From contig CAXXLL010000003.1 of assembly GCA_963662545.2 (NCBI GenBank), positions 704,001 to 768,000 on the forward strand: DNA of 64,000 bases, in the 5' to 3' direction. Position numbers and translations under genes: made by a program. The notes beneath the pieces were generated by a model. The model worked only from the letters and a program-made list of their open reading frames with translations, ran no database searches and was not told the origin of the DNA. The first letter of the stretch is position 1, and every line of letters begins with the position of its first letter. Of the stretch, positions 1 to 64,000 are shown piece by piece. This DNA comes from Gammaproteobacteria bacterium (GTDB lineage Bacteria > Pseudomonadota > Gammaproteobacteria > Ga0077536).

Positions 1-1
1 T

Positions 2-406
2 GGCGATTCGGGGTTGAGCCCACTTGAGCGGGAAATGATCGCGGTGGTCGTGTCCTCTTACAATCACTGCTTTTATTGCCTCACCGCCCACGGCAGCGCG
101 GTGCGCGATTATTCCGGGGATCCCGCGCTCGGCGAATTGTTGGTGATGAATTATCGCGCCGGTGACCTGTCCGCAAGGCATCGTGCGATGCTGGACTTCG
201 CCGTCAAGGTAACCGAGCTGAGCCACGAGATTGAGGAGTCCGATCGCCAGGCGCTGCGCGACGCAGGGTTCAGCGAGAAGGATATCTGGGACATCGCCAA
301 CGTCGCCGGGTTTTACAACATGACCAACCGCGTGGCCAGTGCGGTGGACATGCAACCCAACGAGGAATACCACGCCGCACACCGTACGGCGCCGACCGAG
401 AATTGA
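2..406 (+). CDS. AhpD-like peroxidase-related enzyme (5'-truncated by window edge)
   Basis: EMIAVVVS..NHCFYCLTAHG CxxC motif and NMTNR motif of AhpD/CMD-fold peroxidase-related proteins; frame is open to the window start. Confidence 0.85.
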   Translation, partial: GDSGLSPLEREMIAVVVSSYNHCFYCLTAHGSAVRDYSGDPALGELLVMNYRAGDLSARHRAMLDFAVKVTELSHEIEESDRQALRDAGFSEKDIWDIANVAGFYNMTNRVASAVDMQPNEEYHAAHRTAPTEN

Positions 407-414
407 ATCGCGCG

Positions 415-576
415 CTAGTGCGCCGTCCCGTGAAAAACTTTCATAATTCGCTGGTCTTTTTCGTCCCCAGCCGCGCTCGTCCTTGCGTAGAGCCCGCTAC
501 GCGGCGTCCTCGCGCCTTGCCAGGAACGAAAAATCCGGTGCGACTTACGCAAGTTTTTCACGGGACGGCACACTAG
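415..576. mobile_element. Miniature inverted-repeat element (MITE-like), family A
   Basis: 26-bp terminal inverted repeat ctagtgcgccgtcccgtgaaaaactt / aagtttttcacgggacggcacactag (1 mismatch), CTAG at both ends, nested internal stems, central cgtagagcccgctacg hairpin. Confidence 0.8.
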
Positions 577-610
577 CCTTCACTACGGATCGCACCGGAA
601 CCCGAATCGC

Positions 611-2044
611 ATGAATCCAAGATCCCGAGCCGCCGCGGCGGCGATGTGGCTGGCCTGTGTCGCCTTTATCACCCACGCGGCACAAGCCGACCTGCCACCG
701 AAGATCCAAGCCATCATCGACGGTCACCGCATCCCGTCAGACGGGGTCAGCATCGTCGTCCAGGCCGTCGACGAGGATGCGCCGCGCCTCGCGCTCAATG
801 CCGATACGCCGCGCAACCCGGCGTCGGCCGTGAAGCTCGTCACCACGTGGACAGCGCTCGACATGCTCGGGCCCACTCACACCTGGCGCACGCGGGTCTA
901 TGCGCTGGGGCCGATCGAAGACGGCGTATTAAAGGGCGATCTGCTGATCAAGGGGTATGGCGATCCGTATCTCGTGCTCGAAGATTTCTGGAAGCTCGTC
1001 GGTGACATCCGCCGGAAGGGGATCCGCGACATCGAGGGGGATCTGCTGCTGGACGACAGCCTGTTTGAGATCGACGGGGACGGCCCCGGCGCGTTCGACG
1101 GCGAAGCCTACCGCCTGTACAACGTTCTGCCGAGCGCGTTGATGGTAAATTTCAAATCCTTCGACTTCGTCTTCCATCCGAATGCGGCAACGAACACGCT
1201 CACCATCGAAGCGAATCCGAGATTGCCTAACTTGAAGATCACCAACAGCGTGAAGCTCGTCAGCGGCCCGTGCCGCGGCAACGCGATCCGCTTGATCATG
1301 GACGTCGCCGACGCCAAGACCGCGGACCACGTAATCTTTTCCGGCCGGCTGCCATTCGCCTGCCGCAATTACAAACTGTCACGCAGCATCATGACGCCGG
1401 CGGCGTATGCGTACGGCACGTTCCGGATGCTCTGGCAGCAATGGGGCGGCTCACTCCAGGGCGGCTATGGCAAAAGCGTCGCACCACAGGGCGCCCGGCC
1501 GTTGTTCACCTGGCGATCGCGGCCGCTCGGCGAGATCATCCGTCCGCTGAACAAATGGAGCAATAACGTCATGACGCGTCTACTGCTCTATACCATCGGC
1601 GAGACGAGCAACAATCCCCCGATCACGCGCGCCGACGGCGCGGCTGCACTGACCGCGCATCTCGCCAAGCGCGGGCTCGACACCAGCAGCCTCGTCATCG
1701 ATAACGGCTCGGGGCTGTCGCGAAATACGCGCGTGTCGGCGGGGTTCATGGTCAGTTTGCTCGATCTCGCCTGGCATTCGCCCACCATGCCGGAATACAT
1801 CGCGTCCCTCTCGATCCCCGGCAAGGACGGTACCATGCGAAGACGCTTTCGCGGGCGCGCCGAGTCGGGGCGAATGCACTTGAAGACCGGCCGCCTCGAT
1901 GACGTGGTCGCGATCGCTGGCTACGTTCATGCCAAGAGCGGCACGACGTTCATGGTGTGTATGATCGCAAACTATCGCAACGCACATCGCGGTCCGGGGC
2001 GGGCACTGCAGGAAGCGGTGCTGTCGTGGACCTATCGTCAGTGA
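611..2044 (+). CDS. dacB: D-Ala-D-Ala carboxypeptidase/endopeptidase PBP4 (peptidase S13)
   Basis: Signal peptide; PASAVK (SxxK), WSNN (SxN), LKTG motifs; GYGDPYL and DNGSGLSR. Confidence 0.92.
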   Translation: MNPRSRAAAAAMWLACVAFITHAAQADLPPKIQAIIDGHRIPSDGVSIVVQAVDEDAPRLALNADTPRNPASAVKLVTTWTALDMLGPTHTWRTRVYALGPIEDGVLKGDLLIKGYGDPYLVLEDFWKLVGDIRRKGIRDIEGDLLLDDSLFEIDGDGPGAFDGEAYRLYNVLPSALMVNFKSFDFVFHPNAATNTLTIEANPRLPNLKITNSVKLVSGPCRGNAIRLIMDVADAKTADHVIFSGRLPFACRNYKLSRSIMTPAAYAYGTFRMLWQQWGGSLQGGYGKSVAPQGARPLFTWRSRPLGEIIRPLNKWSNNVMTRLLLYTIGETSNNPPITRADGAAALTAHLAKRGLDTSSLVIDNGSGLSRNTRVSAGFMVSLLDLAWHSPTMPEYIASLSIPGKDGTMRRRFRGRAESGRMHLKTGRLDDVVAIAGYVHAKSGTTFMVCMIANYRNAHRGPGRALQEAVLSWTYRQ

Positions 2045-2053
2045 CGTACCTAA

Positions 2054-2215
2054 GGAACCTCTGAATAAGTCAAGGTCCCTCTGCCTTGCCCATGAAATCG
2101 CGGAGCCTTAACTGACGAAGCTTGCCCATAGTCCCCGCTATGGCCTGCGATTCGTGCCTTGCTCTGCACCATTGCATGAACCATTCAGACGCACCATGAC
2201 TTATTCAGAGGTTCC
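2054..2215. mobile_element. MITE-like element, family B (IS5-like ends), copy 1
   Basis: Perfect 19-bp IR ggaacctctgaataagtca / tgacttattcagaggttcc, flanked by a CTAA direct repeat (2050-2053, 2216-2219); related copy at 17655-17817. Confidence 0.85.
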
Positions 2216-2306
2216 CTAATTGTGGTGGAATCCCTGGCGGACGGTATCATGGGCATGAGCCCACCCGCGTACGAATAGCAAAGCTATCGGATAAGAGACC
2301 CAGGAC

Positions 2307-3617
2307 ATGAGCAACGAACGAAAAAACGATCCGGCCGGTGCCGCCGCACTCGAAACCGCCGGTAAGACCTACCAATTTCCAGTGCTCGAAGGCGCAGTCG
2401 GCCCGAGCGTGATCGACATCTCGAAGCTCTACGCGCGAACCGGTCAGTTCACCTACGACCCAGGCTTCACTTCGACCGCGAGTTGCGAGTCGAAGATCAC
2501 CTACATCGATGGTGATGCGGGCATTTTGCTATATCGAGGCTATCCTATCGAACAACTCGCGCTGCAAAGTAATTTTTTGGAAACGGTTTACCTCCTGCTG
2601 AACGGCGAGCTGCCGACGCCGGTAGAATTTGAGGAGTTTGCCTACGCCATCACGCGTCACACGATGGTCCACGAAGACCTGCGGACGTTCTTCTCAGGAT
2701 TTCGTCCCGACGCCCATCCGATGGCCATCATGTGCGGCGTGGTCGGCGCACTGTCCGCGTTCTACCACGATTCGACAGACATCAACGACCCCTACCAGCG
2801 TCTGGTGGCGAGCCGCAGGTTGATCGCCAAGATGCCGACCATCGCCGCGATGGCTTACAAATACTCGATCGGTGAGCCCTTCGTTTATCCGCGCAATGAC
2901 CTGGGATACGCAACCAATTTCCTGCATATGTGCTTCGCGAGACCCTCGGCTGAGTACGAGGTCAACCCAACGTTCGCCGGGGCGATGGACCGGATCTTCA
3001 TCCTGCATGCCGATCACGAGCAGAATGCCTCGACTTCGACCGTGCGCCTGGCGAGTTCCTCGGGTGCCAACCCGTTCGCCTGCATTGCCGCGGGGATCGC
3101 CTGCCTGTGGGGTCCCGCGCACGGCGGGGCCAATGAGGCGGCGCTCAAAATGCTCAGCGAGATCGGCTCCGTCGACCGCATCCCCGAATTCGTCGAACGC
3201 GCGAAGGACAAGAACGATCCCTTCCGCCTGATGGGCTTCGGGCACCGGGTCTACAAAAACTACGATCCGCGCGCGCGGGTCATGCAGAAAACTTGTCACG
3301 AAGTGCTGAACGAACTCGGCATCACGGACGACCCCTTGCTCGATGTAGCAATAGAACTCGAAAAGATCGCGTTGTCGGACGAGTACTTCGTCGAAAAGAA
3401 GCTGTATCCCAACATCGACTTCTATTCGGGCATCACCTTGAAGGCGATGGGCTTTCCGACCACGATGTTCACTGCGCTGTTTGCACTGGCGCGCACCGTC
3501 GGTTGGGTCGCGCAATGGATCGAGATGATCGAAGATCCAAGCCAGAAAATCGGGCGCCCGCGCCAGTTGTATACCGGATACACGCAGCGCGATTTCGTGC
3601 CGATGTCGGCGCGCTGA
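2307..3617 (+). CDS. gltA: Citrate synthase (hexameric type)
   Basis: [57 protein letters not shown]. Confidence 0.97.
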
Positions 3618-3651
3618 ATTGCAACTGACGCGATCTGTTCGGAAGACCTAT

Positions 3652-4812
3652 TTAGAATCCCGCTGTCAACGCCTCGTTCATGCGCTCTAGAATTTTATCG
3701 AGCAGCACCCGCGAAGTAGCGAAGTTGAGACGCACGAAACCCTTACCCGCTTCGCCGAACCTTCTGCCGTCACTCAGAGCGACACGCGCCTTTTTCAGGA
3801 AAAACTCATAAGGCGACGGTTTCAGCGTCAGCGCGCGCATATCCAGCCACGCAAGATAAGTGGCTTCAGGCGGGAAATACGCGATATCCGGCCATTGCGC
3901 GCGGCAGTAGCCGGCAAGGTGATCACGGTTGTCACGTAGATAATTCAAGGCCTCGTCCAACCACGGCTGCGACTGCGTCCAGGCCGCCCGCACCGCCGCC
4001 ATGCTCAGGGTATTGAGACCGCCGCGCGTATGCGGCGGCATGGCTTTGAAGCGATGGCGGAGCGCGTCGTTCTCGATCACGGCGAAAGCGAGACAGAGGC
4101 CCGCGATGTTAAAGGCCTTACTCGCCGACATCAGGGTCACCGTACGCTGAGCGACTTCGGCATCCAATGTCGCGATGGGAATATGGGGACGATCGTCCAG
4201 CACGAGATCGGCGTGGATCTCGTCCGATACGATCACGAGGTCGTGGCGGCAGGCGATCGTGGCGAGGCGCTCGAGTTCCTCCCGGTCGAAAGCACGGCCG
4301 GTCGGGTTGTGCGGGTTGCAGAAGAGGATAAGCCGCGTGCTCGAATCGAGTGCTGATTCGAGGCGATCGAAATCGATCTCATAACGCGATTTTCCCGCTT
4401 CCAGCGGGCACAGGATCCCCCGCCGCCGAGTCAGATCAACCGCGCGAAGAAAGGGTGGATAGATCGGTGTCTGAATCACCGCGCCCTCGCCTTCAGCCGA
4501 GAGGGTCTGCAAGCACATGTAAATCCCCTGTACGACGTCGTTGAGCACCTCGACTGCGACGGGATCGATCTGCCAGCCGAAACGACTCGCGATGCGCTCG
4601 GCAAACATCTCGTGCAGGCCGGAGCGACGCTCGAGCATGGGGTACCCGAGGTCGACGTTTGCGAGGCGTTCGTCGAGCGCCGCACGGATCGGCGGTGCGA
4701 TCTCAAAGTCCATGTCGGCGACCCAGGCCGGCAGAATGTCGGCTGGATAACGTTGCCACTTCTCGCCCGTGCGACGGCGCAGTTTCGATTCATTGGTGTC
4801 GGCGTGAAACAT
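3652..4812 (-). CDS. PLP-dependent MalY/PatB family C-S lyase (cystathionine beta-lyase-like)
   Basis: AWVADMDF, CNPHNPTG, SDEIHADL, SASKAFNIAG (PLP Lys), FVRLNFAT. Confidence 0.9.
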   Translation of the reverse strand: MFHADTNESKLRRRTGEKWQRYPADILPAWVADMDFEIAPPIRAALDERLANVDLGYPMLERRSGLHEMFAERIASRFGWQIDPVAVEVLNDVVQGIYMCLQTLSAEGEGAVIQTPIYPPFLRAVDLTRRRGILCPLEAGKSRYEIDFDRLESALDSSTRLILFCNPHNPTGRAFDREELERLATIACRHDLVIVSDEIHADLVLDDRPHIPIATLDAEVAQRTVTLMSASKAFNIAGLCLAFAVIENDALRHRFKAMPPHTRGGLNTLSMAAVRAAWTQSQPWLDEALNYLRDNRDHLAGYCRAQWPDIAYFPPEATYLAWLDMRALTLKPSPYEFFLKKARVALSDGRRFGEAGKGFVRLNFATSRVLLDKILERMNEALTAGF

Positions 4813-4827
4813 GGGGCGCGAGTCTAG

Positions 4828-4987
4828 CAGCCTGTCGGACTTAGGAAGAATTGACTTGGGCGTTGGGATAGCGGTCCAAATGCGCCATGGTTTTCGTTAA
4901 ATAGCCCCGCTATTCGCCTCAAACCATGACACATTTGGCCTCGCTCTCCCAACCGCCTCGCTACGATTCCCTAAGTCCGACAGGCTG
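4828..4987. mobile_element. MITE-like element, family C
   Basis: Perfect 18-bp IR cagcctgtcggacttagg / cctaagtccgacaggctg with CTAG on both sides (4824-4827, 4988-4991); internal fold-back with aatagccccgctatt apex. Confidence 0.85.
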
Positions 4988-5020
4988 CTAGCGCTTACGC
5001 CGAGGCTTGGCGAACCGACG

Positions 5021-5037
5021 ATGTAATAATATTACAT
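5021..5037. promoter_or_regulatory. Putative Zur box (perfect 8-1-8 palindrome)
   Basis: atgtaata-a-tattacat resembles the proteobacterial Zur consensus ATGTTATA-N-TATAACAT; zur lies about 0.9 kb away. Confidence 0.65.
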
Positions 5038-5045
5038 TATTAGGC

Positions 5046-5834
5046 TTAGGAGACAGTCCCACCGTTGCCGTGGATAATCAGGTTGATCATCAATCCGACA
5101 GTGATCAGCGCGAGCTGAATGATGGTGTCGCTGGCCTTGAGGTTGCGGTTCAAACTCGGCATCAAATCCGCCACGGCAACGTAGATAAAACTCGCTGCCG
5201 TGAATGCGAGCAAGTAGGGAATGAGGTCGGTGATCAAATCCACGGCAATCCAGGCGACGCCGACCCCGATCACCATCGCGAGCGAAGTCAGAAGGTTGAG
5301 CGCAAAAGCCCGCGCGCGTGAATAGCCGCTGTTGATCAGAATCGCGAAATCTCCGAGTTCCTGAGGAATTTCATGGGCGATCACGGCGAGGGCGGTGATG
5401 ACGCCGAGCCGGAAATCGGCGACGAAAGCGGCCGTGATCAAGGCGCCGTCGAGAAAATTGTGAAACGAATCTCCGATGAGGATCAACGAACCAGCCGGCC
5501 GCTCGCCGGCGTGGATGCGCGCGCCGCCCTCGTGCGCATCAGCGATGTGATGGTGATGCCGCCAGATGAGCCCTTTCTCCAACAGAAAAAAAGTCAAAAT
5601 AGCGATCAACACCGTTGCCATCAGCCCTTTGGCCTGGCCCGATGCAAGCTCGAGCGCTTCGGGCAGCAAGTGCAGAAAGCCCGCGCCCAGCAGCATGCCA
5701 GTGGCGAAACTGACTAGATAATCGAGCGAGCGATCCCGCATCCGCTTGGGCAGCAGCAGATAAAGTGCTGCCGCGGCCAGGCTCAGGAGGCTGCCGAGTA
5801 CGCTGAAGGCGAGTATCCAAGCGAGAAGATTCAT
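5046..5834 (-). CDS. ZIP family zinc/metal transporter
   Basis: Multiple TM helices, His-rich loop HHHH, FHNFLDG and AHEIPQELGDF motifs. Confidence 0.92.
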   Translation of the reverse strand: MNLLAWILAFSVLGSLLSLAAAALYLLLPKRMRDRSLDYLVSFATGMLLGAGFLHLLPEALELASGQAKGLMATVLIAILTFFLLEKGLIWRHHHHIADAHEGGARIHAGERPAGSLILIGDSFHNFLDGALITAAFVADFRLGVITALAVIAHEIPQELGDFAILINSGYSRARAFALNLLTSLAMVIGVGVAWIAVDLITDLIPYLLAFTAASFIYVAVADLMPSLNRNLKASDTIIQLALITVGLMINLIIHGNGGTVS

Positions 5835-5873
5835 GAACTGAGGAGGTGAGTCAGCGATCGGGCGACAGGATGG

Positions 5874-5890
5874 ATGTTATAGTATCACAT
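5874..5890. promoter_or_regulatory. Zur box between divergent ZIP transporter and zur
   Basis: atgttata-g-tatcacat, one mismatch from the Zur consensus, 40 bp upstream of the ZIP start. Confidence 0.75.
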
Positions 5891-5963
5891 TCGATCAACA
5901 CGCCCATCGAGGCGCAGGCGGCACCGGCATCGATACTGCCGCGCCCCGCGGGAGGGAGCATTC

Positions 5964-6452
5964 ATGGCGCGCCGAGGCGTTATCCAAGATTTCGTCGATG
6001 ACAAACACGATCACGCAAGCTGCGTCGAGGACGCGTTGCAGCGGGCCGAGGTCTTATGCGGCGAGCGCGGCGAACGCCTGACTCCTTTGCGCCGCCGCGT
6101 TCTCGAACTCGTCTGGGACAACCATCAACCGGTTAAAGCCTACGAGCTGCTGGCCATGCTGGCCGGGGAACGCAAACGGGCTGCTCCGCCGACCGTCTAT
6201 CGGGCGCTAGATTTTCTACGCGATGCAGGACTCGTGCATAAAATTGAGTCCTTGAATGCGTTCATTGGCTGCGCCAAGCCCGACCGCCGCCATTGTGCGC
6301 AATTTTTGATCTGCATTGGTTGCGGCGCGGTGGCCGAAATGGATGACCCGGCGCTGACCGGAAAAATTGCCGCCAATGCGAAACGCCTGGGTTTTCGCGT
6401 GCACCAGGAAACCATCGAGGTTGAGGGCTATTGTGGTTCTTGCGCGGGCTAA
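5964..6452 (+). CDS. zur: Fur family zinc uptake regulator
   Basis: HDHASC, RLTPLRRRVL, AYELL, PPTVYRALDFL, HKIESLNAF, two CxxC motifs. Confidence 0.9.
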   Translation: MARRGVIQDFVDDKHDHASCVEDALQRAEVLCGERGERLTPLRRRVLELVWDNHQPVKAYELLAMLAGERKRAAPPTVYRALDFLRDAGLVHKIESLNAFIGCAKPDRRHCAQFLICIGCGAVAEMDDPALTGKIAANAKRLGFRVHQETIEVEGYCGSCAG

Positions 6453-6459
6453 GAAGGAT

Positions 6460-7266
6460 TCAGACTTTCTCCACCAGCCTTATTGGCGCTCCGCGCCCAA
6501 TGCCAAGGAATTCAGCCGCGTTCTGTTCCGCACGGGCGATCTCCAATACGCCGAAAGAATTAATCAGTGCAATGAGATCGCCCGGCGAGACGTCGCCGTA
6601 GGTACGGCCAAAATCGATATCGTGACCACCCGCCTTGACCACCGGGTCTTTGAACGCGTCCAGGTCTTCGCGCGTAACATTAGTGATGAGATTACCGAAA
6701 TGGTCGCTGGTGATGACGACTCCGACGAATTGCGCGCCGCGCTGCTCGGCAGGCTCGATGATCGAGGGGATGTAGTCCAATGTCGGCTGCCCGAGATCAT
6801 CGCGATTCAATGTGCCCGATGCGATCGCGGCTGCCAAGGGTGCGAATATGTCGCGCCCGTGAAATGTTGCGCTCACGTCTTCGAGGCGGCAAGCATCGAT
6901 GATCGCGTCAGAAAGGTGATAGACCTCCGCGTTCGAACGATCGATGGCTTCGGCGATCAGGCCGTTGTCAGGCGCGAGAAATGCGTGACCTGCGCCGAGC
7001 GCCAGCAACACGTTACGGTCGGTTCCGACGCCGGGATCGACGACCGCCAGGTGCACCGTGCCGGGCGGAAAATAGTGATACGATCGCGCGATCCAAAACC
7101 CTGCTTCGGCCGGCCAGTGAACATGGGCTTCATGGGTCAAATCAATGATCGTGGCCGACGGAAAACGGCTGATGATCACGCCTTTCATGGTCCCGACGAA
7201 CGGCCCGCGGTGACCGAAATCGGTGGTAACGGTAATGACGCCGCTTGGCTCGAATGGTGTGCTCAT
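6460..7266 (-). CDS. SAM hydroxide adenosyltransferase / chlorinase-fluorinase family (DUF62)
   Basis: ITVTTDFG, VHLAVVDPGVG, APDNG, SATFHGRDIFAP, DHFGNLITN, NSFGVLEIA; start reassigned to ATG 7266 with a GGGGAG RBS. Confidence 0.88.
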   Translation of the reverse strand: MSTPFEPSGVITVTTDFGHRGPFVGTMKGVIISRFPSATIIDLTHEAHVHWPAEAGFWIARSYHYFPPGTVHLAVVDPGVGTDRNVLLALGAGHAFLAPDNGLIAEAIDRSNAEVYHLSDAIIDACRLEDVSATFHGRDIFAPLAAAIASGTLNRDDLGQPTLDYIPSIIEPAEQRGAQFVGVVITSDHFGNLITNVTREDLDAFKDPVVKAGGHDIDFGRTYGDVSPGDLIALINSFGVLEIARAEQNAAEFLGIGRGAPIRLVEKV

Positions 7267-7380
7267 CACTCCCCTATGTGACCGGGTGCGCGTTCGAGAT
7301 GACGCGGTTCGCCGGTTACCCAGGATGATGGGACCAACGATGCATGCGCGCAAGCCTCGCAGCCCCTCCCGATCGACGCG

Positions 7381-8163
7381 ATGACGACGAACGCTGGCGA
7401 GAACGGCAGCCGCAACGCGCGCTACCCGGCGCCCGAGTGGGAAGCAATCGCCTGTCCGGTGTGCAGCGGCGATGATTTCGAACGGCTGTTCGAACGCGAC
7501 GGTGAGCCCTTCGTGCGCTGCACGCGGTGTGGCCTGGCCCTGATCAACCCGCGGCGCGTATTCGAGGACATTCGCGGGCGCTATGACGCCGCGTACAGTC
7601 GCGCCTATGTCCGCAAGGCGGAGAAGAAGCTCAGGCGCAGCCGGCGGCGGGTCAAGCGCCTCACACGCGAATACCGGCTCGAAGGGCGCTGGCTGGATGT
7701 GGGGTGCTCGGCGGGTTTCGTCGTCAAGGCTGCGCAAGAAGCGGGCTTCGAGGCCCACGGCGTTGATATCGAAACGGACGGCATCGATTACGGCAGACAG
7801 GAACTCAAACTCGAACACCTGCATTGCGGACTACTCGAGGAACCCGGTTTCCCGGACCGGCATTTCCAGGCCATCTCACTCTACGATGTGATCGAGCACG
7901 TACCGGATCTAAATGCCTTTTTGCGCGAACTCGAACGCATTCTGGCACCCACCGGCGTGATCGACATCGGCACCCCCGACATCGGGCACTGGCGCGTACC
8001 CCGCGATCTGGCGACCTGGAACGAATTCAAGCCCTCGGAACACCTCTACTACTTCGACCGGGGGACCTTGACGCGCCTGCTGGCAAACAACGGCCTGCGC
8101 ATCGACCGGGTTCGCTTTGCACTCAAACCCGGGCTCAAGGTCTGCGCGCGTCACGCCATTTAA
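7381..8163 (+). CDS. Class I SAM-dependent methyltransferase with N-terminal Zn ribbon
   Basis: CPVC..CTRC; WLDVGCSAG motif I; YDVIEHVPD. Confidence 0.88.
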   Translation: MTTNAGENGSRNARYPAPEWEAIACPVCSGDDFERLFERDGEPFVRCTRCGLALINPRRVFEDIRGRYDAAYSRAYVRKAEKKLRRSRRRVKRLTREYRLEGRWLDVGCSAGFVVKAAQEAGFEAHGVDIETDGIDYGRQELKLEHLHCGLLEEPGFPDRHFQAISLYDVIEHVPDLNAFLRELERILAPTGVIDIGTPDIGHWRVPRDLATWNEFKPSEHLYYFDRGTLTRLLANNGLRIDRVRFALKPGLKVCARHAI

Positions 8164-8272
8164 TACGTGGCGGTACGGGCTTGCAATCAATCGTATAATT
8201 TTGAATGACTGCTCAATTTTCAGCAGATTTAACCGTGCGCCAATAGTGCACCTGATTTCGGCGAGACAGTAG

Positions 8273-10387
8273 TTGAGTTCCTATCTTTGCGGTCTGGACA
8301 TCGGCGGTACATTTACCGATTGCGTGCTGATCGATGAAGACGGCCGGCTCACTATTGCCAAGGCACCTTCGACGCCCGGCAATTTCGCCGAAGGCGTGAT
8401 CGAGGCGATCGAACGCGCGGCGGTCAAGGTCGGCCTCGGGATGTCCGAGTTGCTCGATAACATCAGCGTGCTCTCCCACGGCACCACCATCGGCACCAAT
8501 ACCGTGATCCAGCGCAAAGGCGCCAAAGTCGGCTTGCTCACAACCAAGGGCCATAGCGACGTCATCCACATCATGCGCGGTTCGCGGGGCCTGTCGGGCC
8601 AGGACATCAAGCTCATCGTGCACTTCCCCGAGAGCAGCAAACCCGATCCCCTGATCCCGAAGCGCCTCATCCGCGGGATCTCCGAACGCGTCGACTGCTT
8701 CGGCAAGGTCGTGGTCGAACTCAATGAGGACGAAGCGCGGTCCGCCATCCGATCTTTGCGTGACGCCGGCTGCGAGGCGCTCGCGATCTGCTGCCTGTGG
8801 TCGTTTCTCGAACCCAAGCACGAGCAGCGCATCAAGGCGCTCGCCGAAGAAATTGCGCCCGATCTCTACATTACCTGCTCGACTGAACTCGCGCCCAAAT
8901 GGGGTGAGTACGAACGTACGACTGCGGTTGCGCTAAACGCCTATATCGGGCCAATCACCGTCGGTTATGTGACGCGGCTCGATCGGCAGTTAAAGGATCT
9001 CGGCTACAAACCGCCGCTGCAGATTACGCAGTGCGCGGGCGGTACGATCACCGTCAGCAAATCGCAGCAAGCCCCCCTGCTAACGCTCGATTCAGGACCC
9101 GTATCCGGCGTGATGGGCTCGGTTTATCTCGGCGGCATCATGGACTGCCCCAACGTCATCACCACCGATCTCGGCGGCACCTCCTTCGACGTCGGTGTCA
9201 TTCACAAGGGCGAACCCGTGGTGTCCTACAAGAGCGTCGTGCACCAGTACGAATACTTTCTGCCTAAAGTCGATGTGCAGACGCTTGGCACCGGCGGCGG
9301 CAGCAAGGTTTGGCTGGACGAGGCGACCCGGTCTCTGCGCGTAGGGCCGGAGAGTGCCGGTGCCGATCCGGGGCCCGTTTGCTATGGCAAAGGCGGGACG
9401 ATACCGACCATGACCGATGCCGATCTCGTCCTCGGCTATCTTGATCCTGATAACTTCGCCGGTGGGACAATGAAGCTCGACCGGGATGCGGCCTGTGCCG
9501 CCCTCGCAGACTTCGCCGAAAAACTCACCATGAGCGTCTACGAACTGGCGAGCGGCGTCGCCACTATCGCCGAGTTCCAGATGGCGGATCTCATTCGTAA
9601 GGTCACGGTGCAGAAAGGCCTCGACCCCCGCGATTTCGTCGTCTTCGCGTTCGGCGGTGCCGGCCCCGTGCACATGGGTGTCGCTGCACGCGAACTAGGG
9701 GTCAGCAAGGTGATCGTGCCGCAGGGCGACACGGCCGCCGTATGGTGCGCCTTCGGCGCCGCCTCGGCCGACATCCTGCATGTTGACGAACAAGTCAACA
9801 TCATGTCTTCGCCGTTCGATCTCGAACGCGTCAACGGCATCCTCGATGAGCTGTGCGTTAGGGGCCGCGAGCACCTGCTCGACGACGGCGTCGAGGCGGG
9901 CCGCCACCAATTGCGCTTCTCGATCGACATGCGCCACCGCGGACAGATCAACGAAGTCGAGGTCAATCTCGACAGCGGCGTGCTCGACGAGAACGGGCTC
10001 GCAGCGTTGCGGGAGCGCTTCGTCGGTCGTTACGAGGGCTTATACGGGCGCGGCGCCTCACTGCTCGGCGCGCGGCTTGAGATCGTGACCCTGCGCTGCC
10101 GCGCATCCGCTGTCTCGCGCAAGCCGAAACTGGTCCGCGCTAAAGAACTCGTGCCGGATATTGCCGCGGATGCCGAAACCGGCCGACGCGACATTTACTG
10201 GGCGGAATGGAAACGCATCGAATCAACGCCTATATTCGACGGCTACAAACTGCGTCCGGGTAATGCGATCGAGGGCCCCTGCGTAGTCGAGACCATGACA
10301 ACGTCGATGGTGGTGCATCCCGGGCAACGCATTGCGGTCGACGCGCTGGGTAACTTCGTAATCGATCCAAATTACCAACGAGGATAA
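8273..10387 (+). CDS. Hydantoinase/oxoprolinase subunit A (ATP-binding)
   Basis: DIGGTFTD, HGTTIGTN, SGPVSG, DLGGTSFD, GPESAGADPGPVCYG, AFGGAGP. Confidence 0.93.
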   Translation: MSSYLCGLDIGGTFTDCVLIDEDGRLTIAKAPSTPGNFAEGVIEAIERAAVKVGLGMSELLDNISVLSHGTTIGTNTVIQRKGAKVGLLTTKGHSDVIHIMRGSRGLSGQDIKLIVHFPESSKPDPLIPKRLIRGISERVDCFGKVVVELNEDEARSAIRSLRDAGCEALAICCLWSFLEPKHEQRIKALAEEIAPDLYITCSTELAPKWGEYERTTAVALNAYIGPITVGYVTRLDRQLKDLGYKPPLQITQCAGGTITVSKSQQAPLLTLDSGPVSGVMGSVYLGGIMDCPNVITTDLGGTSFDVGVIHKGEPVVSYKSVVHQYEYFLPKVDVQTLGTGGGSKVWLDEATRSLRVGPESAGADPGPVCYGKGGTIPTMTDADLVLGYLDPDNFAGGTMKLDRDAACAALADFAEKLTMSVYELASGVATIAEFQMADLIRKVTVQKGLDPRDFVVFAFGGAGPVHMGVAARELGVSKVIVPQGDTAAVWCAFGAASADILHVDEQVNIMSSPFDLERVNGILDELCVRGREHLLDDGVEAGRHQLRFSIDMRHRGQINEVEVNLDSGVLDENGLAALRERFVGRYEGLYGRGASLLGARLEIVTLRCRASAVSRKPKLVRAKELVPDIAADAETGRRDIYWAEWKRIESTPIFDGYKLRPGNAIEGPCVVETMTTSMVVHPGQRIAVDALGNFVIDPNYQRG

Positions 10388-10406
10388 TTTTTAGATAGGT
10401 CTATTG

Positions 10407-12677
10407 ATGACACGAATCAGCGAAATGACCGGGGTCGATTTCAACGGCATCGAGCGGCCCTATGTACCGCCCAAGATTTTGCGCATTGCCGAGAAACTCA
10501 AGCTTCACGGCGACTGGATTACGGACATCGATCCGGTGACCTACGAGGTCGTGCGCCACAATTTGTGGCAAATCAACGAAGAACACGGAGCCACCATCCA
10601 GCGGCTCTCGGGTTCGCCGGTGGCCATGTACGCGCTCGATCTCAACCCCTCAATACTCAACGAGGACGCCGAATTCGTCTACTTCGGGCCTTATATGCAG
10701 TACATGTCTGGCGTCACCGACACCCAGGTGAAATGGACCATGGAGTTCCGTAGCGATAATCCCGGCATATCCGAGGGTGACATGTTCATCGCCAACGATC
10801 CCTGGGTCGGGGCCGCGCACCAGCAGGACGTGATGTTGTTGTGCCCGATCTTCTGGGAGGACGAGTTGTTCTGCTGGGTGACCAACTGCCTGCACCAGTA
10901 CGACATCGGCGGGATCACGCCGGGCAGCTTTTGTCCGTCGGCCGAATCGGTCTACGACGAGGGCATTCTGCTGCCGCCCCTCAAGATCATAGAGCATTAC
11001 GAAATCCGCAAGGACATCGAGGCAGTGTACTTGCGCGCGTCGCGCAAACCCGAGCTCGTTGCGCTCGACTTTCGCGCTCAGATGGCCGGCAACACCACTG
11101 CGCGCGCGCGCGTGCTCGAACTCATCAAGCGTTACGGCGCCGCGACCGTCAAAGGCGTCATGAAACGCATCATCGAAAATTCCGAGAAATCATTTCTCGA
11201 CAAGATGGCGCGCCTGCCGGATGGCGAATGGCATGACCGTACCTACGTAGAGGCGTGCCGGCCCGGCGACCGACGCACGCACCGTGTGATGCTGGGCCTG
11301 CGCAAGGAGGGCGACAAACTCATCTTCACGAATGACGGCACAGCTCCGCAGGACGGCGCGATGAATGCCACCTATTCCGGATGGCGCGGTTCAATCATGG
11401 TCGCGGTTAACGAATTGCTTTGCTGGGATCAGTATTTCGCGTGTGGCGGCGCGCTGCGTCACATCGAATTCGATCCGACCCCCGGCACGTTCAACTGCGC
11501 CGATTTTCCGGCCTCGGTGTCGACGGCGCCGATTCAGTCGATGGAAATATCGCTTTATCCGGCCTACAACGCCATCTCGAAGATGATCTATCCCGACCCC
11601 GAGCTTCGCCGCGACATCATGTGCATCGGGGGTACCAGTCAATGGCCGGCGACGCTCTTCCGCGGCATCGACCAGTGGGGCGAGCATTACGGCTACATAC
11701 TCGTCGATCCCATCGGCGGCGCCATCGGCGCTTTCTCCGTCGCTGACGGTATCAACACCGGCGGCCAGGCGCGTACGCCCATCTGCCAGCTACCGAACAT
11801 CGAGCATACCGAACAGAGTTTCCCGGTGCTGTTCCTGTATCGCAAAGAACTGACTGATTCGGGCGGCGCCGGCAAGTATCGCGGCGGCCTCTCGGCCGAA
11901 TCCTGTTTCATCCCGCACAACACCGACGTGATCATCCAGGACACCTTGTCGTCCGGCAATGCCACGCCGACCTCGACCGGCATGATGGGCGGCTATCCGG
12001 CGAGCACCAATGCCTACACCTTTGTGCGCAACAGCAACGTGTTCGACTGCATCGATTCGCGGCAGATGCCCGAGGACGCCGGCGAGCTCGAAGGCGAGGA
12101 AATCACCCTGCAACTCCGACAGGAAAATTTCGAGCAGCACGCGAGCGACGTCTACGCTGTCCGCTGGACCGGCGGCGGCGGCTTCGGCGATCCCTTTGAC
12201 CGCTCGGCCGCGGACATCGATCAGGATCTTGAAGACTTCGCCATTACGCCTGAAGCTGCGCGCATGATTTACGGCGCGATTCTGGACGCCGACGGCCGCG
12301 TGAATGGCAAGAAAACCGACGCCGAACGCGCGCGCATCCGCGCTGCCCGCGTCAACGGCGGCGGGCAGCGTCGCATCGGCGAGACAATATACGAGGCAAC
12401 TACAGGCTTAACCGTCAAGCGCGACGGAAACGGACGGTACTGGGCATGCGCGAAATGTTCGGCGTACTTGGGGCCGCTTAGCGCAAACTACAAGGATGCG
12501 TGTATCCGCGAGGACAGGGAAGTTTCGTCTTGCAATCCTTTGATTGGCGATCCGTCGCGCTTCATCGACGACCCGGTGGTCTTCCGTCAGTTCTATTGCT
12601 GCGGCTGCGGTACTTTGATCGATAACGAAGTCGCGGTCGCCGACGACCCGGTGCTGCAGGACATCAAGCCCGGGTAG
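10407..12677 (+). CDS. Hydantoinase/oxoprolinase subunit B with C-terminal acetone-carboxylase-gamma-like Zn domain
   Basis: NDPWVGAAHQQD and CLHQYDIGG metal sites, DSGGAGKYRGG, GGGGFGDP; C-terminal CAKC...FYCCGCGTLIDNE. Confidence 0.9.
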   Translation: MTRISEMTGVDFNGIERPYVPPKILRIAEKLKLHGDWITDIDPVTYEVVRHNLWQINEEHGATIQRLSGSPVAMYALDLNPSILNEDAEFVYFGPYMQYMSGVTDTQVKWTMEFRSDNPGISEGDMFIANDPWVGAAHQQDVMLLCPIFWEDELFCWVTNCLHQYDIGGITPGSFCPSAESVYDEGILLPPLKIIEHYEIRKDIEAVYLRASRKPELVALDFRAQMAGNTTARARVLELIKRYGAATVKGVMKRIIENSEKSFLDKMARLPDGEWHDRTYVEACRPGDRRTHRVMLGLRKEGDKLIFTNDGTAPQDGAMNATYSGWRGSIMVAVNELLCWDQYFACGGALRHIEFDPTPGTFNCADFPASVSTAPIQSMEISLYPAYNAISKMIYPDPELRRDIMCIGGTSQWPATLFRGIDQWGEHYGYILVDPIGGAIGAFSVADGINTGGQARTPICQLPNIEHTEQSFPVLFLYRKELTDSGGAGKYRGGLSAESCFIPHNTDVIIQDTLSSGNATPTSTGMMGGYPASTNAYTFVRNSNVFDCIDSRQMPEDAGELEGEEITLQLRQENFEQHASDVYAVRWTGGGGFGDPFDRSAADIDQDLEDFAITPEAARMIYGAILDADGRVNGKKTDAERARIRAARVNGGGQRRIGETIYEATTGLTVKRDGNGRYWACAKCSAYLGPLSANYKDACIREDREVSSCNPLIGDPSRFIDDPVVFRQFYCCGCGTLIDNEVAVADDPVLQDIKPG

Positions 12678-14595
12678 ACGGTTTATCCACCGGCTGATCG
12701 TCGTTCGCGCTTCCAACCAGGGTCAGGCTTTCGACGGTAAGACGGTCGCGGCCGTCACGTTTCGAACGATAGAGTGCTTCATCGGCGCGCCGGATCACTT
12801 CCGGGGCCGACGTGCGGTGACCGTGCGGGTAGAAAACAGAGACCCCGACGCTAGCGGTTATGTGCGCCCCGGATTTACCGGGTATCGCGATCTCGCGAAT
12901 TTTCTGCAGCAGGCGATCGCCGTATTCGCGGGCTGCGGGTGCGTCCGCGTGCGGCATGACGATGATGAATTCTTCGCCGCCGTAGCGGCCGACGACGTCC
13001 GCCCCCCGCACCGAGTCCGTTAAGGCCCGCGAAACACGCTCCAGCACCTTGTCGCCTATCTGATGTCCATAAGTATCGTTAATCGGCTTGAAATGGTCGA
13101 TGTCCACCATGACGGTCGCGATTGGGAATTTGTACCGCTGGCTCTGGTTGAGGAACTGTTCGAGCAGTTCGATCGAGGTGCTGTGATTGTATAAGCCCGT
13201 CAGGCTGTCGCGGATAGCCAGATCGCTCAACTCGCGATTGCGCTCCTCGAGATCCTGCGTTCGCGTTTCGACTATCTCGTCCAGATGATCGTTTAGAGTG
13301 GCTAGATTGACACTGACGGTTTCGATCTCGATATCCTTCTCGCGCTGCAGAATCCAAAGGCGTTCGCCAAGGGCGAGAGACAAGCTCAGGAACTGCACGA
13401 GCGAGCCCAGATACAATGAATAGGTCGTGAGCGGCGAGGGCGCGATCATACCGGTCATATCGAGCGTCATGACCAACACGCCCGCCGTGAATGCCGCAAA
13501 GCCGACGAGGAAATAGAGCGCCACGCTATCGCCCGCCACCATCGCCCGGAATGCTCCCGCCATGATGATCAGGCAAACCGCCACCCCCGAGGCCATCATG
13601 GCGAGAATACCCAAGTGCACGCTCATCGCCAGGTAGCTTACGAAGCCAAAGCCCAGCACCCCGAGCACGGCACCGAAGAGCTTGTTGGCGGATGCCAGGT
13701 GCGCCCGGATATCGATAAATCGTCGACCGAAAAGTACGCCGGTGATGATCGTCAAGACCATCAAAAGCTTTGGCGAAAGTTGTTGCACGGCGGGTGAGTC
13801 GGACCAAAGGAACTGCATGCCGTAACCGCTGTAGGCACACATCATCAGTGCAAAAAAACCCAGGTACAGAAAATAATAGAAAAAAGTGATCTGGCGTCCG
13901 AGTGCGAATAGCACTACTGCGCTCAGGGAGAGTCCGATCATAAGCCCGAAGTACCCGCCCAGCAGAACGTTTTCCTTGGTCGCCTCGGATAGAAAATCTG
14001 ATTCGTTGTACAAACTCAAAGGCAGGCCGACAGCGCTCGTCGGACTGTGAATACGCAAATAATAGTTAACCGTGGTGCCCGGCTCGGGCTCTAGCTTGAA
14101 CGTGATATTACGGTACTCGTAATCGCGCTCGCCGAACGGATAACCGTCACCGGAATACGCGCGTGTCACTGACCCGCTCGCATGAGCCGTATATAAATCG
14201 ACGTGATCGATCAAGGGCTCGTCGATTACAAGCACGACGGGTTCGTCAAAAGTATCGCCGTAACGCACAGAAAACCGGGCCCATATCTCAGCCTTGGTGA
14301 AGCCGAGGTTGGCGTTACGCGCGGTGCTCGGAAAAAAGCGCGCTGCGATTTCGGGAGCGTCGAGATCGCCGACGCCGAGCCCGCCTTCCTCGTCGATCAA
14401 GATGTCAAAATGCCCGTACAGAGAGAGCGGTTTGAAATACGGCGAGGATAACTCGATCGGATCGAGTGCGTAAGCGTCGCCTAAGGTTAAGCACAGTGCA
14501 GCGAATGCACCCAGGATCCCGCGGTAGCGACGGGCAGGATCCGCTGGTGAGTAGCGGGGCATATTTCTTATCACGGATGGCCTGACGCCACCCAT
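12664..14595 (-). CDS. Diguanylate cyclase with 7TMR-DISMED2 extracellular and 7TM-DISM domains (start may be 14562)
   Basis: NLGFTKAEIW, about 7 TM helices, RDSLTGLYN, DIDHFK, RGAD I-site, RYGGEEF. Confidence 0.92.
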   Translation of the reverse strand: MGGVRPSVIRNMPRYSPADPARRYRGILGAFAALCLTLGDAYALDPIELSSPYFKPLSLYGHFDILIDEEGGLGVGDLDAPEIAARFFPSTARNANLGFTKAEIWARFSVRYGDTFDEPVVLVIDEPLIDHVDLYTAHASGSVTRAYSGDGYPFGERDYEYRNITFKLEPEPGTTVNYYLRIHSPTSAVGLPLSLYNESDFLSEATKENVLLGGYFGLMIGLSLSAVVLFALGRQITFFYYFLYLGFFALMMCAYSGYGMQFLWSDSPAVQQLSPKLLMVLTIITGVLFGRRFIDIRAHLASANKLFGAVLGVLGFGFVSYLAMSVHLGILAMMASGVAVCLIIMAGAFRAMVAGDSVALYFLVGFAAFTAGVLVMTLDMTGMIAPSPLTTYSLYLGSLVQFLSLSLALGERLWILQREKDIEIETVSVNLATLNDHLDEIVETRTQDLEERNRELSDLAIRDSLTGLYNHSTSIELLEQFLNQSQRYKFPIATVMVDIDHFKPINDTYGHQIGDKVLERVSRALTDSVRGADVVGRYGGEEFIIVMPHADAPAAREYGDRLLQKIREIAIPGKSGAHITASVGVSVFYPHGHRTSAPEVIRRADEALYRSKRDGRDRLTVESLTLVGSANDDQPVDKPSTRA

Positions 14596-14833
14596 GTCTT
14601 TTTAGTTAAGCACGGTAGATTACGTAACCGGCCCGCCGCGGTCCAGTCACTTCCAATTCTGCAGGCACGACCGAGCGTATTTCCCGCGCTGCCAGTCTCC
14701 GAAATCCGGGCGCCGGACGGCATTCCGGACTAGAAATCCGCCCGCAGACAGCTTTGTTAAGAAATGTCATAAAATTGCGATACCGCGAAGCGAAATCACG
14801 AGCAACAATCACGAAGCCAGGGATACCAGCGGA

Positions 14834-16342
14834 ATGAAAATCAAACCACCTACCTTAGATGACCTCGACCTACTTGCGCAGCAATACGGACTCGAACTTT
14901 CCATCGACGATCTCGAATCGTTCCAAGGACTGATGGCGGGACCGATCGCCTCCTACGAACGCATCGATCAATTGACCGAACCCAAACCGACGGTCAAATA
15001 TCCGAGAGCCGGGGGCTATCGCCCGGAGCCGGGTGACAATCCGCTGAATGCCTGGTATCAGAAGTGCGCGATCAAAGGCGCGCGCGGCGGCAAGCTGAAA
15101 GGCAAGACCATCGCAATCAAGGACAACATCTGTGTGGCCGGGGTGCCGATGATGAACGGCGCTTCTGTGCTCGAGGGCTACGTGCCCGACATCGACGCCA
15201 CGGTCGTCGCCCGGATCCTCGATGCGGGCGGCGAGATCGCGGGCAAGGCCGTCTGCGAGAACTTGTGCTTTTCGGGCGGCAGCCACACTTGCGACACCGA
15301 GCCCGTAAAGAATCCGCATAAACACGAGCACACGACCGGCGGATCCTCTAGCGGCTGCGGCGCGCTCGTCGCCGCCGGCGAAGTCGACATGGCGATCGGC
15401 GGCGATCAGGGCGGCTCGGTTAGAATTCCGGGCAGCTGGTGCGGAATTTATGCGCTCAAGCCGACCCACGGCCTGGTACCCTACACCGGTGCGTTTCCCA
15501 TCGAACTGACACTCGATCATCTCGGGCCGATGACGCGCTCGGTTGCGGACTGTGCGCTATTGCTGGAAGTCGTCGCCGGATCGGACGGCATGGATCCGAG
15601 GCAGCGGAACGTGAAAATCGACCGCTACGGCAAGGCGCTGACGGGCGACGTGTCGGATCTGAAAATCGCCGTCGTCAAAGAGGGTTTCGGATGGGAAGGA
15701 CTTTCAGAGGACGACGTCGACACCAAGGTGCGAGAAGCATCACAACTTTTCAAGGAGCTCGGTGCTAAGGTTGACGACGTTTCGATACCGATGCACCGGG
15801 ACGGCCTCCATATCTGGAATGGCATCGCCATCGAAGGCGCCGCCCAAGTCATGATCAAGGGCAATAGCATGGGTACCAACTGGGAGGGCTACTACAACAC
15901 AGGTCTCCTCGATGCGTTCGCCAGGGGACGCCTCACCCGCGCGAACGATTTATCGGAAACGACCAAGCTCGTCATGCTGATGGCTCAGCACATGGAAGAC
16001 AACTATCATGGCCGCTATTACGCGAAGGCGCAGAATCTGTCCAGGAAACTGCGCGATGAGTACGATGCGAGGTTGCGGGATTACGATCTCCTGATCATGC
16101 CGACCCTGCCGCTCAAGGCCACCAGAATTCCGGCCGCGGACTGCCCCCGCGAGGAAACCGTCGCGCGGGCGCTCGAGATGATCAATAACACCTGTCCGTT
16201 TGACGTCACCGGACATCCGTCAATGACCGTACCCTGCGCCATGTCGGACGGCCTGCCAGTCGGCATGATGTTGACGGGACGGCATTTCGACGAAAGCACG
16301 GTCCTGCGAGCGGCTCATGCCTTCGAACAGGCGAATAAGTGA
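14834..16342 (+). CDS. Amidase (amidase signature family, nitrile hydratase-associated)
   Basis: IAIKDN catalytic Lys, GGSSSG, GGDQGGSVRIP; first gene of the NHase operon. Confidence 0.93.
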   Translation: MKIKPPTLDDLDLLAQQYGLELSIDDLESFQGLMAGPIASYERIDQLTEPKPTVKYPRAGGYRPEPGDNPLNAWYQKCAIKGARGGKLKGKTIAIKDNICVAGVPMMNGASVLEGYVPDIDATVVARILDAGGEIAGKAVCENLCFSGGSHTCDTEPVKNPHKHEHTTGGSSSGCGALVAAGEVDMAIGGDQGGSVRIPGSWCGIYALKPTHGLVPYTGAFPIELTLDHLGPMTRSVADCALLLEVVAGSDGMDPRQRNVKIDRYGKALTGDVSDLKIAVVKEGFGWEGLSEDDVDTKVREASQLFKELGAKVDDVSIPMHRDGLHIWNGIAIEGAAQVMIKGNSMGTNWEGYYNTGLLDAFARGRLTRANDLSETTKLVMLMAQHMEDNYHGRYYAKAQNLSRKLRDEYDARLRDYDLLIMPTLPLKATRIPAADCPREETVARALEMINNTCPFDVTGHPSMTVPCAMSDGLPVGMMLTGRHFDESTVLRAAHAFEQANK

Positions 16343-16366
16343 ACGAATCCGAAATGGAGCAAGACT

Positions 16367-16978
16367 ATGAGCGCAGGGCATGACCACCATACCCGACCGC
16401 TGAGCGACCCCGAGCTCCGGATCAAGGCACTGGAGCAGGTGCTGACCGAGAAAGGCTTGATCGACCCCGCTGCGGTTGACCTACTGATCGAAACCTACGA
16501 AGAAAAGGTCGGCTCGCACAACGGTGCCAAGGTCGTGGCAAAGGCCTGGACCGATCGCGAATACAAACAGCGCCTGCTCGAAAACGGCACCGCCGCGATC
16601 GCAGAACTCGGATTCTCGGGAATTCAGGGGGAAGACATGGTGGTGGTGGAGAATACGGCGACGGTCCACAACATGCTCGTGTGCACCCTGTGCTCCTGCT
16701 ACCCGTGGCCCACGCTGGGCCTACCGCCAGTGTGGTACAAGTCCGCGCCGTATCGCGCGCGCGCGATCAGCGAACCGCGCACGGTTCTGAAGGAATTCGG
16801 CGTCGAGATCGGCGACGACATGGAGATCAGGGTCTGGGACAGCACGGCGGAACTCCGCTACATGGTCCTACCGGAACGCCCGCCAGACACCGAGCACATG
16901 AGTGAAGAGGAACTGGCCAAATTGATCACCCGTGATTCTATGATCGGTGTCGCCAAGATAGCCCCCCGGGACGAATAA
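16367..16978 (+). CDS. nthA: Cobalt-type nitrile hydratase alpha subunit
   Basis: VCTLCSCYP metal-binding motif (Thr/Tyr variant indicates Co-type). Confidence 0.96.
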
Positions 16979-16989
16979 GGGCTCGACCG

Positions 16990-17649
16990 GTGAACGGCAT
17001 TCACGACCTCGGCGGCATGCACGGCTTCGGGCCGGTCGCGCCCGAAAAAGACGAACCGGTATTCCACGCCGAATGGGAAAAACGCATGCTCGGGATGTTC
17101 GCGCCGACGTTTGCACTGGGTTTTTACAACATCGACGAGTTTCGCCATGCGATCGAGCGCATGGGTCCGCAACAATACCTGGCGACTTCGTACTACGAAC
17201 ACTGGCTCCATGCCCTGGAAACGCTGGCCTTGGCCAAGGGCGTGATCACCGAGGAAGAACTGCACACCGGCCATGCGGCGGTCGGTGCAGCCAAGTCCGA
17301 GCCAGCTATAAAGGCCGAAGACGTACCCAAGATCGTTGCTACCGGCGCGAGCGCGCGGGTCGACGCCGACGTCAAGCCTAAGTTCAAGGAAGGCGACATG
17401 ATCGTCGTCAGGAACATCAACCCGCCGTCACATACACGCATGCCGCGCTATGTGCGCGACAAACTCGGCTGTATCGACCGCGACCACGGCGTGTTCGTAT
17501 TTCCCGATTCGAGCGCCCACGGCAAAGGTGATAAACCCCAGCATTGCTACAGCGTGTACTTCAGCGCGCAGGAGTTGTGGGGCTCCAGGGCCTCGCGTAA
17601 CGATTCCGTCTACGTCGATTTGTGGGACGATTACCTGGTGCCGGCCTGA
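16990..17649 (+). CDS. nthB: Nitrile hydratase beta subunit
   Basis: MNGIHDLGGMHGFG, DEFRHAIERM, SYYEHW, HTRMPRYVR. Confidence 0.96.
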   Translation: MNGIHDLGGMHGFGPVAPEKDEPVFHAEWEKRMLGMFAPTFALGFYNIDEFRHAIERMGPQQYLATSYYEHWLHALETLALAKGVITEEELHTGHAAVGAAKSEPAIKAEDVPKIVATGASARVDADVKPKFKEGDMIVVRNINPPSHTRMPRYVRDKLGCIDRDHGVFVFPDSSAHGKGDKPQHCYSVYFSAQELWGSRASRNDSVYVDLWDDYLVPA

Positions 17650-17654
17650 TTTAA

Positions 17655-17817
17655 GAAACCTCTGAATAAGTCATGGCACATCTGCCTTGCCCATGAAATC
17701 GCGCGGCTCCGCGTTACGAACCTTGGCCCATAGTCCCCGCCATTGCCTGCGATTCGTGCCTTGACCTGCACCATGGCATGAACCATTCAGACGCACCATG
17801 ATTTATTCAGAGGTTCC
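17655..17817. mobile_element. MITE-like element, family B, copy 2 (inside NHase operon)
   Basis: Colinear and highly similar to 2054-2215; ends gaaacctctgaataagtca / tttattcagaggttcc; flanks TTAA / GTAA. Confidence 0.85.
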
Positions 17818-17825
17818 GTAAGCCC

Positions 17826-18161
17826 GTGACGAATCCATTCGCCATTCCTCCAGTCGAAGAAATTCCGCTCGTGCCGACCGACGCAAACGATGAAATCGTG
17901 TTCAAAACACCGTGGGAAGCGAAAGCCTTCGCACTGGTCGTCCACCTGCATCAGCGCGGTCATTTCACCTGGCCGGAATGGACCGCGCGACTGGGCGAGG
18001 AAATCGAAGCGGCCGGTGTCGAAGATGACGGCAGCGGTTATTACCTGCTGTGGTTGGCCGCGGCAGAAAAGTTGGTGGTGGCCAAGTCGATCTGCGGGGC
18101 AACCGACCTCGCCGATCGAAAGGCGGCACTGGTAGCGGATCAGGGACGGCCTGCGGGTTAA
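17826..18161 (+). CDS. Nitrile hydratase accessory (activator, P14K-like) protein
   Basis: VFKTPWEAKAFAL, FTWPEW, YYLLWLAAAEKL; follows nthAB. Confidence 0.88.
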   Translation: MTNPFAIPPVEEIPLVPTDANDEIVFKTPWEAKAFALVVHLHQRGHFTWPEWTARLGEEIEAAGVEDDGSGYYLLWLAAAEKLVVAKSICGATDLADRKAALVADQGRPAG

Positions 18162-18225
18162 CCCCGCCGTTTGCTCAGACCTGCACCGCTACAGCGTCGA
18201 CTTCGAAACGAATGCCCTCGTTTGA

Positions 18226-19140
18226 TCAGACGCGGCCGAAAATCCTACCGTACTTGTCCGCACGCCAAGGCAATCGCGGTCGATTGACCAGCATTAATCC
18301 GGCCATGACCATAAGCCCGCCCACCAGCGTCGCGAAGCCCGCCTCTTCATCGAGTAAGACCACCGCCCACACGACTCCCCATACGGGCACCAGGTTTATG
18401 TAGACACTGGTGCCGATCGGTCCAATGGCTGCGATGGCCTCGGAAAACCAGAGGAACCCGACCGCTGAACCGACGAATCCCATGAAGAAGAGCATCGCGA
18501 CAGTTGGGCCGTCCGTGTACACCGCGAGTGTTACTTCGGGTTGTCGAAACAGGAATGGGAACAGCAAGACGGTACCGACGATCGTCACGTAAGTCGTGAC
18601 CAAAAGCGGTGAGTACTCCTCGAGTAAGACTCGCACGACGACGGAGTAAATCGCCCACATTAGGGCACTCACAAAAACGATGATCTCACCGAGACCGGCG
18701 CCGATCTCCAGAATCATGGCGAGTTTGCCGTTGGTCAAAACGAATGCGGTCCCGAAAAAAGCGATGACGATGCCGCAACTCGCGAGCCAATCGGGTGTTC
18801 TTCGATAGAAGATGAAATCTAGTACGGCCACTTGTACCGCGATTAGCGCGAGCACGATGGAACCGTTCGTGGCGGTGGTGTACTCGAGTCCTTTGAACAG
18901 CAGCACGTTGTGCAAAAAGATGCCAGTGGCGCCGAGCAAGCTTAGCCGCCACCACGCGCTCACCGGTAGGGCCACGAACTGCCGGCGCAGGTGGGTAAAC
19001 CACAGCAGGAACAAAGCAGCGATGAAAAACCGTCCGAATACGGTAACAAAGGGCGCTTCGAACTCGGCCAGGATACGGCCGATCGTCGGCGTCACGCCCC
19101 AGAACACGCAGGCGATCAAAAGTTTAAGGTGAATCGACAC
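18226..19140 (-). CDS. DMT/EamA family transporter
   Basis: About 10 TM helices in two EamA repeats; FWG, YINLVPV. Confidence 0.9.
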   Translation of the reverse strand: MSIHLKLLIACVFWGVTPTIGRILAEFEAPFVTVFGRFFIAALFLLWFTHLRRQFVALPVSAWWRLSLLGATGIFLHNVLLFKGLEYTTATNGSIVLALIAVQVAVLDFIFYRRTPDWLASCGIVIAFFGTAFVLTNGKLAMILEIGAGLGEIIVFVSALMWAIYSVVVRVLLEEYSPLLVTTYVTIVGTVLLFPFLFRQPEVTLAVYTDGPTVAMLFFMGFVGSAVGFLWFSEAIAAIGPIGTSVYINLVPVWGVVWAVVLLDEEAGFATLVGGLMVMAGLMLVNRPRLPWRADKYGRIFGRV

Positions 19141-19403
19141 GAGCGGGTCGACGCCGTCAGTCCGCGAATTGCGGACGTCAGGTTAAGGGAACCGGTTTCA
19201 GAGGGGCCGGGGAACCGGCGGGAATGCGCCCGATCTGAGCGGGTTTGTTCATATTCGTTTCATGCGCCATCATTCGCCATCGCCCCTATGCTTTGCTATC
19301 CGTGCTTATCAGATCGCGGGGCCACCGATCACCGTGTATTCAACACCCCCAGCGGGAAATGGTACTCTCGCGTACTTCCTTTTACGAGACGGAGCCGCGC
19401 CCG

Positions 19404-20255
19404 GTGGGAAACCGATTCGGCGTTTGCCTGTTACCGACCGATCTGACTTTGCCGCCCGTTGATCTAGCCCGGGCGGTGGAGGCGCGCGGTCTGGACATGC
19501 TGTTTTTCGCCGAGAACAGCCATGTACCCGTCCAGCACAGCAAGAATGCTTATCACCGGCCCGAAATCGTCGAGCCGTTTGCGCGCATGCACGATTCCAT
19601 CACCGCGCTCGCGGCCGCCGCTGCCGTGACCGAACGCATCCTGCTCGGCACCGGCGTGTGCCTGTTGACCGAGCGCGACCCGATCACGACCGCCAAGTCG
19701 ATTGCATCGCTCGATCACCTCTCCGGCGGCCGCGTTATCTTCGGTATCGCCGGCGGCTGGATCAAGGAAGCGATCGAACATCATGGATGCTCATTCAAGC
19801 ATCGCTGGCGCATCGTACGCGAGCGCGCGCTCGCGATACGAACCTTGTGGCGCGAGGACCCGGCGGAGTATCACGGCGACTACGTCGATTTTGGCCCGGT
19901 GTGGTCCTACCCCAAACCCTTACAGCCCGGCGGTCCACCGATGTACATCGGTTCGAATTCCAACCGGGTTCCCGCGCGTGTAGCGGAATATGCCGACGGC
20001 TGGATGCCGATCTACGGGCGCTACGAGGGGGATCCGCTCGACGACCTTCGCCAAGCCTGCGAGGCAGCCGAGCGCGATTACAAGACCGTGACGACCTTGC
20101 TTTTCGGTGCACCTCTGGACGAAGCGATCATCGCTGATTTCATTGAGAGGGGCTGTAGCGACTTCGTATTCCTGGTACCACCCGAACGCTACGGCGAAGT
20201 GCCGCAGGTTCTGGACGAGATCACCGCCCTGCGGGATCGAGTCGCCAGCTATTAG
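19404..20255 (+). CDS. LLM class (probable F420-dependent) oxidoreductase, Rv2161c-like
   Basis: FFAENSHVP, AAAAVTERILLGTGVCL, DPITTAKSIASLDHLSGGR, PKPLQ; start set at GTG 19404 with GGAG RBS (alternative ATG 19359). Confidence 0.85.
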   Translation: MGNRFGVCLLPTDLTLPPVDLARAVEARGLDMLFFAENSHVPVQHSKNAYHRPEIVEPFARMHDSITALAAAAAVTERILLGTGVCLLTERDPITTAKSIASLDHLSGGRVIFGIAGGWIKEAIEHHGCSFKHRWRIVRERALAIRTLWREDPAEYHGDYVDFGPVWSYPKPLQPGGPPMYIGSNSNRVPARVAEYADGWMPIYGRYEGDPLDDLRQACEAAERDYKTVTTLLFGAPLDEAIIADFIERGCSDFVFLVPPERYGEVPQVLDEITALRDRVASY

Positions 20256-20277
20256 CCGGCACTACACCATTCAAAAT

Positions 20278-20754
20278 TCATGTTACCTGCGCCGCGCGCA
20301 GCCAAGCCTCCAGGCCTGCTGCGCCTGCGGGTGCCCACCAGCGGATCCGATCCCAGGTCAGACAAATCATGACGGGGCGTTCACGAAACATTGGAGTCGT
20401 TTGGTATTGTGGATATTTCAGACGCAGCGCCTCGACCGCCGCGTCCCATTCATCGTGACGGCCCTCGGCGATCGCCGCGTTTGCATTGATGCGGATCCAC
20501 CAGAGGCAATTCCACCGCTCGTCGTAATGATCGACCACCAGCGCGACCGTGGGGTTACGTTCGATATGCGCGAGGCGCGCCGGGCGTCCGTGCTTCTTCG
20601 GCTTGCCGTCAATGGGTGAAAAGAGGATGCGTCCGACGCGCGCGAACACGATCGGCATGACTTCGGGACGGCCTTCGCTGTCGATCACCGCGAGACGCGC
20701 CACGGGCATACAGTCGAATACGCGATGGAGCAGGTCGTCCGCAAGTGGTTCCAA
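20278..20754 (-). CDS. PPOX class (probable F420-dependent) oxidoreductase, Rv0121-like
   Basis: VARLA, DGKPK, RLAHIERNPTVALVVDHYDERW, LRLKYPQY. Confidence 0.82.
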   Translation of the reverse strand: MEPLADDLLHRVFDCMPVARLAVIDSEGRPEVMPIVFARVGRILFSPIDGKPKKHGRPARLAHIERNPTVALVVDHYDERWNCLWWIRINANAAIAEGRHDEWDAAVEALRLKYPQYQTTPMFRERPVMICLTWDRIRWWAPAGAAGLEAWLRAAQVT

Positions 20755-20798
20755 GGTGCTTTTCCTTTGAACGAATCGGTAGTCGTACGTAGCTTGTC

Positions 20799-21797
20799 TC
20801 AGCCCGCTTCGAACCCGTCCGAAAAGGTGCCGCTCGCCCGTTTACGCCTACGCGGCCCGGCATCGTCCGGGAGTGCCAGCGTGACCTTGCGCAAGACCTC
20901 GAGGTAGCCACGCTCCGTTTCGATCCGTTCGCCATCCCCGTTTTCGAACAGGAACCGCCGCAGCAAGGGCAGCCGGTGGCACGGAACCCACATGATGAGA
21001 TGGTGCTCGAGGTGGTAGTTGACCCAATAGGGTGCGATGAAAGCGCGCTCCAACGGGTTGGCCATTGTCGTACGCGCGTTACCGAAGGGATCGTCGGCCT
21101 CCCTGACCACCGCGTGTTCGGCGATATTGCGCACGCGCAGCACCAGTTGTTGCCAGGTTAGAAGCGGTACCAGCCAGAGCGCGAAATAAACCCAGGCGCG
21201 TCCGCTGGCGGCCGCGAGAGCTAGTAGGACCAGGTTGCTCGCGGTTTGCGGCCCGAGGGTGCGCCAGTAATGTCCGAGCCTCAGTCGAATCATCGAATCC
21301 CGTTCACCGAGGGCGTAGGCGATCTGCGCTTTACGCTGTGCATACCCGGTCTGCCCGGTGATGTCGCGCCACAGCTTGCGGCGCAGGCTCGCACGAGTGA
21401 CGGGGTAATGGCCGGTCAATACGATATCCGGGTCATTGGCTTGCAGGGTATGGGCATGATGTTTGAGGTGATAGCGGCGATAAATGCCGGTGTCGGCGAG
21501 CGTCGGCCAGGCGCACAGGCATTGAGCGATCCAACGGTTCAGCACGGGCGTGCGGAACAGCGCGTTATGCGCCGCGTCGTGCATCAGGATGAGCAATCCC
21601 AATTGTCGGCTGCCGATGATCAGAACGGCCAGAACATAGGTCAGAACGTTAGGATAGATGATAAATAACGCCGACGCGCCGGCGATCACGCTCCAGGCGT
21701 GCGTGACGAGATAGCATCCCCAGAGATCCGAGCGTGCATGTACCCGACGGAGCTGATCCTCCGTGAGCAGAGTCGTCGCAGCCGGCACTTTACGCAT
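20799..21797 (-). CDS. Fatty acid desaturase family protein
   Basis: His boxes HDAAH, HLKHH, HLEHH plus TM segments. Confidence 0.9.
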   Translation of the reverse strand: MRKVPAATTLLTEDQLRRVHARSDLWGCYLVTHAWSVIAGASALFIIYPNVLTYVLAVLIIGSRQLGLLILMHDAAHNALFRTPVLNRWIAQCLCAWPTLADTGIYRRYHLKHHAHTLQANDPDIVLTGHYPVTRASLRRKLWRDITGQTGYAQRKAQIAYALGERDSMIRLRLGHYWRTLGPQTASNLVLLALAAASGRAWVYFALWLVPLLTWQQLVLRVRNIAEHAVVREADDPFGNARTTMANPLERAFIAPYWVNYHLEHHLIMWVPCHRLPLLRRFLFENGDGERIETERGYLEVLRKVTLALPDDAGPRRRKRASGTFSDGFEAG

Positions 21798-22024
21798 CGC
21801 TTGAATACCGCATTCGGTTTTCGACAGTTTAGACAGACCGAGCCCCGGCGGCCAACCGTCAGATGGCGCCGCGGCGCAAGGAACAAACCGGTCACCGGCG
21901 AAGGAACAGAATCTCGTTCGCCTGACAAAGGAATATTATCAGCCGGTAGGAAATATGCACGGCTGCTGATAGATTTTCACGAAATTCAGTAGGATTTTTA
22001 GGTCAATTTATTTATGAGCAGAAA

Positions 22025-22044
22025 ACTACCTTACAATTGGTAGT
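22025..22044. promoter_or_regulatory. Possible TetR autoregulatory operator
   Basis: actacc-N8-ggtagt inverted repeat directly before the TetR ATG. Confidence 0.35.
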
Positions 22045-22045
22045 C

Positions 22046-22609
22046 ATGATCGACACGAAACAGAGGATCCTCGACAGTGCCATGCGCCTCGTGCAGTCAC
22101 GCTCCTACGCAGGCTTTAGCTTCCAGGATATCGCCGCGGAGGTCGGCATCCGCAAGGCCAGCATTTATTCCCATTTTCGTTCGAAAGAGGAACTGGCGAA
22201 GCGGGTACTCGATGAAGCGCAGCACCTTTTTGAGAACGAAATTTCGCCGTTGACCGAAGAACACCTCGAGGGTCAACTCGACACGTACTTGGGATTGTTC
22301 AGGCGCGTCTTCTCGGGCGGCGAGCGCATGTGTCCCGGCGGTTCCTTCGCCGCGGTCTGGTCCTCCGTATCGCCCGGCCTGCAGGCGGCCGTACAGGACT
22401 TCATCGATTTTCACCTCAGCCTCATCGAAGGGATTCTCAAACGCGGCCGTGACAAAGGCAGCTTCAAGACGTGTGACCAGACGCCTAGGCAGCAGGCACT
22501 ACTGATCCTGTCGAATATTCAGGGAGCCATACTGGTGGCGAGGATCACTGGGAAAAGCCGGGCACTCGACGCTACGATCGATCGGATCAAATCGGACATA
22601 CTGGCGTGA
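22046..22609 (+). CDS. TetR/AcrR family regulator
   Basis: ILDSA..GFSFQDIAAEVGIRKASIYSHFRSKEEL HTH. Confidence 0.92.
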   Translation: MIDTKQRILDSAMRLVQSRSYAGFSFQDIAAEVGIRKASIYSHFRSKEELAKRVLDEAQHLFENEISPLTEEHLEGQLDTYLGLFRRVFSGGERMCPGGSFAAVWSSVSPGLQAAVQDFIDFHLSLIEGILKRGRDKGSFKTCDQTPRQQALLILSNIQGAILVARITGKSRALDATIDRIKSDILA

Positions 22610-22735
22610 CAAGTGCCCTCGCCGAACGTAATACCGTAGCCTCCACTCCGTTCAGCTGTTCGGTTGATCCGGACATCGGAAGAAGGCGACAATAGAGCGT
22701 ATAACAAATCCACAAACCGTCCTCCCTAAACGCCA

Positions 22736-24115
22736 ATGCTCGAACAATTCCGTAATCTGGGCGCGGGTCTTTCGTCCATCACAGAACGCTGGGTGCCCGA
22801 TGCATGGGTGTTCTGCATGATGCTGACGACCATTGCCATCGTGCTTTGTATTTTCGGTGCGGGCGCGACGGTCGAGGAAACCGTACTGGCCTGGGGTCAG
22901 GGCGTATGGAAGCTGTTGGGCCTCGCCATGCAGTTCACCATCGCAATGGTGGCAGCCTATGCATGCGTTTCATCGCGCCCGACCCATCGTTTTTTCATCT
23001 GGTTGGCGTCGCTGCCGAATCCGTCCAGGCCTGTGCAGGCCATTTTTCTCATCGGCCTCGTCTCCCTGATTACCGGCTATTTGAACTGGGCTCTGTGCCT
23101 CATCTCCTGCGCGCTATTGACGCCATTTATTCTCAAGCAGAATCCGAACGTCGATATTCGCCTGCTGATCTGCGCCGCCTACATCGGCACAGGCACGGTC
23201 TGGCACGGTGGTCTGTCGGGATCGGCGCCGCTGATCCTCGCAACGCCGGGCAATCCGCTGCTCGATTCTTCGAGCGGTGCAGCGGTCGTCGATCGCCTGT
23301 ACCCGGTAACGGAAACCCTTTACAACACGTTCAATATCGGCTTCATCGTCATCCTGGGATCAATTGCGCTCGCCACGGTGTGCCTGCTGCACCCGAAAAC
23401 CGGCGCGCGTACGATTACCCCGGAGCAGGCCGAAGCCCTCATGCCGAAGCCGCCCGAACTCGACGATGAACCTAGCACCCCCGCGCAGCACATGGACCAG
23501 TTCCGCGGCTGGATCATCCTGGCGATCATCCTGCTCGCCTACCCGCTAGGTCATTCGATCGTCACCACTGGTTTCGGCAACAGCTGGACCATCAACGCCT
23601 ACAACATAAGCTTTCTGGTCCTGGCGCTGGCCTTGCACGGCCGCGCGCCCTCGTTTCTGCGGGCCTGCCGCAACGGCGTCGATACCGCCTGGGGCATCAT
23701 CGTGCAGTTTCCTTTCTACGCCGGGATTTTCGGATTGTTGCAGTACACAGGGCTCGGCCGTTGGCTGGGCGATCTGTTCGCCAATCTTGCGACGACCGCG
23801 AGCTACCCTTGGGTGGTGTACGTGTACTCAGGCTTCATGAACATGTTCGTACCGTCGGCAGGTTCGAAGTGGCTGATCGAAGCACCCTTTCTCATCCCGG
23901 CCGGCGAACAGCTCGACGTCTCCGTCGTCACCGTGCTGCTCGCCTACGCTTATGGCGACTCGACCACAAACCTGATTCAGCCTTTTTTCGCGATTCCGAT
24001 CCTGGCCGTAACGCGTATGCGTTTCGGCGACGTGGTCGGATACACCTCCATGGTCGCAGCTGTCTGCTTCATCGTATGTTCCACCGCCATGATGATCATC
24101 CCGGCGCAACTATGA
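22736..24115 (+). CDS. Short-chain fatty acid transporter (AtoE family)
   Basis: ERWVPDA, WHGGLSGSAPL, QFPFYAGIFG, FVPSAGSKW, NLIQPFFAIP. Confidence 0.88.
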   Translation: MLEQFRNLGAGLSSITERWVPDAWVFCMMLTTIAIVLCIFGAGATVEETVLAWGQGVWKLLGLAMQFTIAMVAAYACVSSRPTHRFFIWLASLPNPSRPVQAIFLIGLVSLITGYLNWALCLISCALLTPFILKQNPNVDIRLLICAAYIGTGTVWHGGLSGSAPLILATPGNPLLDSSSGAAVVDRLYPVTETLYNTFNIGFIVILGSIALATVCLLHPKTGARTITPEQAEALMPKPPELDDEPSTPAQHMDQFRGWIILAIILLAYPLGHSIVTTGFGNSWTINAYNISFLVLALALHGRAPSFLRACRNGVDTAWGIIVQFPFYAGIFGLLQYTGLGRWLGDLFANLATTASYPWVVYVYSGFMNMFVPSAGSKWLIEAPFLIPAGEQLDVSVVTVLLAYAYGDSTTNLIQPFFAIPILAVTRMRFGDVVGYTSMVAAVCFIVCSTAMMIIPAQL

Positions 24116-24191
24116 CCCGGTTTTCCGCGCTTCACATCGAAGGCCGAAATCACGACAATAACGGCGCCTAATCCAACCTGGAATCGGATCC

Positions 24192-24965
24192 ATGCTCGTC
24201 GTCATCTCGCCCGCCAAGAAGCTCGATTACGAATCGCCGACGCGCATTAGAAAGCACTCGAAGCCCGATTTCCTTGCCGAATCGGCGAAGCTCGTAGGAA
24301 GCCTGCGAAAATTCAGCGCAAGCGACCTGAAAAACCTGATGGGTATCAACGATAAGCTCGCGGAGATCAACCGCGCGCGCTATAAATCGTGGTCTCGCGA
24401 CTACCCGCCGGAACATTCGCGTCAGGCGATCCTGGCCTTCATGGGCGACGTATACCGCGGCCTCGATGCACGGTCACTGGATAGCCGCGTCCTGAATTAT
24501 GCACAATCTCACCTGCGTATCCTTTCCGGCCTGTACGGTATATTGCGCCCGCTCGATCTGATACAGCCCTACCGGCTGGAGATGGGCACGGCGCTCGCCA
24601 ACTCGCGAGGTCCCGACTTATACCGTTTTTGGGGAAATCGACTCGCGGGGTCGCTCAACGAACAGGCACACTCGATCCGTACCCGCTACCTCGTAAATCT
24701 TGCTTCCCACGAATATTTCAACGCCGTCGACGGCGATGCTTTAGACCTCGAAGTCATCACGCCGGTGTTTAAAGAACGGTTGCGTGGTCAGTACAGGGTT
24801 TTGAGCTTCATCGCGAAAAAGTCCCGCGGAGTGATGGCACGATTCATCATTCAAAACCGGATCAAAAATCCGGAAGACCTGCACGCGTTCGACGTCGGGG
24901 GCTACGCATTCAACGCGGGGATGTCGTCCGGCGGTAAATTCGTATTCACGCGGGATATGCCGTAA
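24192..24965 (+). CDS. yaaA: Peroxide stress protein YaaA
   Basis: ISPAKKLD, GDVYRGL, ILSGLYGILRP, YRLEMG, NLASHEY, AKKSRG. Confidence 0.94.
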   Translation: MLVVISPAKKLDYESPTRIRKHSKPDFLAESAKLVGSLRKFSASDLKNLMGINDKLAEINRARYKSWSRDYPPEHSRQAILAFMGDVYRGLDARSLDSRVLNYAQSHLRILSGLYGILRPLDLIQPYRLEMGTALANSRGPDLYRFWGNRLAGSLNEQAHSIRTRYLVNLASHEYFNAVDGDALDLEVITPVFKERLRGQYRVLSFIAKKSRGVMARFIIQNRIKNPEDLHAFDVGGYAFNAGMSSGGKFVFTRDMP

Positions 24966-24994
24966 ATCGCTCACCCCTCCGGTTGGATATTTAA

Positions 24995-25582
24995 ATGCGC
25001 AACCTCATAAGCCTTACCTTCCTGTTCGCGATGTGCGGCGCGCATGCCGCGAATGAGGGGCTGAAAGACACCACGACCGCCGTCATCCTGGAAACCAGCA
25101 AGGGCGAGATTACGCTCGAGCTCTACGTCGCCGAGGCGCCGGTCACAACCGCCAATTTCCTCGAATACGTCAAAGCAGGGTTTTACGATGGCACGATATT
25201 TCACCGGGTCATTCCGAATTTCGTCGTTCAAGGCGGCGGGCTTATGCCAGATATGCAGCGAAAAGAGACGCGGGGTCCGATCGTGAACGAAGCCGATAAT
25301 GGTCTGCTCAACACGCGCGGCATGGTGGCCATGGCACGCACACAGGACCCGCACAGCGCGAGTTCACAGTTTTTCGTAAACCTTGCGAACAACGAATTCC
25401 TGAATCATCAATCGAAAACGATGCGCGGTTGGGGTTACACGATATTTGCCCGTGTTGTCGAAGGTATGGACGTCGTCGATCAGATAGCCGCAAGCGCGAC
25501 TGGATTCGACCGTGGCATGGGTGATGTTCCCGTGGAACCGATAGTGATCGAATCGGCGCGAGTAGCAAGGCCCGTCGAATAG
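24995..25582 (+). CDS. Cyclophilin-type peptidyl-prolyl isomerase with signal peptide (PpiA-like)
   Basis: FYDGTIFHRVIPNFVVQGGG, AMART, SASSQFFVN. Confidence 0.93.
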   Translation: MRNLISLTFLFAMCGAHAANEGLKDTTTAVILETSKGEITLELYVAEAPVTTANFLEYVKAGFYDGTIFHRVIPNFVVQGGGLMPDMQRKETRGPIVNEADNGLLNTRGMVAMARTQDPHSASSQFFVNLANNEFLNHQSKTMRGWGYTIFARVVEGMDVVDQIAASATGFDRGMGDVPVEPIVIESARVARPVE

Positions 25583-25659
25583 TTATCGAAAACGCTGTTC
25601 GGTACGCTCCAAGGGAAAATACGCACTTACGCGGCGGCGCTCTTTGATGAGATGAATCG

Positions 25660-27573
25660 ATGTTCCTGATCAGCTTTGATGCGGTCGCGCTGGAATTTGG
25701 CGACCAGGTGATTTTCCGCCAGGCGAATTTCACCTTGGAAGCGGGCGAGCGCGTCTGCCTGATCGGACGCAACGGCGCGGGCAAAACCACGATGTTGCGG
25801 CTCGTCACGGGTGAAATCGAACCCGACAGCGGCGAGGTGAGGCGCCGCGGGAACATTCACATCACCCAGTTGCAACAGACACTCCCGCACGATCACGCGC
25901 GCTCGGTTCGTGAACATGTTGCGGCGGGCCTGGAACGTCACCGTAATCTGATCGATCGATTCGAGGAGAGGACGGCGAGTGATCTGGACGACGCCGGATT
26001 ACGCGAAGTCGAAGAACTACAGCGGCGCATAGAGGCACACGGCGGTTGGGATATCGACACGCAGATTGATACGATCATCACAAATCTGAACCTGCCGGCG
26101 GAAAGCCTGCTCGGCGAACTGTCAGGCGGTTGGCGGCGCCGCGTGGGCCTTGCTCGGGCCCTGGTAAGCAATCCTGACGTGTTGTTGCTGGATGAACCGA
26201 CCAATCACCTCGATCTCAACGCGATCCAATGGCTCGAGAATCGGGTACGGAGCTTCAAGGGCGCGGTGCTGTTCATCACCCACGACCGCACTTTTCTGCA
26301 GGGTCTCGCCACGCGCATCGTAGACATTGACCGCGGTCAATTGCAAAGTTGGCCTGGGGATTATCAGACCTACCTCAGACGCAAGGAGAAAATGCTTGAT
26401 CAAGAGGGCCGGCAGAACGCTCAGTTCGACAAAAAGCTTGCCGAGGAAGAAGTCTGGATCCGCCAGGGCATCAAGGCGCGGCGCACCCGCAACGAGGGAC
26501 GCGTTCGCGCGCTTACGCAGATGCGCGAGGCACAGGCCGCCCGCCTCAAACCAGAAGGCAAGGCCCGCATTCCCGTGCAGGACGCCGAACAGTCCAGCCG
26601 TCGGGTAATTCAGGCCAAAAATGTCTCATACACTTATGGTTTAGCACCTTTGATCGCAGGCTTTTCGATCAAGATCATGCGCGGCGACCGCATCGGCCTG
26701 ATCGGCAATAACGGTGTCGGCAAAAGCACCCTGCTGCGCCTGCTACTCGGGGAGTTGGCGCCTCAGATCGGTACGATCAAGATGGGTGAAAATCTCGAGA
26801 TCGGTTATTTTGATCAACTTCGTCGCGAACTCGATCCGAAAAAGACCGTCGCCGAGATCGTCGGAGACGGGCGCGAATACATTACGATTAATGGTAAAGA
26901 GCGCCACGTCGTCGGCTACTTACGCGGCTTTTTGTTCACCGCTAAACGCGCCATGACGCCCGTCGGGTTCCTTTCTGGCGGCGAGTGCAACCGTGTCATT
27001 CTGGCAAGCCTGTTTACAAGACCGACGAACCTGCTCATCCTCGATGAGCCGACCAACGACCTCGACGTGGAAACGCTCGAGGTTCTGGAAGCCCAGCTCT
27101 CGGAGTATCAAGGCACGATCATTATCGTCAGTCACGACCGCACGTTTCTGGACAATATCGTCACGAGTACACTGGTATTCGAATCCGCCGGCAACTTGAT
27201 CCGATATGCCGGAGGATATTCGGATTGGCTGCGGCAAGGCCGGCTGCTCGCGGCCATCGATGCCCCCGCCGCTGTCTCAAAAAGGTCCCAAAGTAAGCTA
27301 CCCCGCCCGTCCGGCGGGCCCGGTCCCCGAGCGACGAAACTCAGTTACAAACTGCGGCTCGAGCTCGACGGCCTGCCGGATCGGATCGAATCGATCGAAC
27401 GTGAAATAGGTAGTCTAGAAGCTGAGGCCGCTGCGCCCGAATTCTATGCGCAGAAATACGACACCGTTTCCCCGGTGCTCCAAGCGATCGCGCAACGGCG
27501 GCTCCAACTCGAGAAAGCATTGGCGCGCTGGGGTGAGCTCGAGGACTTGCAGGTAAAACTGCTGCAAGGTTAG
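25660..27573 (+). CDS. uup: ABC-F ATPase Uup
   Basis: Two ABC domains, EEVWIRQGIKARRTRNEGRVRAL linker, C-terminal KLSYK coiled coil. Confidence 0.93.
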   Translation: MFLISFDAVALEFGDQVIFRQANFTLEAGERVCLIGRNGAGKTTMLRLVTGEIEPDSGEVRRRGNIHITQLQQTLPHDHARSVREHVAAGLERHRNLIDRFEERTASDLDDAGLREVEELQRRIEAHGGWDIDTQIDTIITNLNLPAESLLGELSGGWRRRVGLARALVSNPDVLLLDEPTNHLDLNAIQWLENRVRSFKGAVLFITHDRTFLQGLATRIVDIDRGQLQSWPGDYQTYLRRKEKMLDQEGRQNAQFDKKLAEEEVWIRQGIKARRTRNEGRVRALTQMREAQAARLKPEGKARIPVQDAEQSSRRVIQAKNVSYTYGLAPLIAGFSIKIMRGDRIGLIGNNGVGKSTLLRLLLGELAPQIGTIKMGENLEIGYFDQLRRELDPKKTVAEIVGDGREYITINGKERHVVGYLRGFLFTAKRAMTPVGFLSGGECNRVILASLFTRPTNLLILDEPTNDLDVETLEVLEAQLSEYQGTIIIVSHDRTFLDNIVTSTLVFESAGNLIRYAGGYSDWLRQGRLLAAIDAPAAVSKRSQSKLPRPSGGPGPRATKLSYKLRLELDGLPDRIESIEREIGSLEAEAAAPEFYAQKYDTVSPVLQAIAQRRLQLEKALARWGELEDLQVKLLQG

Positions 27574-27643
27574 CCCGCAAAATGCGCGAAGACGGGAACC
27601 AGAGCTCGGCCGCAAAGCAGAGCCCCGTCCCGCAAGCGATTAG

Positions 27644-27677
27644 CAGGCTGTTGAAAAACTCGTTTTTCGACAGCCTG
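27644..27677. repeat. 34-bp inverted repeat with TTAG flanking duplication (minimal IS-end remnant, possible bidirectional terminator)
   Basis: caggctgttgaaaaac-tc-gtttttcgacagcctg (1 mismatch in 16), TTAG at 27640-27643 and 27678-27681, between convergent genes. Confidence 0.7.
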
Positions 27678-29066
27678 TTAGGTGCCGAGCCTGCGTAGTG
27701 ATGCCCTGGTCAGAAACTCGTCGTAGACCTCGAGGCCGCGGTTGACGAACATTTCCCATCCGCCCGCGATCTTCTTGACCTGGTTCAGCCGCGACATCCG
27801 GTTGGACTGGATATTGTGCGCGTGTACGTGACACCAGGACCAGTAAGGATTGGCGCCGTCCATGACCTGCTTTCCACCGCTGTCGTAGAGGGAAAAGGCG
27901 CCATCGAACGACTTAAAGACCTCGCCGTTTCGATCGTAGGTCACCATGTTCATCGGCAAACCGGTTCGCGCATCGAACCAGACCCGCTTTTTGCTGATCG
28001 GGGCACGCGGGTAAGAAGTGGGTTCCGCTTCAACGACGATGGCCTCGGGGATCAACTCGACGTTCGTATCCCAGAACGTGGTGCCGAGCGGACCGCCGTG
28101 AGTCGTGCCTTCCCAATTCTCGTCATCCGAGAACCAGTTCTCCGTCAGTCCTGACAGATAGGGTCCGCGCGCGACGATCTTGAAGTTGCCCCAAGTGAGG
28201 AAGGGATCGCCCGCGGCCCAAGCATCTGAAAAATAGAGGCTGGACCCCGGCAGCAGCGGTTCGAACCGCTGGCTTGCCGGAAAAGTTCTCACCCGCTTGA
28301 ATTGCGGGAGGTAGCCCAACAGCTCGGGAAATCTACGCTGATCGTAATACCAGGTGTTGAGGAACGCGGTGCCCTTGTAGTCCTGAGGAATGGTGAACAA
28401 TATGGATTGATAGCGCAGCTTATCCTCGTGCCCGGCCCAGTAGGGCATGGGCTCGACCGAAATACGGCCAGTCGGCGCAAATTCACACCAAACGAGTTCG
28501 TAGCGGTAGGCAACCTTGCCCTCGGTATCCATTTCGTAGGTCTTGATCGGGTAGAACGATACGTCGTGACGCCCCCAGGTCAGGGTAATACCGGCGAAGA
28601 TCTCAAGCCCATTGGTGGGTTCCGGAAACGGATTACCGCCGACCCAGGGCTTGCCGTCGCCGACGACCACGTTCCCGGTGGCATCGAATTTCGCCATGCC
28701 CTTGTGCCGGAGCGTGGCTTCCGTGTACTCGATCGGACTCAGCTTGGTCATGTCGGTCGTCGACTTGACCAAGCCGAGCTTGCGGCCCATCTGCTTGATC
28801 TGGGTGTATTTGATGGGGTCTAAGAGATCCTGAACCAGATCGACGTTATCGGCGTCGATCACATCGCCCGGTTTGAGCTTGCCTTTGGTGAACTCCTCGA
28901 TCGAAAGGAGATCGTCGGTATAAGCGGCGGCGAAATCGCCGTTCTCCGCCAGGGCCGACCATACAGGCATCAACACCCCCGCCCCCAAAAAGCCCGCCGC
29001 CGTTTGTTCGATAAAGTGTCGTCGACTGTAATCTACCGTATATTTTTTGATGCGCATCGCTGGCAT
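27678..29066 (-). CDS. DUF1329-like periplasmic protein with twin-arginine signal
   Basis: SRRHFI Tat motif; GNPFPEP, YLPQFKRVR, YDRNGEVFK, EFLTRASLRRLG; context with DUF1302, RND and YCF48-like genes. Confidence 0.78.
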   Translation of the reverse strand: MPAMRIKKYTVDYSRRHFIEQTAAGFLGAGVLMPVWSALAENGDFAAAYTDDLLSIEEFTKGKLKPGDVIDADNVDLVQDLLDPIKYTQIKQMGRKLGLVKSTTDMTKLSPIEYTEATLRHKGMAKFDATGNVVVGDGKPWVGGNPFPEPTNGLEIFAGITLTWGRHDVSFYPIKTYEMDTEGKVAYRYELVWCEFAPTGRISVEPMPYWAGHEDKLRYQSILFTIPQDYKGTAFLNTWYYDQRRFPELLGYLPQFKRVRTFPASQRFEPLLPGSSLYFSDAWAAGDPFLTWGNFKIVARGPYLSGLTENWFSDDENWEGTTHGGPLGTTFWDTNVELIPEAIVVEAEPTSYPRAPISKKRVWFDARTGLPMNMVTYDRNGEVFKSFDGAFSLYDSGGKQVMDGANPYWSWCHVHAHNIQSNRMSRLNQVKKIAGGWEMFVNRGLEVYDEFLTRASLRRLGT

Positions 29067-29100
29067 CTCCCTTCAATTTCTGGTCTTGGCCGCCGGCCTG

Positions 29101-30084
29101 TTAGACACAAAGTAATTCAAACAATTCATCAATACGGTCCGAATCCAAATCGCGGCCGATGAAAACCATGCGACTCGACCGCTCACCGTCGGGCCAATCC
29201 TCCAGCCATTCTAGCGGGTAGAATTTGTTCTGCACGGCGTGGATCAGCGCGGGCCGCCCTTTCTTTTCACGAAAACCGGCCAAGCCCTTGATCCGGAGCA
29301 CATTATCTGCCATTTCGTTCACCACCCGGTTGAGAAACACCCCGGTACCGGCAAGGCTTAGGGGCTCGTCGCGACAGATGAGGTGCGACATGTAATGCGC
29401 GGCGTGATCGTGATGAGCATGTACTGCCGCCAGCCAGCGGCTGATGTTGTCGGCGCGATCGTCGGGCTGGAAAAGGGAACGATCGAACAGGCGCCCCGGA
29501 TCGATGCACCCATGCGCGGCTTCGATGATCTCCGCACTTGAATTGAGTGCTCTCAAATCTGTGAAAAGTTCGGCGAGGGCCGCGCGCTCGACCGCATCGA
29601 CCTTGCTCACCAGAAGTATGTCCGCCATCGCCACTTGATCAGCAGCAGTCGCGTGCTCGGCGAGCGTTCGTCTCCCGTGTTCGCCGTCGACCATGCAGAC
29701 GACAGCATCCAGATAATAGGCCTGTTGCAGCGGTGGGTTCGCCATCAAAGTATGGATCAAAGGGATCGGATCGGCGACACCGCTCGTCTCCACGACGACC
29801 CGCTCGAAAGCTGGAATGTCTTCGAGATACCGCTTCTGGTGAAGATCGCGCAGGGTCAGTGCAAGATCACCGCGAATCGTACAGCACAGACAGCCGCCGC
29901 GGAGTTCGACGATGTTCTCGGCGAGGTCCGCGACGACCAGATGGTCAATACTGACTTCACCGAACTCGTTGATTACGACGGCGGTATTGGCGAAATTGCG
30001 TTGGCTCAGAGCATTAGACAGCAGCGTGGTCTTACCGCTACCGAGAAATCCCGTGAGCAAAATGACAGGAGTGCGTGCGATCAC
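29101..30084 (-). CDS. CobW/COG0523 G3E GTPase metallochaperone
   Basis: TGFLGSGKTT, NEFGE, GCLCC, ETSG, SKVD, His-rich HAHHDHAAH, MVFIGR. Confidence 0.93.
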   Translation of the reverse strand: MIARTPVILLTGFLGSGKTTLLSNALSQRNFANTAVVINEFGEVSIDHLVVADLAENIVELRGGCLCCTIRGDLALTLRDLHQKRYLEDIPAFERVVVETSGVADPIPLIHTLMANPPLQQAYYLDAVVCMVDGEHGRRTLAEHATAADQVAMADILLVSKVDAVERAALAELFTDLRALNSSAEIIEAAHGCIDPGRLFDRSLFQPDDRADNISRWLAAVHAHHDHAAHYMSHLICRDEPLSLAGTGVFLNRVVNEMADNVLRIKGLAGFREKKGRPALIHAVQNKFYPLEWLEDWPDGERSSRMVFIGRDLDSDRIDELFELLCV

Positions 30085-30170
30085 GATCGGGAAGCGGTCA
30101 CCGGGAAAGGCAAGGGGTCAAGTCTTCACACATCACATTCGGGAACGTGATATGTGAAGACTTGACCCCT

Positions 30171-32417
30171 TCAAAGCGATGCCTCTGCGGTCTCGCAATG
30201 GGAATTGCCTTGCGCAGAAGTAAACTCATCGGTGAAATTCGCCGGCAGGTATTCGCTGTGCTGGTCCAGTTCCGCGAGCAGCGGGCAGGCCTGTTCGGGG
30301 CGGGTGGAATCAGCCCTGATGCGAACCCGGCTCAGCATCCCTTCCCACCAGACAGGCATGGTCGGAACCGCCTTGTTGGTGATAACCCCCCATGCGCGGT
30401 CGGCTTCGAACGGTTGCTCTGAAGCTTCCGAGGCGTTGGCCAGCAATTTCCAGGCGTCACCTGAGGTTGGATGCTGCTTGGCGAAATCGAGTGCTTCGGC
30501 GTAGGCTTCCTGGGCGTCACCTTGCTCGAGCAAGGATTCTACCAACATCACGCTAAAGCGCCGGTCCATGTCAGGCAGGTCTTCGACCTGCGGCCGAATG
30601 ATACGGACCAAGGCCAGGCGTTCAGCATTGTCTTTACGATTCGATATCCAGGGATAGAGGTACTCGAGCTGCCAACTGGGGATCCCCTGGGCACCCAGGC
30701 CGCGAACGTACTCCAGCGCGCGGCTTGAATCACCTAGGCGATCGAAAAGTTTCAAGCGGGACCAGACCAGGGCGCGGCGAACGTCGAGGCTTAGATTTCC
30801 CTTGTCCTCGATACGGCGCAATTGCTCGAGGACTTTCTCGGGCTCTTCACCGACCAGGGCGCGCATCTCGATCAACACAGCAAAGTTGAATTGATCTTTT
30901 TTGTCTGCCTTGGGCAGCCTGGTCCACGCCTGGATGCCCTGCTTGGCCGGTCCGATCGCGTAGGCGTCCTTGCCGCGGCTGATCTTGCGGCTGAATTCGT
31001 TCGCGATCACCTGAAACGCAGTGCGCTCAACATCACCTTTCAATTTAGACGGTGAGCGAACCTGCCCCAGTGCTTTGAGCGCGGTCGTTGCATTCGACGC
31101 CGTCTGAGCCATCAACAAGCGCGCCGAATCCGCGCCGGCGTCGTCGGGACTTTTTCGGATGAAACGCTGCGCAGCCGTGCGCAGGGCTTTGCGATTGGGT
31201 GCTGAACTGGCGGCTTGTTCGCGCGTCGCGTAAACCGCATAGAGGAGCTTGGCTGCGGCCTTGTCGAGCTCGGGTACGAGGTTCGGCCGCCGGATCAGCT
31301 TCTCCAGGATGTCGATCGCAGGCTGGTATATCTTGTTCCGGTATGCCACGAGCGCCCAGCGGTATCGATAGTTCGATAGGTCGAGGCCTTGGGGTGGATT
31401 AACGGTACTGAAAAACTTCTGGTACTTCATCATCGCGTCGTGCCAGTGCTCGAACTCTAAAGCGAACTCGGCACCGGCGAGGTCGGTGTACGGGCCGACA
31501 TTCACACCCGCCAATTCCTGCCTGAAATGCATCATGTCGGAAAGCAATTGCTGGTCGATACGGCCCGCCGCGATGATCGTCTTCAGCCGGTCCGCCGCCT
31601 CCAGCGCCCGGCCGCCGGTCTTGCGGCTCTGCTGCAGCAGCGCGAGGGCCTCGGCCTTCAGGATGGCGATTTCGTTATCGTCCACGACGGCGCCGCGGCG
31701 CGTCTTCTTGACCTTGCCTTGCCGCGCCGCGAGCAGCCGTAATTCGAGATTGACCGCCTGTCGGATAGGGTGATCAGCTTCTTCGTCAAGGGCTTGCTCG
31801 AGGTTTTCGAAAATTGCCGACGCCCGGTCGTAACGGCCTCTTTCCAATTCCACGTAGCCGAGGCCAAGCCAGCCGCCAAAGACCAGCCCGGGCCGGAAGA
31901 GCTGCATGGAGGCCGCGCGAAATCCTTTCCGCGCGGGCAGCAGATCCTTGGCGAGTTCAGCTTTGTCGGGATTGAGGCGCGCGAGTTCGAGGTCGATCCA
32001 CGCGCGCCAATACGGGAAGGCAGCCAATGAAAAACTCAAGTCGTCCCAAACCTGGGACCGGTAGAGACGTTCCAGCGCCGCTTCTTTCTCGCCGGCGGCG
32101 GCTTCGGTCTGGCTCAATTTACGCTCGGTCGCGCTGCGCATTTTACTGCATAGTCGGCGCATCTCGCGTAACTGGTCCGGCGTCACTTCGGCTTGGCGAA
32201 GTTCGTCGACGATGGGACCTAGTTCGTTGGCGACGACCACGAACTCCTCGTGGGATGGCAGGGCTTCCAGACGGGACAGCAGCGCCTTCGTCTTGGCGAT
32301 CGAATCGGTGCCGATATCGGCAAACACCGGGGTGAACCCGATTAACAGCGCCGCGAACAGGGCGGTTCGCACCAGATGGACGAGGCGCGATCGCAGAGGG
32401 CATGCAAACGCGGGCAC
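30171..32417 (-). CDS. Large secreted alpha-helical (TPR-like) protein
   Basis: GTG start overlaps the upstream stop (TAGTG); signal peptide ending PVFA; helical repeat patterns such as WLGLGYVELERGRYDRA and YRWALVAYRNKIYQPAIDILEK. Confidence 0.65.
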   Translation of the reverse strand: MPAFACPLRSRLVHLVRTALFAALLIGFTPVFADIGTDSIAKTKALLSRLEALPSHEEFVVVANELGPIVDELRQAEVTPDQLREMRRLCSKMRSATERKLSQTEAAAGEKEAALERLYRSQVWDDLSFSLAAFPYWRAWIDLELARLNPDKAELAKDLLPARKGFRAASMQLFRPGLVFGGWLGLGYVELERGRYDRASAIFENLEQALDEEADHPIRQAVNLELRLLAARQGKVKKTRRGAVVDDNEIAILKAEALALLQQSRKTGGRALEAADRLKTIIAAGRIDQQLLSDMMHFRQELAGVNVGPYTDLAGAEFALEFEHWHDAMMKYQKFFSTVNPPQGLDLSNYRYRWALVAYRNKIYQPAIDILEKLIRRPNLVPELDKAAAKLLYAVYATREQAASSAPNRKALRTAAQRFIRKSPDDAGADSARLLMAQTASNATTALKALGQVRSPSKLKGDVERTAFQVIANEFSRKISRGKDAYAIGPAKQGIQAWTRLPKADKKDQFNFAVLIEMRALVGEEPEKVLEQLRRIEDKGNLSLDVRRALVWSRLKLFDRLGDSSRALEYVRGLGAQGIPSWQLEYLYPWISNRKDNAERLALVRIIRPQVEDLPDMDRRFSVMLVESLLEQGDAQEAYAEALDFAKQHPTSGDAWKLLANASEASEQPFEADRAWGVITNKAVPTMPVWWEGMLSRVRIRADSTRPEQACPLLAELDQHSEYLPANFTDEFTSAQGNSHCETAEASL

Positions 32418-33538
32418 TATAGGATATCCAGCAGCGCCTGCATTTCGTTGGCGAACCGGTCGCCCATGATGAGGGTGATGAGCCGCTTGGTGAGCTTTAT
32501 CTCGCCGTCCAGCGTCGCGGCGTCCCCCATGCCGGCTTCGCCAATGACGAGGAAAGAATGCATGGGCGCGGCCCGGTACAGGGCCCGGCTGACCTTGCGC
32601 CCGACCTTGGCCTCGAGCAGATGGGGATTGGCCTGGTCGCTGACGTCGAGCGTTGACACCGTTCCGCCCAAGCGCCGGAAGCGCTCGACAATCCTGACCA
32701 CCGTTTTCAACTGACTCTCTTTCATCGGCGCATCGCCGATGACGATGATGATCTTGCGGGCGCCCAGCCGCCATCCTGAAAGTTCCACGGCGTCCTTCAA
32801 GCCCGCGTCGATCGCCTCGAACCAGTCGCCGCCGCCTTTCGCTTCGAGCGAATTCAAAAACCGGTGCAGTTTTCCGGTGCTGTAGGTCAAGGGTTGAACG
32901 CGGGTCAGGAATTCCGGATCGTCGCGATCGCGGTAAGCCACGAACCCGAAGCGCGCGATCGGGACCAGTGAGCGCACGATCTGCGCGATATCCGCGATTC
33001 GATCCTTGACCTCGTCGAGTACCCAGCCCATGGAACCGGTGGCGTCGACCGCGAATACGACGTCGAGACCCGCTGCCCTCAGGCCGGCGATGTAGGCAGC
33101 AAAACGCGCCGTACCGTCGCCGAGACCGTTGCCGATGCCGGTCTTGAAGCCGCCGAAACCACTGCCCTGACTCAAGGGCATAGTGGCCAGTCCCGAGGCC
33201 ACTTCGATCCCCTGAAAACCGCCGGACTGGGCTTTCAGGGCAAGGGTGACATCCGGCGGCGGCGGTGCAACGGCTTTCGGCGCGATCAGTATTTCGGGCG
33301 GGTCGAGTTCCAGGTCCTCCTCGAATTCGAGCTGATCTTCGGGCGGCGGCGGTTTTTCGATCAGGGGTTCAGGAGGCGCGTCGATGACGATTTGCGCTTC
33401 TTCGTCCGGGATCGGCAGTGGCGCCAGCGGTTCAATTTGTCGGCCGACCTGCCACGACACGATGGCATGAATAACGCTCGAGAACATCAGCAGCGTCAGC
33501 CACAGGCCCATGCGCTTCGGTGATGCCAAATGGAGCAT
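32417..33538 (-). CDS. TonB-like membrane-anchored protein with C-terminal VWA domain
   Basis: N-terminal TM with SxxxH (SSVIH), Pro/Glu-rich spacer, Gly-rich linker, VWA with DVVFAVDATGSM (MIDAS), GFVAYRD, IIVIGDAP; ATG 33538. Confidence 0.8.
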   Translation of the reverse strand: MLHLASPKRMGLWLTLLMFSSVIHAIVSWQVGRQIEPLAPLPIPDEEAQIVIDAPPEPLIEKPPPPEDQLEFEEDLELDPPEILIAPKAVAPPPPDVTLALKAQSGGFQGIEVASGLATMPLSQGSGFGGFKTGIGNGLGDGTARFAAYIAGLRAAGLDVVFAVDATGSMGWVLDEVKDRIADIAQIVRSLVPIARFGFVAYRDRDDPEFLTRVQPLTYSTGKLHRFLNSLEAKGGGDWFEAIDAGLKDAVELSGWRLGARKIIIVIGDAPMKESQLKTVVRIVERFRRLGGTVSTLDVSDQANPHLLEAKVGRKVSRALYRAAPMHSFLVIGEAGMGDAATLDGEIKLTKRLITLIMGDRFANEMQALLDIL

Positions 33539-33543
33539 AGGTT

Positions 33544-33981
33544 TTACTCCGCGTCCAGCCTGCGTTGCGTGACGAGGACGAACTGCAGGACCCCAGCCTC
33601 CGACGAGGTTTTCATGATCTCGGACAGGGTTAGTGCGTTCACTTTCAAGTCCGCATGTATCTTGAGGCGCTCGTGACCGGTGACCTTGGACAGCTCGACC
33701 TTGAGTTGGTCCCACGTCACCGGCCGGTTTTCGAACCGCATGGAACCATCTTCTTTGACACTGACCGTCGGAATATGTTTCGCGGGCTCGGCGTCGTTGG
33801 TCGAAAACGGGGGCGTGACGTCATAGTCCGGCTGCAGGTTACCGGCGATCATGAAATACAGCAGCAACAGAAAAATGATGTTGATCATCGGAATGACGTT
33901 TTCCTGCTGCGTCGCACGGTTCCCCACCGCGCGATTGCGGAGCTCCTGGTAATCCGATGATTTTCTGTTGCGTCGCGTCAT
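33544..33981 (-). CDS. exbD: ExbD/TolR family protein (Asn in place of TM Asp)
   Basis: NVIPMINIIFLLLLYFMIA TM, IHADLKV periplasmic motif. Confidence 0.82.
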   Translation of the reverse strand: MTRRNRKSSDYQELRNRAVGNRATQQENVIPMINIIFLLLLYFMIAGNLQPDYDVTPPFSTNDAEPAKHIPTVSVKEDGSMRFENRPVTWDQLKVELSKVTGHERLKIHADLKVNALTLSEIMKTSSEAGVLQFVLVTQRRLDAE

Positions 33982-33998
33982 GGTGGTCCCCACCTCGC

Positions 33999-34397
33999 CT
34001 ACTCGAAACGCCTCGCCGCCGACAGCGAGATATTCATGATGTCGTATTGATTGAAGAGATCCATGACCTCGACTGCGTCCTGCAGTATGACGTCCTTATC
34101 GACGGCGAGCAGTACCCGGGTCTTTTCCACCTCTACAATGCGCGAGGCGTAAGCCCGCAGCTCGTCCATGCTACTGGCCCCGCCGTTCAACCAAATCGAA
34201 CCATCGGCGTGCATTTCGACGCCGATCAACGCGAGATCGGTCGACGCATTATTGCTGCCGGCCGAATGCGAAAACTCGATCGCGCGCGGTCGCAGAAAAT
34301 TGGTCTGCAGCATGAAAAATATAAGCAGAATAAACACCACGTCGACCAGCGGGGTGAGCGACATCTGTCCCGAGCGCCGATGGCGCCGCATGGGCAT
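33999..34397 (-). CDS. exbD: ExbD/TolR family protein
   Basis: SLTPLVDVVFILLIFFML, LAVDKDV. Confidence 0.88.
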   Translation of the reverse strand: MPMRRHRRSGQMSLTPLVDVVFILLIFFMLQTNFLRPRAIEFSHSAGSNNASTDLALIGVEMHADGSIWLNGGASSMDELRAYASRIVEVEKTRVLLAVDKDVILQDAVEVMDLFNQYDIMNISLSAARRFE

Positions 34398-34423
34398 AAT
34401 CGCCTGGCGGGAGGCCTCCAAGC

Positions 34424-35083
34424 TCAGCCGTCCTCGCCCAGGGTGAGTACGCGCGTGATCAAATCGGTCACCTCATCGGCGAGAAACTCGAGCCGCGATT
34501 CGAGCAGAGCGTGCATCACGGCAAACGGGATCGCGATCGACAGCCCCACGGCCGTGGTCAGCAGCGCCTCCCAGATGCCGCCCGCGAGCGCTGAAGACTC
34601 GCCCGACGCGCCGGCGCTGACGGCGAGACCCTTGAAGGCATCGATCATGCCGAGGACGGTGCCCAGCAGTCCTAGTACGGGCGCGAGGTAGTAGATCAAT
34701 TCGAGCGGCCGCAAGTTACGCGAATAGCCGCGCAGAAAGGCCGCCGCCCGGCGCAGCAGTTCGTCGTGCAGGATGTCGGGGTCGTGTTCCGACCTCTTCT
34801 CAAGGCCGAAGCGGATGTCCGCGGCGATGGACAGCCGCGATCCGTCGAGCATCTTGAGCGCCTTGGTGTGATCGCCTTGCTGCCAGAGATCGATCGCTTT
34901 ATCCATGCGGTTCATTGCCGCGCGCCCGACACCGGAGAACTGGATGAACTTGATGAGCGCCAATGCGAGCCCCAGCACGGATGCCGCCAGCAGGATGCCG
35001 ACGACCGGGCCGCCGAGCTCGAGCAGAGTCGCGGCGCCGGACAGAATCTCAGTGATCAGGCCCTGGTTTTCTGAAGCTTCCAT
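34424..35083 (-). CDS. exbB: MotA/TolQ/ExbB proton channel
   Basis: APVLGLLGTVLGMIDAF, LAGGIWEALLTTAVGL. Confidence 0.92.
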   Translation of the reverse strand: MEASENQGLITEILSGAATLLELGGPVVGILLAASVLGLALALIKFIQFSGVGRAAMNRMDKAIDLWQQGDHTKALKMLDGSRLSIAADIRFGLEKRSEHDPDILHDELLRRAAAFLRGYSRNLRPLELIYYLAPVLGLLGTVLGMIDAFKGLAVSAGASGESSALAGGIWEALLTTAVGLSIAIPFAVMHALLESRLEFLADEVTDLITRVLTLGEDG

Positions 35084-35234
35084 ACGGGTTTATTTCAGCC
35101 TTTTTTTTCGCGCGTCTAGCATACCGGATCCGTCAGCCCGACGACGCGTATGATTAACTTTTTAACGATCGTGTCGGCGTGCGAAACAAACCAGCCGATC
35201 GACCGGTGTGCTTCTCAATCCCATGGTAGGTCCG

Positions 35235-35264
35235 AAAAAAAGAGCCGGCGCAAGGCCGGCTCTT
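35235..35264 (-). terminator. Rho-independent terminator after DUF1302 gene
   Basis: 10-bp stem aagagccggc/gccggctctt followed by a U tract on the minus strand. Confidence 0.85.
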
Positions 35265-35289
35265 GAAGCTGGATTACTGGGGTATCGAT

Positions 35290-37644
35290 CTAGAAGTAAT
35301 AAGTCATGCGAAGGAAGATTTCGTCCGCAAAATCGATCGTCTCCATGATATCGTCGTTTTCGTCACCGCCGTCCTGGACGAGGTTGGCGTAGAGATCCCA
35401 CTGCCAGTTGGCGGCCGGCCGGTAACGGAAACCGGGTTGTATGAAGTAGCCACCCTCGACGTCGATCAGTACGGCGAAGTCAAAACGCCAGATCAGGTTC
35501 GGGAACGGCTGCTGGAAAGCGAACACGACGTAATCGGCATTGTCGCTACCCTTCGGCTTTGCCGCGTCCTCAATGAACGCCGCCGGCGTGAAATCACCCG
35601 TCACCGGATCGATGAACGTATCGAAATCCACGCTCTCCGTACCGCTCAGGTGACGCCCGAAGAGGTCGGACTCGGTGCGGTGCATCCACTGGAAAACCAT
35701 GTACATCGAGGGAAAAGCCGCCGTCCAACGTTGGTATTTCTCGAAGATGAGCGCCGATACGACTTCGGTCTTCTCGATGAACTTGAAGCTAAGCCCCAAG
35801 TCCGTGAACTTCTTGTTCGGCGTGACCGACACTTCACCGCGGATCAGGAGTTGATCGAAGATCGAATTCGGATCCGTGTTGACGAGGTAGTTCGCGCCGA
35901 CCGCGAGGACGTGTTCACGCTTGAATTCGCGTGTGACCCAGGCGCGGAAAGCACCGAAGGAACTGTGGAAGCCTTCGACCGTGCGCAGGGCGTCGACGAC
36001 GTTGCGTTCCTGGCCGAAACCGAATATTTCGCGGGTGGCCCATTGGTCTGCCGGCCATTCGTCAACTACAACGCGGAGCGCCTTCATCGGGTCGAGGCGG
36101 CCGCGATTGACGAGATGAAAAAACTCGGTCGAGTTCGCCGCGATCGGATCGGGCGACAGCGGCGTACCACAATACCCAGTCGCCGTTCCAGGAGCATGGT
36201 CCGGCATATTCGGTATCGCGCCACCGAAAAGAGTGCTCACATCAGCTTTGCCGTTGGGCAAAACCCCCAATCCGGCAAATAATCCACTACCCCCCGCGGT
36301 TTTGTCCGCAAGACCCTTGAGGATGTTATTCGTGTCGTTAAAGGCACCCAGGCAGAAGCGGTTTTCGGTACCCGCGTGAACGCTTGGGGCTTCGGCATAG
36401 CGCGCCACACCGTCCGGGTTGCGGCGGTTGGTGTACATGAATAGGGCCGTGAAGTAATCGGTTAACGGCATCGTCAAACGGAAGCCAAAATTGATCGCGC
36501 CCCGGGCATCGTTGAACTCGTCGCGCTCGTTCAGGGTGACGCCGGCACCGATGACGCTGTAGGGCGAGTTAATCGCTGGCAGGATAGTCGGCGACCACAT
36601 CTGTGCAAATGCATCCAGTTCCCATTCGTTCTTGAACGTGTAGCTCAAGCGGATAGCGGGCGAAGCAACACGCTGGTCCGAGTATTCTTCGGCACCGGGA
36701 CCGAGGGTCAAGTGACGGCGCAGGTCGAGGCCGTTGGCGACGTCCATGACGCGGAAGAAATAGGCCTCGCCCCAGGCGATGGTCTGGTTACCGACGCGGA
36801 TCCACAGGGGCCCCTTGTTGTAGTCGATATAGGCGGCCGGGATGTCGACGATGAAGTTCGGCGAATTCCATTCCGCGAGCTGACCGCTGGTACCCCAGTA
36901 GGGGTTTCCATAGTGATCGGAGATCTGACCGTCGGTGAAACTCGACGAGCCGTCGAAGTAGGTACGGATCTTCATGTAGCCCGCCCAGTTCTTGTTGAAA
37001 CGGGCCTGGATGTCGACTTCGAGGCGGGAGTTGAAGGTATTGAAGTTGATGTCGTCGTTGAGCCCTTCGCCCTGCACGCTGCGGCCTACCCCAACTGCGG
37101 CGGCGCCCACGGCGCCATTGTTACCGGGCACAAAGAACGAACCAGCACCGGTCAAGGTACCACCAGCGCCGAGTCCGCCGGAGGGACACAACACGCCACG
37201 GAATCCTGGGATATTCGTCGAACCAAAGACGCCTGAGAGTCCTCCCGATCCCGCATTGATCGCATTCTGACTGCCGAACCGGCAGTTGACAGGCGAATTG
37301 GTGTTGGCTCCCGCCTTGATAAAAGCTGCGCCCGCGTTAAATACGCCACCTTGGAAACCACTAGTCGCGTTTATAAACGACGTGGTATCCGCGTCCGCAT
37401 TCGCACCCGTGCCATACGCGGCATGCGTGTAATTCGGTACGATCCGGTTGTTGAACGTTGATCCCATCGAGTTCAACTCATTGTTGTTCGCCGCGATGCT
37501 GTAAGCAATTTCCTCGCGGAAAAAACCCGTAATATTCCAGTCGATGGCCGACACGGCGCCTGCAAACAGGACGCTGGAGGCCACACCCCCAGTCATGAGA
37601 ATGCGTGCGATTGCGTGCTTGATCACTCCCGCTCTCCTCTTCAA
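35290..37644 (-). CDS. DUF1302-like outer-membrane beta-barrel protein
   Basis: Signal peptide; RVGNQTIAWGE, DVANGLDLRR; alternating beta-strand pattern; C-terminal MTYYF. Confidence 0.8.
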   Translation of the reverse strand: MKRRAGVIKHAIARILMTGGVASSVLFAGAVSAIDWNITGFFREEIAYSIAANNNELNSMGSTFNNRIVPNYTHAAYGTGANADADTTSFINATSGFQGGVFNAGAAFIKAGANTNSPVNCRFGSQNAINAGSGGLSGVFGSTNIPGFRGVLCPSGGLGAGGTLTGAGSFFVPGNNGAVGAAAVGVGRSVQGEGLNDDINFNTFNSRLEVDIQARFNKNWAGYMKIRTYFDGSSSFTDGQISDHYGNPYWGTSGQLAEWNSPNFIVDIPAAYIDYNKGPLWIRVGNQTIAWGEAYFFRVMDVANGLDLRRHLTLGPGAEEYSDQRVASPAIRLSYTFKNEWELDAFAQMWSPTILPAINSPYSVIGAGVTLNERDEFNDARGAINFGFRLTMPLTDYFTALFMYTNRRNPDGVARYAEAPSVHAGTENRFCLGAFNDTNNILKGLADKTAGGSGLFAGLGVLPNGKADVSTLFGGAIPNMPDHAPGTATGYCGTPLSPDPIAANSTEFFHLVNRGRLDPMKALRVVVDEWPADQWATREIFGFGQERNVVDALRTVEGFHSSFGAFRAWVTREFKREHVLAVGANYLVNTDPNSIFDQLLIRGEVSVTPNKKFTDLGLSFKFIEKTEVVSALIFEKYQRWTAAFPSMYMVFQWMHRTESDLFGRHLSGTESVDFDTFIDPVTGDFTPAAFIEDAAKPKGSDNADYVVFAFQQPFPNLIWRFDFAVLIDVEGGYFIQPGFRYRPAANWQWDLYANLVQDGGDENDDIMETIDFADEIFLRMTYYF

Positions 37645-37953
37645 AATGCAATTGATCTTCTCTAGAACCCCAGTAGTACTCGGACGACAATCATATTGTT
37701 GTTTGTCTGGTACACAATAGGCCGTACCACCGGCATCCCGGCGATGGGCTTATTAGCGCCCATTCAGGCAGGAATGTCAACGGTTCCAAGCGGTCTCAGT
37801 GGGCTGTGCGCAGCGCGTAAAGACGGCCGATTGTTGTATCGTCGCAACGTTTTTAACGACGAGGGCGGCACCTCCCGTCTTTGAGTACTGCCGCGGCACC
37901 AGGACGGACCGCCACAGGGGCACGGAAACTGCTGAAATCCTCGGGATCGCGGG

Positions 37954-38979
37954 CTATTTGAGGACGCGGGCGATGGTGCCCTGATGTCCCACGATGTAGA
38001 TGATCTGCTGGCGCAGGAAGCCCTTGTTGCCGGCCTTGGATTCGGTCACACCCGCATCGACGGCCTGAAACCACGTGCGGATGATTTTGTGATCTCCGGT
38101 GGCCGTGAAGCTCGCGCCGTCGTCGCTGCTGCGGAGCAGGGTACGGATCCCGCTCGCCACCACTTCACTGTTGCCCGCCCAGACACCGAGCAGGTTCGTC
38201 TTGACGCCGACGTCCAGGCGCTCCCAGGTCAAGCCGTCATCGGAGGTTTTCAGCATCAGCCCTTCCTGGCCGACCGCGTAGCCGGTATGGCTGCCGTCGT
38301 TGGCAAGGCGCATGGCGAATACGGACTCGTCGCCCCTGTCCACGTCACGCCAGGTGTCGCCGTCGTCCTCGGAGCGCAGGATGAGACCGAATTCGCCCGC
38401 GACCATCAAGGTGCCGTCGTCGGTCACGATCGCGTCGTAGAGGTGCGGCTCGTAGCCTTCGTCGTTGTACTCCATCCAGTCGATCGTGAGCGGCTCCCAG
38501 GTTTCACCGTGGTCGCGCGAGCGCGCGAGGAACCCGAACTCGCCGACCACGAGGGCGAAACCCGATGGGTTCATGGCGACGTTCAGTAGGCGCACCTCGA
38601 TACCGCTATCGATCTCACGCCACTCCTCGCCCTCGGCCCGCACCATGACGATCCCCTTCTGCCCGACGATTATCTGGCGGTTGCCGGCATGCGTAATGCC
38701 GAGCAAAGCCAAGGTCGTCTTCGGCGGCAGCACGGCCCAGTTCAAGCCGCCGTCGGTGGTTTCCAGCATGAGTCCGAAATTACCGACCGCCATGCCCCAT
38801 TCACCGGTCATTTCGAGCCCGAACAAGGCGTCGTGGGGAATGCCGCTGCGAATGACTTCGATGCCTGCTTCGGGGCCGTTCGCTTCCTGCGCGTGCGCGG
38901 AAAAAACGGTCGCCGCGAGGACGAAGAGCAGCGCCGCTTGTCTGCCGAACAAGCGGCCGAGGGTCACTATTTCTTTCAT
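37954..38979 (-). CDS. YCF48-like/BNR-repeat beta-propeller protein
   Basis: Repeated AVG..G.....T.DGG..W Asp-box motifs; signal peptide. Confidence 0.87.
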   Translation of the reverse strand: MKEIVTLGRLFGRQAALLFVLAATVFSAHAQEANGPEAGIEVIRSGIPHDALFGLEMTGEWGMAVGNFGLMLETTDGGLNWAVLPPKTTLALLGITHAGNRQIIVGQKGIVMVRAEGEEWREIDSGIEVRLLNVAMNPSGFALVVGEFGFLARSRDHGETWEPLTIDWMEYNDEGYEPHLYDAIVTDDGTLMVAGEFGLILRSEDDGDTWRDVDRGDESVFAMRLANDGSHTGYAVGQEGLMLKTSDDGLTWERLDVGVKTNLLGVWAGNSEVVASGIRTLLRSSDDGASFTATGDHKIIRTWFQAVDAGVTESKAGNKGFLRQQIIYIVGHQGTIARVLK

Positions 38980-39009
38980 TTTATTTGAATCCGAATGGCT
39001 GGAGATCTT

Positions 39010-41439
39010 TCAGGAAGAGTGCTCTCGCTGCGCGCCCATTATTTCCGCAAGTTCGATGTTCTCCGAAACGATGAGGTGTTCGCGCTCGACGAATCGGGGC
39101 TTGAAAATGTAAACCAGCAACGGCAGCACGATCAGCGCAATGACCATATTGATGAGCATGATCATCACGAGCAGCAGCCCCATCTCCGCGAGGAACTTCA
39201 GCTCCGACATGAAATACCAGGGCAGGATCCCGATGAGTACGATGGTTGCGGTAAAGAAGATGGCCTTACCCGTCGTTGTAACGGCGGCTTCGATCGCCTG
39301 TCCGTGATGCTCGCTGTCGCGAAACTCCTCGCAGATCCGGCTCAACAGGTAGATGCCGTAGTCGATACCGACGCCGATGCCGATGGACGCGATCGGAAGG
39401 CTGTTGACGTCGAGGCCGATGTCCATCAAGACCATGACCGATAAGAGCAGCACGTTCGAGAAATTAACCGGGATCAGGAGCAGGATCCCGGCCACAAACG
39501 AGCGGTAAGCAAAACTGCAGGTCAGCAGGATGACGCCGTTGAGCGCCATCAGGATCCACCACTGGTAGGTGTCCACCGTGTCGTTGACGGATTGTTGCAG
39601 GGCGATAGCGCCGGTCCCCAGGCGGATGCGAAAACGGTCCTTGTCGATCCCGATTAACTCGAGAGCGGCACGCGTGTGCATCAGCGCGGTATCGACGGTT
39701 TCCTGTTTGTTGTCCTTGTACCAGAGGGACACGGTGCCGTTTTCCATGGAGAAATCCGTCACGTGCGAATAGGACTTCGGACTCGAGCCGATCATGAGCG
39801 CGTTGACGGCGGCGTTGACCGATACGTCGTTGTAGTCGATCGGGGCCCACTTCGGATTACCGCCGCTGAACAGGCGGTTGGCCTCCGGCAGGTAATCACC
39901 GAAAGACAGGGTTGCCGAAGGCGGCGGATCCTGCGATTCGAGATACCGCTGCAATTGGATCATGGTGCCGATGGGTTCGGCCTGACGCAGGATGCGTTCG
40001 CGCTGCTCGGGGCCTCCGGATTTACCTTCGAAGACGACCTCGAGCGTCATGATGCCCGGGAAGTGGTCGTTGATGGCGCGCACGGCGGTGTTGTAGTCGG
40101 ACGCCACCTTCAACAGGTTGCTGCCCTCGACCGGGTTGCCGACCTTGATCTGCAGGGTCAAATAGAGGCCGACGGCCGCGAGGATTAGCACGACCACCGT
40201 GGTCGCGCGCGCGCGCGCGCCGTGCGACAAAGTCGAGATCATCCGCAGCAACTGGATGATGCGCGTATGCCAGGTTTTGGTCTCGGATTTGCCGATCAGC
40301 GTCGCCACGTTCTTCGGCGCCGGAAACCATGACAACAGGATCGGCGTCAGGAACAAGTTCGACGGTACCAGTATCATCGCCCAGAAACCGCAGAAGATGG
40401 CGAAGCGCTCCATCACGGGGATCGGCGCGATCATGATCAGGAACAAGCCGGCCGCGTCCGTGATGATGCCGAGCACGCCCGGCGCCATCATGACGCCCAG
40501 CGCGAGCTCGGCGGCTTTCCGCCGGTCCTTGATCTCGTAGTAGATCTCGTAGAAACGTTCGATAAACTGCACGCAGTGGCTGAAGGAGCGCGCCACCAAC
40601 AGCAGCGGCACGACCATGATCAAGGGTTCGATCGGATCGCCCAGCCAGCCGACGAAGCCGAAACCCCAGATGGCCGCTACGATACTCACCGCCAGCGGCG
40701 TGACGACGCCCGGAATATTGCGCATATAGACCACGAGCGACAGCAGTAGGGCGCTGGCCGTGATGGCGAAGATCTTCAGCATGTCGACTTCGTACTTGTA
40801 CACCCAGCCGGTCAACATGGGCTGTCCGGCGGCGTAGATTTCGTGACGCTCGTCGGACGCGTTCGCGATCATCTCCTGGATGTATTTGAAAGTTTCTCCG
40901 TAATCGAGCGAAAACTCGATGAAGGTCGCGGTGATGAGGGTCGCCGTTTCGTCTTCACTGATCAGAAAAGTGCGAACGTTGGGCGCCCTATCCACCGCCA
41001 ACCGGAATTTATTGAGTTCTTCCTCGGTTTCCGGCGCCTTGTCGCCCATCAAGGGCTTGAAATCGATGCCGTAGGGTGTCGCCTCGGCCCAGCGTGCCTT
41101 CTCGGTCGTGATCGACAGGATCTGATCGTGGTCGACGGCCGGCGTGAGATCGATGTCGCGCGTCATGTCCCAGACTTTGGCGAGGGTTTCCGCGTTGTAG
41201 ATCGTCCCGTCCTTGACCTTGACCATGATCGTAATGGTCAGGGGGTTGCCGAAGTTGGGGTGGTCTTTATAGGTCTGCACGAAGGGATGGTTCTTCGGAA
41301 AGAGGTCGGAGAAGACAGTGCGCAGTTCTACTTTAGTCAGTCCGACGGCGAAGAACGCAGTGATACCGAAAATAACCGCCGCAACAAGCACGCGATGTTT
41401 CAAGGTCAGCATCGCCAGCGTATAGCGTAAGCCCTTCAT
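39010..41439 (-). CDS. MMPL/RND family transporter
   Basis: Two halves, each with a periplasmic loop and TM bundle; ARSFSH, GIGVGIDYGIY, TTGKAIF. Confidence 0.9.
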   Translation of the reverse strand: MKGLRYTLAMLTLKHRVLVAAVIFGITAFFAVGLTKVELRTVFSDLFPKNHPFVQTYKDHPNFGNPLTITIMVKVKDGTIYNAETLAKVWDMTRDIDLTPAVDHDQILSITTEKARWAEATPYGIDFKPLMGDKAPETEEELNKFRLAVDRAPNVRTFLISEDETATLITATFIEFSLDYGETFKYIQEMIANASDERHEIYAAGQPMLTGWVYKYEVDMLKIFAITASALLLSLVVYMRNIPGVVTPLAVSIVAAIWGFGFVGWLGDPIEPLIMVVPLLLVARSFSHCVQFIERFYEIYYEIKDRRKAAELALGVMMAPGVLGIITDAAGLFLIMIAPIPVMERFAIFCGFWAMILVPSNLFLTPILLSWFPAPKNVATLIGKSETKTWHTRIIQLLRMISTLSHGARARATTVVVLILAAVGLYLTLQIKVGNPVEGSNLLKVASDYNTAVRAINDHFPGIMTLEVVFEGKSGGPEQRERILRQAEPIGTMIQLQRYLESQDPPPSATLSFGDYLPEANRLFSGGNPKWAPIDYNDVSVNAAVNALMIGSSPKSYSHVTDFSMENGTVSLWYKDNKQETVDTALMHTRAALELIGIDKDRFRIRLGTGAIALQQSVNDTVDTYQWWILMALNGVILLTCSFAYRSFVAGILLLIPVNFSNVLLLSVMVLMDIGLDVNSLPIASIGIGVGIDYGIYLLSRICEEFRDSEHHGQAIEAAVTTTGKAIFFTATIVLIGILPWYFMSELKFLAEMGLLLVMIMLINMVIALIVLPLLVYIFKPRFVEREHLIVSENIELAEIMGAQREHSS

Positions 41440-41832
41440 ATGCGCTTCCCCCGTCGCCCTGCTGCGTTCCGCCCTAAGGCCGGGCGCAGAGCGTCATTTC
41501 ATTATTCGAAAAAAACGACGCAGCTTTGCGCTGCGTTCCCTCGTGTAGGTTTTCGGCTTCTCGATGGGCCGCCGACCGCACCGGCGACCTTGCCGGAAAG
41601 GGATTATTACAAATTTGACTGCGCGCGTCAGACGCCACCGTTCGGGTATCAAAGGGTGTCTGGAGCATGCGCGAGCGCCTGAATATAGAGGCGCACCGAA
41701 AATCTGTCAACTGCTTAATTTTCATAGCAATCTTCACCTTCGCATCCGTCAAGGGTGCCTTACTAATCGCAAGGCTGCGACGCTACGATCAGGTATCATC
41801 CCGATTATCTTGCCATCGACCGCCTTCAGATC

Positions 41833-42447
41833 GTGCCCACGTCGCTGACCAATAAAAATGCCCGCACTGCGGTCAGCAACCGCAGTGAAGAGGTTCTCGA
41901 AGCGCTCGAAAAACTCATTCTTGCCGAGGGTTTCTCCCGGCTCAACGTCTCGGACATCGCCGCGCGCCTCAGTTGTTCCAAGCGCACACTGTATGAACTC
42001 GCCCCGAGCAAGAACGAACTCGTGCTGAACGTTCTCGATGGCTTCTTTCGGAGAATCAGGCACCAAGCCGCTGGCGCAACCGACAGCAAGATGGGTCCCG
42101 AGCGGCAGGTATTCGAATACCTGCAAGTCGGCGTGGTTGCCGCGGAACGGCTCAGCGCCGCCGCGCTCGCCGACATCCACCGCTGGGAACCCGCTCGCTT
42201 GATCTGGCAGGAGCACGTAAGACTCCGCGTCGAAGGCCTGCGCCGGATCATCGAAAACGGCGTCGAGGCAGGGGTCTTCAGCGAGGTCCGTCCCGCTTTC
42301 GTCGCCGAGATCGTGTTCGCCAGCATCAATCGCCTGCGCGAACCCGACTTCTATCTGTCGACGGATCTCACGATATCGGAAGCGTTTCACGAACTCTACG
42401 GGATGCTCCTGAAATCCCTCACGCACCGACCTAGTAACTCAGCTTAA
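41833..42447 (+). CDS. TetR/AcrR family regulator
   Basis: EGFSRLNVSDIAARLSCSKRTLYELAPSKNEL HTH. Confidence 0.9.
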   Translation: MPTSLTNKNARTAVSNRSEEVLEALEKLILAEGFSRLNVSDIAARLSCSKRTLYELAPSKNELVLNVLDGFFRRIRHQAAGATDSKMGPERQVFEYLQVGVVAAERLSAAALADIHRWEPARLIWQEHVRLRVEGLRRIIENGVEAGVFSEVRPAFVAEIVFASINRLREPDFYLSTDLTISEAFHELYGMLLKSLTHRPSNSA

Positions 42448-43278
42448 CTCGCGCAGTACCGAAAGCACGGTTTCAGGATGGGCGGAGTGCGGAATGGATC
42501 CGTAAAGTAAACGGCCGGCCGACGCACCCGCATCGATCGCGGCTCCACCCCAGAAACTGTCGGTAAGCCCGCCGCCCAGACGCGGTGCTTCGGCCTCGGC
42601 CGCTATCGCGTCGAGCGCCAGTTGTGGAAACAGGATCAAATCGAGGTCTAGAGCGACCGTCGGGACTGCCCCGTCTGCCCGATCGGGCAGGCTCATGGCC
42701 GTGACCCAATCGTAATGCCTGGCGGCGCTGATGATCGGTTCGTAGGCATCGATCTCGTCAGCACTCAGCGCTGCCTGCCCGCGCTTCTCGAGCAGCACCC
42801 CCGTCAACGGTCGCTCGGCCAGCGGCCGCAGAAAATTCGACATTGCGCTCGCCAAGTCATCGAGTTCGTCAAATTCAAGCGCCGCGGTGCCCTCCCCCGC
42901 ACCCAGGAGATCCGCAGGCGCGTGCAGTACGACGATGAGATCAACGTGGCCGGCGAATCGATGCACGAGTGCATCCAGCACATTGTTCACGAAATCGATA
43001 TGGGCATCGGCTCCGAATAGCTGGACCAGCTCTTCGGCGTTCGGCGCGCCGTCTCTCTCTCCCAGGGCAGGCAACAGGGGAGCACACAGGTCGATCGAAA
43101 GGCATTGGGTCGCAATGGCGCCTTGCGCCTGGATCAAGCTCGCTGCGAACCGCGAGGCATCGGCGTACCAATCGTCCGGCGAATTGGCGAAGACATGACG
43201 CGCGTACGCTTCGAATTCCACCCAGAGCAGCCGGGATCCGCCGTCGTCCAACCAGGATTTGAGCGCGGACATGGGCAC
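42439..43278 (-). CDS. Hypothetical protein, positional and size equivalent of ApcE (epsilon subunit)
   Basis: 279 aa, last gene of a five-gene carboxylase-like operon; no motif recognised. Confidence 0.55.
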   Translation of the reverse strand: MPMSALKSWLDDGGSRLLWVEFEAYARHVFANSPDDWYADASRFAASLIQAQGAIATQCLSIDLCAPLLPALGERDGAPNAEELVQLFGADAHIDFVNNVLDALVHRFAGHVDLIVVLHAPADLLGAGEGTAALEFDELDDLASAMSNFLRPLAERPLTGVLLEKRGQAALSADEIDAYEPIISAARHYDWVTAMSLPDRADGAVPTVALDLDLILFPQLALDAIAAEAEAPRLGGGLTDSFWGGAAIDAGASAGRLLYGSIPHSAHPETVLSVLRELS

Positions 43279-43304
43279 GCCTGCGATCGCCGCCTGCCGC
43301 GCGA

Positions 43305-45566
43305 CTATTTCCGGGCCTTGGCGGCTTTCTTCCTGGGTTTCGCCGCGCGCTTGCAGGCCTCGAGTTCACGCTCGAGTTCGGCGATGCGGACATCCTTGGG
43401 ATTCGGCATCATCACCGGAACGATGGCATCCGCCGGACAGGTATCGTCGCGCGAACCGCGATAGATCAGATCCCGGTCTTTCCACGACCCGTAGTAGGGA
43501 AGGTTTTTCGGCGGGTGCTCGGTTTCCCATTGCGCGACGAATTCCTCGTAAGGCTTGCCGCGCTTGATGCGTTTCTTGCGCTCGGCCTTGCGCGCTTTTT
43601 CAGTCGCCTTCAAATCGACCGCGCCGCTCTCTTCGTCGAGCACGACATGGTAGATGTTCTTCACGGTGTTCATCGAGATCAGGGCGTCGAGATACTCTTG
43701 CGAGACCGCTTCGGGTTCGCGTTCGAGCACGTCGCCGTAACCGCCGCCGGACCCTTGAGTCAGCATAAAGAGTTCGCCAGGCTGGGCGAATTCGAGCTGC
43801 ATGCCCATGTGATGGGTGGTGTACTTCGCGCCCGGAAACGGTTGATCGTTCATGATGTCTTCAATGGTGTAGCGCAGTAGATCGCGTCTGTCCTTCATCA
43901 CCTCGAACACGTTGACGCCCTTGACCTTGCACAGGGGATAACACCCGGGCGCATAGCCGCCGAAAATGCCCATCGTCGTCGGGAATTTGGAACCGATGCT
44001 GCAACACATGAAGCCCCACATGGAGCTGTCTTTCATGGTGGCGATCTGCTGGTAGCCGTGTCCGCCCCGGAACTTCCCGAACCCGTTCGCGTCCTTCATC
44101 AACTTGTTCGGCACGATCTTCATGATCGGAACTTCTTCCTCGATGAGTTCCTGTTCACCGATATCGGCCATCGGCGCAAAGATCGGCGCGATCGAATGTT
44201 CGCCGTCGCGATTCCAGCGGGCGGCGCCGCCCATGCCGTTGAGATCGGCACATACGTTCCCCACCAGTTCCCCGTACTGGTTCACGCCGCCGTAAATGAA
44301 CGTCACGATCATGTTGTACCAGCCGGCGATGATATCCGTGGCGCGGTGCCCGGCGCTGTAGAGAAATTTCGGGACGCCGATCTGCACCGCGGTAAAGCTC
44401 GGAAAAAAGGTCATCATGCTCTGCGCGTTCGGGGCCTCGGGCGAACAATGCAGGGTTGAGCGATCGTCGGTCAGCACCTTCATCGGGGCAAACACCGCCT
44501 GGTTGCGAGGCAGATCCGGCCACACGAAGCTCAAGAATTCCTGGGCGAGCATGCCCTTTAGCGACGCCAGCACCGTGTTGTTCGCGCGATTGAGAAACTC
44601 CGGTGAAGAACCGCGAAAGTCGATGGTCAATTCGTCGCCGCGCTTGTCGAGTTCGCAGCGGATCTTGATCAGGCAATTCTCGCGCAAGGTGCCGTCCGCA
44701 AACAGATTGGTGCGCACTTTGCCGTCGGGCCAGGTGGCGAGCCGCCGCCGCGTTTCCTGCTCGGTGTCGGTCATGGTTTTGCGCAGTGTGGCGATAACCG
44801 CATCGACGCCGTACTCCGTAATGATGTCGTCGATCCTCGATTTCATGCGCATGGCCGCGAACAGCTTGGACTTCATGCCCTCGAGCTGGAGCTTGGGCTC
44901 GCGCACCGAATTCTGCAGAAAGGTCATGAGGTCGCGGCGAAATTCGTAGTGCTCGCCGACGAGTATCGGCGACATCTTGAGGCCCTCGTCAAAGGGAGAT
45001 TCGGCTGCGGATGGCATGCCGCCCGGTTCACAAGCGCCGTTTTCGCCTTCGTGCACGATGGCGCCGGTGAAGCAGATCAACTGGCCCTCGTGAAACAACG
45101 GGATCATCAGACTTTGATCCGTATTATGGATATTGCCGTAACGCGCATCGTTGTGCATGAAGATGTCGCCGGGCTTGAGGCCGACGGTCGGATCGTCCCT
45201 CCAGTATTTCAGAATGAATTTCGTCGGGTGCTGGGTCAGAACCGAAAAGATCAACACCCCGCCCATGCTCGCCATCGCGAGGTCGCCGTGCATGGACCAA
45301 ACGCCGGAGATCAAATCGCCCCACTTGGCTCCGGGCGCGGCGCCCATCTGCTCGACCATGTCGAAAGATTCGTTGCACGCCGTCTGCAGCTTGTGACGCA
45401 CCAGGTTGATCTTGTCCGAATCGTCGAAATTCCCAAGCGCTTCGAGTTCCCGCTCGGAGGCCGGCACGAGGCTGTGGTCCTCCATGATTTCGGGATCAGG
45501 TCCGAGAAACAGAACGTTCTCTTCGAGAAATTTCTCGATGACTGATTTTTCTTGATCACCACCCAT
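43305..45566 (-). CDS. Hydantoinase B / acetophenone carboxylase delta-like catalytic subunit
   Basis: HNDARYGNIHNTD and IVHEGENG metal ligands, GFGKFRGG, GSGGGYGD; start ATG 45566 with GAGGT RBS. Confidence 0.88.
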   Translation of the reverse strand: MGGDQEKSVIEKFLEENVLFLGPDPEIMEDHSLVPASERELEALGNFDDSDKINLVRHKLQTACNESFDMVEQMGAAPGAKWGDLISGVWSMHGDLAMASMGGVLIFSVLTQHPTKFILKYWRDDPTVGLKPGDIFMHNDARYGNIHNTDQSLMIPLFHEGQLICFTGAIVHEGENGACEPGGMPSAAESPFDEGLKMSPILVGEHYEFRRDLMTFLQNSVREPKLQLEGMKSKLFAAMRMKSRIDDIITEYGVDAVIATLRKTMTDTEQETRRRLATWPDGKVRTNLFADGTLRENCLIKIRCELDKRGDELTIDFRGSSPEFLNRANNTVLASLKGMLAQEFLSFVWPDLPRNQAVFAPMKVLTDDRSTLHCSPEAPNAQSMMTFFPSFTAVQIGVPKFLYSAGHRATDIIAGWYNMIVTFIYGGVNQYGELVGNVCADLNGMGGAARWNRDGEHSIAPIFAPMADIGEQELIEEEVPIMKIVPNKLMKDANGFGKFRGGHGYQQIATMKDSSMWGFMCCSIGSKFPTTMGIFGGYAPGCYPLCKVKGVNVFEVMKDRRDLLRYTIEDIMNDQPFPGAKYTTHHMGMQLEFAQPGELFMLTQGSGGGYGDVLEREPEAVSQEYLDALISMNTVKNIYHVVLDEESGAVDLKATEKARKAERKKRIKRGKPYEEFVAQWETEHPPKNLPYYGSWKDRDLIYRGSRDDTCPADAIVPVMMPNPKDVRIAELERELEACKRAAKPRKKAAKARK

Positions 45567-45607
45567 GGTCGTTACCTCGAAGTCGAAATCCCAAAGTAGA
45601 AAAAAGC

Positions 45608-47734
45608 TCAGGCATCCCTGACCATGACCGCAGAGCCCATGCGGCCCATCGTCAGATTCCATCCGGGCTCGACCAGATAGGTCGTGCGCGGGGTTTCGAT
45701 CAGCGCCGGTCCGGCGAGGTGCATGCCTTCGGCCACATCACTATGGTCGTAAACCGGGGTTGGGACGGGATCGTCGAGCTGCGGAAAATAGCAGGGTCGT
45801 TCGGTACGGGCCTTTGGCTGGTCGTCGTTTGACGCGGTCGAACGTTCGAGCGTCAGTCGTTCGTGCTCGACATAGGACACTACGCGCAGCACGTTGATCC
45901 GCACCCCGGCCTCGGGCGCCTGGCTGCCTTCACCGAATCGCTGTGCATAGTTGTTGCTGAATTTATCGAGCAGCGCAATGACGTCGTGCGGTGAGCTCAA
46001 GCGGGGACTCGGGCTCATCACACTGACCTGCGCGAGCTGGTTGCCGTAACGCATGTCCATTTCGACCCGCGTTTGCACGTCCTTTGGATCCACGCCCTGG
46101 CGTACCAGATCCTCCCGTCCCCGCTCTTCGAGTTCTTCGACGGTCTGATTGAATACTGTGTAGTCCTCAAGGACGTGCCTGAAGGTCGCGTCGTAAAGCA
46201 TGAGGTAGAGTGATTTTTCATGGATATGGAGCTGGTTCATGTTGCCAGCGCCCAAGGCGGCGAAAACCGAGCTGAACGGCGGAATGAGAATCTTCGCCAC
46301 GCCGATCTCGCCCGCATATCCGCAGGCATGGATGGGCGCACCGCCGCCGTAGCTCAGAATGGTGAAATGCTGCGGGTCGTACCCCTTGACCGCGACTTCC
46401 TTGAAAATCGCAGACGCCATATTGGCATCGACTTTGCGTTTGATGGCCTTGGCCGCCTCGATCAAGGTGAGTCCGGCCGGTTTCGCGACCGTTTCTTCGA
46501 TAGCGCGCTCGGCGCGGCGGCGATTGATCTTGATCGTGCCGCCGGCGTAGTTGTCCGGATCGAGATAGCCCAGGACCAGATTCGCGTCGGTGGTCGTCGC
46601 CAGCTTGCCACCGCGCCCATAGCAGGCCGGCCCCGGATCGGAGCCCGCGCTTTCGGGACCGACTTCGACCGCATTCCATAGACCATCAAAACGGGCAATG
46701 GACCCGCCTCCCGCGCCCAGGGTATGCAGGTAGGTCATCGGTGTGCTGACCAGCCAGCGGTCGATCACCGGATTGAAATCGTAGAACTTGACGCCGTCGG
46801 CCGTCACCAGACCGATATCGAAACTGGTGCCGCCCATGTCAGTGGCGATCACGTTCGGTTCGGCGAACTGCTCGGCGAGATAGTTGGTCGCTTCCAGACC
46901 GGCGACCGGGCCGGAATGAATCGTCTGCAGTGAATGGGTGGAATTGAGCTGCGCCATGCCCGAGGTGTTGTGGACCAGGAGCATCGGCCGTGCATAACCG
47001 TTACGGCGTAAAGCGACTTCGAGCGACGACATACCGTGATACATTTGATCATGGAGGTAGGCGTCCAGGATCGCCGACATGGTGCGCGAATACTCGGCCT
47101 TGCGCCCTGCGACGCGATGCGAAAGAACGATGGGCGTGGCGCCGAGCACGTAGGTCGGGTACTCATTCAGAATAATTCGCTCGACTTCCTTTTCGTGCGC
47201 CGGATTGACCACTGCGTTGGTCAGGGCGACGACGAAGCCCTGGCAGCCCTCGTCGACGAGCTTGCGCACCTGGGCGCGCACGTCTTCTTCCTCGACGCTC
47301 AGGTTCACCGTGCCCTTGTAGTCGATACGCTCCTTGATACCGACGATCATCGTCATCGGGATCAAAGGCTTGGGACGGTCGGCGCCAGGCAGATCCATTT
47401 GCTCGGCATGGGCCAACCCATCGCCGTACCCGCGCGCGCGCATGAGAGGAACCGTGGACTCGAAACCGGCGGTCGTCACCAGGCCGATGCGGGGCCCGTT
47501 GCGCTCGATCAACGCGTTGGTACCGAGCGTTGTGGCATAACGGACCGCGTCGACCGTGCTCAATACTTGACCGATGCTGAGATTCAATTCCGCGCATGCG
47601 TTTTCAAGCGCCTCCATGAAACCGGACGCCAGATTGTGATGGGTCGTTAAGGCCTTGGCTTCGATGTATTGGCCGTCGTAGACCAGGAAGCAATCGGTGA
47701 ACGTACCGCCGATATCAACACTAACCCGCCGCAT
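45608..47734 (-). CDS. Hydantoinase A / acetophenone carboxylase gamma-like ATP-binding subunit
   Basis: DIGGTFTD, YATTLGTN, SGPVAG, DMGGTSFD, GPESAGSDPGPACYG. Confidence 0.9.
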   Translation of the reverse strand: MRRVSVDIGGTFTDCFLVYDGQYIEAKALTTHHNLASGFMEALENACAELNLSIGQVLSTVDAVRYATTLGTNALIERNGPRIGLVTTAGFESTVPLMRARGYGDGLAHAEQMDLPGADRPKPLIPMTMIVGIKERIDYKGTVNLSVEEEDVRAQVRKLVDEGCQGFVVALTNAVVNPAHEKEVERIILNEYPTYVLGATPIVLSHRVAGRKAEYSRTMSAILDAYLHDQMYHGMSSLEVALRRNGYARPMLLVHNTSGMAQLNSTHSLQTIHSGPVAGLEATNYLAEQFAEPNVIATDMGGTSFDIGLVTADGVKFYDFNPVIDRWLVSTPMTYLHTLGAGGGSIARFDGLWNAVEVGPESAGSDPGPACYGRGGKLATTTDANLVLGYLDPDNYAGGTIKINRRRAERAIEETVAKPAGLTLIEAAKAIKRKVDANMASAIFKEVAVKGYDPQHFTILSYGGGAPIHACGYAGEIGVAKILIPPFSSVFAALGAGNMNQLHIHEKSLYLMLYDATFRHVLEDYTVFNQTVEELEERGREDLVRQGVDPKDVQTRVEMDMRYGNQLAQVSVMSPSPRLSSPHDVIALLDKFSNNYAQRFGEGSQAPEAGVRINVLRVVSYVEHERLTLERSTASNDDQPKARTERPCYFPQLDDPVPTPVYDHSDVAEGMHLAGPALIETPRTTYLVEPGWNLTMGRMGSAVMVRDA

Positions 47735-48098
47735 CGGACGCTCTCTCCCCGCTCAAGTGTGTTTCCTTGAGCTTGTCGATATCGAGTTCAATATCATTGG
47801 TTAAAGGATGGCCCGGTGGCAGGTACTCGTTTTCCACCATCGTGCCGCATGCCGGGCAATAGAACTCGACGATCCGACACCATTCGGGATCGGGTGCGTA
47901 GGTGTAGTCGTATTTATCCGCGTCGAGGATCGGCCGGTGAATTTCCCGTGGATCGCGGTCGTATACCAACAGCCCCTCTTTATAAGGCGAACGCGCGGGC
48001 CCGATATCGTGGCCGCAACGACGGCACAACCAACGCTCGGCTTCGAGCTCGATTTCTAGATATTCAGTTATTGCAATGGTCTTTCCAGCCATGGTCAT
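47721..48098 (-). CDS. Acetone carboxylase gamma / ApcB-like small Zn subunit
   Basis: CRRC..YKEG..EFYCPACGTMVENEYLPPGHP. Confidence 0.9.
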   Translation of the reverse strand: MTMAGKTIAITEYLEIELEAERWLCRRCGHDIGPARSPYKEGLLVYDRDPREIHRPILDADKYDYTYAPDPEWCRIVEFYCPACGTMVENEYLPPGHPLTNDIELDIDKLKETHLSGERASDAAG

Positions 48099-50023
48099 TC
48101 ACTCTCGAGGAAAAGATCGCCGTTGGTAAACACGCGTAAGATCCATCCGGCATCGATGATACTGGTGAGGTAATCGCCTCGAATGAGGCTCGGACCGGTT
48201 AACTTTTTACCGGGTTTGAGATCACGGTCATTGATCAGGGGTAATTCCAGCACGCGCTTGCCATCCAGGTTGATTTTAGTCTTAGCGCGCGCACGCATGG
48301 CCGTGTATTTCTTCTCCTTGTTCGCTTTCAAGCTCAAAGTCGGCAGTTCAAAGACGGCTCTCACCGTCAGCCTGGGATCCGATAATTTTTTGTTCACTTT
48401 GATTTTCTTGCCGGAGAACGGCTTGTCGACCACGATATCGTCCTTCGCACCCCACACGGATTTTTTATAGGTGCACGCGCTGGGATCGACACCCTCGCCG
48501 TACATGTCACGACGTAGACGGGATTCGAGCTCGGCGCCCAGCGCGCCGATGTCCTGTGAGGCGCCGTCGAGAGGCGCCTGGTATTCGTGGGCAAGGTGAC
48601 TGAAGCCGATGCCGAACGCGCTGAATACCGATGCGAGGCGCGGCACGATCACCTGCTTCATGCCGGCCGCGGCGGCGATGCCGCATGCGATCATCGGGCC
48701 GCCGCCGCCATAGGCCAGCAGGGCCGTCTCGCCCGGATCACAGCCGGCATTGTCGATGGCATTGGTGACTTCTTTGCCGACCAATTTCTGGAATTCGGTG
48801 ATGATGGTCGCAGCCGCCTCGGCTGCATTCTGTCCCAGGGCATCCCCGACATTCTTGACGACCGCCTGCTCGGCGCGCTCGCGATCGAGCGCGATTTCGC
48901 CGCCCAGGTATTTATCCGGATGGAGTACACCCGCTACGAGCAGTGCGTCGGTCAAGGTCGTTTCCGTACCGCCACGTCCATAACACGCAGGGCCCGGCGA
49001 TGCACCGACGCTTTCGGGTCCGATTCTGACCGTGCCGTTTTCGACACGAACGACCGAGCTGCCGCCCAGTCCGAAGCTGCGAATCGTCGGCAACGGAAAT
49101 GAGGTCGGGATGTTTTCGATCGCACCGTAGGCCAGCAGCGTCACCGCTTGACCTTTCACCATCGAGACGTCGGTCGTAGTCCCGCCCACATCCATCGCCA
49201 CGACGGCATCCAGACCATAATGTCTGGCGTAGGCGACCGCGCCCTCGAGCCCACCGCGCGGCCCCGAACCCCAGGTCTTGATGGCAGTCGTCTTGGCGAC
49301 CCGGGCCGAATCGCCGTCATTGCGGAAGATCAGCAGGGGTCTTTTCAAATGCTGCTCTTTACAGATGTTCTCGGCGCCATACAGAAAGTGCTCCATGCCG
49401 GGGTGCAGGTAGGAGTTGACCACCGCTGTGATCGTGCGGCGCGCAAGATCGGAATCCTGCGCAAGTTCGGATGATATGAGGAACGGGATCGCGCCCAACA
49501 GGTGGCGCGGATACCGATCGAGGAGAAGATCCTTGACGTTCTGCTCCGCTACCTCGGAACTCAAGGCGACGACCAGTCTCAAGGCGCCCTGCGCCAGCAT
49601 CCTGTTGACAGTCGCGATCAATTCGCCGGCTTCGATCTCGCCGTTGCTCGAAAAGCGAAGACCCACCGGTTTCTGCGGCACCATTGCGCGCCATAAGGCA
49701 CTGTCACCGAGTCTCGAAATGGCACCGTAGACGCTGTCTTCTTCGCCCGCATCGACCAGCACGGCTACCGCTGTGCCCTTGTGTTCGACCACCGCATTGG
49801 TACCGGAGGTCGTCGAGTAGCGCAGACAATCGGCTTCGCGAATCAGGCGCGCGGCATCGTCTTCACCGTAAAACTCTTTCGATCCCCGCTTCAGGATCTC
49901 CAGAAAACATTGGGTCAGGTCGTGCGGCGTCGTGGCTGTCTTGGCATGCACGACCTTGCCGCCGTCGCTGATGCACACATCGGTGAACGTGCCGCCGTTA
50001 TCGATATTGACCAGGATGCCCAT
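48095..50023 (-). CDS. Hydantoinase A / acetophenone carboxylase alpha-like ATP-binding subunit
   Basis: DNGGTFTD, YSTTSGTN, SGPRGG, DVGGTTTD, GPESVGASPGPACYG. Confidence 0.9.
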   Translation of the reverse strand: MGILVNIDNGGTFTDVCISDGGKVVHAKTATTPHDLTQCFLEILKRGSKEFYGEDDAARLIREADCLRYSTTSGTNAVVEHKGTAVAVLVDAGEEDSVYGAISRLGDSALWRAMVPQKPVGLRFSSNGEIEAGELIATVNRMLAQGALRLVVALSSEVAEQNVKDLLLDRYPRHLLGAIPFLISSELAQDSDLARRTITAVVNSYLHPGMEHFLYGAENICKEQHLKRPLLIFRNDGDSARVAKTTAIKTWGSGPRGGLEGAVAYARHYGLDAVVAMDVGGTTTDVSMVKGQAVTLLAYGAIENIPTSFPLPTIRSFGLGGSSVVRVENGTVRIGPESVGASPGPACYGRGGTETTLTDALLVAGVLHPDKYLGGEIALDRERAEQAVVKNVGDALGQNAAEAAATIITEFQKLVGKEVTNAIDNAGCDPGETALLAYGGGGPMIACGIAAAAGMKQVIVPRLASVFSAFGIGFSHLAHEYQAPLDGASQDIGALGAELESRLRRDMYGEGVDPSACTYKKSVWGAKDDIVVDKPFSGKKIKVNKKLSDPRLTVRAVFELPTLSLKANKEKKYTAMRARAKTKINLDGKRVLELPLINDRDLKPGKKLTGPSLIRGDYLTSIIDAGWILRVFTNGDLFLESE

Positions 50024-50137
50024 CGCTAATCCGACCCTCCTCGAGACGATGCCATGAATTCGGCGCGGCAGGCGCCGGCCCTAATTATGTAGTGTCCGCA
50101 CGAACAGGTGTCGCGAATTGACTGACGGCAGGCAAGT

Positions 50138-50168
50138 AACGGTACTAATTAGACAAAATATTACCGTT
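50138..50168. promoter_or_regulatory. Possible operator upstream of the apc-like operon
   Basis: aacggta-N17(AT-rich)-taccgtt inverted repeat in the divergent intergenic region. Confidence 0.4.
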
Positions 50169-50310
50169 CGTGCAAGCGCGTGAGCGGGCGGAAACGAAGC
50201 GCGAAGATAAGCGTTTTTTGCAGTCCCGTCACCGACTGTTAAAGATTCTTCACCACCTGGCTCGACATAATCCTCGCGGCAGTAGCGCTGTACAACTCCT
50301 AGATAAAGTT

Positions 50311-50340
50311 AAGCTCGGTCAAATCCGGCACCCTTCGCCC
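50311..50340 (+). repeat. Direct repeat copy A flanking SSS transporter gene
   Basis: aagctcggtcaaatccggcacccttcgccc; 26/30 identical to 52032-52061. Confidence 0.65.
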
Positions 50341-50361
50341 AGGGGTTTGGAGAACTCGCGA

Positions 50362-51918
50362 ATGATATTCGATGTTTTAATCATCGTTTCGTATTTCGTC
50401 ATCATCATGGTCGTCGGCATCGTGTCGGCGCGACGTCAGACTGAATACACCGCCGAGGAGTACTTTCTCTCCTCGCGATCACTGAGATGGCCGTCCATTG
50501 CCATCTCCACCATCGCCACGAACATCCATGCCGGGCACTTCCTCGGCATGGCGGGCTCAGCCTACCTGTTCGGTCTAGCGCAGGCCAACCTCGAAATCAA
50601 CGCGATCGTCGGCATTCTCCTGGCGACATTCATCTTCGTGCCTTTCTACTTGGGCGCCCGCGTGACGACGATCAGCGAGTTCTTTGCATCACGATTCGGT
50701 CCCAAGGTGGGGCTCATCTATGCCGTGTTGATGATGGTGTTATATGGATTCATGTACCTGGGCTCCGCTCTCTTCTGGGGTGCGTGGGCCATCGATGGAG
50801 TCTTCGGCGACCTCGTCTCTTTCCTGGGCGACAGCGCACCCGTACGTCTGGCGTGGATGGTTGTGATCCTCGGCGTTTTCTCTTCCACCTATACCTACCT
50901 GGGCGGACTCACCGCCGTCGTGCGCACTGACGTGGTGCAGTTCGTCCTGCTGGTTGTGGGTGGCCTGATCATGTTGGGTCTGGCAATCCACGAACTCGGT
51001 GGCTGGTCCGAACTTTACATTCAGACGCCCGACAAGATGCACCTGCACCTACCTGCCGATCACGAAACGCTACCTTGGATAGCGCTCATCGGCATGAATT
51101 TGCTCAACCTCAACTATTGGGGCGCCAACCAGATCATTTTGCAACGCGTCCTCGCGGCCAAGAGCCTGGCGCATGCTCAGATCGGCCTCTTGGTGGGAGG
51201 GGTCCTCAAATACGTCATGGTTCTCATCATCATCGTGCCAGCCATCGCGCTGGTCGGCATCACTGCGGCCAATCCGCTCACAGACCCGGATCAAGCTTAT
51301 GTAACCATGGTTAATACGCTGCTCCCCAGCGGCTTGCGTGGCTTCATCCTATGTGGCCTGTTCGCCTCGCTGATGAGCACCGTGGATTCCATCTTCAACT
51401 CCGTATCCACCCTGTGGTCGGTGGATATCTATAAGCGCTACATCAAAACCGACGCCAGCGATACGGAGATGGTAAGAGCCGGGAAGTGGGCCATCGTCGG
51501 CACGCTCCTGACCGGTTTGAGTTTTGCTTTCATTCAGATCTACGTCAAGTTTGATAATCCTGAATTCCCATTGACGCATTGGTTCAACGAGCTCAGCTAC
51601 TACGTGAAGAATGGCTTCGTGCTCCTCATAGTCGCCGCCATCTTCTTGCTGCGACCTTCGCCCCGTCTCGTGCTGACCATGCTGGTGACCAGCATTCCTC
51701 TCACGGTGGCATTCAAGCTTGGCTTTCCCGACATGAATTACTTCGTCCGCTCCATGTGGATCATCTTGGGCCTTGTCCTCGGCACGGCAATTCCCACGTG
51801 GTTCAAGAATGGCTGGCGTCTCGACGTGAAGCTGGTAGTAGCTTCGAGTCCCGCTGTTGCGCGATTTGGTGTCGCGTTAGCTGCCTCCCTGATCGCTTGT
51901 CACATCATCTTCCACTGA
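50362..51918 (+). CDS. Sodium:solute symporter (SLC5/SSS family)
   Basis: EYFLSSR, ATNI, GGLTAVVRTDVVQ, QIILQRVLAAKS, ASLMSTVDSIFNS; ATG 50362 with GGAG RBS. Confidence 0.92.
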   Translation: MIFDVLIIVSYFVIIMVVGIVSARRQTEYTAEEYFLSSRSLRWPSIAISTIATNIHAGHFLGMAGSAYLFGLAQANLEINAIVGILLATFIFVPFYLGARVTTISEFFASRFGPKVGLIYAVLMMVLYGFMYLGSALFWGAWAIDGVFGDLVSFLGDSAPVRLAWMVVILGVFSSTYTYLGGLTAVVRTDVVQFVLLVVGGLIMLGLAIHELGGWSELYIQTPDKMHLHLPADHETLPWIALIGMNLLNLNYWGANQIILQRVLAAKSLAHAQIGLLVGGVLKYVMVLIIIVPAIALVGITAANPLTDPDQAYVTMVNTLLPSGLRGFILCGLFASLMSTVDSIFNSVSTLWSVDIYKRYIKTDASDTEMVRAGKWAIVGTLLTGLSFAFIQIYVKFDNPEFPLTHWFNELSYYVKNGFVLLIVAAIFLLRPSPRLVLTMLVTSIPLTVAFKLGFPDMNYFVRSMWIILGLVLGTAIPTWFKNGWRLDVKLVVASSPAVARFGVALAASLIACHIIFH

Positions 51919-52031
51919 GATTTCTCAGCAGTCGCACTTCTCACTGAGCGTACTCGGCGTAGGACCTTCGTGTGACATTGGGCGGGTGCCAAGAGGGCTT
52001 CCTCCGACACCCCAACCTCAATACAAACGTC

Positions 52032-52061
52032 AAGCTCGGTCAACTCCGACACGCTTCACCC
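52032..52061 (+). repeat. Direct repeat copy B flanking SSS transporter gene
   Basis: aagctcggtcaactccgacacgcttcaccc. Confidence 0.65.
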
Positions 52062-52105
52062 GTGACCCTGGAAAATCGTTAAAAACCAGTGGCGATACGC
52101 GTAAA

Positions 52106-52125
52106 TACTGTATATAATACCAGTA
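52106..52125 (+). promoter_or_regulatory. LexA (SOS) box overlapping a TATAAT -10 element
   Basis: taCTGtatataatacCAGta is CTG-N10-CAG with an AT-rich spacer; TATAAT at 52113-52118; 23 bp before the ATG at 52149. Confidence 0.82.
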
Positions 52126-52148
52126 GTCCTGCTGGAGCGAAATACGCC

Positions 52149-53555
52149 ATGGAAGACCTCGCTATCACGCCTTGCCATACCCCGCCCGAGCTCCATCCCG
52201 AGCGGTTTCTCAACGACGCCCTGGAGGATTCGATCACCGCCCTCGCCGCCAACATCGCTGCCGCCACCTGGCAATTGCTCACGTTGATCGCGGAGTTCGA
52301 TCGCCGCGAAGTCTGGGGCAATCACGGCCTCAACTCTTGCGCGCACTGGCTCAACTGGCAATGCGGGATCGCACTCGGTGCGGCGCGTGAAAAGGTGCGC
52401 GTCGCGCGGGCACTGGAACACCTACCCCTTATCAGCGCCGCATTTGCAGCAGGCGTTGTGAGCTATTCCAAAGTGCGGGCCATGACCCGTGTAGCAACAC
52501 CCGAGAACGAGGACACCCTCTTGATGATCGCGCGCCACGGCACCGCGATGCATGTCGAGCAGACGGTCCGCGCCTACCGGCAGGTGCAGCGAATCGAAGA
52601 AACCGAGAAGGCGAACGGTGCACACAGGGCGCGCAGCCTGGACTGGTATTACGACGATGACGGTATGCTGGTCATTCAAGCGCGCTTGCCGGCCGAGACC
52701 GGCGCAATGCTGCTTAAGGCCCTGGCCGCGGCGGCGGACGATCTCGCGGCCGATGACGTGCCCACCGGGCAGATCAAAGAAACTGCCGTCGATGCCGACG
52801 TTCCCGCGGGAACGTCGGCACGCGCAGCGCATCCGGCGGCTGTACGGCGTGCCGATGCACTGTGTCTTCTGGGCGAGCAGTTCCTGGCGCATGGCGCGGT
52901 GACATCGAGGCAAACCGACCGCCATCAAATCGTCGTACACGTCGATCGGGACACCTTACGTGCCGCTGACCGCACGGCACGCTGCGAAATCGAGCATGGC
53001 CCGGCCCTGGCTGCGGAGACCGCCCGGCGGCTCGCCTGCGACGCCGGGATCGTCCAGATCGAAGAGGACGCCGACGGCCAACCGCTCGCCATCGGCCGCA
53101 AGACTCGCGCCGTGCCTTCCGCAATCCGCCGGGCACTCGAAGCGCGCGACCGCGGCTGCCGGTTTCCCGGTTGTACTCGCCACCGCACCGTCGATTCGCA
53201 CCATATCCGGCACTGGGCGGACGGCGGCGAGACCAGCGTTCAGAACCTTGTACTGCTGTGCCGACATCATCACCAACTGGTGCATGAAGGCGGCTTTTCA
53301 CTCGAACGGCGCGACGACGGCAAGCTTTTATTCCTGCGTCCCGATGGCTTGCCGCTCCCCGAGGTGCCGGCGCCAACGCCTGCGACCGAAGACCTTGCCG
53401 AATGGGTGCGGGCGAGCGGTCTTCACGTCTCCGCGGAGACGTGTGTACCAAACTGGCGTGGCGAGCGATTGGATCTTGATCATGCGGTGCTGGGCTTGTT
53501 GCAAAGTGACGGGCGGATGAATAACACGCGCATGCGCTTGAGCTCTGGATCGTAA
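52149..53555 (+). CDS. DUF222 (13E12-like) domain HNH endonuclease
   Basis: CAHWLNWQCG, AREKVRVARAL, SYSKVRA, RRADAL, ARRLACD, RDRGCRFPGC, HHIRHWADGGETSVQNLVLLCRHHH. Confidence 0.9.
   Translation: MEDLAITPCHTPPELHPERFLNDALEDSITALAANIAAATWQLLTLIAEFDRREVWGNHGLNSCAHWLNWQCGIALGAAREKVRVARALEHLPLISAAFAAGVVSYSKVRAMTRVATPENEDTLLMIARHGTAMHVEQTVRAYRQVQRIEETEKANGAHRARSLDWYYDDDGMLVIQARLPAETGAMLLKALAAAADDLAADDVPTGQIKETAVDADVPAGTSARAAHPAAVRRADALCLLGEQFLAHGAVTSRQTDRHQIVVHVDRDTLRAADRTARCEIEHGPALAAETARRLACDAGIVQIEEDADGQPLAIGRKTRAVPSAIRRALEARDRGCRFPGCTRHRTVDSHHIRHWADGGETSVQNLVLLCRHHHQLVHEGGFSLERRDDGKLLFLRPDGLPLPEVPAPTPATEDLAEWVRASGLHVSAETCVPNWRGERLDLDHAVLGLLQSDGRMNNTRMRLSSGS
52793..52820. repeat. Perfect 28-bp palindrome inside DUF222-HNH gene
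   Basis: tgccgacgttcccg|cgggaacgtcggca. Confidence 0.9.
53424..53443. repeat. Perfect 20-bp palindrome inside DUF222-HNH gene
   Basis: cacgtctccg|cggagacgtg. Confidence 0.9.
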
Positions 53556-53705
53556 TCATCCTTTTCGTTAAATTTTATCGCTCCGAAATATGCTCCGGCA
53601 TTTTTTGTGAGCATGGAACGCCGCGCTCTCAAGAGTGATCCGCTAACTCACGAGTAGCACTTCCCGGACGCGATAGGCTTGTGCGTTGGTAACCTATCGA
53701 AATAT

Positions 53706-53781
53706 TGGGGCCGGCTGTCCGACTCGAACGGACGACCTGATGCTTACAAAGCAACTGCTCTACCAACTGAGCTAAGCCGGC
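53706..53781 (-). tRNA. tRNA-Thr(UGU)
   Basis: GCCGGCT acceptor stem, GCTC/GAGC D arm, TGT anticodon, TTCGAGT T loop, encoded CCA; 76 nt. Confidence 0.95.
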
Positions 53782-53862
53782 GTCGTTGTTTAGTGATCTC
53801 CTACGGATATCGAGCCCGCGCACGATTAGGGGCCAGATTCTGCCATCCCGATCGCCTTCATG

Positions 53863-54621
53863 CTAATTCGTTGCAGTCGGATCATCGGCGGCGATGTCTG
53901 AATCACTTTCTGCACTCACCTGCACGAGCTCAACGCATTCAATTTCTGCAAGCCCGGCCGCGCTCAGCAACTCGTCAGGTATCTCGGGCAGGGTTTCGGA
54001 GTCGGCTGCAAGCTGGGCAGTGACCCAGTATCGATCGGTCGTTTCGTAGCGGGGGACGACCACCGGTTGATAGCCCTGTTCGTTGAGTTCAGCGAGGCGT
54101 CGGTTGACCGAATCCTGGGAACTGAACAGACCGAGTGAAATAGCGTTCTTGAGGCCGCCGCGCCGTATCATCATGTAATCCTGCACGCCGCGGCGGCGCA
54201 GGTCGGCCATGCGCTGCTCCGCCTCTACATCCGACTTCGGTTCGAGGTAGATCCAAAAAAGCTGCCGTTTGCGGATGGTTTCGACGCGGAAATGGAGGGC
54301 CGCGACGAATTCCCCTACCCAATCCGTGAAACCCTCGCGCGCGAATTCGTTGCTGAATGGTCCGACTTCGATGCAGAGATCAGCCGCTTCGACGTCCGCC
54401 TTGACTTGCGATTCGCTAGTCACGGCCGGGGCCGGTTCCGTCCCCGGAACCTTGAGCTGCGCCAGCACATCCAATTCCGACAACAGTACGAGTTTCGGGG
54501 TTCCTGCAGGCATCGGCGGCCGCTCGATTAGTTCCCGTGTAGCTTCTTCGACGCGCAGGTTGTACTGCCAGGCAAACAAGACGACGTTCAACAACAGAAA
54601 GACGATGCCAAACAGCTTCAT
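53863..54621 (-). CDS. SPOR domain protein
   Basis: N-terminal TM LLLNVVLFAW, CIEVGPF, NAISLGLFS; usual position after coaX. Confidence 0.82.
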   Translation of the reverse strand: MKLFGIVFLLLNVVLFAWQYNLRVEEATRELIERPPMPAGTPKLVLLSELDVLAQLKVPGTEPAPAVTSESQVKADVEAADLCIEVGPFSNEFAREGFTDWVGEFVAALHFRVETIRKRQLFWIYLEPKSDVEAEQRMADLRRRGVQDYMMIRRGGLKNAISLGLFSSQDSVNRRLAELNEQGYQPVVVPRYETTDRYWVTAQLAADSETLPEIPDELLSAAGLAEIECVELVQVSAESDSDIAADDPTATN

Positions 54622-55361
54622 CGGCAGGTCTCGCCGAAAATTGCGAGCCCGCGCAAAACGAGGCTAGGCTCGTACACATGCTGCATCGGCAGCATCGCGC
54701 GTACCGCCCCGGCCCCGCCGCCCGTCAGATACCAGGTGAACGTCGTGCCGGACGCCAGTTGTTCGAGACGACTGGCGACTTCGACCAACAGCCCGCGCAC
54801 GGCGAAGTGGCATCCAAGCGAGATCGCGTCTGGTGTATTCGTCGCAAAGCCCCGCGCCGGTTCGACGCCGTCGCTGGCGAGCTGTGCGGTACCACGGGTC
54901 AGGCTACCGCTCATCAAATCCGCTCCCGGCGCGATCAGCCCGCCGCAGTGCACGCCTTCTTGGTCGACGACATCCACGGTCAGGGCGGTGCCGGCGTCCA
55001 CTACGCATACGGCAGCGCGGCACGCATGATAGGCCGCCAACGCCGCGAGCCACCGGTCAGCGCCGAGCTGCGCGGGATCGGTGTAGCGAGTCTGCAGGCC
55101 CGCAAACTCGAGGCGAGGATGAACGAATTCGGGTTCCACCTGCCAGCGTTCAAACGCCAGCCGTTCGAAGGCACCCGCGATGTCCGGGCCCGCGACATTG
55201 CTGACGAGAATTCGCCGGAGTGGCGCCGTCGATGCGATTTTCTCCTGCCACGCTTCGATCGGCGGCGCCGCCGTCGTCGCGACGGCTGGTAATTCGACCA
55301 GCCGGCCCTCCTCGGCATAGGCGGCTTTGATCCTGGAATTGCCAATGTCGATCAGCAACAA
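54618..55361 (-). CDS. coaX: Type III pantothenate kinase (start uncertain)
   Basis: IDIGNSRIK, LGADRW, VDAGTALTVD, GGLIAPG, LTGGG. Confidence 0.93.
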   Translation of the reverse strand: MLLIDIGNSRIKAAYAEEGRLVELPAVATTAAPPIEAWQEKIASTAPLRRILVSNVAGPDIAGAFERLAFERWQVEPEFVHPRLEFAGLQTRYTDPAQLGADRWLAALAAYHACRAAVCVVDAGTALTVDVVDQEGVHCGGLIAPGADLMSGSLTRGTAQLASDGVEPARGFATNTPDAISLGCHFAVRGLLVEVASRLEQLASGTTFTWYLTGGGAGAVRAMLPMQHVYEPSLVLRGLAIFGETCR

Positions 55362-55365
55362 GAGC

Positions 55366-56334
55366 TTAGCCCTGGCGCAGGTGACCGGACATGAATTTTT
55401 CACGGCGGCCGCTGTGCTCGATGATCAACGCGCCGTTCTCGTCGACGCCCCGTGCGATTCCCTCGACCACGCGTCCAGCCAGATCGAGGCGCACCGGTGC
55501 GTCCGCGAGGACGTCGAATTGCCGCCATTCGGGCCAAAACCCGGCGAAACCCTGGCGAGAAAACAGGGAGAGTTTGCAGCTTAGACTGTTCAAAAGAGTC
55601 GCTGCGATCGCGTTGCGCGAGATCGCATGTCCCGCTGCCGACTCCAGATCCGACGACGGTTGCTCGATACGCCCCCGCGTCTGTCGCGACAGGCGGATAT
55701 TGATGCCGAGACCGATCACCGTCGTGCAAGGTCCGCCGGACTCGGAACGCATTTCGATCAAGATGCCGCCCAGTTTGCAGCCATCGCGGACGATGTCATT
55801 CGGCCATTTCAGCATCGTCCGCGTTATGCCTTCGGCAGCCAGGCCGCTGACGATGGCGAGTCCGACGACGAGGCTTAAGGCCGAAAACGTCGTGGGCGGG
55901 GAATCGAAGCACCAACCGAGCGACATGCACAAGCCGCTGCCGGGCGGTGCGATCCATCGATCACCGTGCCGTCCCCGGCCCGCGGTCTGGTATTCCGCCA
56001 GCAGGACACGACCGTGGATGTCGTCGTTGGGAAGCGCCGCCAGCAGCCGTTCGTTGGTCGAATCGGTAACTGCAACGGCTTCGAGCGCGGTGATGCTGCT
56101 GCAGTTCAATTGCTGCAAGCGACGGTGGATTTCGGCGGTGTCCAAGGCCTCGAATCCGCCTTCGAGTACGTAGCCGCGACCGCGTGTAGCCCGCACCTCG
56201 ATGCCTTCTTTGCGCAGGCGGTCGATGTGATTCCAGACCGCTGCGCGCGAGACACCCAGCCGCCGCGCGAGATCCGCGCCCGAATGCTCGGCGCCGTCAT
56301 GCAGCAAGGCCAGCAGCTCTAGCGATTTGCGCAT
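55366..56334 (-). CDS. birA: Biotin-[acetyl-CoA carboxylase] ligase / repressor
   Basis: N-terminal HTH (SRAAVWNHI), DSTN, QTAGRGRHG, LKWPND, KLGGILIE. Confidence 0.95.
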   Translation of the reverse strand: MRKSLELLALLHDGAEHSGADLARRLGVSRAAVWNHIDRLRKEGIEVRATRGRGYVLEGGFEALDTAEIHRRLQQLNCSSITALEAVAVTDSTNERLLAALPNDDIHGRVLLAEYQTAGRGRHGDRWIAPPGSGLCMSLGWCFDSPPTTFSALSLVVGLAIVSGLAAEGITRTMLKWPNDIVRDGCKLGGILIEMRSESGGPCTTVIGLGINIRLSRQTRGRIEQPSSDLESAAGHAISRNAIAATLLNSLSCKLSLFSRQGFAGFWPEWRQFDVLADAPVRLDLAGRVVEGIARGVDENGALIIEHSGRREKFMSGHLRQG

Positions 56335-56406
56335 GATTCGAATGGCGGCACCGTCAATGCCATTTGCGGTTTCGGCGTGTCTGCCGAAGCATTTCCCGAT
56401 CCAGGA

Positions 56407-58620
56407 TCAGCTTCCGAATACGGTGGGTCCTTCGGCGTCGTCGTCCGGACTGTCATCGTCTTCGGCATCGTCGGGTTTAACCGCGGGCAGCGTCCCTTCG
56501 GCCGTGATATCAAACACATCATCGATGGCCGGCGCCTCAGTGACCTGCTCCGGCAATAAAGTCGCGTCTTCGCTGTCCGTTTCTTCAAAATCGACGAGCG
56601 GCGTTTCGAAGGAATCGGTGCGCATGAATTCATCGAGGCTGATGTCGGAAGTTGCTTCGAGTGTTTCATTTTCGTCGCCGGTGAGAGAAGCGGGTAGCAG
56701 GGTCTCCGATTCGCGAAAATCTGCCTCGTCTCCGTCGCCGCTGAGCGAAGCGGGAAGCAAGGTTTCAGTTTCGCTGAGCTCTGCCTCGCCGCCGCCGATA
56801 CCCGGCTCCGTCAGCGGCGCCGGACCGTCATCGTCTTCAAAGCCGCTCATATCTTCGTCGTCCACCGGCCCCGGAATGAGACTGTCTTCGCCGAAAAAAG
56901 CCGACGCCTCGGCATCGAACGCGTCATCCGCTGGTCCGTCCGCTTCATAGCTTGGCGCAACGGTGACAAACTCAGGCCCTTCCTCGGCATCGCTGGGGTC
57001 GGTATCGACAAGAGCGGTTTGCGCTTCCGAATCGATCTCGACCGCTTCTACTTCGGCGGCCTGCGCGTCGCGGTGCCTGGCGGACAGCGCGGTTTCGGCT
57101 TCGTCATCGAAAATGTCGGCCTCGGGGTCCGGCGCCGCGGCGCCGGCAGTCAGGTCGATCACGTCGTCGGAGGGCTGTTCCTGCTCGATCACCTCGCCGA
57201 TCATGGTGGCTTCCAAGTCGTCGGGATCGGCGAATACCGTATGCCCCGCATCCTCCAATTCCGGCATGCTGAATTCGAACTCGTATTTATGAAATTTAAT
57301 ACGGTCGCCGTGTTTCAATTGCCGTTCGCCTTCAATACGTTCACCGTTCACGAACGTGCCGTTGACGCTGCCTTGTTCGATCAACCAGAACGAAAAATCG
57401 CGATACTGGATGATCGCGTGACGCCGCCCTACGGTGCCCTTATTGATGACGAAATAATCGAGGTTGGCCGGATCGTTACCGGCGACTCGGCAGATCATGA
57501 GGGCCTTGGTCCCGATCTGGACCGCCGGTTCATCGCTGATGCCGTGGATATCTTTGATGAATGCATCGGGCACCAACACCGGCTCCGCTTGCTGAGATGC
57601 CGGGGCACCCGCTACGCCGCGTCGCTTGCGGATCACCACGACAACGACTACGACGATACCGAGAAGCACAAGCGCAGCCAGCCCAAATACCAGGATCACC
57701 CCGAGCACGCCGTCTTCGGATACGGCCTGGTCCGCAGGTATGATTATCGCGGTCCCTTCCGGGGCCAGCGTCATTTCGGTGCATAGTTGCTCGGCCGCAA
57801 TGCCGACTTCGGCGGCCATCTGCTCGAATGCCACCCGTTCGTCCGGAACGAGACTGGCCATGCACTGACCCAATGCCGCAGAACCGGTAGTGGCGCTCGG
57901 GGTCGGTGCGGGAACCGGCGGCGGCGCTTCGAGTATTTCGTTGACCTTGGCGAAAACACCGGCGAGATCCTCCGGCGTCAACGCGCGAAAGTACGCGCCG
58001 TCGGTTTGCTTTGCGAGCGATTGAATCAGGAAAAAATCGGCGTTTTCGGTAAATGCGATGCCGAATACTTTGATGCCGCTGTCCGCCGCATCCGCCGCCA
58101 GCTCTTCGCGCATCCACTTGGCCTTTTCGCTGTCGACTTCCGGCTTGCCGGTGTCGACGATGCCGTCGGTCATGAAAATAATGACTTTGACCACGTCGTC
58201 ACGGGCATTGGCTTTGAGTTCGTAAATGGCGCGCTCGATGGCGGCCGGGCTGTCGGTAAACTTGCCGCGGTAATCGATGTCGTCAAGAGCGCGTTGGATA
58301 GCGGTGCGAGTGTTGACCGTCAACTCGGTCAAGGGCACCGAATATTTGACCTTCTCATCGAAAATCAAAATGCCGACGCGGGTTTCCTGATCCAGGTCGG
58401 AGACGAATTTACTGACCGCTCGTTTGGCCAGGAAATCGGGATCGTTTTTACGCATGCTGCCGGAATTGTCGAGCACCAGAATGGCATCCGTCGGCACGGC
58501 GGCAAGCGCGGCTGGCGCGAGCGCAAATCCGGTCAGGCAGCCGAACGCCGCCAGCACCGCGACCATGCAAGACCGCAGCGATCCCGACAAGCTGCGGCGT
58601 TTACTCCTCAATACGATCAT
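56407..58620 (-). CDS. Membrane protein: VWA domain, TM, FHA domain and acidic Thr-repeat tail (start may be 58566)
   Basis: Signal peptide, LDNSGSM MIDAS, FMTDG, TM followed by RKRR, VGRRH..SVNGTFVNG FHA, long D/E-rich tail. Confidence 0.82.
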   Translation of the reverse strand: MIVLRSKRRSLSGSLRSCMVAVLAAFGCLTGFALAPAALAAVPTDAILVLDNSGSMRKNDPDFLAKRAVSKFVSDLDQETRVGILIFDEKVKYSVPLTELTVNTRTAIQRALDDIDYRGKFTDSPAAIERAIYELKANARDDVVKVIIFMTDGIVDTGKPEVDSEKAKWMREELAADAADSGIKVFGIAFTENADFFLIQSLAKQTDGAYFRALTPEDLAGVFAKVNEILEAPPPVPAPTPSATTGSAALGQCMASLVPDERVAFEQMAAEVGIAAEQLCTEMTLAPEGTAIIIPADQAVSEDGVLGVILVFGLAALVLLGIVVVVVVVIRKRRGVAGAPASQQAEPVLVPDAFIKDIHGISDEPAVQIGTKALMICRVAGNDPANLDYFVINKGTVGRRHAIIQYRDFSFWLIEQGSVNGTFVNGERIEGERQLKHGDRIKFHKYEFEFSMPELEDAGHTVFADPDDLEATMIGEVIEQEQPSDDVIDLTAGAAAPDPEADIFDDEAETALSARHRDAQAAEVEAVEIDSEAQTALVDTDPSDAEEGPEFVTVAPSYEADGPADDAFDAEASAFFGEDSLIPGPVDDEDMSGFEDDDGPAPLTEPGIGGGEAELSETETLLPASLSGDGDEADFRESETLLPASLTGDENETLEATSDISLDEFMRTDSFETPLVDFEETDSEDATLLPEQVTEAPAIDDVFDITAEGTLPAVKPDDAEDDDSPDDDAEGPTVFGS
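56673..56788 (-). repeat. 60-bp (20-codon) degenerate tandem duplication in the acidic tail
   Basis: EAELSETETLLPASLSGD / EADFRESETLLPASLTGD; also visible at DNA level. Confidence 0.75.
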
Positions 58621-58903
58621 CTTCCCGCTTCTCCACCCGTCGCGGCTGGCCGCGCTCTATAATAATGCGCCGTATCCGCACGCGGAAGGATACCAAGACT
58701 CTCACGAAATTGTTGGCGCAAACGCTTGCGATCACGGAATTTTCCGTCGGAGCCGATGTTAATCTGCCAGCCGTGGTTGAAGGCGCCGGAAATATGCCCA
58801 GTCGGCGGTTCGACGCGATCGGTTGCGCGGCGATCCGAGGTTCCCCCTGGCAACTGTGCCAAGATTCCAATCGATGTTCGAACACGAACCGGTGAGATGC
58901 GAA

Positions 58904-59989
58904 ATGCGTGAACTGGTCCTGGCGCTCATTTTCACCACGACTTTATCCGGCTGTTCGACAATGGCGTATTACCGTCATGCCTTGACCGGACAGTTTGAGA
59001 TATGGCGCAATCAGGAACCGATCGAGGTACTCCTCGAGCGCGACACCCTGTCGCCCGCACTGCGCGAAAAATTGAACTACGCGGTGAATGCTCGCGATTT
59101 TGCCTTCGAACGACTCGCGCTGCCTGATAATGGCAGCTATCGAGACTATGTCGATCTGAAGCGTGATTTCGTCGTCTGGAACGTATTCGCAACCCCAGAG
59201 CTGTCACTCACACCGGTCCAATGGTGCTATCCATTCGCCGGGTGCTTCGGATACCGCGGGTTTTTCGATGAAGACCTCGCAATGCGACGCGCGGAGGCCC
59301 TGGAAACGGAAGGATTCGAAGTTTATATAGGCGGCGTATCCGCATATTCCACCCTGGGCTGGCTCGACGACCCGGTGTTGAGTTCCATCCTGAATCGGGA
59401 GAAACCGCGTATTGCCGAGATCATTTTTCATGAACTCGCGCACCAAAGGCTTTATGTCAAGGACGATACGACTTTCAACGAAAGTTTTGCGCTAGCCGTA
59501 GCTACGGCGGGATTACGATTGTGGATCCCGGCCCAGAACGGGAACTTGGCAGAATTTACGGAGGATCAACAGCGCGAACGCGAATTCATTACGCTCATCC
59601 TGCGGTTCCGGGAGAAGCTTGAAACTCTATATTCGAGCGACGAACCCGACGACAAAAAACGCAAGATCAAACGCGTAGTATTCACTGATCTTATCGCGGA
59701 ATATCGATCACTTAAGGCAACGTGGAACGGCGATTCATCGTATGACGAATGGGTGGGGACCGATCTGAACAACGCCAAAATCGCTTCCATTTCGACCTAT
59801 CACAATCATGCCAATGCGTTCATGTCTATACTTGAACGATACGATTATGACTTCACCGCTTTTTACACCGCAGTTGAAAATCTCGCGGCCTTCGAACCAT
59901 CGGAGCGCACGGCATGCTTGAGTGCGCTGACCAAGGGCATGCATATACAACCAGCATGCTCGATGGTAGTCGGGCTCGCGCAACCTTAA
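58904..59989 (+). CDS. Predicted zinc aminopeptidase lipoprotein
   Basis: Lipobox LSGC; WNVFATPELSL, AYSTLGW, IFHELAHQ, FNESFA. Confidence 0.85.
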   Translation: MRELVLALIFTTTLSGCSTMAYYRHALTGQFEIWRNQEPIEVLLERDTLSPALREKLNYAVNARDFAFERLALPDNGSYRDYVDLKRDFVVWNVFATPELSLTPVQWCYPFAGCFGYRGFFDEDLAMRRAEALETEGFEVYIGGVSAYSTLGWLDDPVLSSILNREKPRIAEIIFHELAHQRLYVKDDTTFNESFALAVATAGLRLWIPAQNGNLAEFTEDQQREREFITLILRFREKLETLYSSDEPDDKKRKIKRVVFTDLIAEYRSLKATWNGDSSYDEWVGTDLNNAKIASISTYHNHANAFMSILERYDYDFTAFYTAVENLAAFEPSERTACLSALTKGMHIQPACSMVVGLAQP

Positions 59990-60039
59990 CCGGTGTTTCG
60001 CTAAGGGCCTGCATCCGATCGATACTCAACGCCTTGTTG

Positions 60040-60636
60040 ATGATGATCGCGTGGACCGGTTTCACCGGATCCTATGCGGCGGACATGTACGCGCCTGCGC
60101 AACCGGTAGATCGTGGCTCGATACTCGTCGCCAGCGATTCGCTGCTCGACCCGCGCTTTGCCCGCTCCGTCGTGTTGATCACCGACTACGGCGTAGACGG
60201 AGCCGTCGGCGTGATCCTCAATCGCCCTACCCTTATTCGCGTGGTGGACGCGATCCCGGTGTTGGACAAGCTTTTGCATCACCCCGACAAGACCATGTAT
60301 TTCGGCGGTCCCGTGGCCCCCAATACCGCACGAGTGCTGATCGCCGCCGGGGAAGCGCTGCTTGGCGCAACGCGGATTGTCGACGGGGTTTACGGAATGG
60401 ACCGCATGTCCGTCCTCCTGCCGTATTTCGAGGAAGAGGAGTTCGCCCCTCGCACGAGGTTCTACGGCGGCTACGCCGGGTGGGGCGCCGGTCAACTGCA
60501 GCAAGAGATCCAGCGCGGCGACTGGATCGTCATCGAAGGCGACGCGACTACGATTTTCAGCGATACCGTGGACACGCTCTGGAAAGACCTGAGCGCGCGT
60601 TTTTCGGGCTTATGGGTACTGCTGGAAGCGTTGTAG
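60040..60636 (+). CDS. YqgE/AlgH (DUF179) family protein (start uncertain)
   Basis: DPRFARSVVL, GVILNRP, FGGPV, GYAGWGAGQLQQEI..GDW. Confidence 0.85.
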   Translation: MMIAWTGFTGSYAADMYAPAQPVDRGSILVASDSLLDPRFARSVVLITDYGVDGAVGVILNRPTLIRVVDAIPVLDKLLHHPDKTMYFGGPVAPNTARVLIAAGEALLGATRIVDGVYGMDRMSVLLPYFEEEEFAPRTRFYGGYAGWGAGQLQQEIQRGDWIVIEGDATTIFSDTVDTLWKDLSARFSGLWVLLEAL

Positions 60637-60849
60637 CGGCCGAACTGCAAAGCCTGGTGGGCTTTCAAACTTGTCTTGGCACGGTCCTGGAATGTATGTG
60701 AAGATCGTCACGGTTCGGGCACCGGATTGGCGTACTAGGAGCCCCGCCAACCTATAATCCAGGCGAGAAGGGGTCTGCCCCGCAATCCACCCTCTGGGGG
60801 GCCTATCTCGGGCACGTGGCAATCGTTACAACAATGAAGATCACTAGAC

Positions 60850-61767
60850 ATGCTCGAAAAGCTTTTTAGCAAAGCGTTGTCGCTCAATATCAGCGGCACA
60901 GATATATCGTTCAACACATTGGCGGAATTTGAGTTTGCGCTGGGCGGGCGAACCAACGTGCCTGCCAGCAAAATGACCGACCTCATCCTGCTGTCCCCGG
61001 GCGCGTTGAAGCACGAAGCGAAAAGTATCAAGTCCGTCGAAAAGCGGTTCGTAGACATTCTCTCCCGTTCCATCGAGCAGCCCGGTGAAATCGGAAAGCT
61101 CGTGCGGGACGTCGACATCCAGGTTTTCTCTAACGACTACGAGTGGCGGAATATCTTCAAGGCCTTGAACCAGCAGGACGAAGAATATGATGAGTTACGC
61201 CGCGTGGCAGTCGTCAAATACATGCAATACCTTCGCTCCCGCCAGGACGTTATAAAGCAGACTTATAAAGTCAAACTGAAAGAATCCAAAAAAGGTGCCG
61301 AGGAAAATAGCGGTGATTCGAATGAGGTGGGGGAATCGACGTCCCCGATGGAAGACACCAAGGATTTCCTGAAAGAAACGAACATCTTTGATTCGATCTC
61401 CATTGAAACGCCGCTGGACCTGTCAGAGGCATCGTTTACACGACTGCCGAAGGGTGAAGCGATCCACATCAAGCCCTACGAGGGCGTCGACTTCGACATG
61501 AAGTTATCAAAACACCATTTCATTTTTCGCAACGGGGAGTCAATGGAGATCGTGGACGAACATGGGGAGGCTCACCAGCTCAATGCCGGCAAAAATATTG
61601 TCGGCCGTGATTCTGTCTGCAACGTGGTGGTCGACAACTCGCTGCGTGACGTTTCCCGAATGCACCTCATCATCGAACCGCTCGATGATGGCATGATCAG
61701 ATTTACGGACTTGTCGTCACACGGAACTTTTCTGCCGTCGGGACTGGTTCCGAGTGTCGAAGACTAG
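60850..61767 (+). CDS. FHA domain-containing protein
   Basis: C-terminal IVGRD..DVSRMH..DLSSHGT; N-terminal helical region not recognised. Confidence 0.75.
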   Translation: MLEKLFSKALSLNISGTDISFNTLAEFEFALGGRTNVPASKMTDLILLSPGALKHEAKSIKSVEKRFVDILSRSIEQPGEIGKLVRDVDIQVFSNDYEWRNIFKALNQQDEEYDELRRVAVVKYMQYLRSRQDVIKQTYKVKLKESKKGAEENSGDSNEVGESTSPMEDTKDFLKETNIFDSISIETPLDLSEASFTRLPKGEAIHIKPYEGVDFDMKLSKHHFIFRNGESMEIVDEHGEAHQLNAGKNIVGRDSVCNVVVDNSLRDVSRMHLIIEPLDDGMIRFTDLSSHGTFLPSGLVPSVED

Positions 61768-61798
61768 GAGCCTATATTGTCATAAAGGCGCCGGCCCC

Positions 61799-62818
<1,020 letters not shown>

Positions 62819-62905
62819 TTATTCAATAGAATAATCTGGCGAGTCGCCGGCGCCGGCAACCATCACCCAGAGCATGGTGTAGCGGGATTAGCGGGGATTG
62901 TGGTG

Positions 62906-62941
62906 ACTGAAGCCCGAACCGCATCGCGTCCGGGCTTCAGT
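62906..62941. terminator. GC-rich hairpin downstream of DUF465 gene (possible terminator)
   Basis: actgaagcccg...cgggcttcagt stem; no clear U tract. Confidence 0.4.
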
Positions 62942-62961
62942 GGATGAAAACGTTCGCTGGG

Positions 62962-63183
62962 TTAATGGTTCAAACTATGTGCGTGGATGATCGCCTGCAT
63001 TCGATCGCGAAGCATGAGTTTTTCCTTTTTCAGGGTTTCTAATTCAAAGTGCTCCATGGCGGCACTGCCGGAATTGACCTCGTCGACTTTGACATTGAGG
63101 TCGCGGTGTTTGTCGTATAAACGGCGGAATCGGTCATCAGTGGTCAACAATTGGTCGACGGTAGCCTGATCGTATTCGAACAT
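62962..63183 (-). CDS. YdcH/DUF465 family small coiled-coil protein
   Basis: FRRLYDKHRDL..LETLKKEKLMLRDRM; GGAGGAG RBS. Confidence 0.85.
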   Translation of the reverse strand: MFEYDQATVDQLLTTDDRFRRLYDKHRDLNVKVDEVNSGSAAMEHFELETLKKEKLMLRDRMQAIIHAHSLNH

Positions 63184-63521
63184 ACGGCTCCTCCCGATGG
63201 TGCGGTTTTCATCTCTCTCCTTAGCAAAGCTAGATCAGCTGACGGCCTACGACAAGTGCTGTAACAATAATTTATCCAGCGGGCGCGAAATCCGGCAATC
63301 CGATCAGTCGGTTTGCCTCGATCGGTGAGCAACTCGTGACAAATATTCGATAAGCCTATGTTTTCGCAAGATTGTGATTGAAGTGTGCTGAACGTCTACG
63401 GCGCCGTACTTCTGGCGGTCCCTTCCGCCACGGTCCGTTGCAACGGCGTTGAGGCAGCGCCGGCACGGCACAACGGTGACGTACACTTGACGCGGTGCGA
63501 TATCGGGGCGCGGCGCATTTC

Positions 63522-64000
63522 ATGACTGAACACATCCTTTTCGTGACCGGCAAACTCGCGGAAAAAAGCTTGAAACGCGTTCTCGCGTCCATTGAGAACC
63601 GAGAGTTCAACTACGAGATCCGCGTACTCGGTGTCTCTGTCGCCGCATTACTGACCGCGGCCATGATTCGGCGGCGAGTTGGAACGGTCGAGGGTTTCGA
63701 TCGCGTGATTCTGCCTGGGCGCTGCCGCGGCGATCTCGACGGGCTGGCCGCCCACTGCGGCGTCCCGTTCGAACGTGGCCCCGAGGAACTCAAAGATCTC
63801 CCGACTTTCTTCGGTGCACGGGCGCACCCACGAAATGTCGCGCGCACCGACGTTACCCTTTTCGCGGAGATTGTCGACACGCCTCAGCTCGACATCGACG
63901 CGATCATCCATCGCGCCCGCCAATTCAGTGCCGACGGAGCAGACGTGATCGACCTCGGCTGTCTGCCTGATACGCCGTTCTTGCATCTTGAAGACGTGGT
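63522..64000 (+). CDS. Dihydropteroate-synthase-related protein (DUF6513 / methanopterin Orf20-like), 3'-truncated
   Basis: Own translation: MTEHILFVTGKLAE..VAALLT..ILPGRCRGDL..RGPEELKDLP..FAEIVD..GADVIDLGCLP; absent from the ORF track because it runs off the window. Confidence 0.8.
   Translation, partial: MTEHILFVTGKLAEKSLKRVLASIENREFNYEIRVLGVSVAALLTAAMIRRRVGTVEGFDRVILPGRCRGDLDGLAAHCGVPFERGPEELKDLPTFFGARAHPRNVARTDVTLFAEIVDTPQLDIDAIIHRARQFSADGADVIDLGCLPDTPFLHLEDV

Follow-up and report, generated by a model that had tools for sequence, protein, structure and literature searches.

The five genes occupying positions 30171 to 35083 of the gammaproteobacterial DNA analyzed here (a 64-kb stretch, referred to below as the window) may make up a motor of the ExbB/TolQ 5:2 type, driven by the proton motive force and equipped with its own force transducer. 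We give about an even chance to the explanation that this motor, a transducer tipped with a VWA domain (X), and a TPR-like scaffold (Y) together pull on outer membrane (OM) machinery that handles hydrophobic molecules; the coupling of X to the motor is in itself probable, and the assignment of the task as hydrophobe transport through DUF1302 and DUF1329 proteins is tentative. The interpretation of X as a VWA transducer is reasonable but not new, as it was already proposed in section 8 of PMC12204202 (June 2025), which sets "vWA force transducers" of unknown function next to one tolQ-like gene, a pair of tolR-like genes, and a TPR gene and reports that AlphaFold3 puts the transducer His on the motor site used by TonB.

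All five genes lie on the minus strand, and their tight succession, together with the translational coupling of X and Y, is as an earlier note on this DNA had described. The exbB gene (34424-35083; 219 aa) scores 87.5 bits with Pfam MotA_ExbB (cut-off 22.9; E 7.7e-25) and is followed by exbD1 (33999-34421; 140 aa; Pfam ExbD 69 bits, E 5.3e-19), exbD2 (33544-33993; 149 aa; Pfam ExbD 66.9 bits, E 2.4e-18), X (32417-33538; 373 aa; ATG at 33538), and Y (30171-32417; 748 aa; GTG start), with intergenic distances of 2, 5, 5, and -1 nt; a single base is common to the TAG stop of X and the GTG start of Y (TAGTG). A terminator-like hairpin with a T-run (35240-35264, minus strand; -21.1 kcal/mol, z-score -3.7, equaled in stability by 0 of 200 shuffles) separates exbB from the DUF1302 gene, and a similar hairpin occurs at 13 of the 16 related loci with such a junction, so that the module is probably transcribed from its own start.

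The gene order recurs in the neighborhood survey that the earlier note had suggested, which drew on a single collection, took its top 80 out of 563 matching stretches, and comprised 44 loci with the full X type. The ExbB-ExbD1-ExbD2 trio lies directly upstream of X at 38 of these loci, and it is this synteny that points to an association of X with ExbBD; at 2 further loci, where a contig end interrupts the trio, what can be seen of it is in place. Y-like sequence follows X at 43 of the 44 loci (an ORF at 41 of them, truncated at a contig end at 2), and a start codon in the Y frame falls between -4 and +8 nt from the X stop at 34 of the 41. The core module is found in two classes, at 35 gammaproteobacterial and 8 alphaproteobacterial loci.

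Two conserved pore stretches of ExbB, GLLGTVLGM and EALLTTAVGL, align with the equivalent stretches of solved ExbB, and we take them to map onto its Thr148, Thr181, and Glu176. Both threonines, Thr148 and Thr181, have been termed essential in a review. Every NCBIfam TolQ/ExbB equivalog model scores the protein well under its cut-off, which marks it, by profile score, as a divergent branch of the ExbB/TolQ family; it is presumed to be the subunit of the motor pentamer. The Asp of LTPLVDVVF in ExbD1 falls opposite that of TPFIDVM when aligned to chain 6tyi_Y, presumably Asp25 of Escherichia coli, and this transmembrane, proton-carrying residue is kept in 40 of 40 aligned rows. In ExbD2 the Asn of IPMINIIF aligns with the same position of solved ExbD and replaces the Asp in 39 of 39 rows, which include gamma- and alphaproteobacterial loci. 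To judge from these alignments, only ExbD1 of the two ExbD-like subunits retains the proton-carrying Asp.

X has more than 411 relatives, few of them named, and those only as "vWA domain-containing protein," "VWFA domain-containing protein," or "hypothetical protein." Its single N-terminal helix (aa 7-34; 33437-33520, minus strand; AlphaFold2 pLDDT about 95) contains SSVIH at aa 20 to 24, the SxxxH motif that the earlier note had picked out, with Ser20 at 33479-33481 and His24 at 33467-33469. Both residues are invariant in 125 of 125 relatives in alignment A3, at identities down to about 35%, and SxxxH stands in a hydrophobic context at 44 of 44 loci; Trp13 is found in 118 of the 125. The mean net charge of the helix flanks is +2.4 before and -0.7 after (44 sequences), and this bias, together with the signal peptide on the cotranslated Y, predicts an N-in helix and a periplasmic VWA domain rather than a cytoplasmic one. 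The helix is followed by a disordered linker of about 108 to 110 residues (18% Pro, 17% Asp plus Glu), the Pro/Glu-rich spacer of the earlier description, whose best-conserved part is an acidic and proline-rich block (aa 66-96, ...LEFEE.LELDPPEILIAPKAVAPPPP; 33251-33343, minus strand). Within the linker, L84 is invariant in 125 sequences and P93 in 44 N-terminal sequences, and L70, F72, P80, P81, P87, and P92 to P95 are at least 90% conserved; the block is unstructured in the AlphaFold2 monomer model, and no beta-strand "motor box" appears in the linker of that model.

The C-terminal domain (aa 143-373; 32420-33112, minus strand) is a six-stranded alpha/beta fold modeled at a pLDDT of about 90, and three Pfam VWA models match it above their cut-offs (VWA_4, 40.6 against 27; VWA, 31.6 against 23.8; VWA_2, 29.6 against 27). 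The top Foldseek match is the VWA domain of BatB (3ibs; E 2.9e-9; TM-score by target, 0.70), and human CMG2/TEM8 VWA domains and integrin beta I domains are further top matches. The MIDAS loop DATGS (aa 165-169; 33032-33046, minus strand) is present in 116 of 125 relatives, and D165, T167, E241, and D269 are invariant across the 125. X keeps four of the five positions of a canonical MIDAS (D165, T167 in place of Ser, S169, and D269), and the fifth, the canonical Thr, is Gly237. The invariant Glu241 aligns weakly with the integrin-beta Glu (E 0.004 to 0.8). Of the noncanonical transducer gripping its partner through a MIDAS that had been envisaged for X, the transducer part is supported by the predicted periplasmic VWA domain and the invariant SxxxH; the MIDAS grip on a partner is hypothetical.

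Y carries a signal peptide (aa 1-33, ...VFA|D; 32319-32417, minus strand), and 113 of 118 relatives likewise begin with a hydrophobic region; Cys711 and Cys741 are invariant in all 118. Its description as a secreted TPR-like protein of some 750 aa is upheld by an all-helical AlphaFold2 model of about 38 helices (mean pLDDT 93); TPR models match the sequence weakly and under their cut-offs (TPR_14, 22.2 bits where 23.5 is required). Foldseek matches the model to the long TPR scaffolds Ctr9, Ski3, and TTC7, at TM-scores of 0.15 to 0.26, and at rank 22 to 9hmf_K, a periplasmic scaffold chain of the Campylobacter jejuni flagellar motor (E 1.4e-5; TM-score 0.21), which we assume to be a Pfl protein, a TPR protein of the group holding the MotAB stators. 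Two records join the X-type VWA domain to a solenoid: P0273 fuses it to an unrelated HEAT solenoid, and in P0272 (702 aa) one ORF holds both it (hhalign E 7e-60) and Y-like sequence (E 2e-33), the junction lacking a signal peptide. P0272 is the sole record of its kind and, as its Arg-rich tail looks frameshifted, may be an assembly artifact.

The genes around the module, all on the minus strand, are a DUF1302 OM barrel (35290-37644; Pfam DUF1302, E 6.8e-22), a BNR/Ycf48-like propeller (37954-38979), an HAE3-type RND/MMPL transporter (39010-41439; TIGR00921 HAE3, E 1.3e-42, below cut-off), and, beyond Y, a LolA-like DUF1329 protein with a twin-arginine-type signal (27678-29066; Pfam DUF1329, E 1.7e-51). 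They resemble AmeA, AmeC, AmeD, and AmeB, respectively, of the AmeABCD system, described in PMC6394551 as a DUF1302/DUF1329/COG4447/HAE3 system needed for monoterpene tolerance; bioRxiv 10.1101/072470 reports cofitness of the four families and proposes that they export a cell wall component. Among the 35 gammaproteobacterial loci, DUF1302 lies upstream of the module at 20 and DUF1329, the most faithful accessory gene, downstream of Y at 29. The module-linked DUF1329 copies branch apart from second copies in the same genomes with a support of 100/100, and by this branching the module has a dedicated DUF1329 paralog in gammaproteobacteria. Here Y and the DUF1329 gene flank a gene for a CobW/COG0523 GTPase bearing a CxCC motif (29101-30084; Pfam cobW, E 2e-47), and a CobW gene occupies this place at 13 of the 35 loci. 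Genes for fatty acid activation or beta-oxidation also recur near the module, an acyl coenzyme A (acyl-CoA) ligase, acyl-CoA dehydrogenase, or enoyl-CoA hydratase gene lying within 10 kb at 21 of 44 loci in at least three lineages, as a raw count. The literature searched yielded no mention of the trio-before-X and Y-after-X synteny, of the ExbD1-Asp/ExbD2-Asn split, of the AmeABCD-like setting and DUF1329 paralog of the module, or of the fatty acid genes near it.

An unlikely alternative is envelope maintenance in the manner of Tol-Pal, with X as TolA and Y as a giant CpoB-like TPR partner, in which the motor would tether or remodel the OM or peptidoglycan, for example, in division or lipid homeostasis, and the DUF1302/DUF1329 link would be secondary. 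ExbB and ExbD1 score slightly higher with TolQ/TolR models than with ExbB/ExbD models, whereas searches of solved structures favor ExbB/ExbD over TolQ for ExbB and ExbD2. The core stands alone at the alphaproteobacterial loci, in 6 of 8 of which a LolA-like gene lies a few kilobases upstream (an adjoining FtsK gene was confirmed only in L039), both being housekeeping envelope genes, and the proposed export of a cell wall component by the flanking families (bioRxiv 10.1101/072470) would also be an envelope role. As the earlier note had reported, the window appears to have no TonB-dependent receptor, which suits the Tol-Pal comparison: Plug, TonB_dep_Rec, and TonB_C had no match (E <= 0.01 or E <= 1e-5) in the 49 non-shadow ORFs scanned out of 87 of at least 150 aa, including all 11 of at least 600 aa. 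Against it stand the lack of TolB, Pal, or an OmpA-like peptidoglycan-binding protein in the module and the strong, long-lived synteny with DUF1329 and fatty acid genes.

It is distinctly unlikely that Y is a periplasmic scaffold that positions the motor, like the large TPR proteins around flagellar stators, and that the VWA ligand is DUF1329 or another envelope protein. The 9hmf_K match and the HEAT fusion of P0273 favor this arrangement, as does the Vibrio TonB2 system, which likewise pairs a transducer gene with a downstream TPR gene and in which PMC6957404 describes TtpD2, encoded after tonB2, as essential; the TM-scores are low, however, as is typical for any long TPR superhelix, P0272 links the VWA domain straight to Y-like sequence, and Y remains with X at L013 and L017 despite the absence of motor genes.

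A static role for X, as a periplasmic VWA protein anchored in the membrane like the Bat (aerotolerance) proteins, is in our judgment very unlikely; its adjacency to exbB/exbD would then come from shared regulation and involve no mechanical coupling. The best structural match of its VWA domain is indeed Bacteroides thetaiotaomicron BatB, and Bat loci likewise pair periplasm-facing inner membrane VWA proteins with TPR proteins (PMC5700661), but a static anchor does not require an invariant Ser and His in its helix, only 5 nt separate X from exbD2 in an order kept at 38 of 44 loci and in two classes, and MoxR ATPase and DUF58 genes are absent among the scanned window ORFs. VWA domains are classic adhesion modules, and a surface adhesion or gliding machinery in which the motor moves an adhesin-like VWA element is highly improbable. 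It was suggested, in PMC12204202, by analogy with a Myxococcus VWA adhesin; X, however, resides in the inner membrane, has a linker of only about 110 residues, and lacks an OM or secretion signal, gliding or Glt-like genes are absent from the scanned window ORFs and from five scanned loci, and the carriers look marine or freshwater planktonic by their record names, a weak argument. CobT and ChlD chelatase proteins carry VWA domains, and a role in metal handling, with the CobW GTPase and VWA domain recalling chelatases or a zinc- or cobalt-regulated uptake, is the least probable of all, for CobW is a cytoplasmic protein and the VWA domain lies in the periplasm, 22 of 35 gammaproteobacterial and all alphaproteobacterial loci lack CobW, no CobN-/ChlH-like gene or AAA+ partner was found among the scanned window ORFs, and Zur-box-like sites are confined to 5022 and 5875, beside the ZIP and Fur genes and away from the module (a weak test). 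The CxCC-bearing CobW next to Y and, in a review, the VWA domain of CobT and the varied clients of COG0523 (PMC7689651) are what speak for it.

In the explanation that we prefer, the motor pulling on hydrophobe machinery, an ExbD1-ExbD2 heterodimer would sit inside the ExbB pentamer, the helix of X would dock on the outside of the pentamer via His24, as in TonB and TolA, and proton flow would cause the motor to pull X, the VWA domain of which would grip a partner through a metal-dependent contact like the one made by integrin beta subunits. Y, which accompanies X everywhere, is the likeliest direct partner, and in gammaproteobacteria an OM pair, the DUF1302 barrel with the DUF1329 protein specific to the module, may be further ones. 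The motor may then power an OM step for the hydrophobic or amphiphilic substrates (fatty esters, lipids, or hydrocarbons) of the AmeABCD-like RND system. RND pumps are themselves proton driven, so it is not obvious why a second motor would be needed, and since DUF1302 and DUF1329 are absent within 10 kb at L010 to L012 and at 8 of 8 alphaproteobacterial loci, hydrophobe transport cannot be the universal role. X and Y also occur without an adjacent motor at three loci, L013, L017, and L035, and CobW is not accounted for; both observations count against this explanation, as do Gly237, the E values of 0.03 to 0.8 behind the match of Glu241 to integrin beta, and the lack of a "motor box" strand in the linker model. 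In its favor, X and Y at L013 and L017 lie between DUF1302 and DUF1329 genes although motor genes are absent there, and the P0272 fusion and the TPR protein of the Vibrio TonB2 system also speak for it. A kind of system first proposed in print in 2025 is found here within a cluster for the passage of hydrophobic molecules across the envelope.

The genes that the earlier note set apart as a proton-motor module lie within a run of minus-strand genes at 27.7 to 41.4 kb, which opens in transcription order with an HAE3-type RND/MMPL transporter (39010-41439), continues with a BNR/Ycf48-like propeller (37954-38979) and a DUF1302 protein (35290-37644, directly before the module), and leads into the genes for ExbB (34424-35083), ExbD1 (33999-34421), ExbD2 (33544-33993), the transducer X (32417-33538), and its TPR-like neighbor Y (30171-32417). 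A CobW/COG0523 GTPase gene (29101-30084) separates Y from the DUF1329 gene (27678-29066), the last of the run. By Pfam and NCBIfam, the flanking genes match all four families of the tetrapartite AmeABCD-type HAE3 RND systems (DUF1302, DUF1329, COG4447 propeller, and RND), in the order RND, BNR, DUF1302, module, CobW, DUF1329. The intergenic gaps across the five-gene block are 2, 5, 5, and -1 nt; read directly from the DNA, X starts with ATG at 33538, 5 nt past the exbD2 stop, and Y starts with a GTG that has one base in common with the TAG stop of X. The tight coupling of the block and the translational coupling of Y to X, both claimed previously, are thereby confirmed. A terminator-like hairpin (35240-35264; -21.1 kcal/mol, z-score -3.7) follows the DUF1302 stop codon, and a similar one is found in 13 of the 16 related loci that possess a DUF1302-module junction; because it lies between the DUF1302 gene and exbB, the five-gene block probably starts its own transcript. 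Divergent from the RND gene is a plus-strand TetR-family regulator (41833-42447). An apparent 225-aa minus-strand gene, orf225 (41749-42426), seemed conserved in the synteny table and was rejected as a shadow of the TetR gene, and beside the latter lies a synteny-conserved 279-aa minus-strand ORF (42439-43278) with no family match. Elsewhere in the window, hydantoinase/oxoprolinase A and B genes occur as three sets (8273-12677, plus strand, and 43305-50023, minus strand), one with an acetone-carboxylase gamma-like tail, an unusual redundancy within 64 kb. A plus-strand DUF222/HNH endonuclease ORF (52089-53555) adjoins the sole tRNA gene of the window (53709-53781, minus strand), and GC content is lower at 50 to 52 kb (0.555) and 58 to 64 kb (0.547 to 0.556) than in most of the window; this region may be the border of a mobile element.

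Related loci were surveyed on genome contigs, with one genome per species, and the best 80 of 563 confirmed stretches were retained. Counts cover the 44 loci of the full X type (L001 to L044), of which 35 are gammaproteobacterial, 8 are alphaproteobacterial (Rhodobiaceae, PS1, and Parvibaculaceae), and 1 is from the Myxococcota; the 36 left out of the counts (L045 to L080) are VWA-only matches with no ExbB or ExbD by family HMMs. The ExbB-ExbD1-ExbD2 trio was found directly upstream of X in 38 of the 44 by tblastn and HMM; a contig end cuts the trio in L006 and L008, where the visible part is present, L005 is not assessable, and L013, L017, and L035 have no motor genes beside X. Of the 44 loci, 43 have Y-like sequence 3' of X, 41 of them with a Y ORF and 2 with the sequence truncated by a contig end; the ORF boundaries of Y are blurred in L035, and in the remaining locus, L041, the contig stops 1.7 kb past X. 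A start codon in the frame of Y falls within -4 to +8 nt of the X stop in 34 of 41 loci, an upper bound since the nearest start codon was picked. The exbB-exbD-exbD-VWA-TPR neighborhood is thus borne out beyond the window. In two of the loci lacking the motor (L013, positions 1-800, and L017, positions 7235-9950), X and Y lie directly between the DUF1302 and DUF1329 genes without exbB or exbD, and X still has the Ser and His of its helix; the motor may be encoded elsewhere in these genomes or borrowed from another system.

The AlphaFold2 model of X, computed from a 125-sequence alignment (mean pLDDT 76), consists of a helix at residues 7 to 34 (pLDDT about 95), an unstructured region of low confidence at residues 35 to 142, and a six-stranded VWA domain at residues 143 to 373 (pLDDT about 90). 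All 125 relatives have Ser20 and His24, and 118 of them have Trp13; the SxxxH motif lies within a hydrophobic helix in 44/44 full-X loci, so the claim of a TonB-like helix stands. The net charge of the helix flanks averages +2.4 before and -0.7 after in 44 sequences, a bias from which the VWA domain should face the periplasm, and the cytoplasmic placement that would have told against a transducer is not what is predicted. Within the linker, a weakly conserved alternating stretch, QIVID (residues 49 to 53), lies where the motor box of TonB would be, and an acidic and proline block at residues 66 to 96 is much better conserved; no beta-strand was predicted in the linker by the AlphaFold2 monomer model. 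A profile of the N-terminal 145 residues returned only 43 matches at E up to 0.001 among 1.84 billion representative proteins; 19 of these were scanned by Pfam, and all 11 of at least 332 aa have VWA domains. P0265, a genuine TonB_C protein, matched the N terminus of X weakly (E 1.4e-4, hhalign probability 94%), which may reflect composition only. The family has more than 411 relatives, and the few with a name bear no other label than 'hypothetical protein', 'vWA domain-containing protein', or 'VWFA domain-containing protein'. The window encodes a second VWA protein (56407-58620, minus strand, 737 aa) that has an FHA domain and no kinship with X by BLASTP; together with a separate FHA-domain protein (60850-61767, plus strand), it may form a signaling pair unconnected with the module.

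The reading of X as a VWA-tipped energy transducer is sensible and passes the sequence-level tests, but it is not new: the hypothesis of vWA force transducers was published in section 8 of 'Origin and Evolution of Bacterial Periplasmic Force Transducers' (Mol Biol Evol, June 2025; PMC12204202), and the window locus belongs to that class, the comparison with the paper's Tichowtungia family being one by description. The proposal, drawn from genomes and predicted structures, describes an SHLS-bearing helix, followed by a disordered linker in which a 'motor box' lies and, at the C terminus, by a vWA domain, and AlphaFold3 puts the conserved His at the motor site used by TonB and TolA; no phenotype has been reported for the class. 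X shares the single N-terminal helix with the Ser and His of SHLS, the disordered proline-rich linker, and the C-terminal vWA fold, and the synteny is also common to both, with one tolQ-like, two unlike tolR-like, and one TPR gene. The TPR gene lies downstream of X here, translationally coupled to it, whereas it is placed upstream in the PVC group. The words DUF1302, DUF1329, and RND are absent from the main text of that paper, and the portion of it available to us terms the two tolR-like genes 'heterologous' and makes no mention of an Asp/Asn difference. In the accessible parts of the literature on ExbB/ExbD, TonB-like, or TolQ systems with VWA domains, no further description of such transducers came to light.

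The motor itself is of the ExbB/ExbD type: MotA_ExbB and ExbD Pfam domains are all above cut-off in the trio, and no NCBIfam equivalog cut-off was reached by these subunits. ExbB, a MotA_ExbB protein, has stretches GLLGTVLGM and EALLTTAVGL that align with the equivalent stretches of solved ExbB and that we take to hold the counterparts of Thr148 and Thr181. Both threonines are essential according to the part of a review that we could consult (PMC12905483). The transmembrane Asp of ExbD1 aligns with the Asp of solved ExbD, and Asn occupies the same place in ExbD2; the pattern holds for Asp in 40 of 40 ExbD1 rows and for Asn in 39 of 39 ExbD2 rows from the gamma- and alphaproteobacterial loci among L001 to L044. 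Since the two subunits differ at the residue held to carry the proton, the invariance suggests that they form a heterodimer in which only one site can be protonated. Such a pairing was not found described in the sections seen of a nonexhaustive set of publications on ExbD1/ExbD2 heterodimers, reviews included. Membership in the anti-phage Zorya systems, which combine ZorA and ZorB, with their long tail, and effector genes, was rejected, as only chance-level ZorA matches (E about 0.005, 14 bits) were obtained, in the MotA-like region common to both, and none of the other four module proteins had a match.

With TonB-ExbB-ExbD the module has in common the MotA_ExbB and ExbD motor families, the N-in Ser-x-x-x-His helix, and the Pro/Glu-rich periplasmic spacer, and, as in the Vibrio TonB2 operon, a TPR protein is encoded right after the transducer gene; the TPR protein of that system, TtpD2, is described as essential in the available text of one report (PMC6957404). 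In contrast to TonB, X does not conserve the Leu and the second Ser of SHLS (V/I/A at position 31 and I/L/V at position 35), and the module has two different ExbD proteins, one without the Asp. X also differs in having no TonB_C domain. Of the 87 window ORFs that reach 150 aa, 49 were scanned, among them all 11 that reach 600 aa, and neither a TonB-dependent receptor (Plug, TonB_dep_Rec) nor a TonB_C domain was found in these 49, among which the previously claimed absence of a receptor is therefore borne out. The strongest rival to a role in energizing transport is a Tol-like maintenance system. TolQRA and Tol-Pal with CpoB resemble the module: a 5:2 motor is paired with a transducer of three domains, the periplasmic partner is a TPR protein, a beta-propeller protein is encoded nearby, and a plug-bearing receptor is lacking. 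However, the propeller near the module is BNR/Ycf48-like, unlike TolB, and searches with Pfam and NCBIfam found neither a TolA C-terminal domain nor TolB or Pal within the module or in the genes flanking it.

A second rival makes Y a scaffold of the stator rather than the partner of the VWA domain. The description of Y as a secreted, TPR-like protein of roughly 750 aa proved correct: a signal peptide is present, an N-terminal hydrophobic region is found in 113 of 118 relatives, and the AlphaFold2 model (mean pLDDT 93, pTM 0.69) shows a solenoid made up entirely of helices, about 38 in number. There is hardly any Pfam signal; the model resembles the long TPR scaffolds Ctr9, Ski3, and TTC7, with low TM-scores, and P0140, a Y homologue of 60% identity, has structure matches to long TPR proteins only. 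Two Cys near the C terminus are invariant (118/118), and nearly all of the 109 relatives listed for Y are unnamed or 'hypothetical'. A search among longer proteins gave 12 matches. P0272, a lone record of 702 aa, joins an X-type VWA domain (hhalign E 7e-60) to a region matching Y residues 57 to 471 (E 2e-33); no signal peptide lies between the two parts, the tail is Arg rich and has a frameshifted look, and the record may be a real fusion or may stem from misassembly. In P0273 (837 aa), HEAT repeats are joined to an X-type VWA domain; kinship of the HEAT part with Y was rejected (hhalign probability 0.1%), and neither P0272 nor P0273 has a transmembrane helix. We regard Y as the most probable direct partner of the VWA domain, because it is always present, is translationally coupled to X, and is once found joined, in P0272, to an X-type VWA domain.

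The VWA domain bears on a third rival, a static anchor like those of the Bat systems. Three Pfam VWA models match X above cut-off, and a Foldseek search with the modeled domain gave at least 500 matches at E of 0.001 or below, the 50 best listed being all VWA domains; the nearest fold is the BatB VWA domain 3ibs (E 2.9e-9, TM-score by target 0.70), and further matches include the VWA domains of human CMG2 and TEM8 and numerous integrin beta I domains. BatA and BatB likewise combine an inner-membrane anchor, a periplasm-facing VWA domain, and TPR partners. Bat loci encode a MoxR ATPase and DUF58 but lack ExbB and ExbD, according to the part seen of a published account (PMC5700661); neither MoxR nor DUF58 is among the scanned window ORFs. 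For the metal site, the earlier description of a VWA domain with a MIDAS-type DATGS motif survives in part. The fold is confirmed, and DATGS is the first MIDAS loop in 116 of 125 relatives, with D165 and T167 invariant; the D165-x-T167-x-S169 triad and D269 are kept, the latter invariant within (I/V)GDAP. The canonical MIDAS Thr, however, is replaced by Gly237, in the motif GGGD. Invariant Glu241 aligns with the 'PEGG' Glu of integrin beta in weak alignments (E 0.004 to 0.8) and may substitute for the Thr, as in integrin beta.

The surroundings of the module bear on what it might act upon. Known AmeABCD-type examples, as far as the consulted parts of the reports reach, are without motor, VWA, or TPR genes (PMC6394551; bioRxiv 10.1101/072470 and 10.1101/2020.07.04.188060; PMC13499233), whereas here and in many relatives all four families flank a module that, in the window, is inserted between the DUF1302 and DUF1329 genes. 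In the excerpts available, deletion of AmeABCD in Castellaniella defragrans lowers monoterpene tolerance (PMC6394551), fitness screens show cofitness of the four gene families, for which export of a cell wall component was proposed (bioRxiv 10.1101/072470), another screen gave phenotypes with fatty esters and with Tween 20 (bioRxiv 10.1101/2020.07.04.188060), and a 2026 paper predicts an 18-stranded DUF1302 barrel pairing with DUF1329 (PMC13499233); no motor is mentioned in those portions of the DUF1302 and DUF1329 literature. Among the 35 gammaproteobacterial loci, DUF1329 lies downstream of the module in 29, and is absent despite enough flank in L010 to L012 and L015, while in L020 and L021 the contig ends; DUF1302 lies upstream in 20, is absent with enough flank in 7, and is not assessable in 8. 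Halieaceae-type loci have a complete RND-DUF1329-BNR-DUF1302 set plus a second DUF1329 gene after Y, and in a maximum-likelihood tree, with no unlinked outgroup among its rows, 28 module-linked DUF1329 copies split from 5 others with branch support of 100/100. The DUF1329 protein of the window begins with a twin-arginine-type signal (YSRRHF...), and the strict [ST]RRx[FL] pattern occurs in 24 of 32 copies from 27 loci, most others being close variants, which suggests export of the folded protein by the Tat pathway. The DUF1302 protein has 784 aa, of which those before residue 193 fall outside the alignment to the 541-position Pfam model; in this N-terminal part, at about aa 50 to 190, about 130 Gly/Asn-rich residues, two Cys among them, form an insertion. 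A periplasmic coupling site in the insertion was rejected: it lies between the apparent first two strands, would therefore be an extracellular loop, and is read as such.

Genes of fatty acid metabolism recur nearby, occurring within 10 kb in 21 of 44 loci, a raw count over these loci alone. In 7 gammaproteobacterial loci (L016, L018, L019, L024, L027, L030, and L034), an acyl-CoA-ligase-type gene is inserted into the module's operon, between Y and CobW, and 3 loci have one behind the DUF1329 gene; all 8 alphaproteobacterial loci (L036 to L043) have an acyl-CoA dehydrogenase homologue immediately upstream of exbB, and three Porticoccaceae-type loci have three acyl-CoA dehydrogenase paralogues upstream. 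The RND cassette and the fatty acid genes together point to hydrophobic substrates, and the gammaproteobacterial outer membrane targets are likely to be the dedicated DUF1329 paralogue and the DUF1302 barrel.

The two remaining rivals, gliding and metal handling, survive least well, the latter having on its side a CobW GTPase with a CxCC motif in the window and CobW genes likewise placed between Y and DUF1329 in 13 of the 35 gammaproteobacterial loci, and against it the rejection of zinc regulation of the module, as Zur-box-like sites occur only near ZIP and Fur genes. These sites, which resemble a Zur box, are two palindromes (5022-5036 and 5875-5889; 2 matches against 0.32 expected) that flank a ZIP zinc transporter gene (5046-5834) and precede a Fur-family gene (5964-6452). 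A nitrile hydratase cluster (14834-17649) lies 12 kb from the CobW gene, and some COG0523 proteins activate the nitrile hydratase class.

We suggest that an ExbB pentamer would enclose an ExbD1/ExbD2 heterodimer with one protonatable Asp, that X would dock on the pentamer through Ser20 and His24, and that proton flow would be converted to a pull on X, whose linker would span the periplasm and whose VWA domain would hold its partner by an integrin-beta-like metal site. Against this reading as a whole we count the missing MIDAS Thr and the absence of a predicted motor-box strand in the X linker, the 11 loci that have the module without DUF1302 or DUF1329 and the three without a motor, and the CobW gene beside the module, which no explanation fits. 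On balance, we consider it probable that X serves in motor-coupled force transduction; hydrophobe transport as the role of the module is a tentative proposal about which we are doubtful. More unlikely still is the full extension of this reading to a third route, besides Ton and Tol, for energizing the outer membrane, in which a motor with the single proton site of an ExbD1(Asp)/ExbD2(Asn) pair would pull a VWA-tipped tether whose metal site would hold the TPR solenoid and a Tat-exported, LolA-like DUF1329 protein, the latter gating a plug-less DUF1302 barrel. Were it true, lipids or hydrophobic nutrients would cross the outer membrane in an energized manner without TonB or a plug domain, and the long-unexplained DUF1302/DUF1329/BNR/RND clusters would gain a mechanism.

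To our knowledge, Ton and Tol are the only well-understood means of delivering energy to the unenergized outer membrane of Gram-negative bacteria. Three features look new relative to what is in print, namely, the conserved insertion of the module into an AmeABCD-like cassette with a dedicated DUF1329 paralogue, its recurrent fatty acid gene neighborhood, and the invariant Asp/Asn ExbD pair, and they make the class of vWA force transducers experimentally approachable. For relatives of the conserved AmeABCD-like system around the module, mutants with phenotypes on fatty esters, Tween, and terpenes are on record; candidate ligands of the VWA domain are at hand in the dedicated DUF1329 paralogue and the TPR partner; and the ExbD asymmetry bears on the number of proton sites that a 5:2 motor needs. 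Should the link to hydrophobes be borne out, it would account for the uptake or expulsion of greasy substrates by some marine bacteria and would give a role to two widespread domains of unknown function.

Follow-up and report, generated by a model that had tools for sequence, protein, structure and literature searches.

Among the known systems nearest to the gene analyzed here are the mycobacterial 13E12 genes, whose products are defined in one report as all proteins with the Pfam domain PF02720, or DUF222 (PMC13157036). Published accounts describe these genes as bound by LexA (PMC3381160) and as hot spots both for gene conversion (PMC13061034) and for inversion breakpoints (PMC13157036). DUF222-HNH proteins form a very large family of unknown function: our profile search returned 48,378 cluster representatives at an E value of ≤0.001, and no homologue was detected in E. 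coli (5,426 complete genomes searched). In a literature search on 13E12 and DUF222, an intragenic palindrome was nowhere mentioned, and the search gave no published description of the 18-bp element reported below, of its 14-mers, or of a function for DUF222. The retrieved text of a paper on an HNH nuclease of M. smegmatis does not state that the enzyme is a DUF222 protein (PMC9416677). For a site lying inside the gene of its own reader there is a precedent in parS-359, which is reported to be located within parB in B. subtilis (PMC4442127).

The window, by which we mean the whole 64-kb stretch of DNA analyzed here, contains a DUF222-HNH nuclease gene of 468 amino acids on the forward strand (52149..53555), recognized by Pfam. 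Its start codon, ATG at 52149, is preceded by GGAG (52134-52137), and the reading frame is open from a GTG at 52089. The protein matches DUF222 (PF02720) over amino acids 45 to 334 (52281-53150) with 88.5 bits against a cut-off of 24.4, which places it among the 13E12 proteins as defined above, and HNH (PF01844) over amino acids 342 to 379 (53172-53285) with 27.6 bits against a cut-off of 21.4. Residues C337, C342, H351, H352, N366, C371, H374, H375, and H379 are invariant in 40/40 aligned sequences; judged by these residues, the HNH catalytic and zinc-binding core is intact, and the protein is a predicted nuclease. An NCBIfam search added nothing beyond a weak HNH likeness, and membership in a known anti-phage defense system was rejected, since PADLOC models gave 0 families at an E value of ≤0.01.

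Immediately upstream lies a LexA-type SOS box, CTGTATATAATACCAG (52108..52123, unstranded; 52106-52125 with its TA...TA flanks). Read from the sequence, the box overlaps a TATAAT hexamer (52113-52118), and the ATG follows it by 26 nt. The pattern CTGTWWWWWWWWNCAG has a single match in the window, namely this box, where 0.01 would be expected. A comparable box stands upstream of the gene in 25 of 42 Pseudomonadota relatives, compared with 1 in 223,894 nt elsewhere at the same loci, and GAAC-N4-GTTC is found at the gene start in 4 Actinomycetota relatives. From the box sequence, we predict that the DUF222-HNH gene is under SOS/LexA control.

The gene stands alone, flanked by a symporter gene and a tRNA-Thr gene, with no intron or intein context. 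Homology between paralogues begins at the SOS box and extends only to the stop codon. Among 120 of the 135 flanking open reading frames (ORFs) of the family, no conserved neighbor was found, with no Pfam family present in more than 3. The shared stretch and the lack of a conserved neighbor in this set fit the suggestion, made when the locus was first described, that the system is self-contained. Flanking direct repeats, which would be a sign of integration, were not found. A tRNA gene occurs within 2.5 kb in only 4/60 loci, so a tRNA neighbor such as the tRNA-Thr here does not characterize the family.

The original prediction had singled out two perfect palindromes inside this coding sequence, of 28 and 20 bp, with a common core, read in the same frame and placed in linker-like regions; the analysis bears out each of these points. 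Site 1 (52793..52820, unstranded) consists of two 14-nt arms (52793-52806 and 52807-52820) that are 100% complementary and without a spacer, and it includes the family 18-mer ACGTTCCCGCGGGAACGT at 52798-52815. Site 2, CACGTCTCCGCGGAGACGTG (53424..53443, unstranded), has 10 perfect pairs and includes the family 18-mer ACGTCTCCGCGGAGACGT at 53425-53442. The shared core ACGTYYCCGCGGRRACGT has exactly two copies in the window, at these same positions (52798-52815 and 53425-53442), with 0.00 expected from 100 shuffles, and no further copy of the element lies elsewhere in the window. When up to two mismatches to a shorter core are allowed, 7 matches are found against 5.48 expected, which is no enrichment, so that only the exact copies are special. 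In the shared frame, site 1 encodes DVPAGTS (amino acids 217 to 223) in a variable linker ("slot A"), and site 2 encodes HVSAETC (amino acids 426 to 432) in the C-terminal tail, ahead of the W.GE.LD motif ("slot E"). Alignment A1 supports a linker-like location for both: residues 217-223 form a conserved island with column identities of 0.60 to 0.93, except for D217 at 0.38, in surroundings at 0.12 to 0.47 identity with 22 and 27 inserted columns on the two sides, and residues 426-432 form a similar island in a variable tail. As had also been predicted, the cores differ at two positions per arm, both compensated (TC/GA versus CT/AG); site 2 is a rare variant, with GTC..GAC in 5/90 sites. A third, degenerate copy that had been proposed at 52755..52772 on the forward strand (DVPTGQ) did not hold up. 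Its peptide is similar, but its DNA is nonpalindromic, with 2/9 pairs in the family register (the census threshold being 8/9) and no more than an inverted repeat of 5 nt around a 3-nt spacer; at most, it may be a decayed copy.

Both palindromes are copies of a family-wide, dyad-symmetric 18-bp element, ACGTT[T/C]C[N]G|C[N]G[A/G]AACGT, which occurs in 1 to 4 copies per gene within the coding sequence of a large subfamily of solitary, putatively SOS-controlled DUF222-HNH genes. Of 80 loci, five that an HNH regular expression missed (L009, L043, L049, L069, and L076) were excluded from the gene set, although four of them still carry a family palindrome; trees were built from ORFs of at least 380 amino acids (71 rows). 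A perfect 18-bp palindrome is present in 44 of 76 related genes from several phyla, compared with a mean of 2.1 and a maximum of 5 in 40 synonymous-codon shuffles, and one family accounts for 51 of the 54 perfect 18-mers. Perfect matches to the pattern number 68, against 4.2 ± 2.0 in 200 shuffles. The codons used are unusual as well: GTT stands at 76/81 sites but makes up 12% elsewhere, with GAA at 54/57 (34% elsewhere), GGA at 21/24, and ACG at 73/81 (41% elsewhere). Two-sided, compensatory change is seen at 5 of the 9 base pairs, in 55 cells versus 16.7 ± 3.1 (0/500 shuffles reach 55), and one pair position shows T-A, C-G, G-C, and A-T. At one pair, T-A is retained in 84/90 sites, in genes of 65% G+C where C-G would give the preferred codons; base sequence thus matters, beyond pairing alone.

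The element occupies at least six positions in the gene and two reading frames. Nine sites are read in the second frame as ETRFRGNVF, and their ORFs remain in frame through the conserved C-terminal motif. There are 88 matches in 106,065 nt of gene sequence versus 4 in 314,848 nt of flank, and all 4 of the latter are located in or beside DUF222 genes. A dispersed repeat of the REP/RPE type was rejected on these flank matches and on the absence of more copies from the window. Isolated half-sites are not enriched (40, with a shuffle mean of 32.1 and a maximum of 45), and most of them belong to imperfect palindromes. In 4 of the 76 genes no site reaches 8/9 pairs, so the element is not strictly required. 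Site identity between sister genes (0.917, versus 0.645 in flanks) was not used as evidence, because both sites had to match the pattern and the comparison is biased. The excess over shuffles, the rare codons, the compensatory changes, the several positions and frames, and the near-absence from flanks show that the element is real, specific to DUF222-HNH genes, and maintained by DNA-level selection, which acts through the choice of codons and through compensation. Selection on the nucleic acid rather than the peptide had been proposed from the two window sites, and the homologues agree: they keep palindromic codons, with covariation, where nonpalindromic synonymous codons would have spoken against it. 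The peptides VSAET, VPAGT, and RFRGN owe their existence to the palindrome.

It could be argued that V[SP]A[EG]T is simply a selected peptide whose codons happen to be nearly palindromic and have been perfected by template-switch correction of quasi-palindromes, with no nucleic-acid function. By genetic-code reasoning, 5 of the 7 inner pairs are dictated by the residues of VSAET, and the motif sits at a conserved protein position (GP.VSAETSRRLACD). This account is nonetheless very improbable, because this DNA is also preserved in another frame, where it encodes a different peptide, the rare codons GTT, GAA, and GGA are used over the equally symmetric GTC and GAG, and the nonpalindromic look-alike peptides HVDAETL and RLPAETG have ordinary codons. 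Residue pairs also shift together as the DNA predicts (S..E 118 and P..G 21, versus P..E 12 and S..G 5), and one distant relative carries a copy upstream of its coding sequence. A structural hairpin, in which pairing rather than duplex sequence matters, is a more serious candidate, although we still consider it unlikely. Formed in mRNA, it might act on the stability or processing of a toxic nuclease message or on ribosome pausing; formed in single-stranded or cruciform DNA, it might serve, for example, SOS-associated replication or be the substrate of a structure-specific HNH nuclease. The two-sided changes, with all four pair types at one position, are the classic mark of a stem, and drift that is lineage-specific but leaves the symmetry intact is likewise expected of one. 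As single-stranded DNA, moreover, both window sites fold better than all 200 shuffles (site 1, −16.1 kcal/mol, z = −3.55; site 2, −7.9 kcal/mol, z = −3.55). A perfect palindrome is loopless, however, and yet the innermost variable pair, next to the center and thus in what would be the loop of a hairpin, covaries (CG 55, AU 14, GC 3); an asymmetric variant, ACGTTACCG|CGGAAACGT, with an A.A clash halfway along the stem, recurs at 9 sites in 8 genes; and mismatches of the G.U type are about as frequent as those of the A.C type (16 versus 18, by hand tally). These three observations favor a reading as half-sites over a stem. The preference for T-A over the stronger C-G is also at odds with a hairpin, and a stem leaves the sharing of variants within a gene, described below, unexplained. 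Rfam gave only a tRNA and a subthreshold chance match, and a terminator scan found no terminator-like T-run on the forward strand at either site; an intrinsic terminator and a known RNA family were rejected on the same grounds.

Sites within one gene tend to share the same variant (8.30/9 positions versus 7.55 when permuted; 0/5000 permutations), and this agreement extends across reading frames in L011, L036, and L071; the window gene and L072 each carry two different variants. Site variants track the gene tree across phylum labels. The agreement within genes, the correspondence with the gene tree, and the recurrence of the asymmetric variant favor a dimeric DNA-binding protein as the putative reader, most simply the gene's own product, and the first two of these patterns favor a reader that would travel with the gene. 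The concordance within genes could alternatively reflect copying of sites inside the gene, without a shared reader. In 190 proteins, with the peptide as a proxy for site type, no protein residue except those of the motif itself covaried with site type (12 changes, 8 to 9 independent tree pairs); a smaller test on 46 typed genes, with only 5 changes on the tree, found no specificity residue. A gene-encoded, coevolving reader should show a covarying residue, though lineages could use different ones.

The same patterns bear on two further explanations, in which the site belongs to a protein other than the gene's product. One is a conserved host protein, of the ParB/Noc family or another global DNA-binding protein. 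The commonest form of the element is nearly identical from Gammaproteobacteria to Actinomycetota to genomes labeled Rokubacteria, and a likeness to parS had been part of the original prediction. That likeness stands for the layout and only partly for the sequence: GTTTCCGCGGAAAC agrees with 10/14 positions of the parS core and 10/14 of the Noc site (strings from PMC7383237), but the central four bases are unlike those of parS. The sites of a host protein should, moreover, extend beyond one gene family, and the variants follow the gene tree instead of host labels (L018 with L034; L079 with L071), so we regard this explanation as improbable. We assign a comparably small probability to a site that serves a different system of recombination or integration exploiting these genes, for example the integrase of a phage or element, or to one that promotes exchange between copies without the gene's own nuclease. 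A site for an integrase would resemble the phage attachment site reported from within mycobacterial REP13E12 repeats. Published accounts place phage attachment sites inside 13E12 elements (PMC3381160; PMC13061034), and integrase sites are described as short and partly symmetric (PMC3783163). In a mosaic test of L002, L003, and L006, the 3′ end of L006 was closer to a paralogue type than to its orthologue, which hints weakly at conversion near the 3′ site. Purifying selection, however, would not maintain a site of use only to an invader at several copies per gene and in different phyla. Neither an integrase nor a prophage lies beside the window gene or appears among the commonest families of the 120 flanking ORFs, and members of the family are seldom met on plasmids (5 of 72,556 records) or phages (1 of 50,697).

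The proposal that DUF222 contains ParB-like segments found no support in our searches. For DUF222, Pfam searches at an E value of ≤10 with pieces of the protein returned DUF222 only; over the whole protein and three pieces, they returned DUF222, HNH, and chance matches, with neither a ParB N-terminal (CTP-binding) domain nor a ParB-type helix-turn-helix (HTH). Against PDB sequences, the whole profile gave only HNH matches, at E values of at least 0.07, and the N-terminal profile gave no match at an E value of ≤10. Sequence likeness of DUF222 to DNA-binding families was thus undetected by Pfam and by PDB sequence profiles.

Our preferred reading is that the 18-bp element would be bound as duplex DNA by a symmetric dimer that reads its two half-sites, the simplest candidate for the dimer being the gene's own product, and that this product would return to the gene upon DNA damage; for the whole of this reading we put the chances slightly short of even. 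In such a protein, DUF222 would be the DNA-binding part and HNH the nuclease. As a further and weaker step, DNA damage would lift LexA repression, the protein would be made, and it would then return to its own gene. There it might nick or cut the gene, creating a programmed hot spot for recombination between copies, which is the option toward which we lean, or it might block transcription of that gene, a negative feedback that would hold a dangerous enzyme in check. The most specific version, a self-contained module of nuclease and target in which an SOS-induced dimer binds and nicks or cuts its own palindromes and each gene copy becomes a recombination hot spot, we hold to be rather doubtful.

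If that version were true, the module would drive gene conversion and rearrangement between copies and maintain the gene family selfishly, and it could account for the hot spots of recombination and inversion that DUF222 (13E12) genes form in mycobacteria. Should the element be read by the product of its own gene, the locus would be a compact, self-recognizing nuclease module under SOS control. The intragenic element provides, as an 18-bp sequence, the first concrete, testable handle on the DUF222-HNH family. In addition, it clearly exemplifies how selection on DNA shapes a protein, which matters for annotation and for the reading of such motifs as protein features.

Several known systems share parts of this arrangement. 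Rickettsia palindromic elements are about 100 to 150 bp long and lie in frame, dispersed through many unrelated genes. Like the element described here, they are palindromic DNA tolerated in frame in permissive parts of proteins; the present element, by contrast, is 18 bp long and found in one gene family only. Homing endonucleases of the HNH and His-Cys box types, among them dimeric enzymes that cut near-palindromic sites of 14 to 20 bp, resemble the DUF222-HNH gene in being free-standing and selfish-looking, in having long, specific, symmetric target-like sites at their own locus, and in a spread across phyla out of step with taxonomy. Their site, however, is that of the gene-less allele and is destroyed by insertion, whereas here the sites are intact inside the gene and no intron or intein is involved.

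The ParB-parS and Noc-NBS systems, in which ParB-family proteins load at 16-bp palindromes, likewise use short, spacerless, perfect palindromes that are strongly conserved across phyla and present in few copies, and the core GTTTC..GAAAC is common to both them and the present element. The central four bases differ (CCGCGG here, versus CACGTG or CCCGGG), so that the sequence departs from the parS and NBS consensus, and the sites belong to a single gene family instead of being distributed around an origin. The window protein lacks a ParB N-terminal or HTH signature in Pfam and carries an HNH domain instead, and its binding is only putative. The relationship to 13E12 and REP13E12 is distant, and in the distant DUF222 genes examined, including two mycobacterial and Arthrobacter plasmid genes, the element was not found; the recombination data from mycobacteria thus concern relatives in which no copy of it has been seen. 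The two nevertheless have in common the Pfam domain, SOS/LexA control (predicted here from the box sequence), repeats that consist essentially of the gene, and a multicopy habit, the window protein having a 90%-identical paralogue.

The gene that holds the palindromes is a single DUF222-HNH nuclease gene of 468 aa (52149-53555, plus strand), with a DUF222 domain at aa 45-334 (Pfam score of 88.5 bits, cut-off of 24.4) and an HNH domain at aa 342-379 (27.6 bits, cut-off of 21.4). Both palindromes described in the original prediction, one of 28 bp at 52793-52820 and one of 20 bp at 53424-53443, are perfect. The window contains their common 18-nt core exactly twice, compared to 0.00 occurrences in 100 shuffles, and shows no enrichment for looser versions of it (7 versus 5.48 expected). 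The two palindromes are read in one frame (DVPAGTS and HVSAETC), and each forms a conserved island within a variable, indel-rich stretch of the protein alignment, in keeping with the linker-like setting proposed for them. The degenerate third copy suggested at 52755-52772 was not borne out, since no palindrome is present there when the sequence is aligned to the 18-bp family site. A match to the Pseudomonas sRNA P17 begins at the first palindrome (52793-52888, minus strand); at 20.5 bits, against an Rfam gathering score of 45, this sub-threshold match was taken as chance.

The gene is flanked on one side by a sodium:solute symporter gene (50170-51918) and on the other by a tRNA-Thr(tgt) gene (53706-53781, minus strand), past which lie SPOR, coaX-type pantothenate kinase, and birA-like genes; the remainder of the window consists of ordinary chromosomal metabolism genes. 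Because its G+C content (0.64 to 0.68 across 52250-53500) exceeds that of the adjacent DNA (0.54 to 0.60), acquisition of the gene is suggested. The tRNA gene, 150 nt away on the downstream side, points its 3' end toward the nuclease gene, but such adjacency is no family trait (4 of 60 loci), and no flanking repeat was found around the gene. Elsewhere in the window, and unrelated to the palindromes, are two separate hydantoinase/acetone-carboxylase-like gene sets (8273-12677 and 43305-50023) and a cluster encoding an amidase and a nitrile hydratase (alpha, beta, and accessory; 14834-18161).

The DUF222-HNH family is very large, with 48,378 cluster representatives at an E value of ≤0.001 and 8,212 at ≤1e-30. 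We sampled 80 related loci, one genome per species, labeled as Gammaproteobacteria and other Pseudomonadota, Actinomycetota, Rokubacteria/Methylomirabilota, Gemmatimonadota, Myxococcota, Acidobacteriota, and Rhodothermota. An open reading frame (ORF) with the HNH pattern was obtained from 75 of them; the other 5 were excluded, and 4 of these 5 also contain the element. The DNA encoding the V[SP]A[EG]T peptide is almost always ACGTTTCCGCGGAAACGT or ACGTTCC(A/C/G)GC(T/G/C)GGAACGT, and the nonpalindromic look-alike peptides HVDAETL and RLPAETG are written in ordinary G+C-rich codons. A pattern scan gave 88 matches in 106,065 nt of gene sequence versus 4 in 314,848 nt of flank. Of the flank matches, one corresponds to the C terminus of an additional DUF222-HNH copy, an orthologous pair falls at the 3' end of the gene upstream, and the last is located 250 nt upstream. 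In a pattern-free census, 44 of 76 genes contained a perfect 18-bp palindrome (mean of 2.1 and maximum of 5 in synonymous shuffles), a single family accounted for 51 of the 54 perfect 18-mers, and 72 of 76 genes had a site with at least 8 of 9 pairs (mean of 30.0 in shuffles). The symmetry spans nine pairs, with 90, 72, 90, 85, 89, 90, 90, 82, and 67 of 90 cells complementary, and falls to background (~30) beyond.

At least six positions in the gene hold the element. The variable linker (at least 29 sites) and a C-terminal site before W.GE.MD (8 sites) are both filled in the window gene; the others are VVHVSAETL (7 sites), GP.VSAETSRRLACD (17 sites), a C-terminal site in another frame (9 sites), and the extreme C terminus (12 sites), with 16 sites unclassified by position rules. 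By a stricter pattern count, 25 genes have one copy, 24 have two, and 5 have three. Local growth of site number is possible, because the enlarged linkers of some relatives (P0053, P0059, and P0063; alignment columns 245-316) hold three to five VSAET-type motif copies. At two loci (L030 and L045; sites ACGTCCCACGTGGGACGT / ..GC), the centre is CACGTG, as in parS, in place of CCGCGG. In locus L062, ~1.2 kb downstream of the first gene and in the same orientation, another DUF222-HNH gene has its 3' end (~4800-4975), with a family site at its extreme C terminus in the other reading frame. The orthologous loci L002 and L006 each have an AraC-like gene upstream whose 3' end carries a family-type palindrome, GTTCCGGCCGGAAC (166-179 in L002 and 1633-1646 in L006), 576 to 861 nt before the nuclease ORF (stop to stop); in L006, ~300 additional bases separate this site from the nuclease gene.

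The central claim of the original prediction, that selection acts on the nucleic acid, was right, as shuffles, codons, covariation, a second frame, and residue pairs all agree. Synonymous-codon shuffling within genes removed the signal, both for perfect matches (68 versus 4.2 ± 2.0) and for palindromes of at least 18 bp (54 versus 2.3 ± 1.4). Sites were rich in codons that are rare elsewhere, namely GTT (76 of 81 versus 12.3%), GAA (54 of 57 versus 33.8%), GGA (21 of 24 versus 11.5%), and ACG (73 of 81 versus 40.7%), a bias partly imposed by the scan pattern, which permits only GTY for Val; among GTY codons, GTT made up 94% in sites versus 26% elsewhere. Two-sided changes occurred at five of the nine pairs, in 55 cells versus 16.7 ± 3.1 with partners shuffled (0 of 500), and 95.2% of cells were paired versus 28 to 47% with the partner slid, figures that lean high since the sites are pattern selected and related. 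The pattern-free census agreed and added symmetric variants with half-sites ACGTTGCCG, ACGTTACCG, ACGCTTCCG, GCGGTTCCG, and ACGTCCCAC. At nine sites the reading frame is a different one, yielding ETR[FS][RS]GNVF-like peptides in eight cases, and the ORFs that hold these sites continue in frame across the conserved W.GE.MD motif of the C terminus. Residue pairs followed the DNA prediction in 120 homologues (S..E, 118, and P..G, 21, versus P..E, 12, and S..G, 5), and symmetric types made up 97 of 120 motif instances among 150 cluster representatives, 78 of which had at least one motif. These data extend the window observation to a DNA element that is conserved, specific to these genes, and strongly selected.

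Our tentative reading is that a dimer would bind the element, with the SOS-induced nuclease encoded by the gene itself as the likeliest candidate. Its main rival, a structural hairpin, is unlikely: T-A occupies one of the pairs in 84 of 90 sites despite a stronger C-G alternative with preferred codons, an asymmetric variant (ACGTTACCG|CGGAAACGT) recurs at 9 sites in 8 genes, the centre-adjacent pair covaries even though a hairpin would place it in the loop, and G.U-type mismatches show no excess over A.C-type ones. Together, these features favor a reader that would recognize duplex half-sites by their sequence over a bare stem.

As for the identity of such a reader, sites within one gene share a variant (mean half-site identity of 8.30/9 versus 7.55 permuted in 18 well-separated genes; permuted maximum of 8.04, 0 of 5,000 permutations), also across different reading frames (L011, L036, and L071), and variants track the gene tree across phylum labels, which argues that the reader would travel with the gene. 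Homology between same-genome paralogues runs only from SOS box to stop codon, no Pfam family recurs beyond 3 of the 120 flanking ORFs, and plasmids and phages seldom carry the DUF222-HNH family; judged by sequence, the gene is a self-contained unit. Against its own product as the reader, no protein column outside the motif covaries with site type over 8 to 9 independent pairs, DUF222 resembles no known DNA-binding family at the sequence level, and two genes (the window gene and that of L072) each contain two different site variants.

The SOS connection of the putative nuclease reader begins with a LexA-type box (CTGTATATAATACCAG, 52108-52123) 26 nt upstream of the window gene's ATG, which overlaps a TATAAT hexamer and is the sole such box in 64 kb (0.01 expected). 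An upstream LexA-type box is present in 25 of 42 Pseudomonadota relatives versus 1 in 223,894 nt elsewhere, and four Actinomycetota relatives instead have their own phylum's type, GAAC-N4-GTTC, at the gene start. Sites are absent from the coding sequence of a distant homologue on a Rhodococcus erythropolis plasmid (NZ_CP050126.1, L081; 34% identical), but the stop codon of its upstream neighbour is directly followed by CGTCCCCGCGGGGACG (2244-2261), a perfect palindrome of 16 bp with 8 of 9 family pairs, ~95 nt before the homologue's ATG; an actinobacterial-type SOS box, TCGAAC-N4-ATTCGA (about 2308-2325), lies between this palindrome and the start codon. Because more distant DUF222 genes on one Mycobacterium and one Arthrobacter plasmid lack the element, it is best assigned to a DUF222 subfamily, not to DUF222 as a whole. 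Excerpts of published studies describe mycobacterial DUF222 (13E12) genes as LexA bound and DNA damage induced (PMC3381160), as some of the most intense hot spots of gene conversion (87 events, spread over 10 of 14 genes; PMC13061034), and as coinciding with inversion breakpoints (odds ratio of 405; PMC13157036). These facts make a self-targeting nuclease that would promote recombination an attractive reading, but they come from distant relatives.

Open-access papers and bioRxiv preprints, searched in their main text, yielded no mention of the palindrome and no assignment of DUF222 function. The element resembles parS and the Noc site in layout and in part of its sequence (10 of 14 positions each), and a parS inside parB, described in an excerpt of PMC4442127, is a precedent for a site in the reader's own gene; the defining features of a ParB system, checked by sequence on the window gene and element, were not found. 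The closest functional analogy is with homing endonucleases, whose sites, unlike the element, lie in the allele that lacks the gene.
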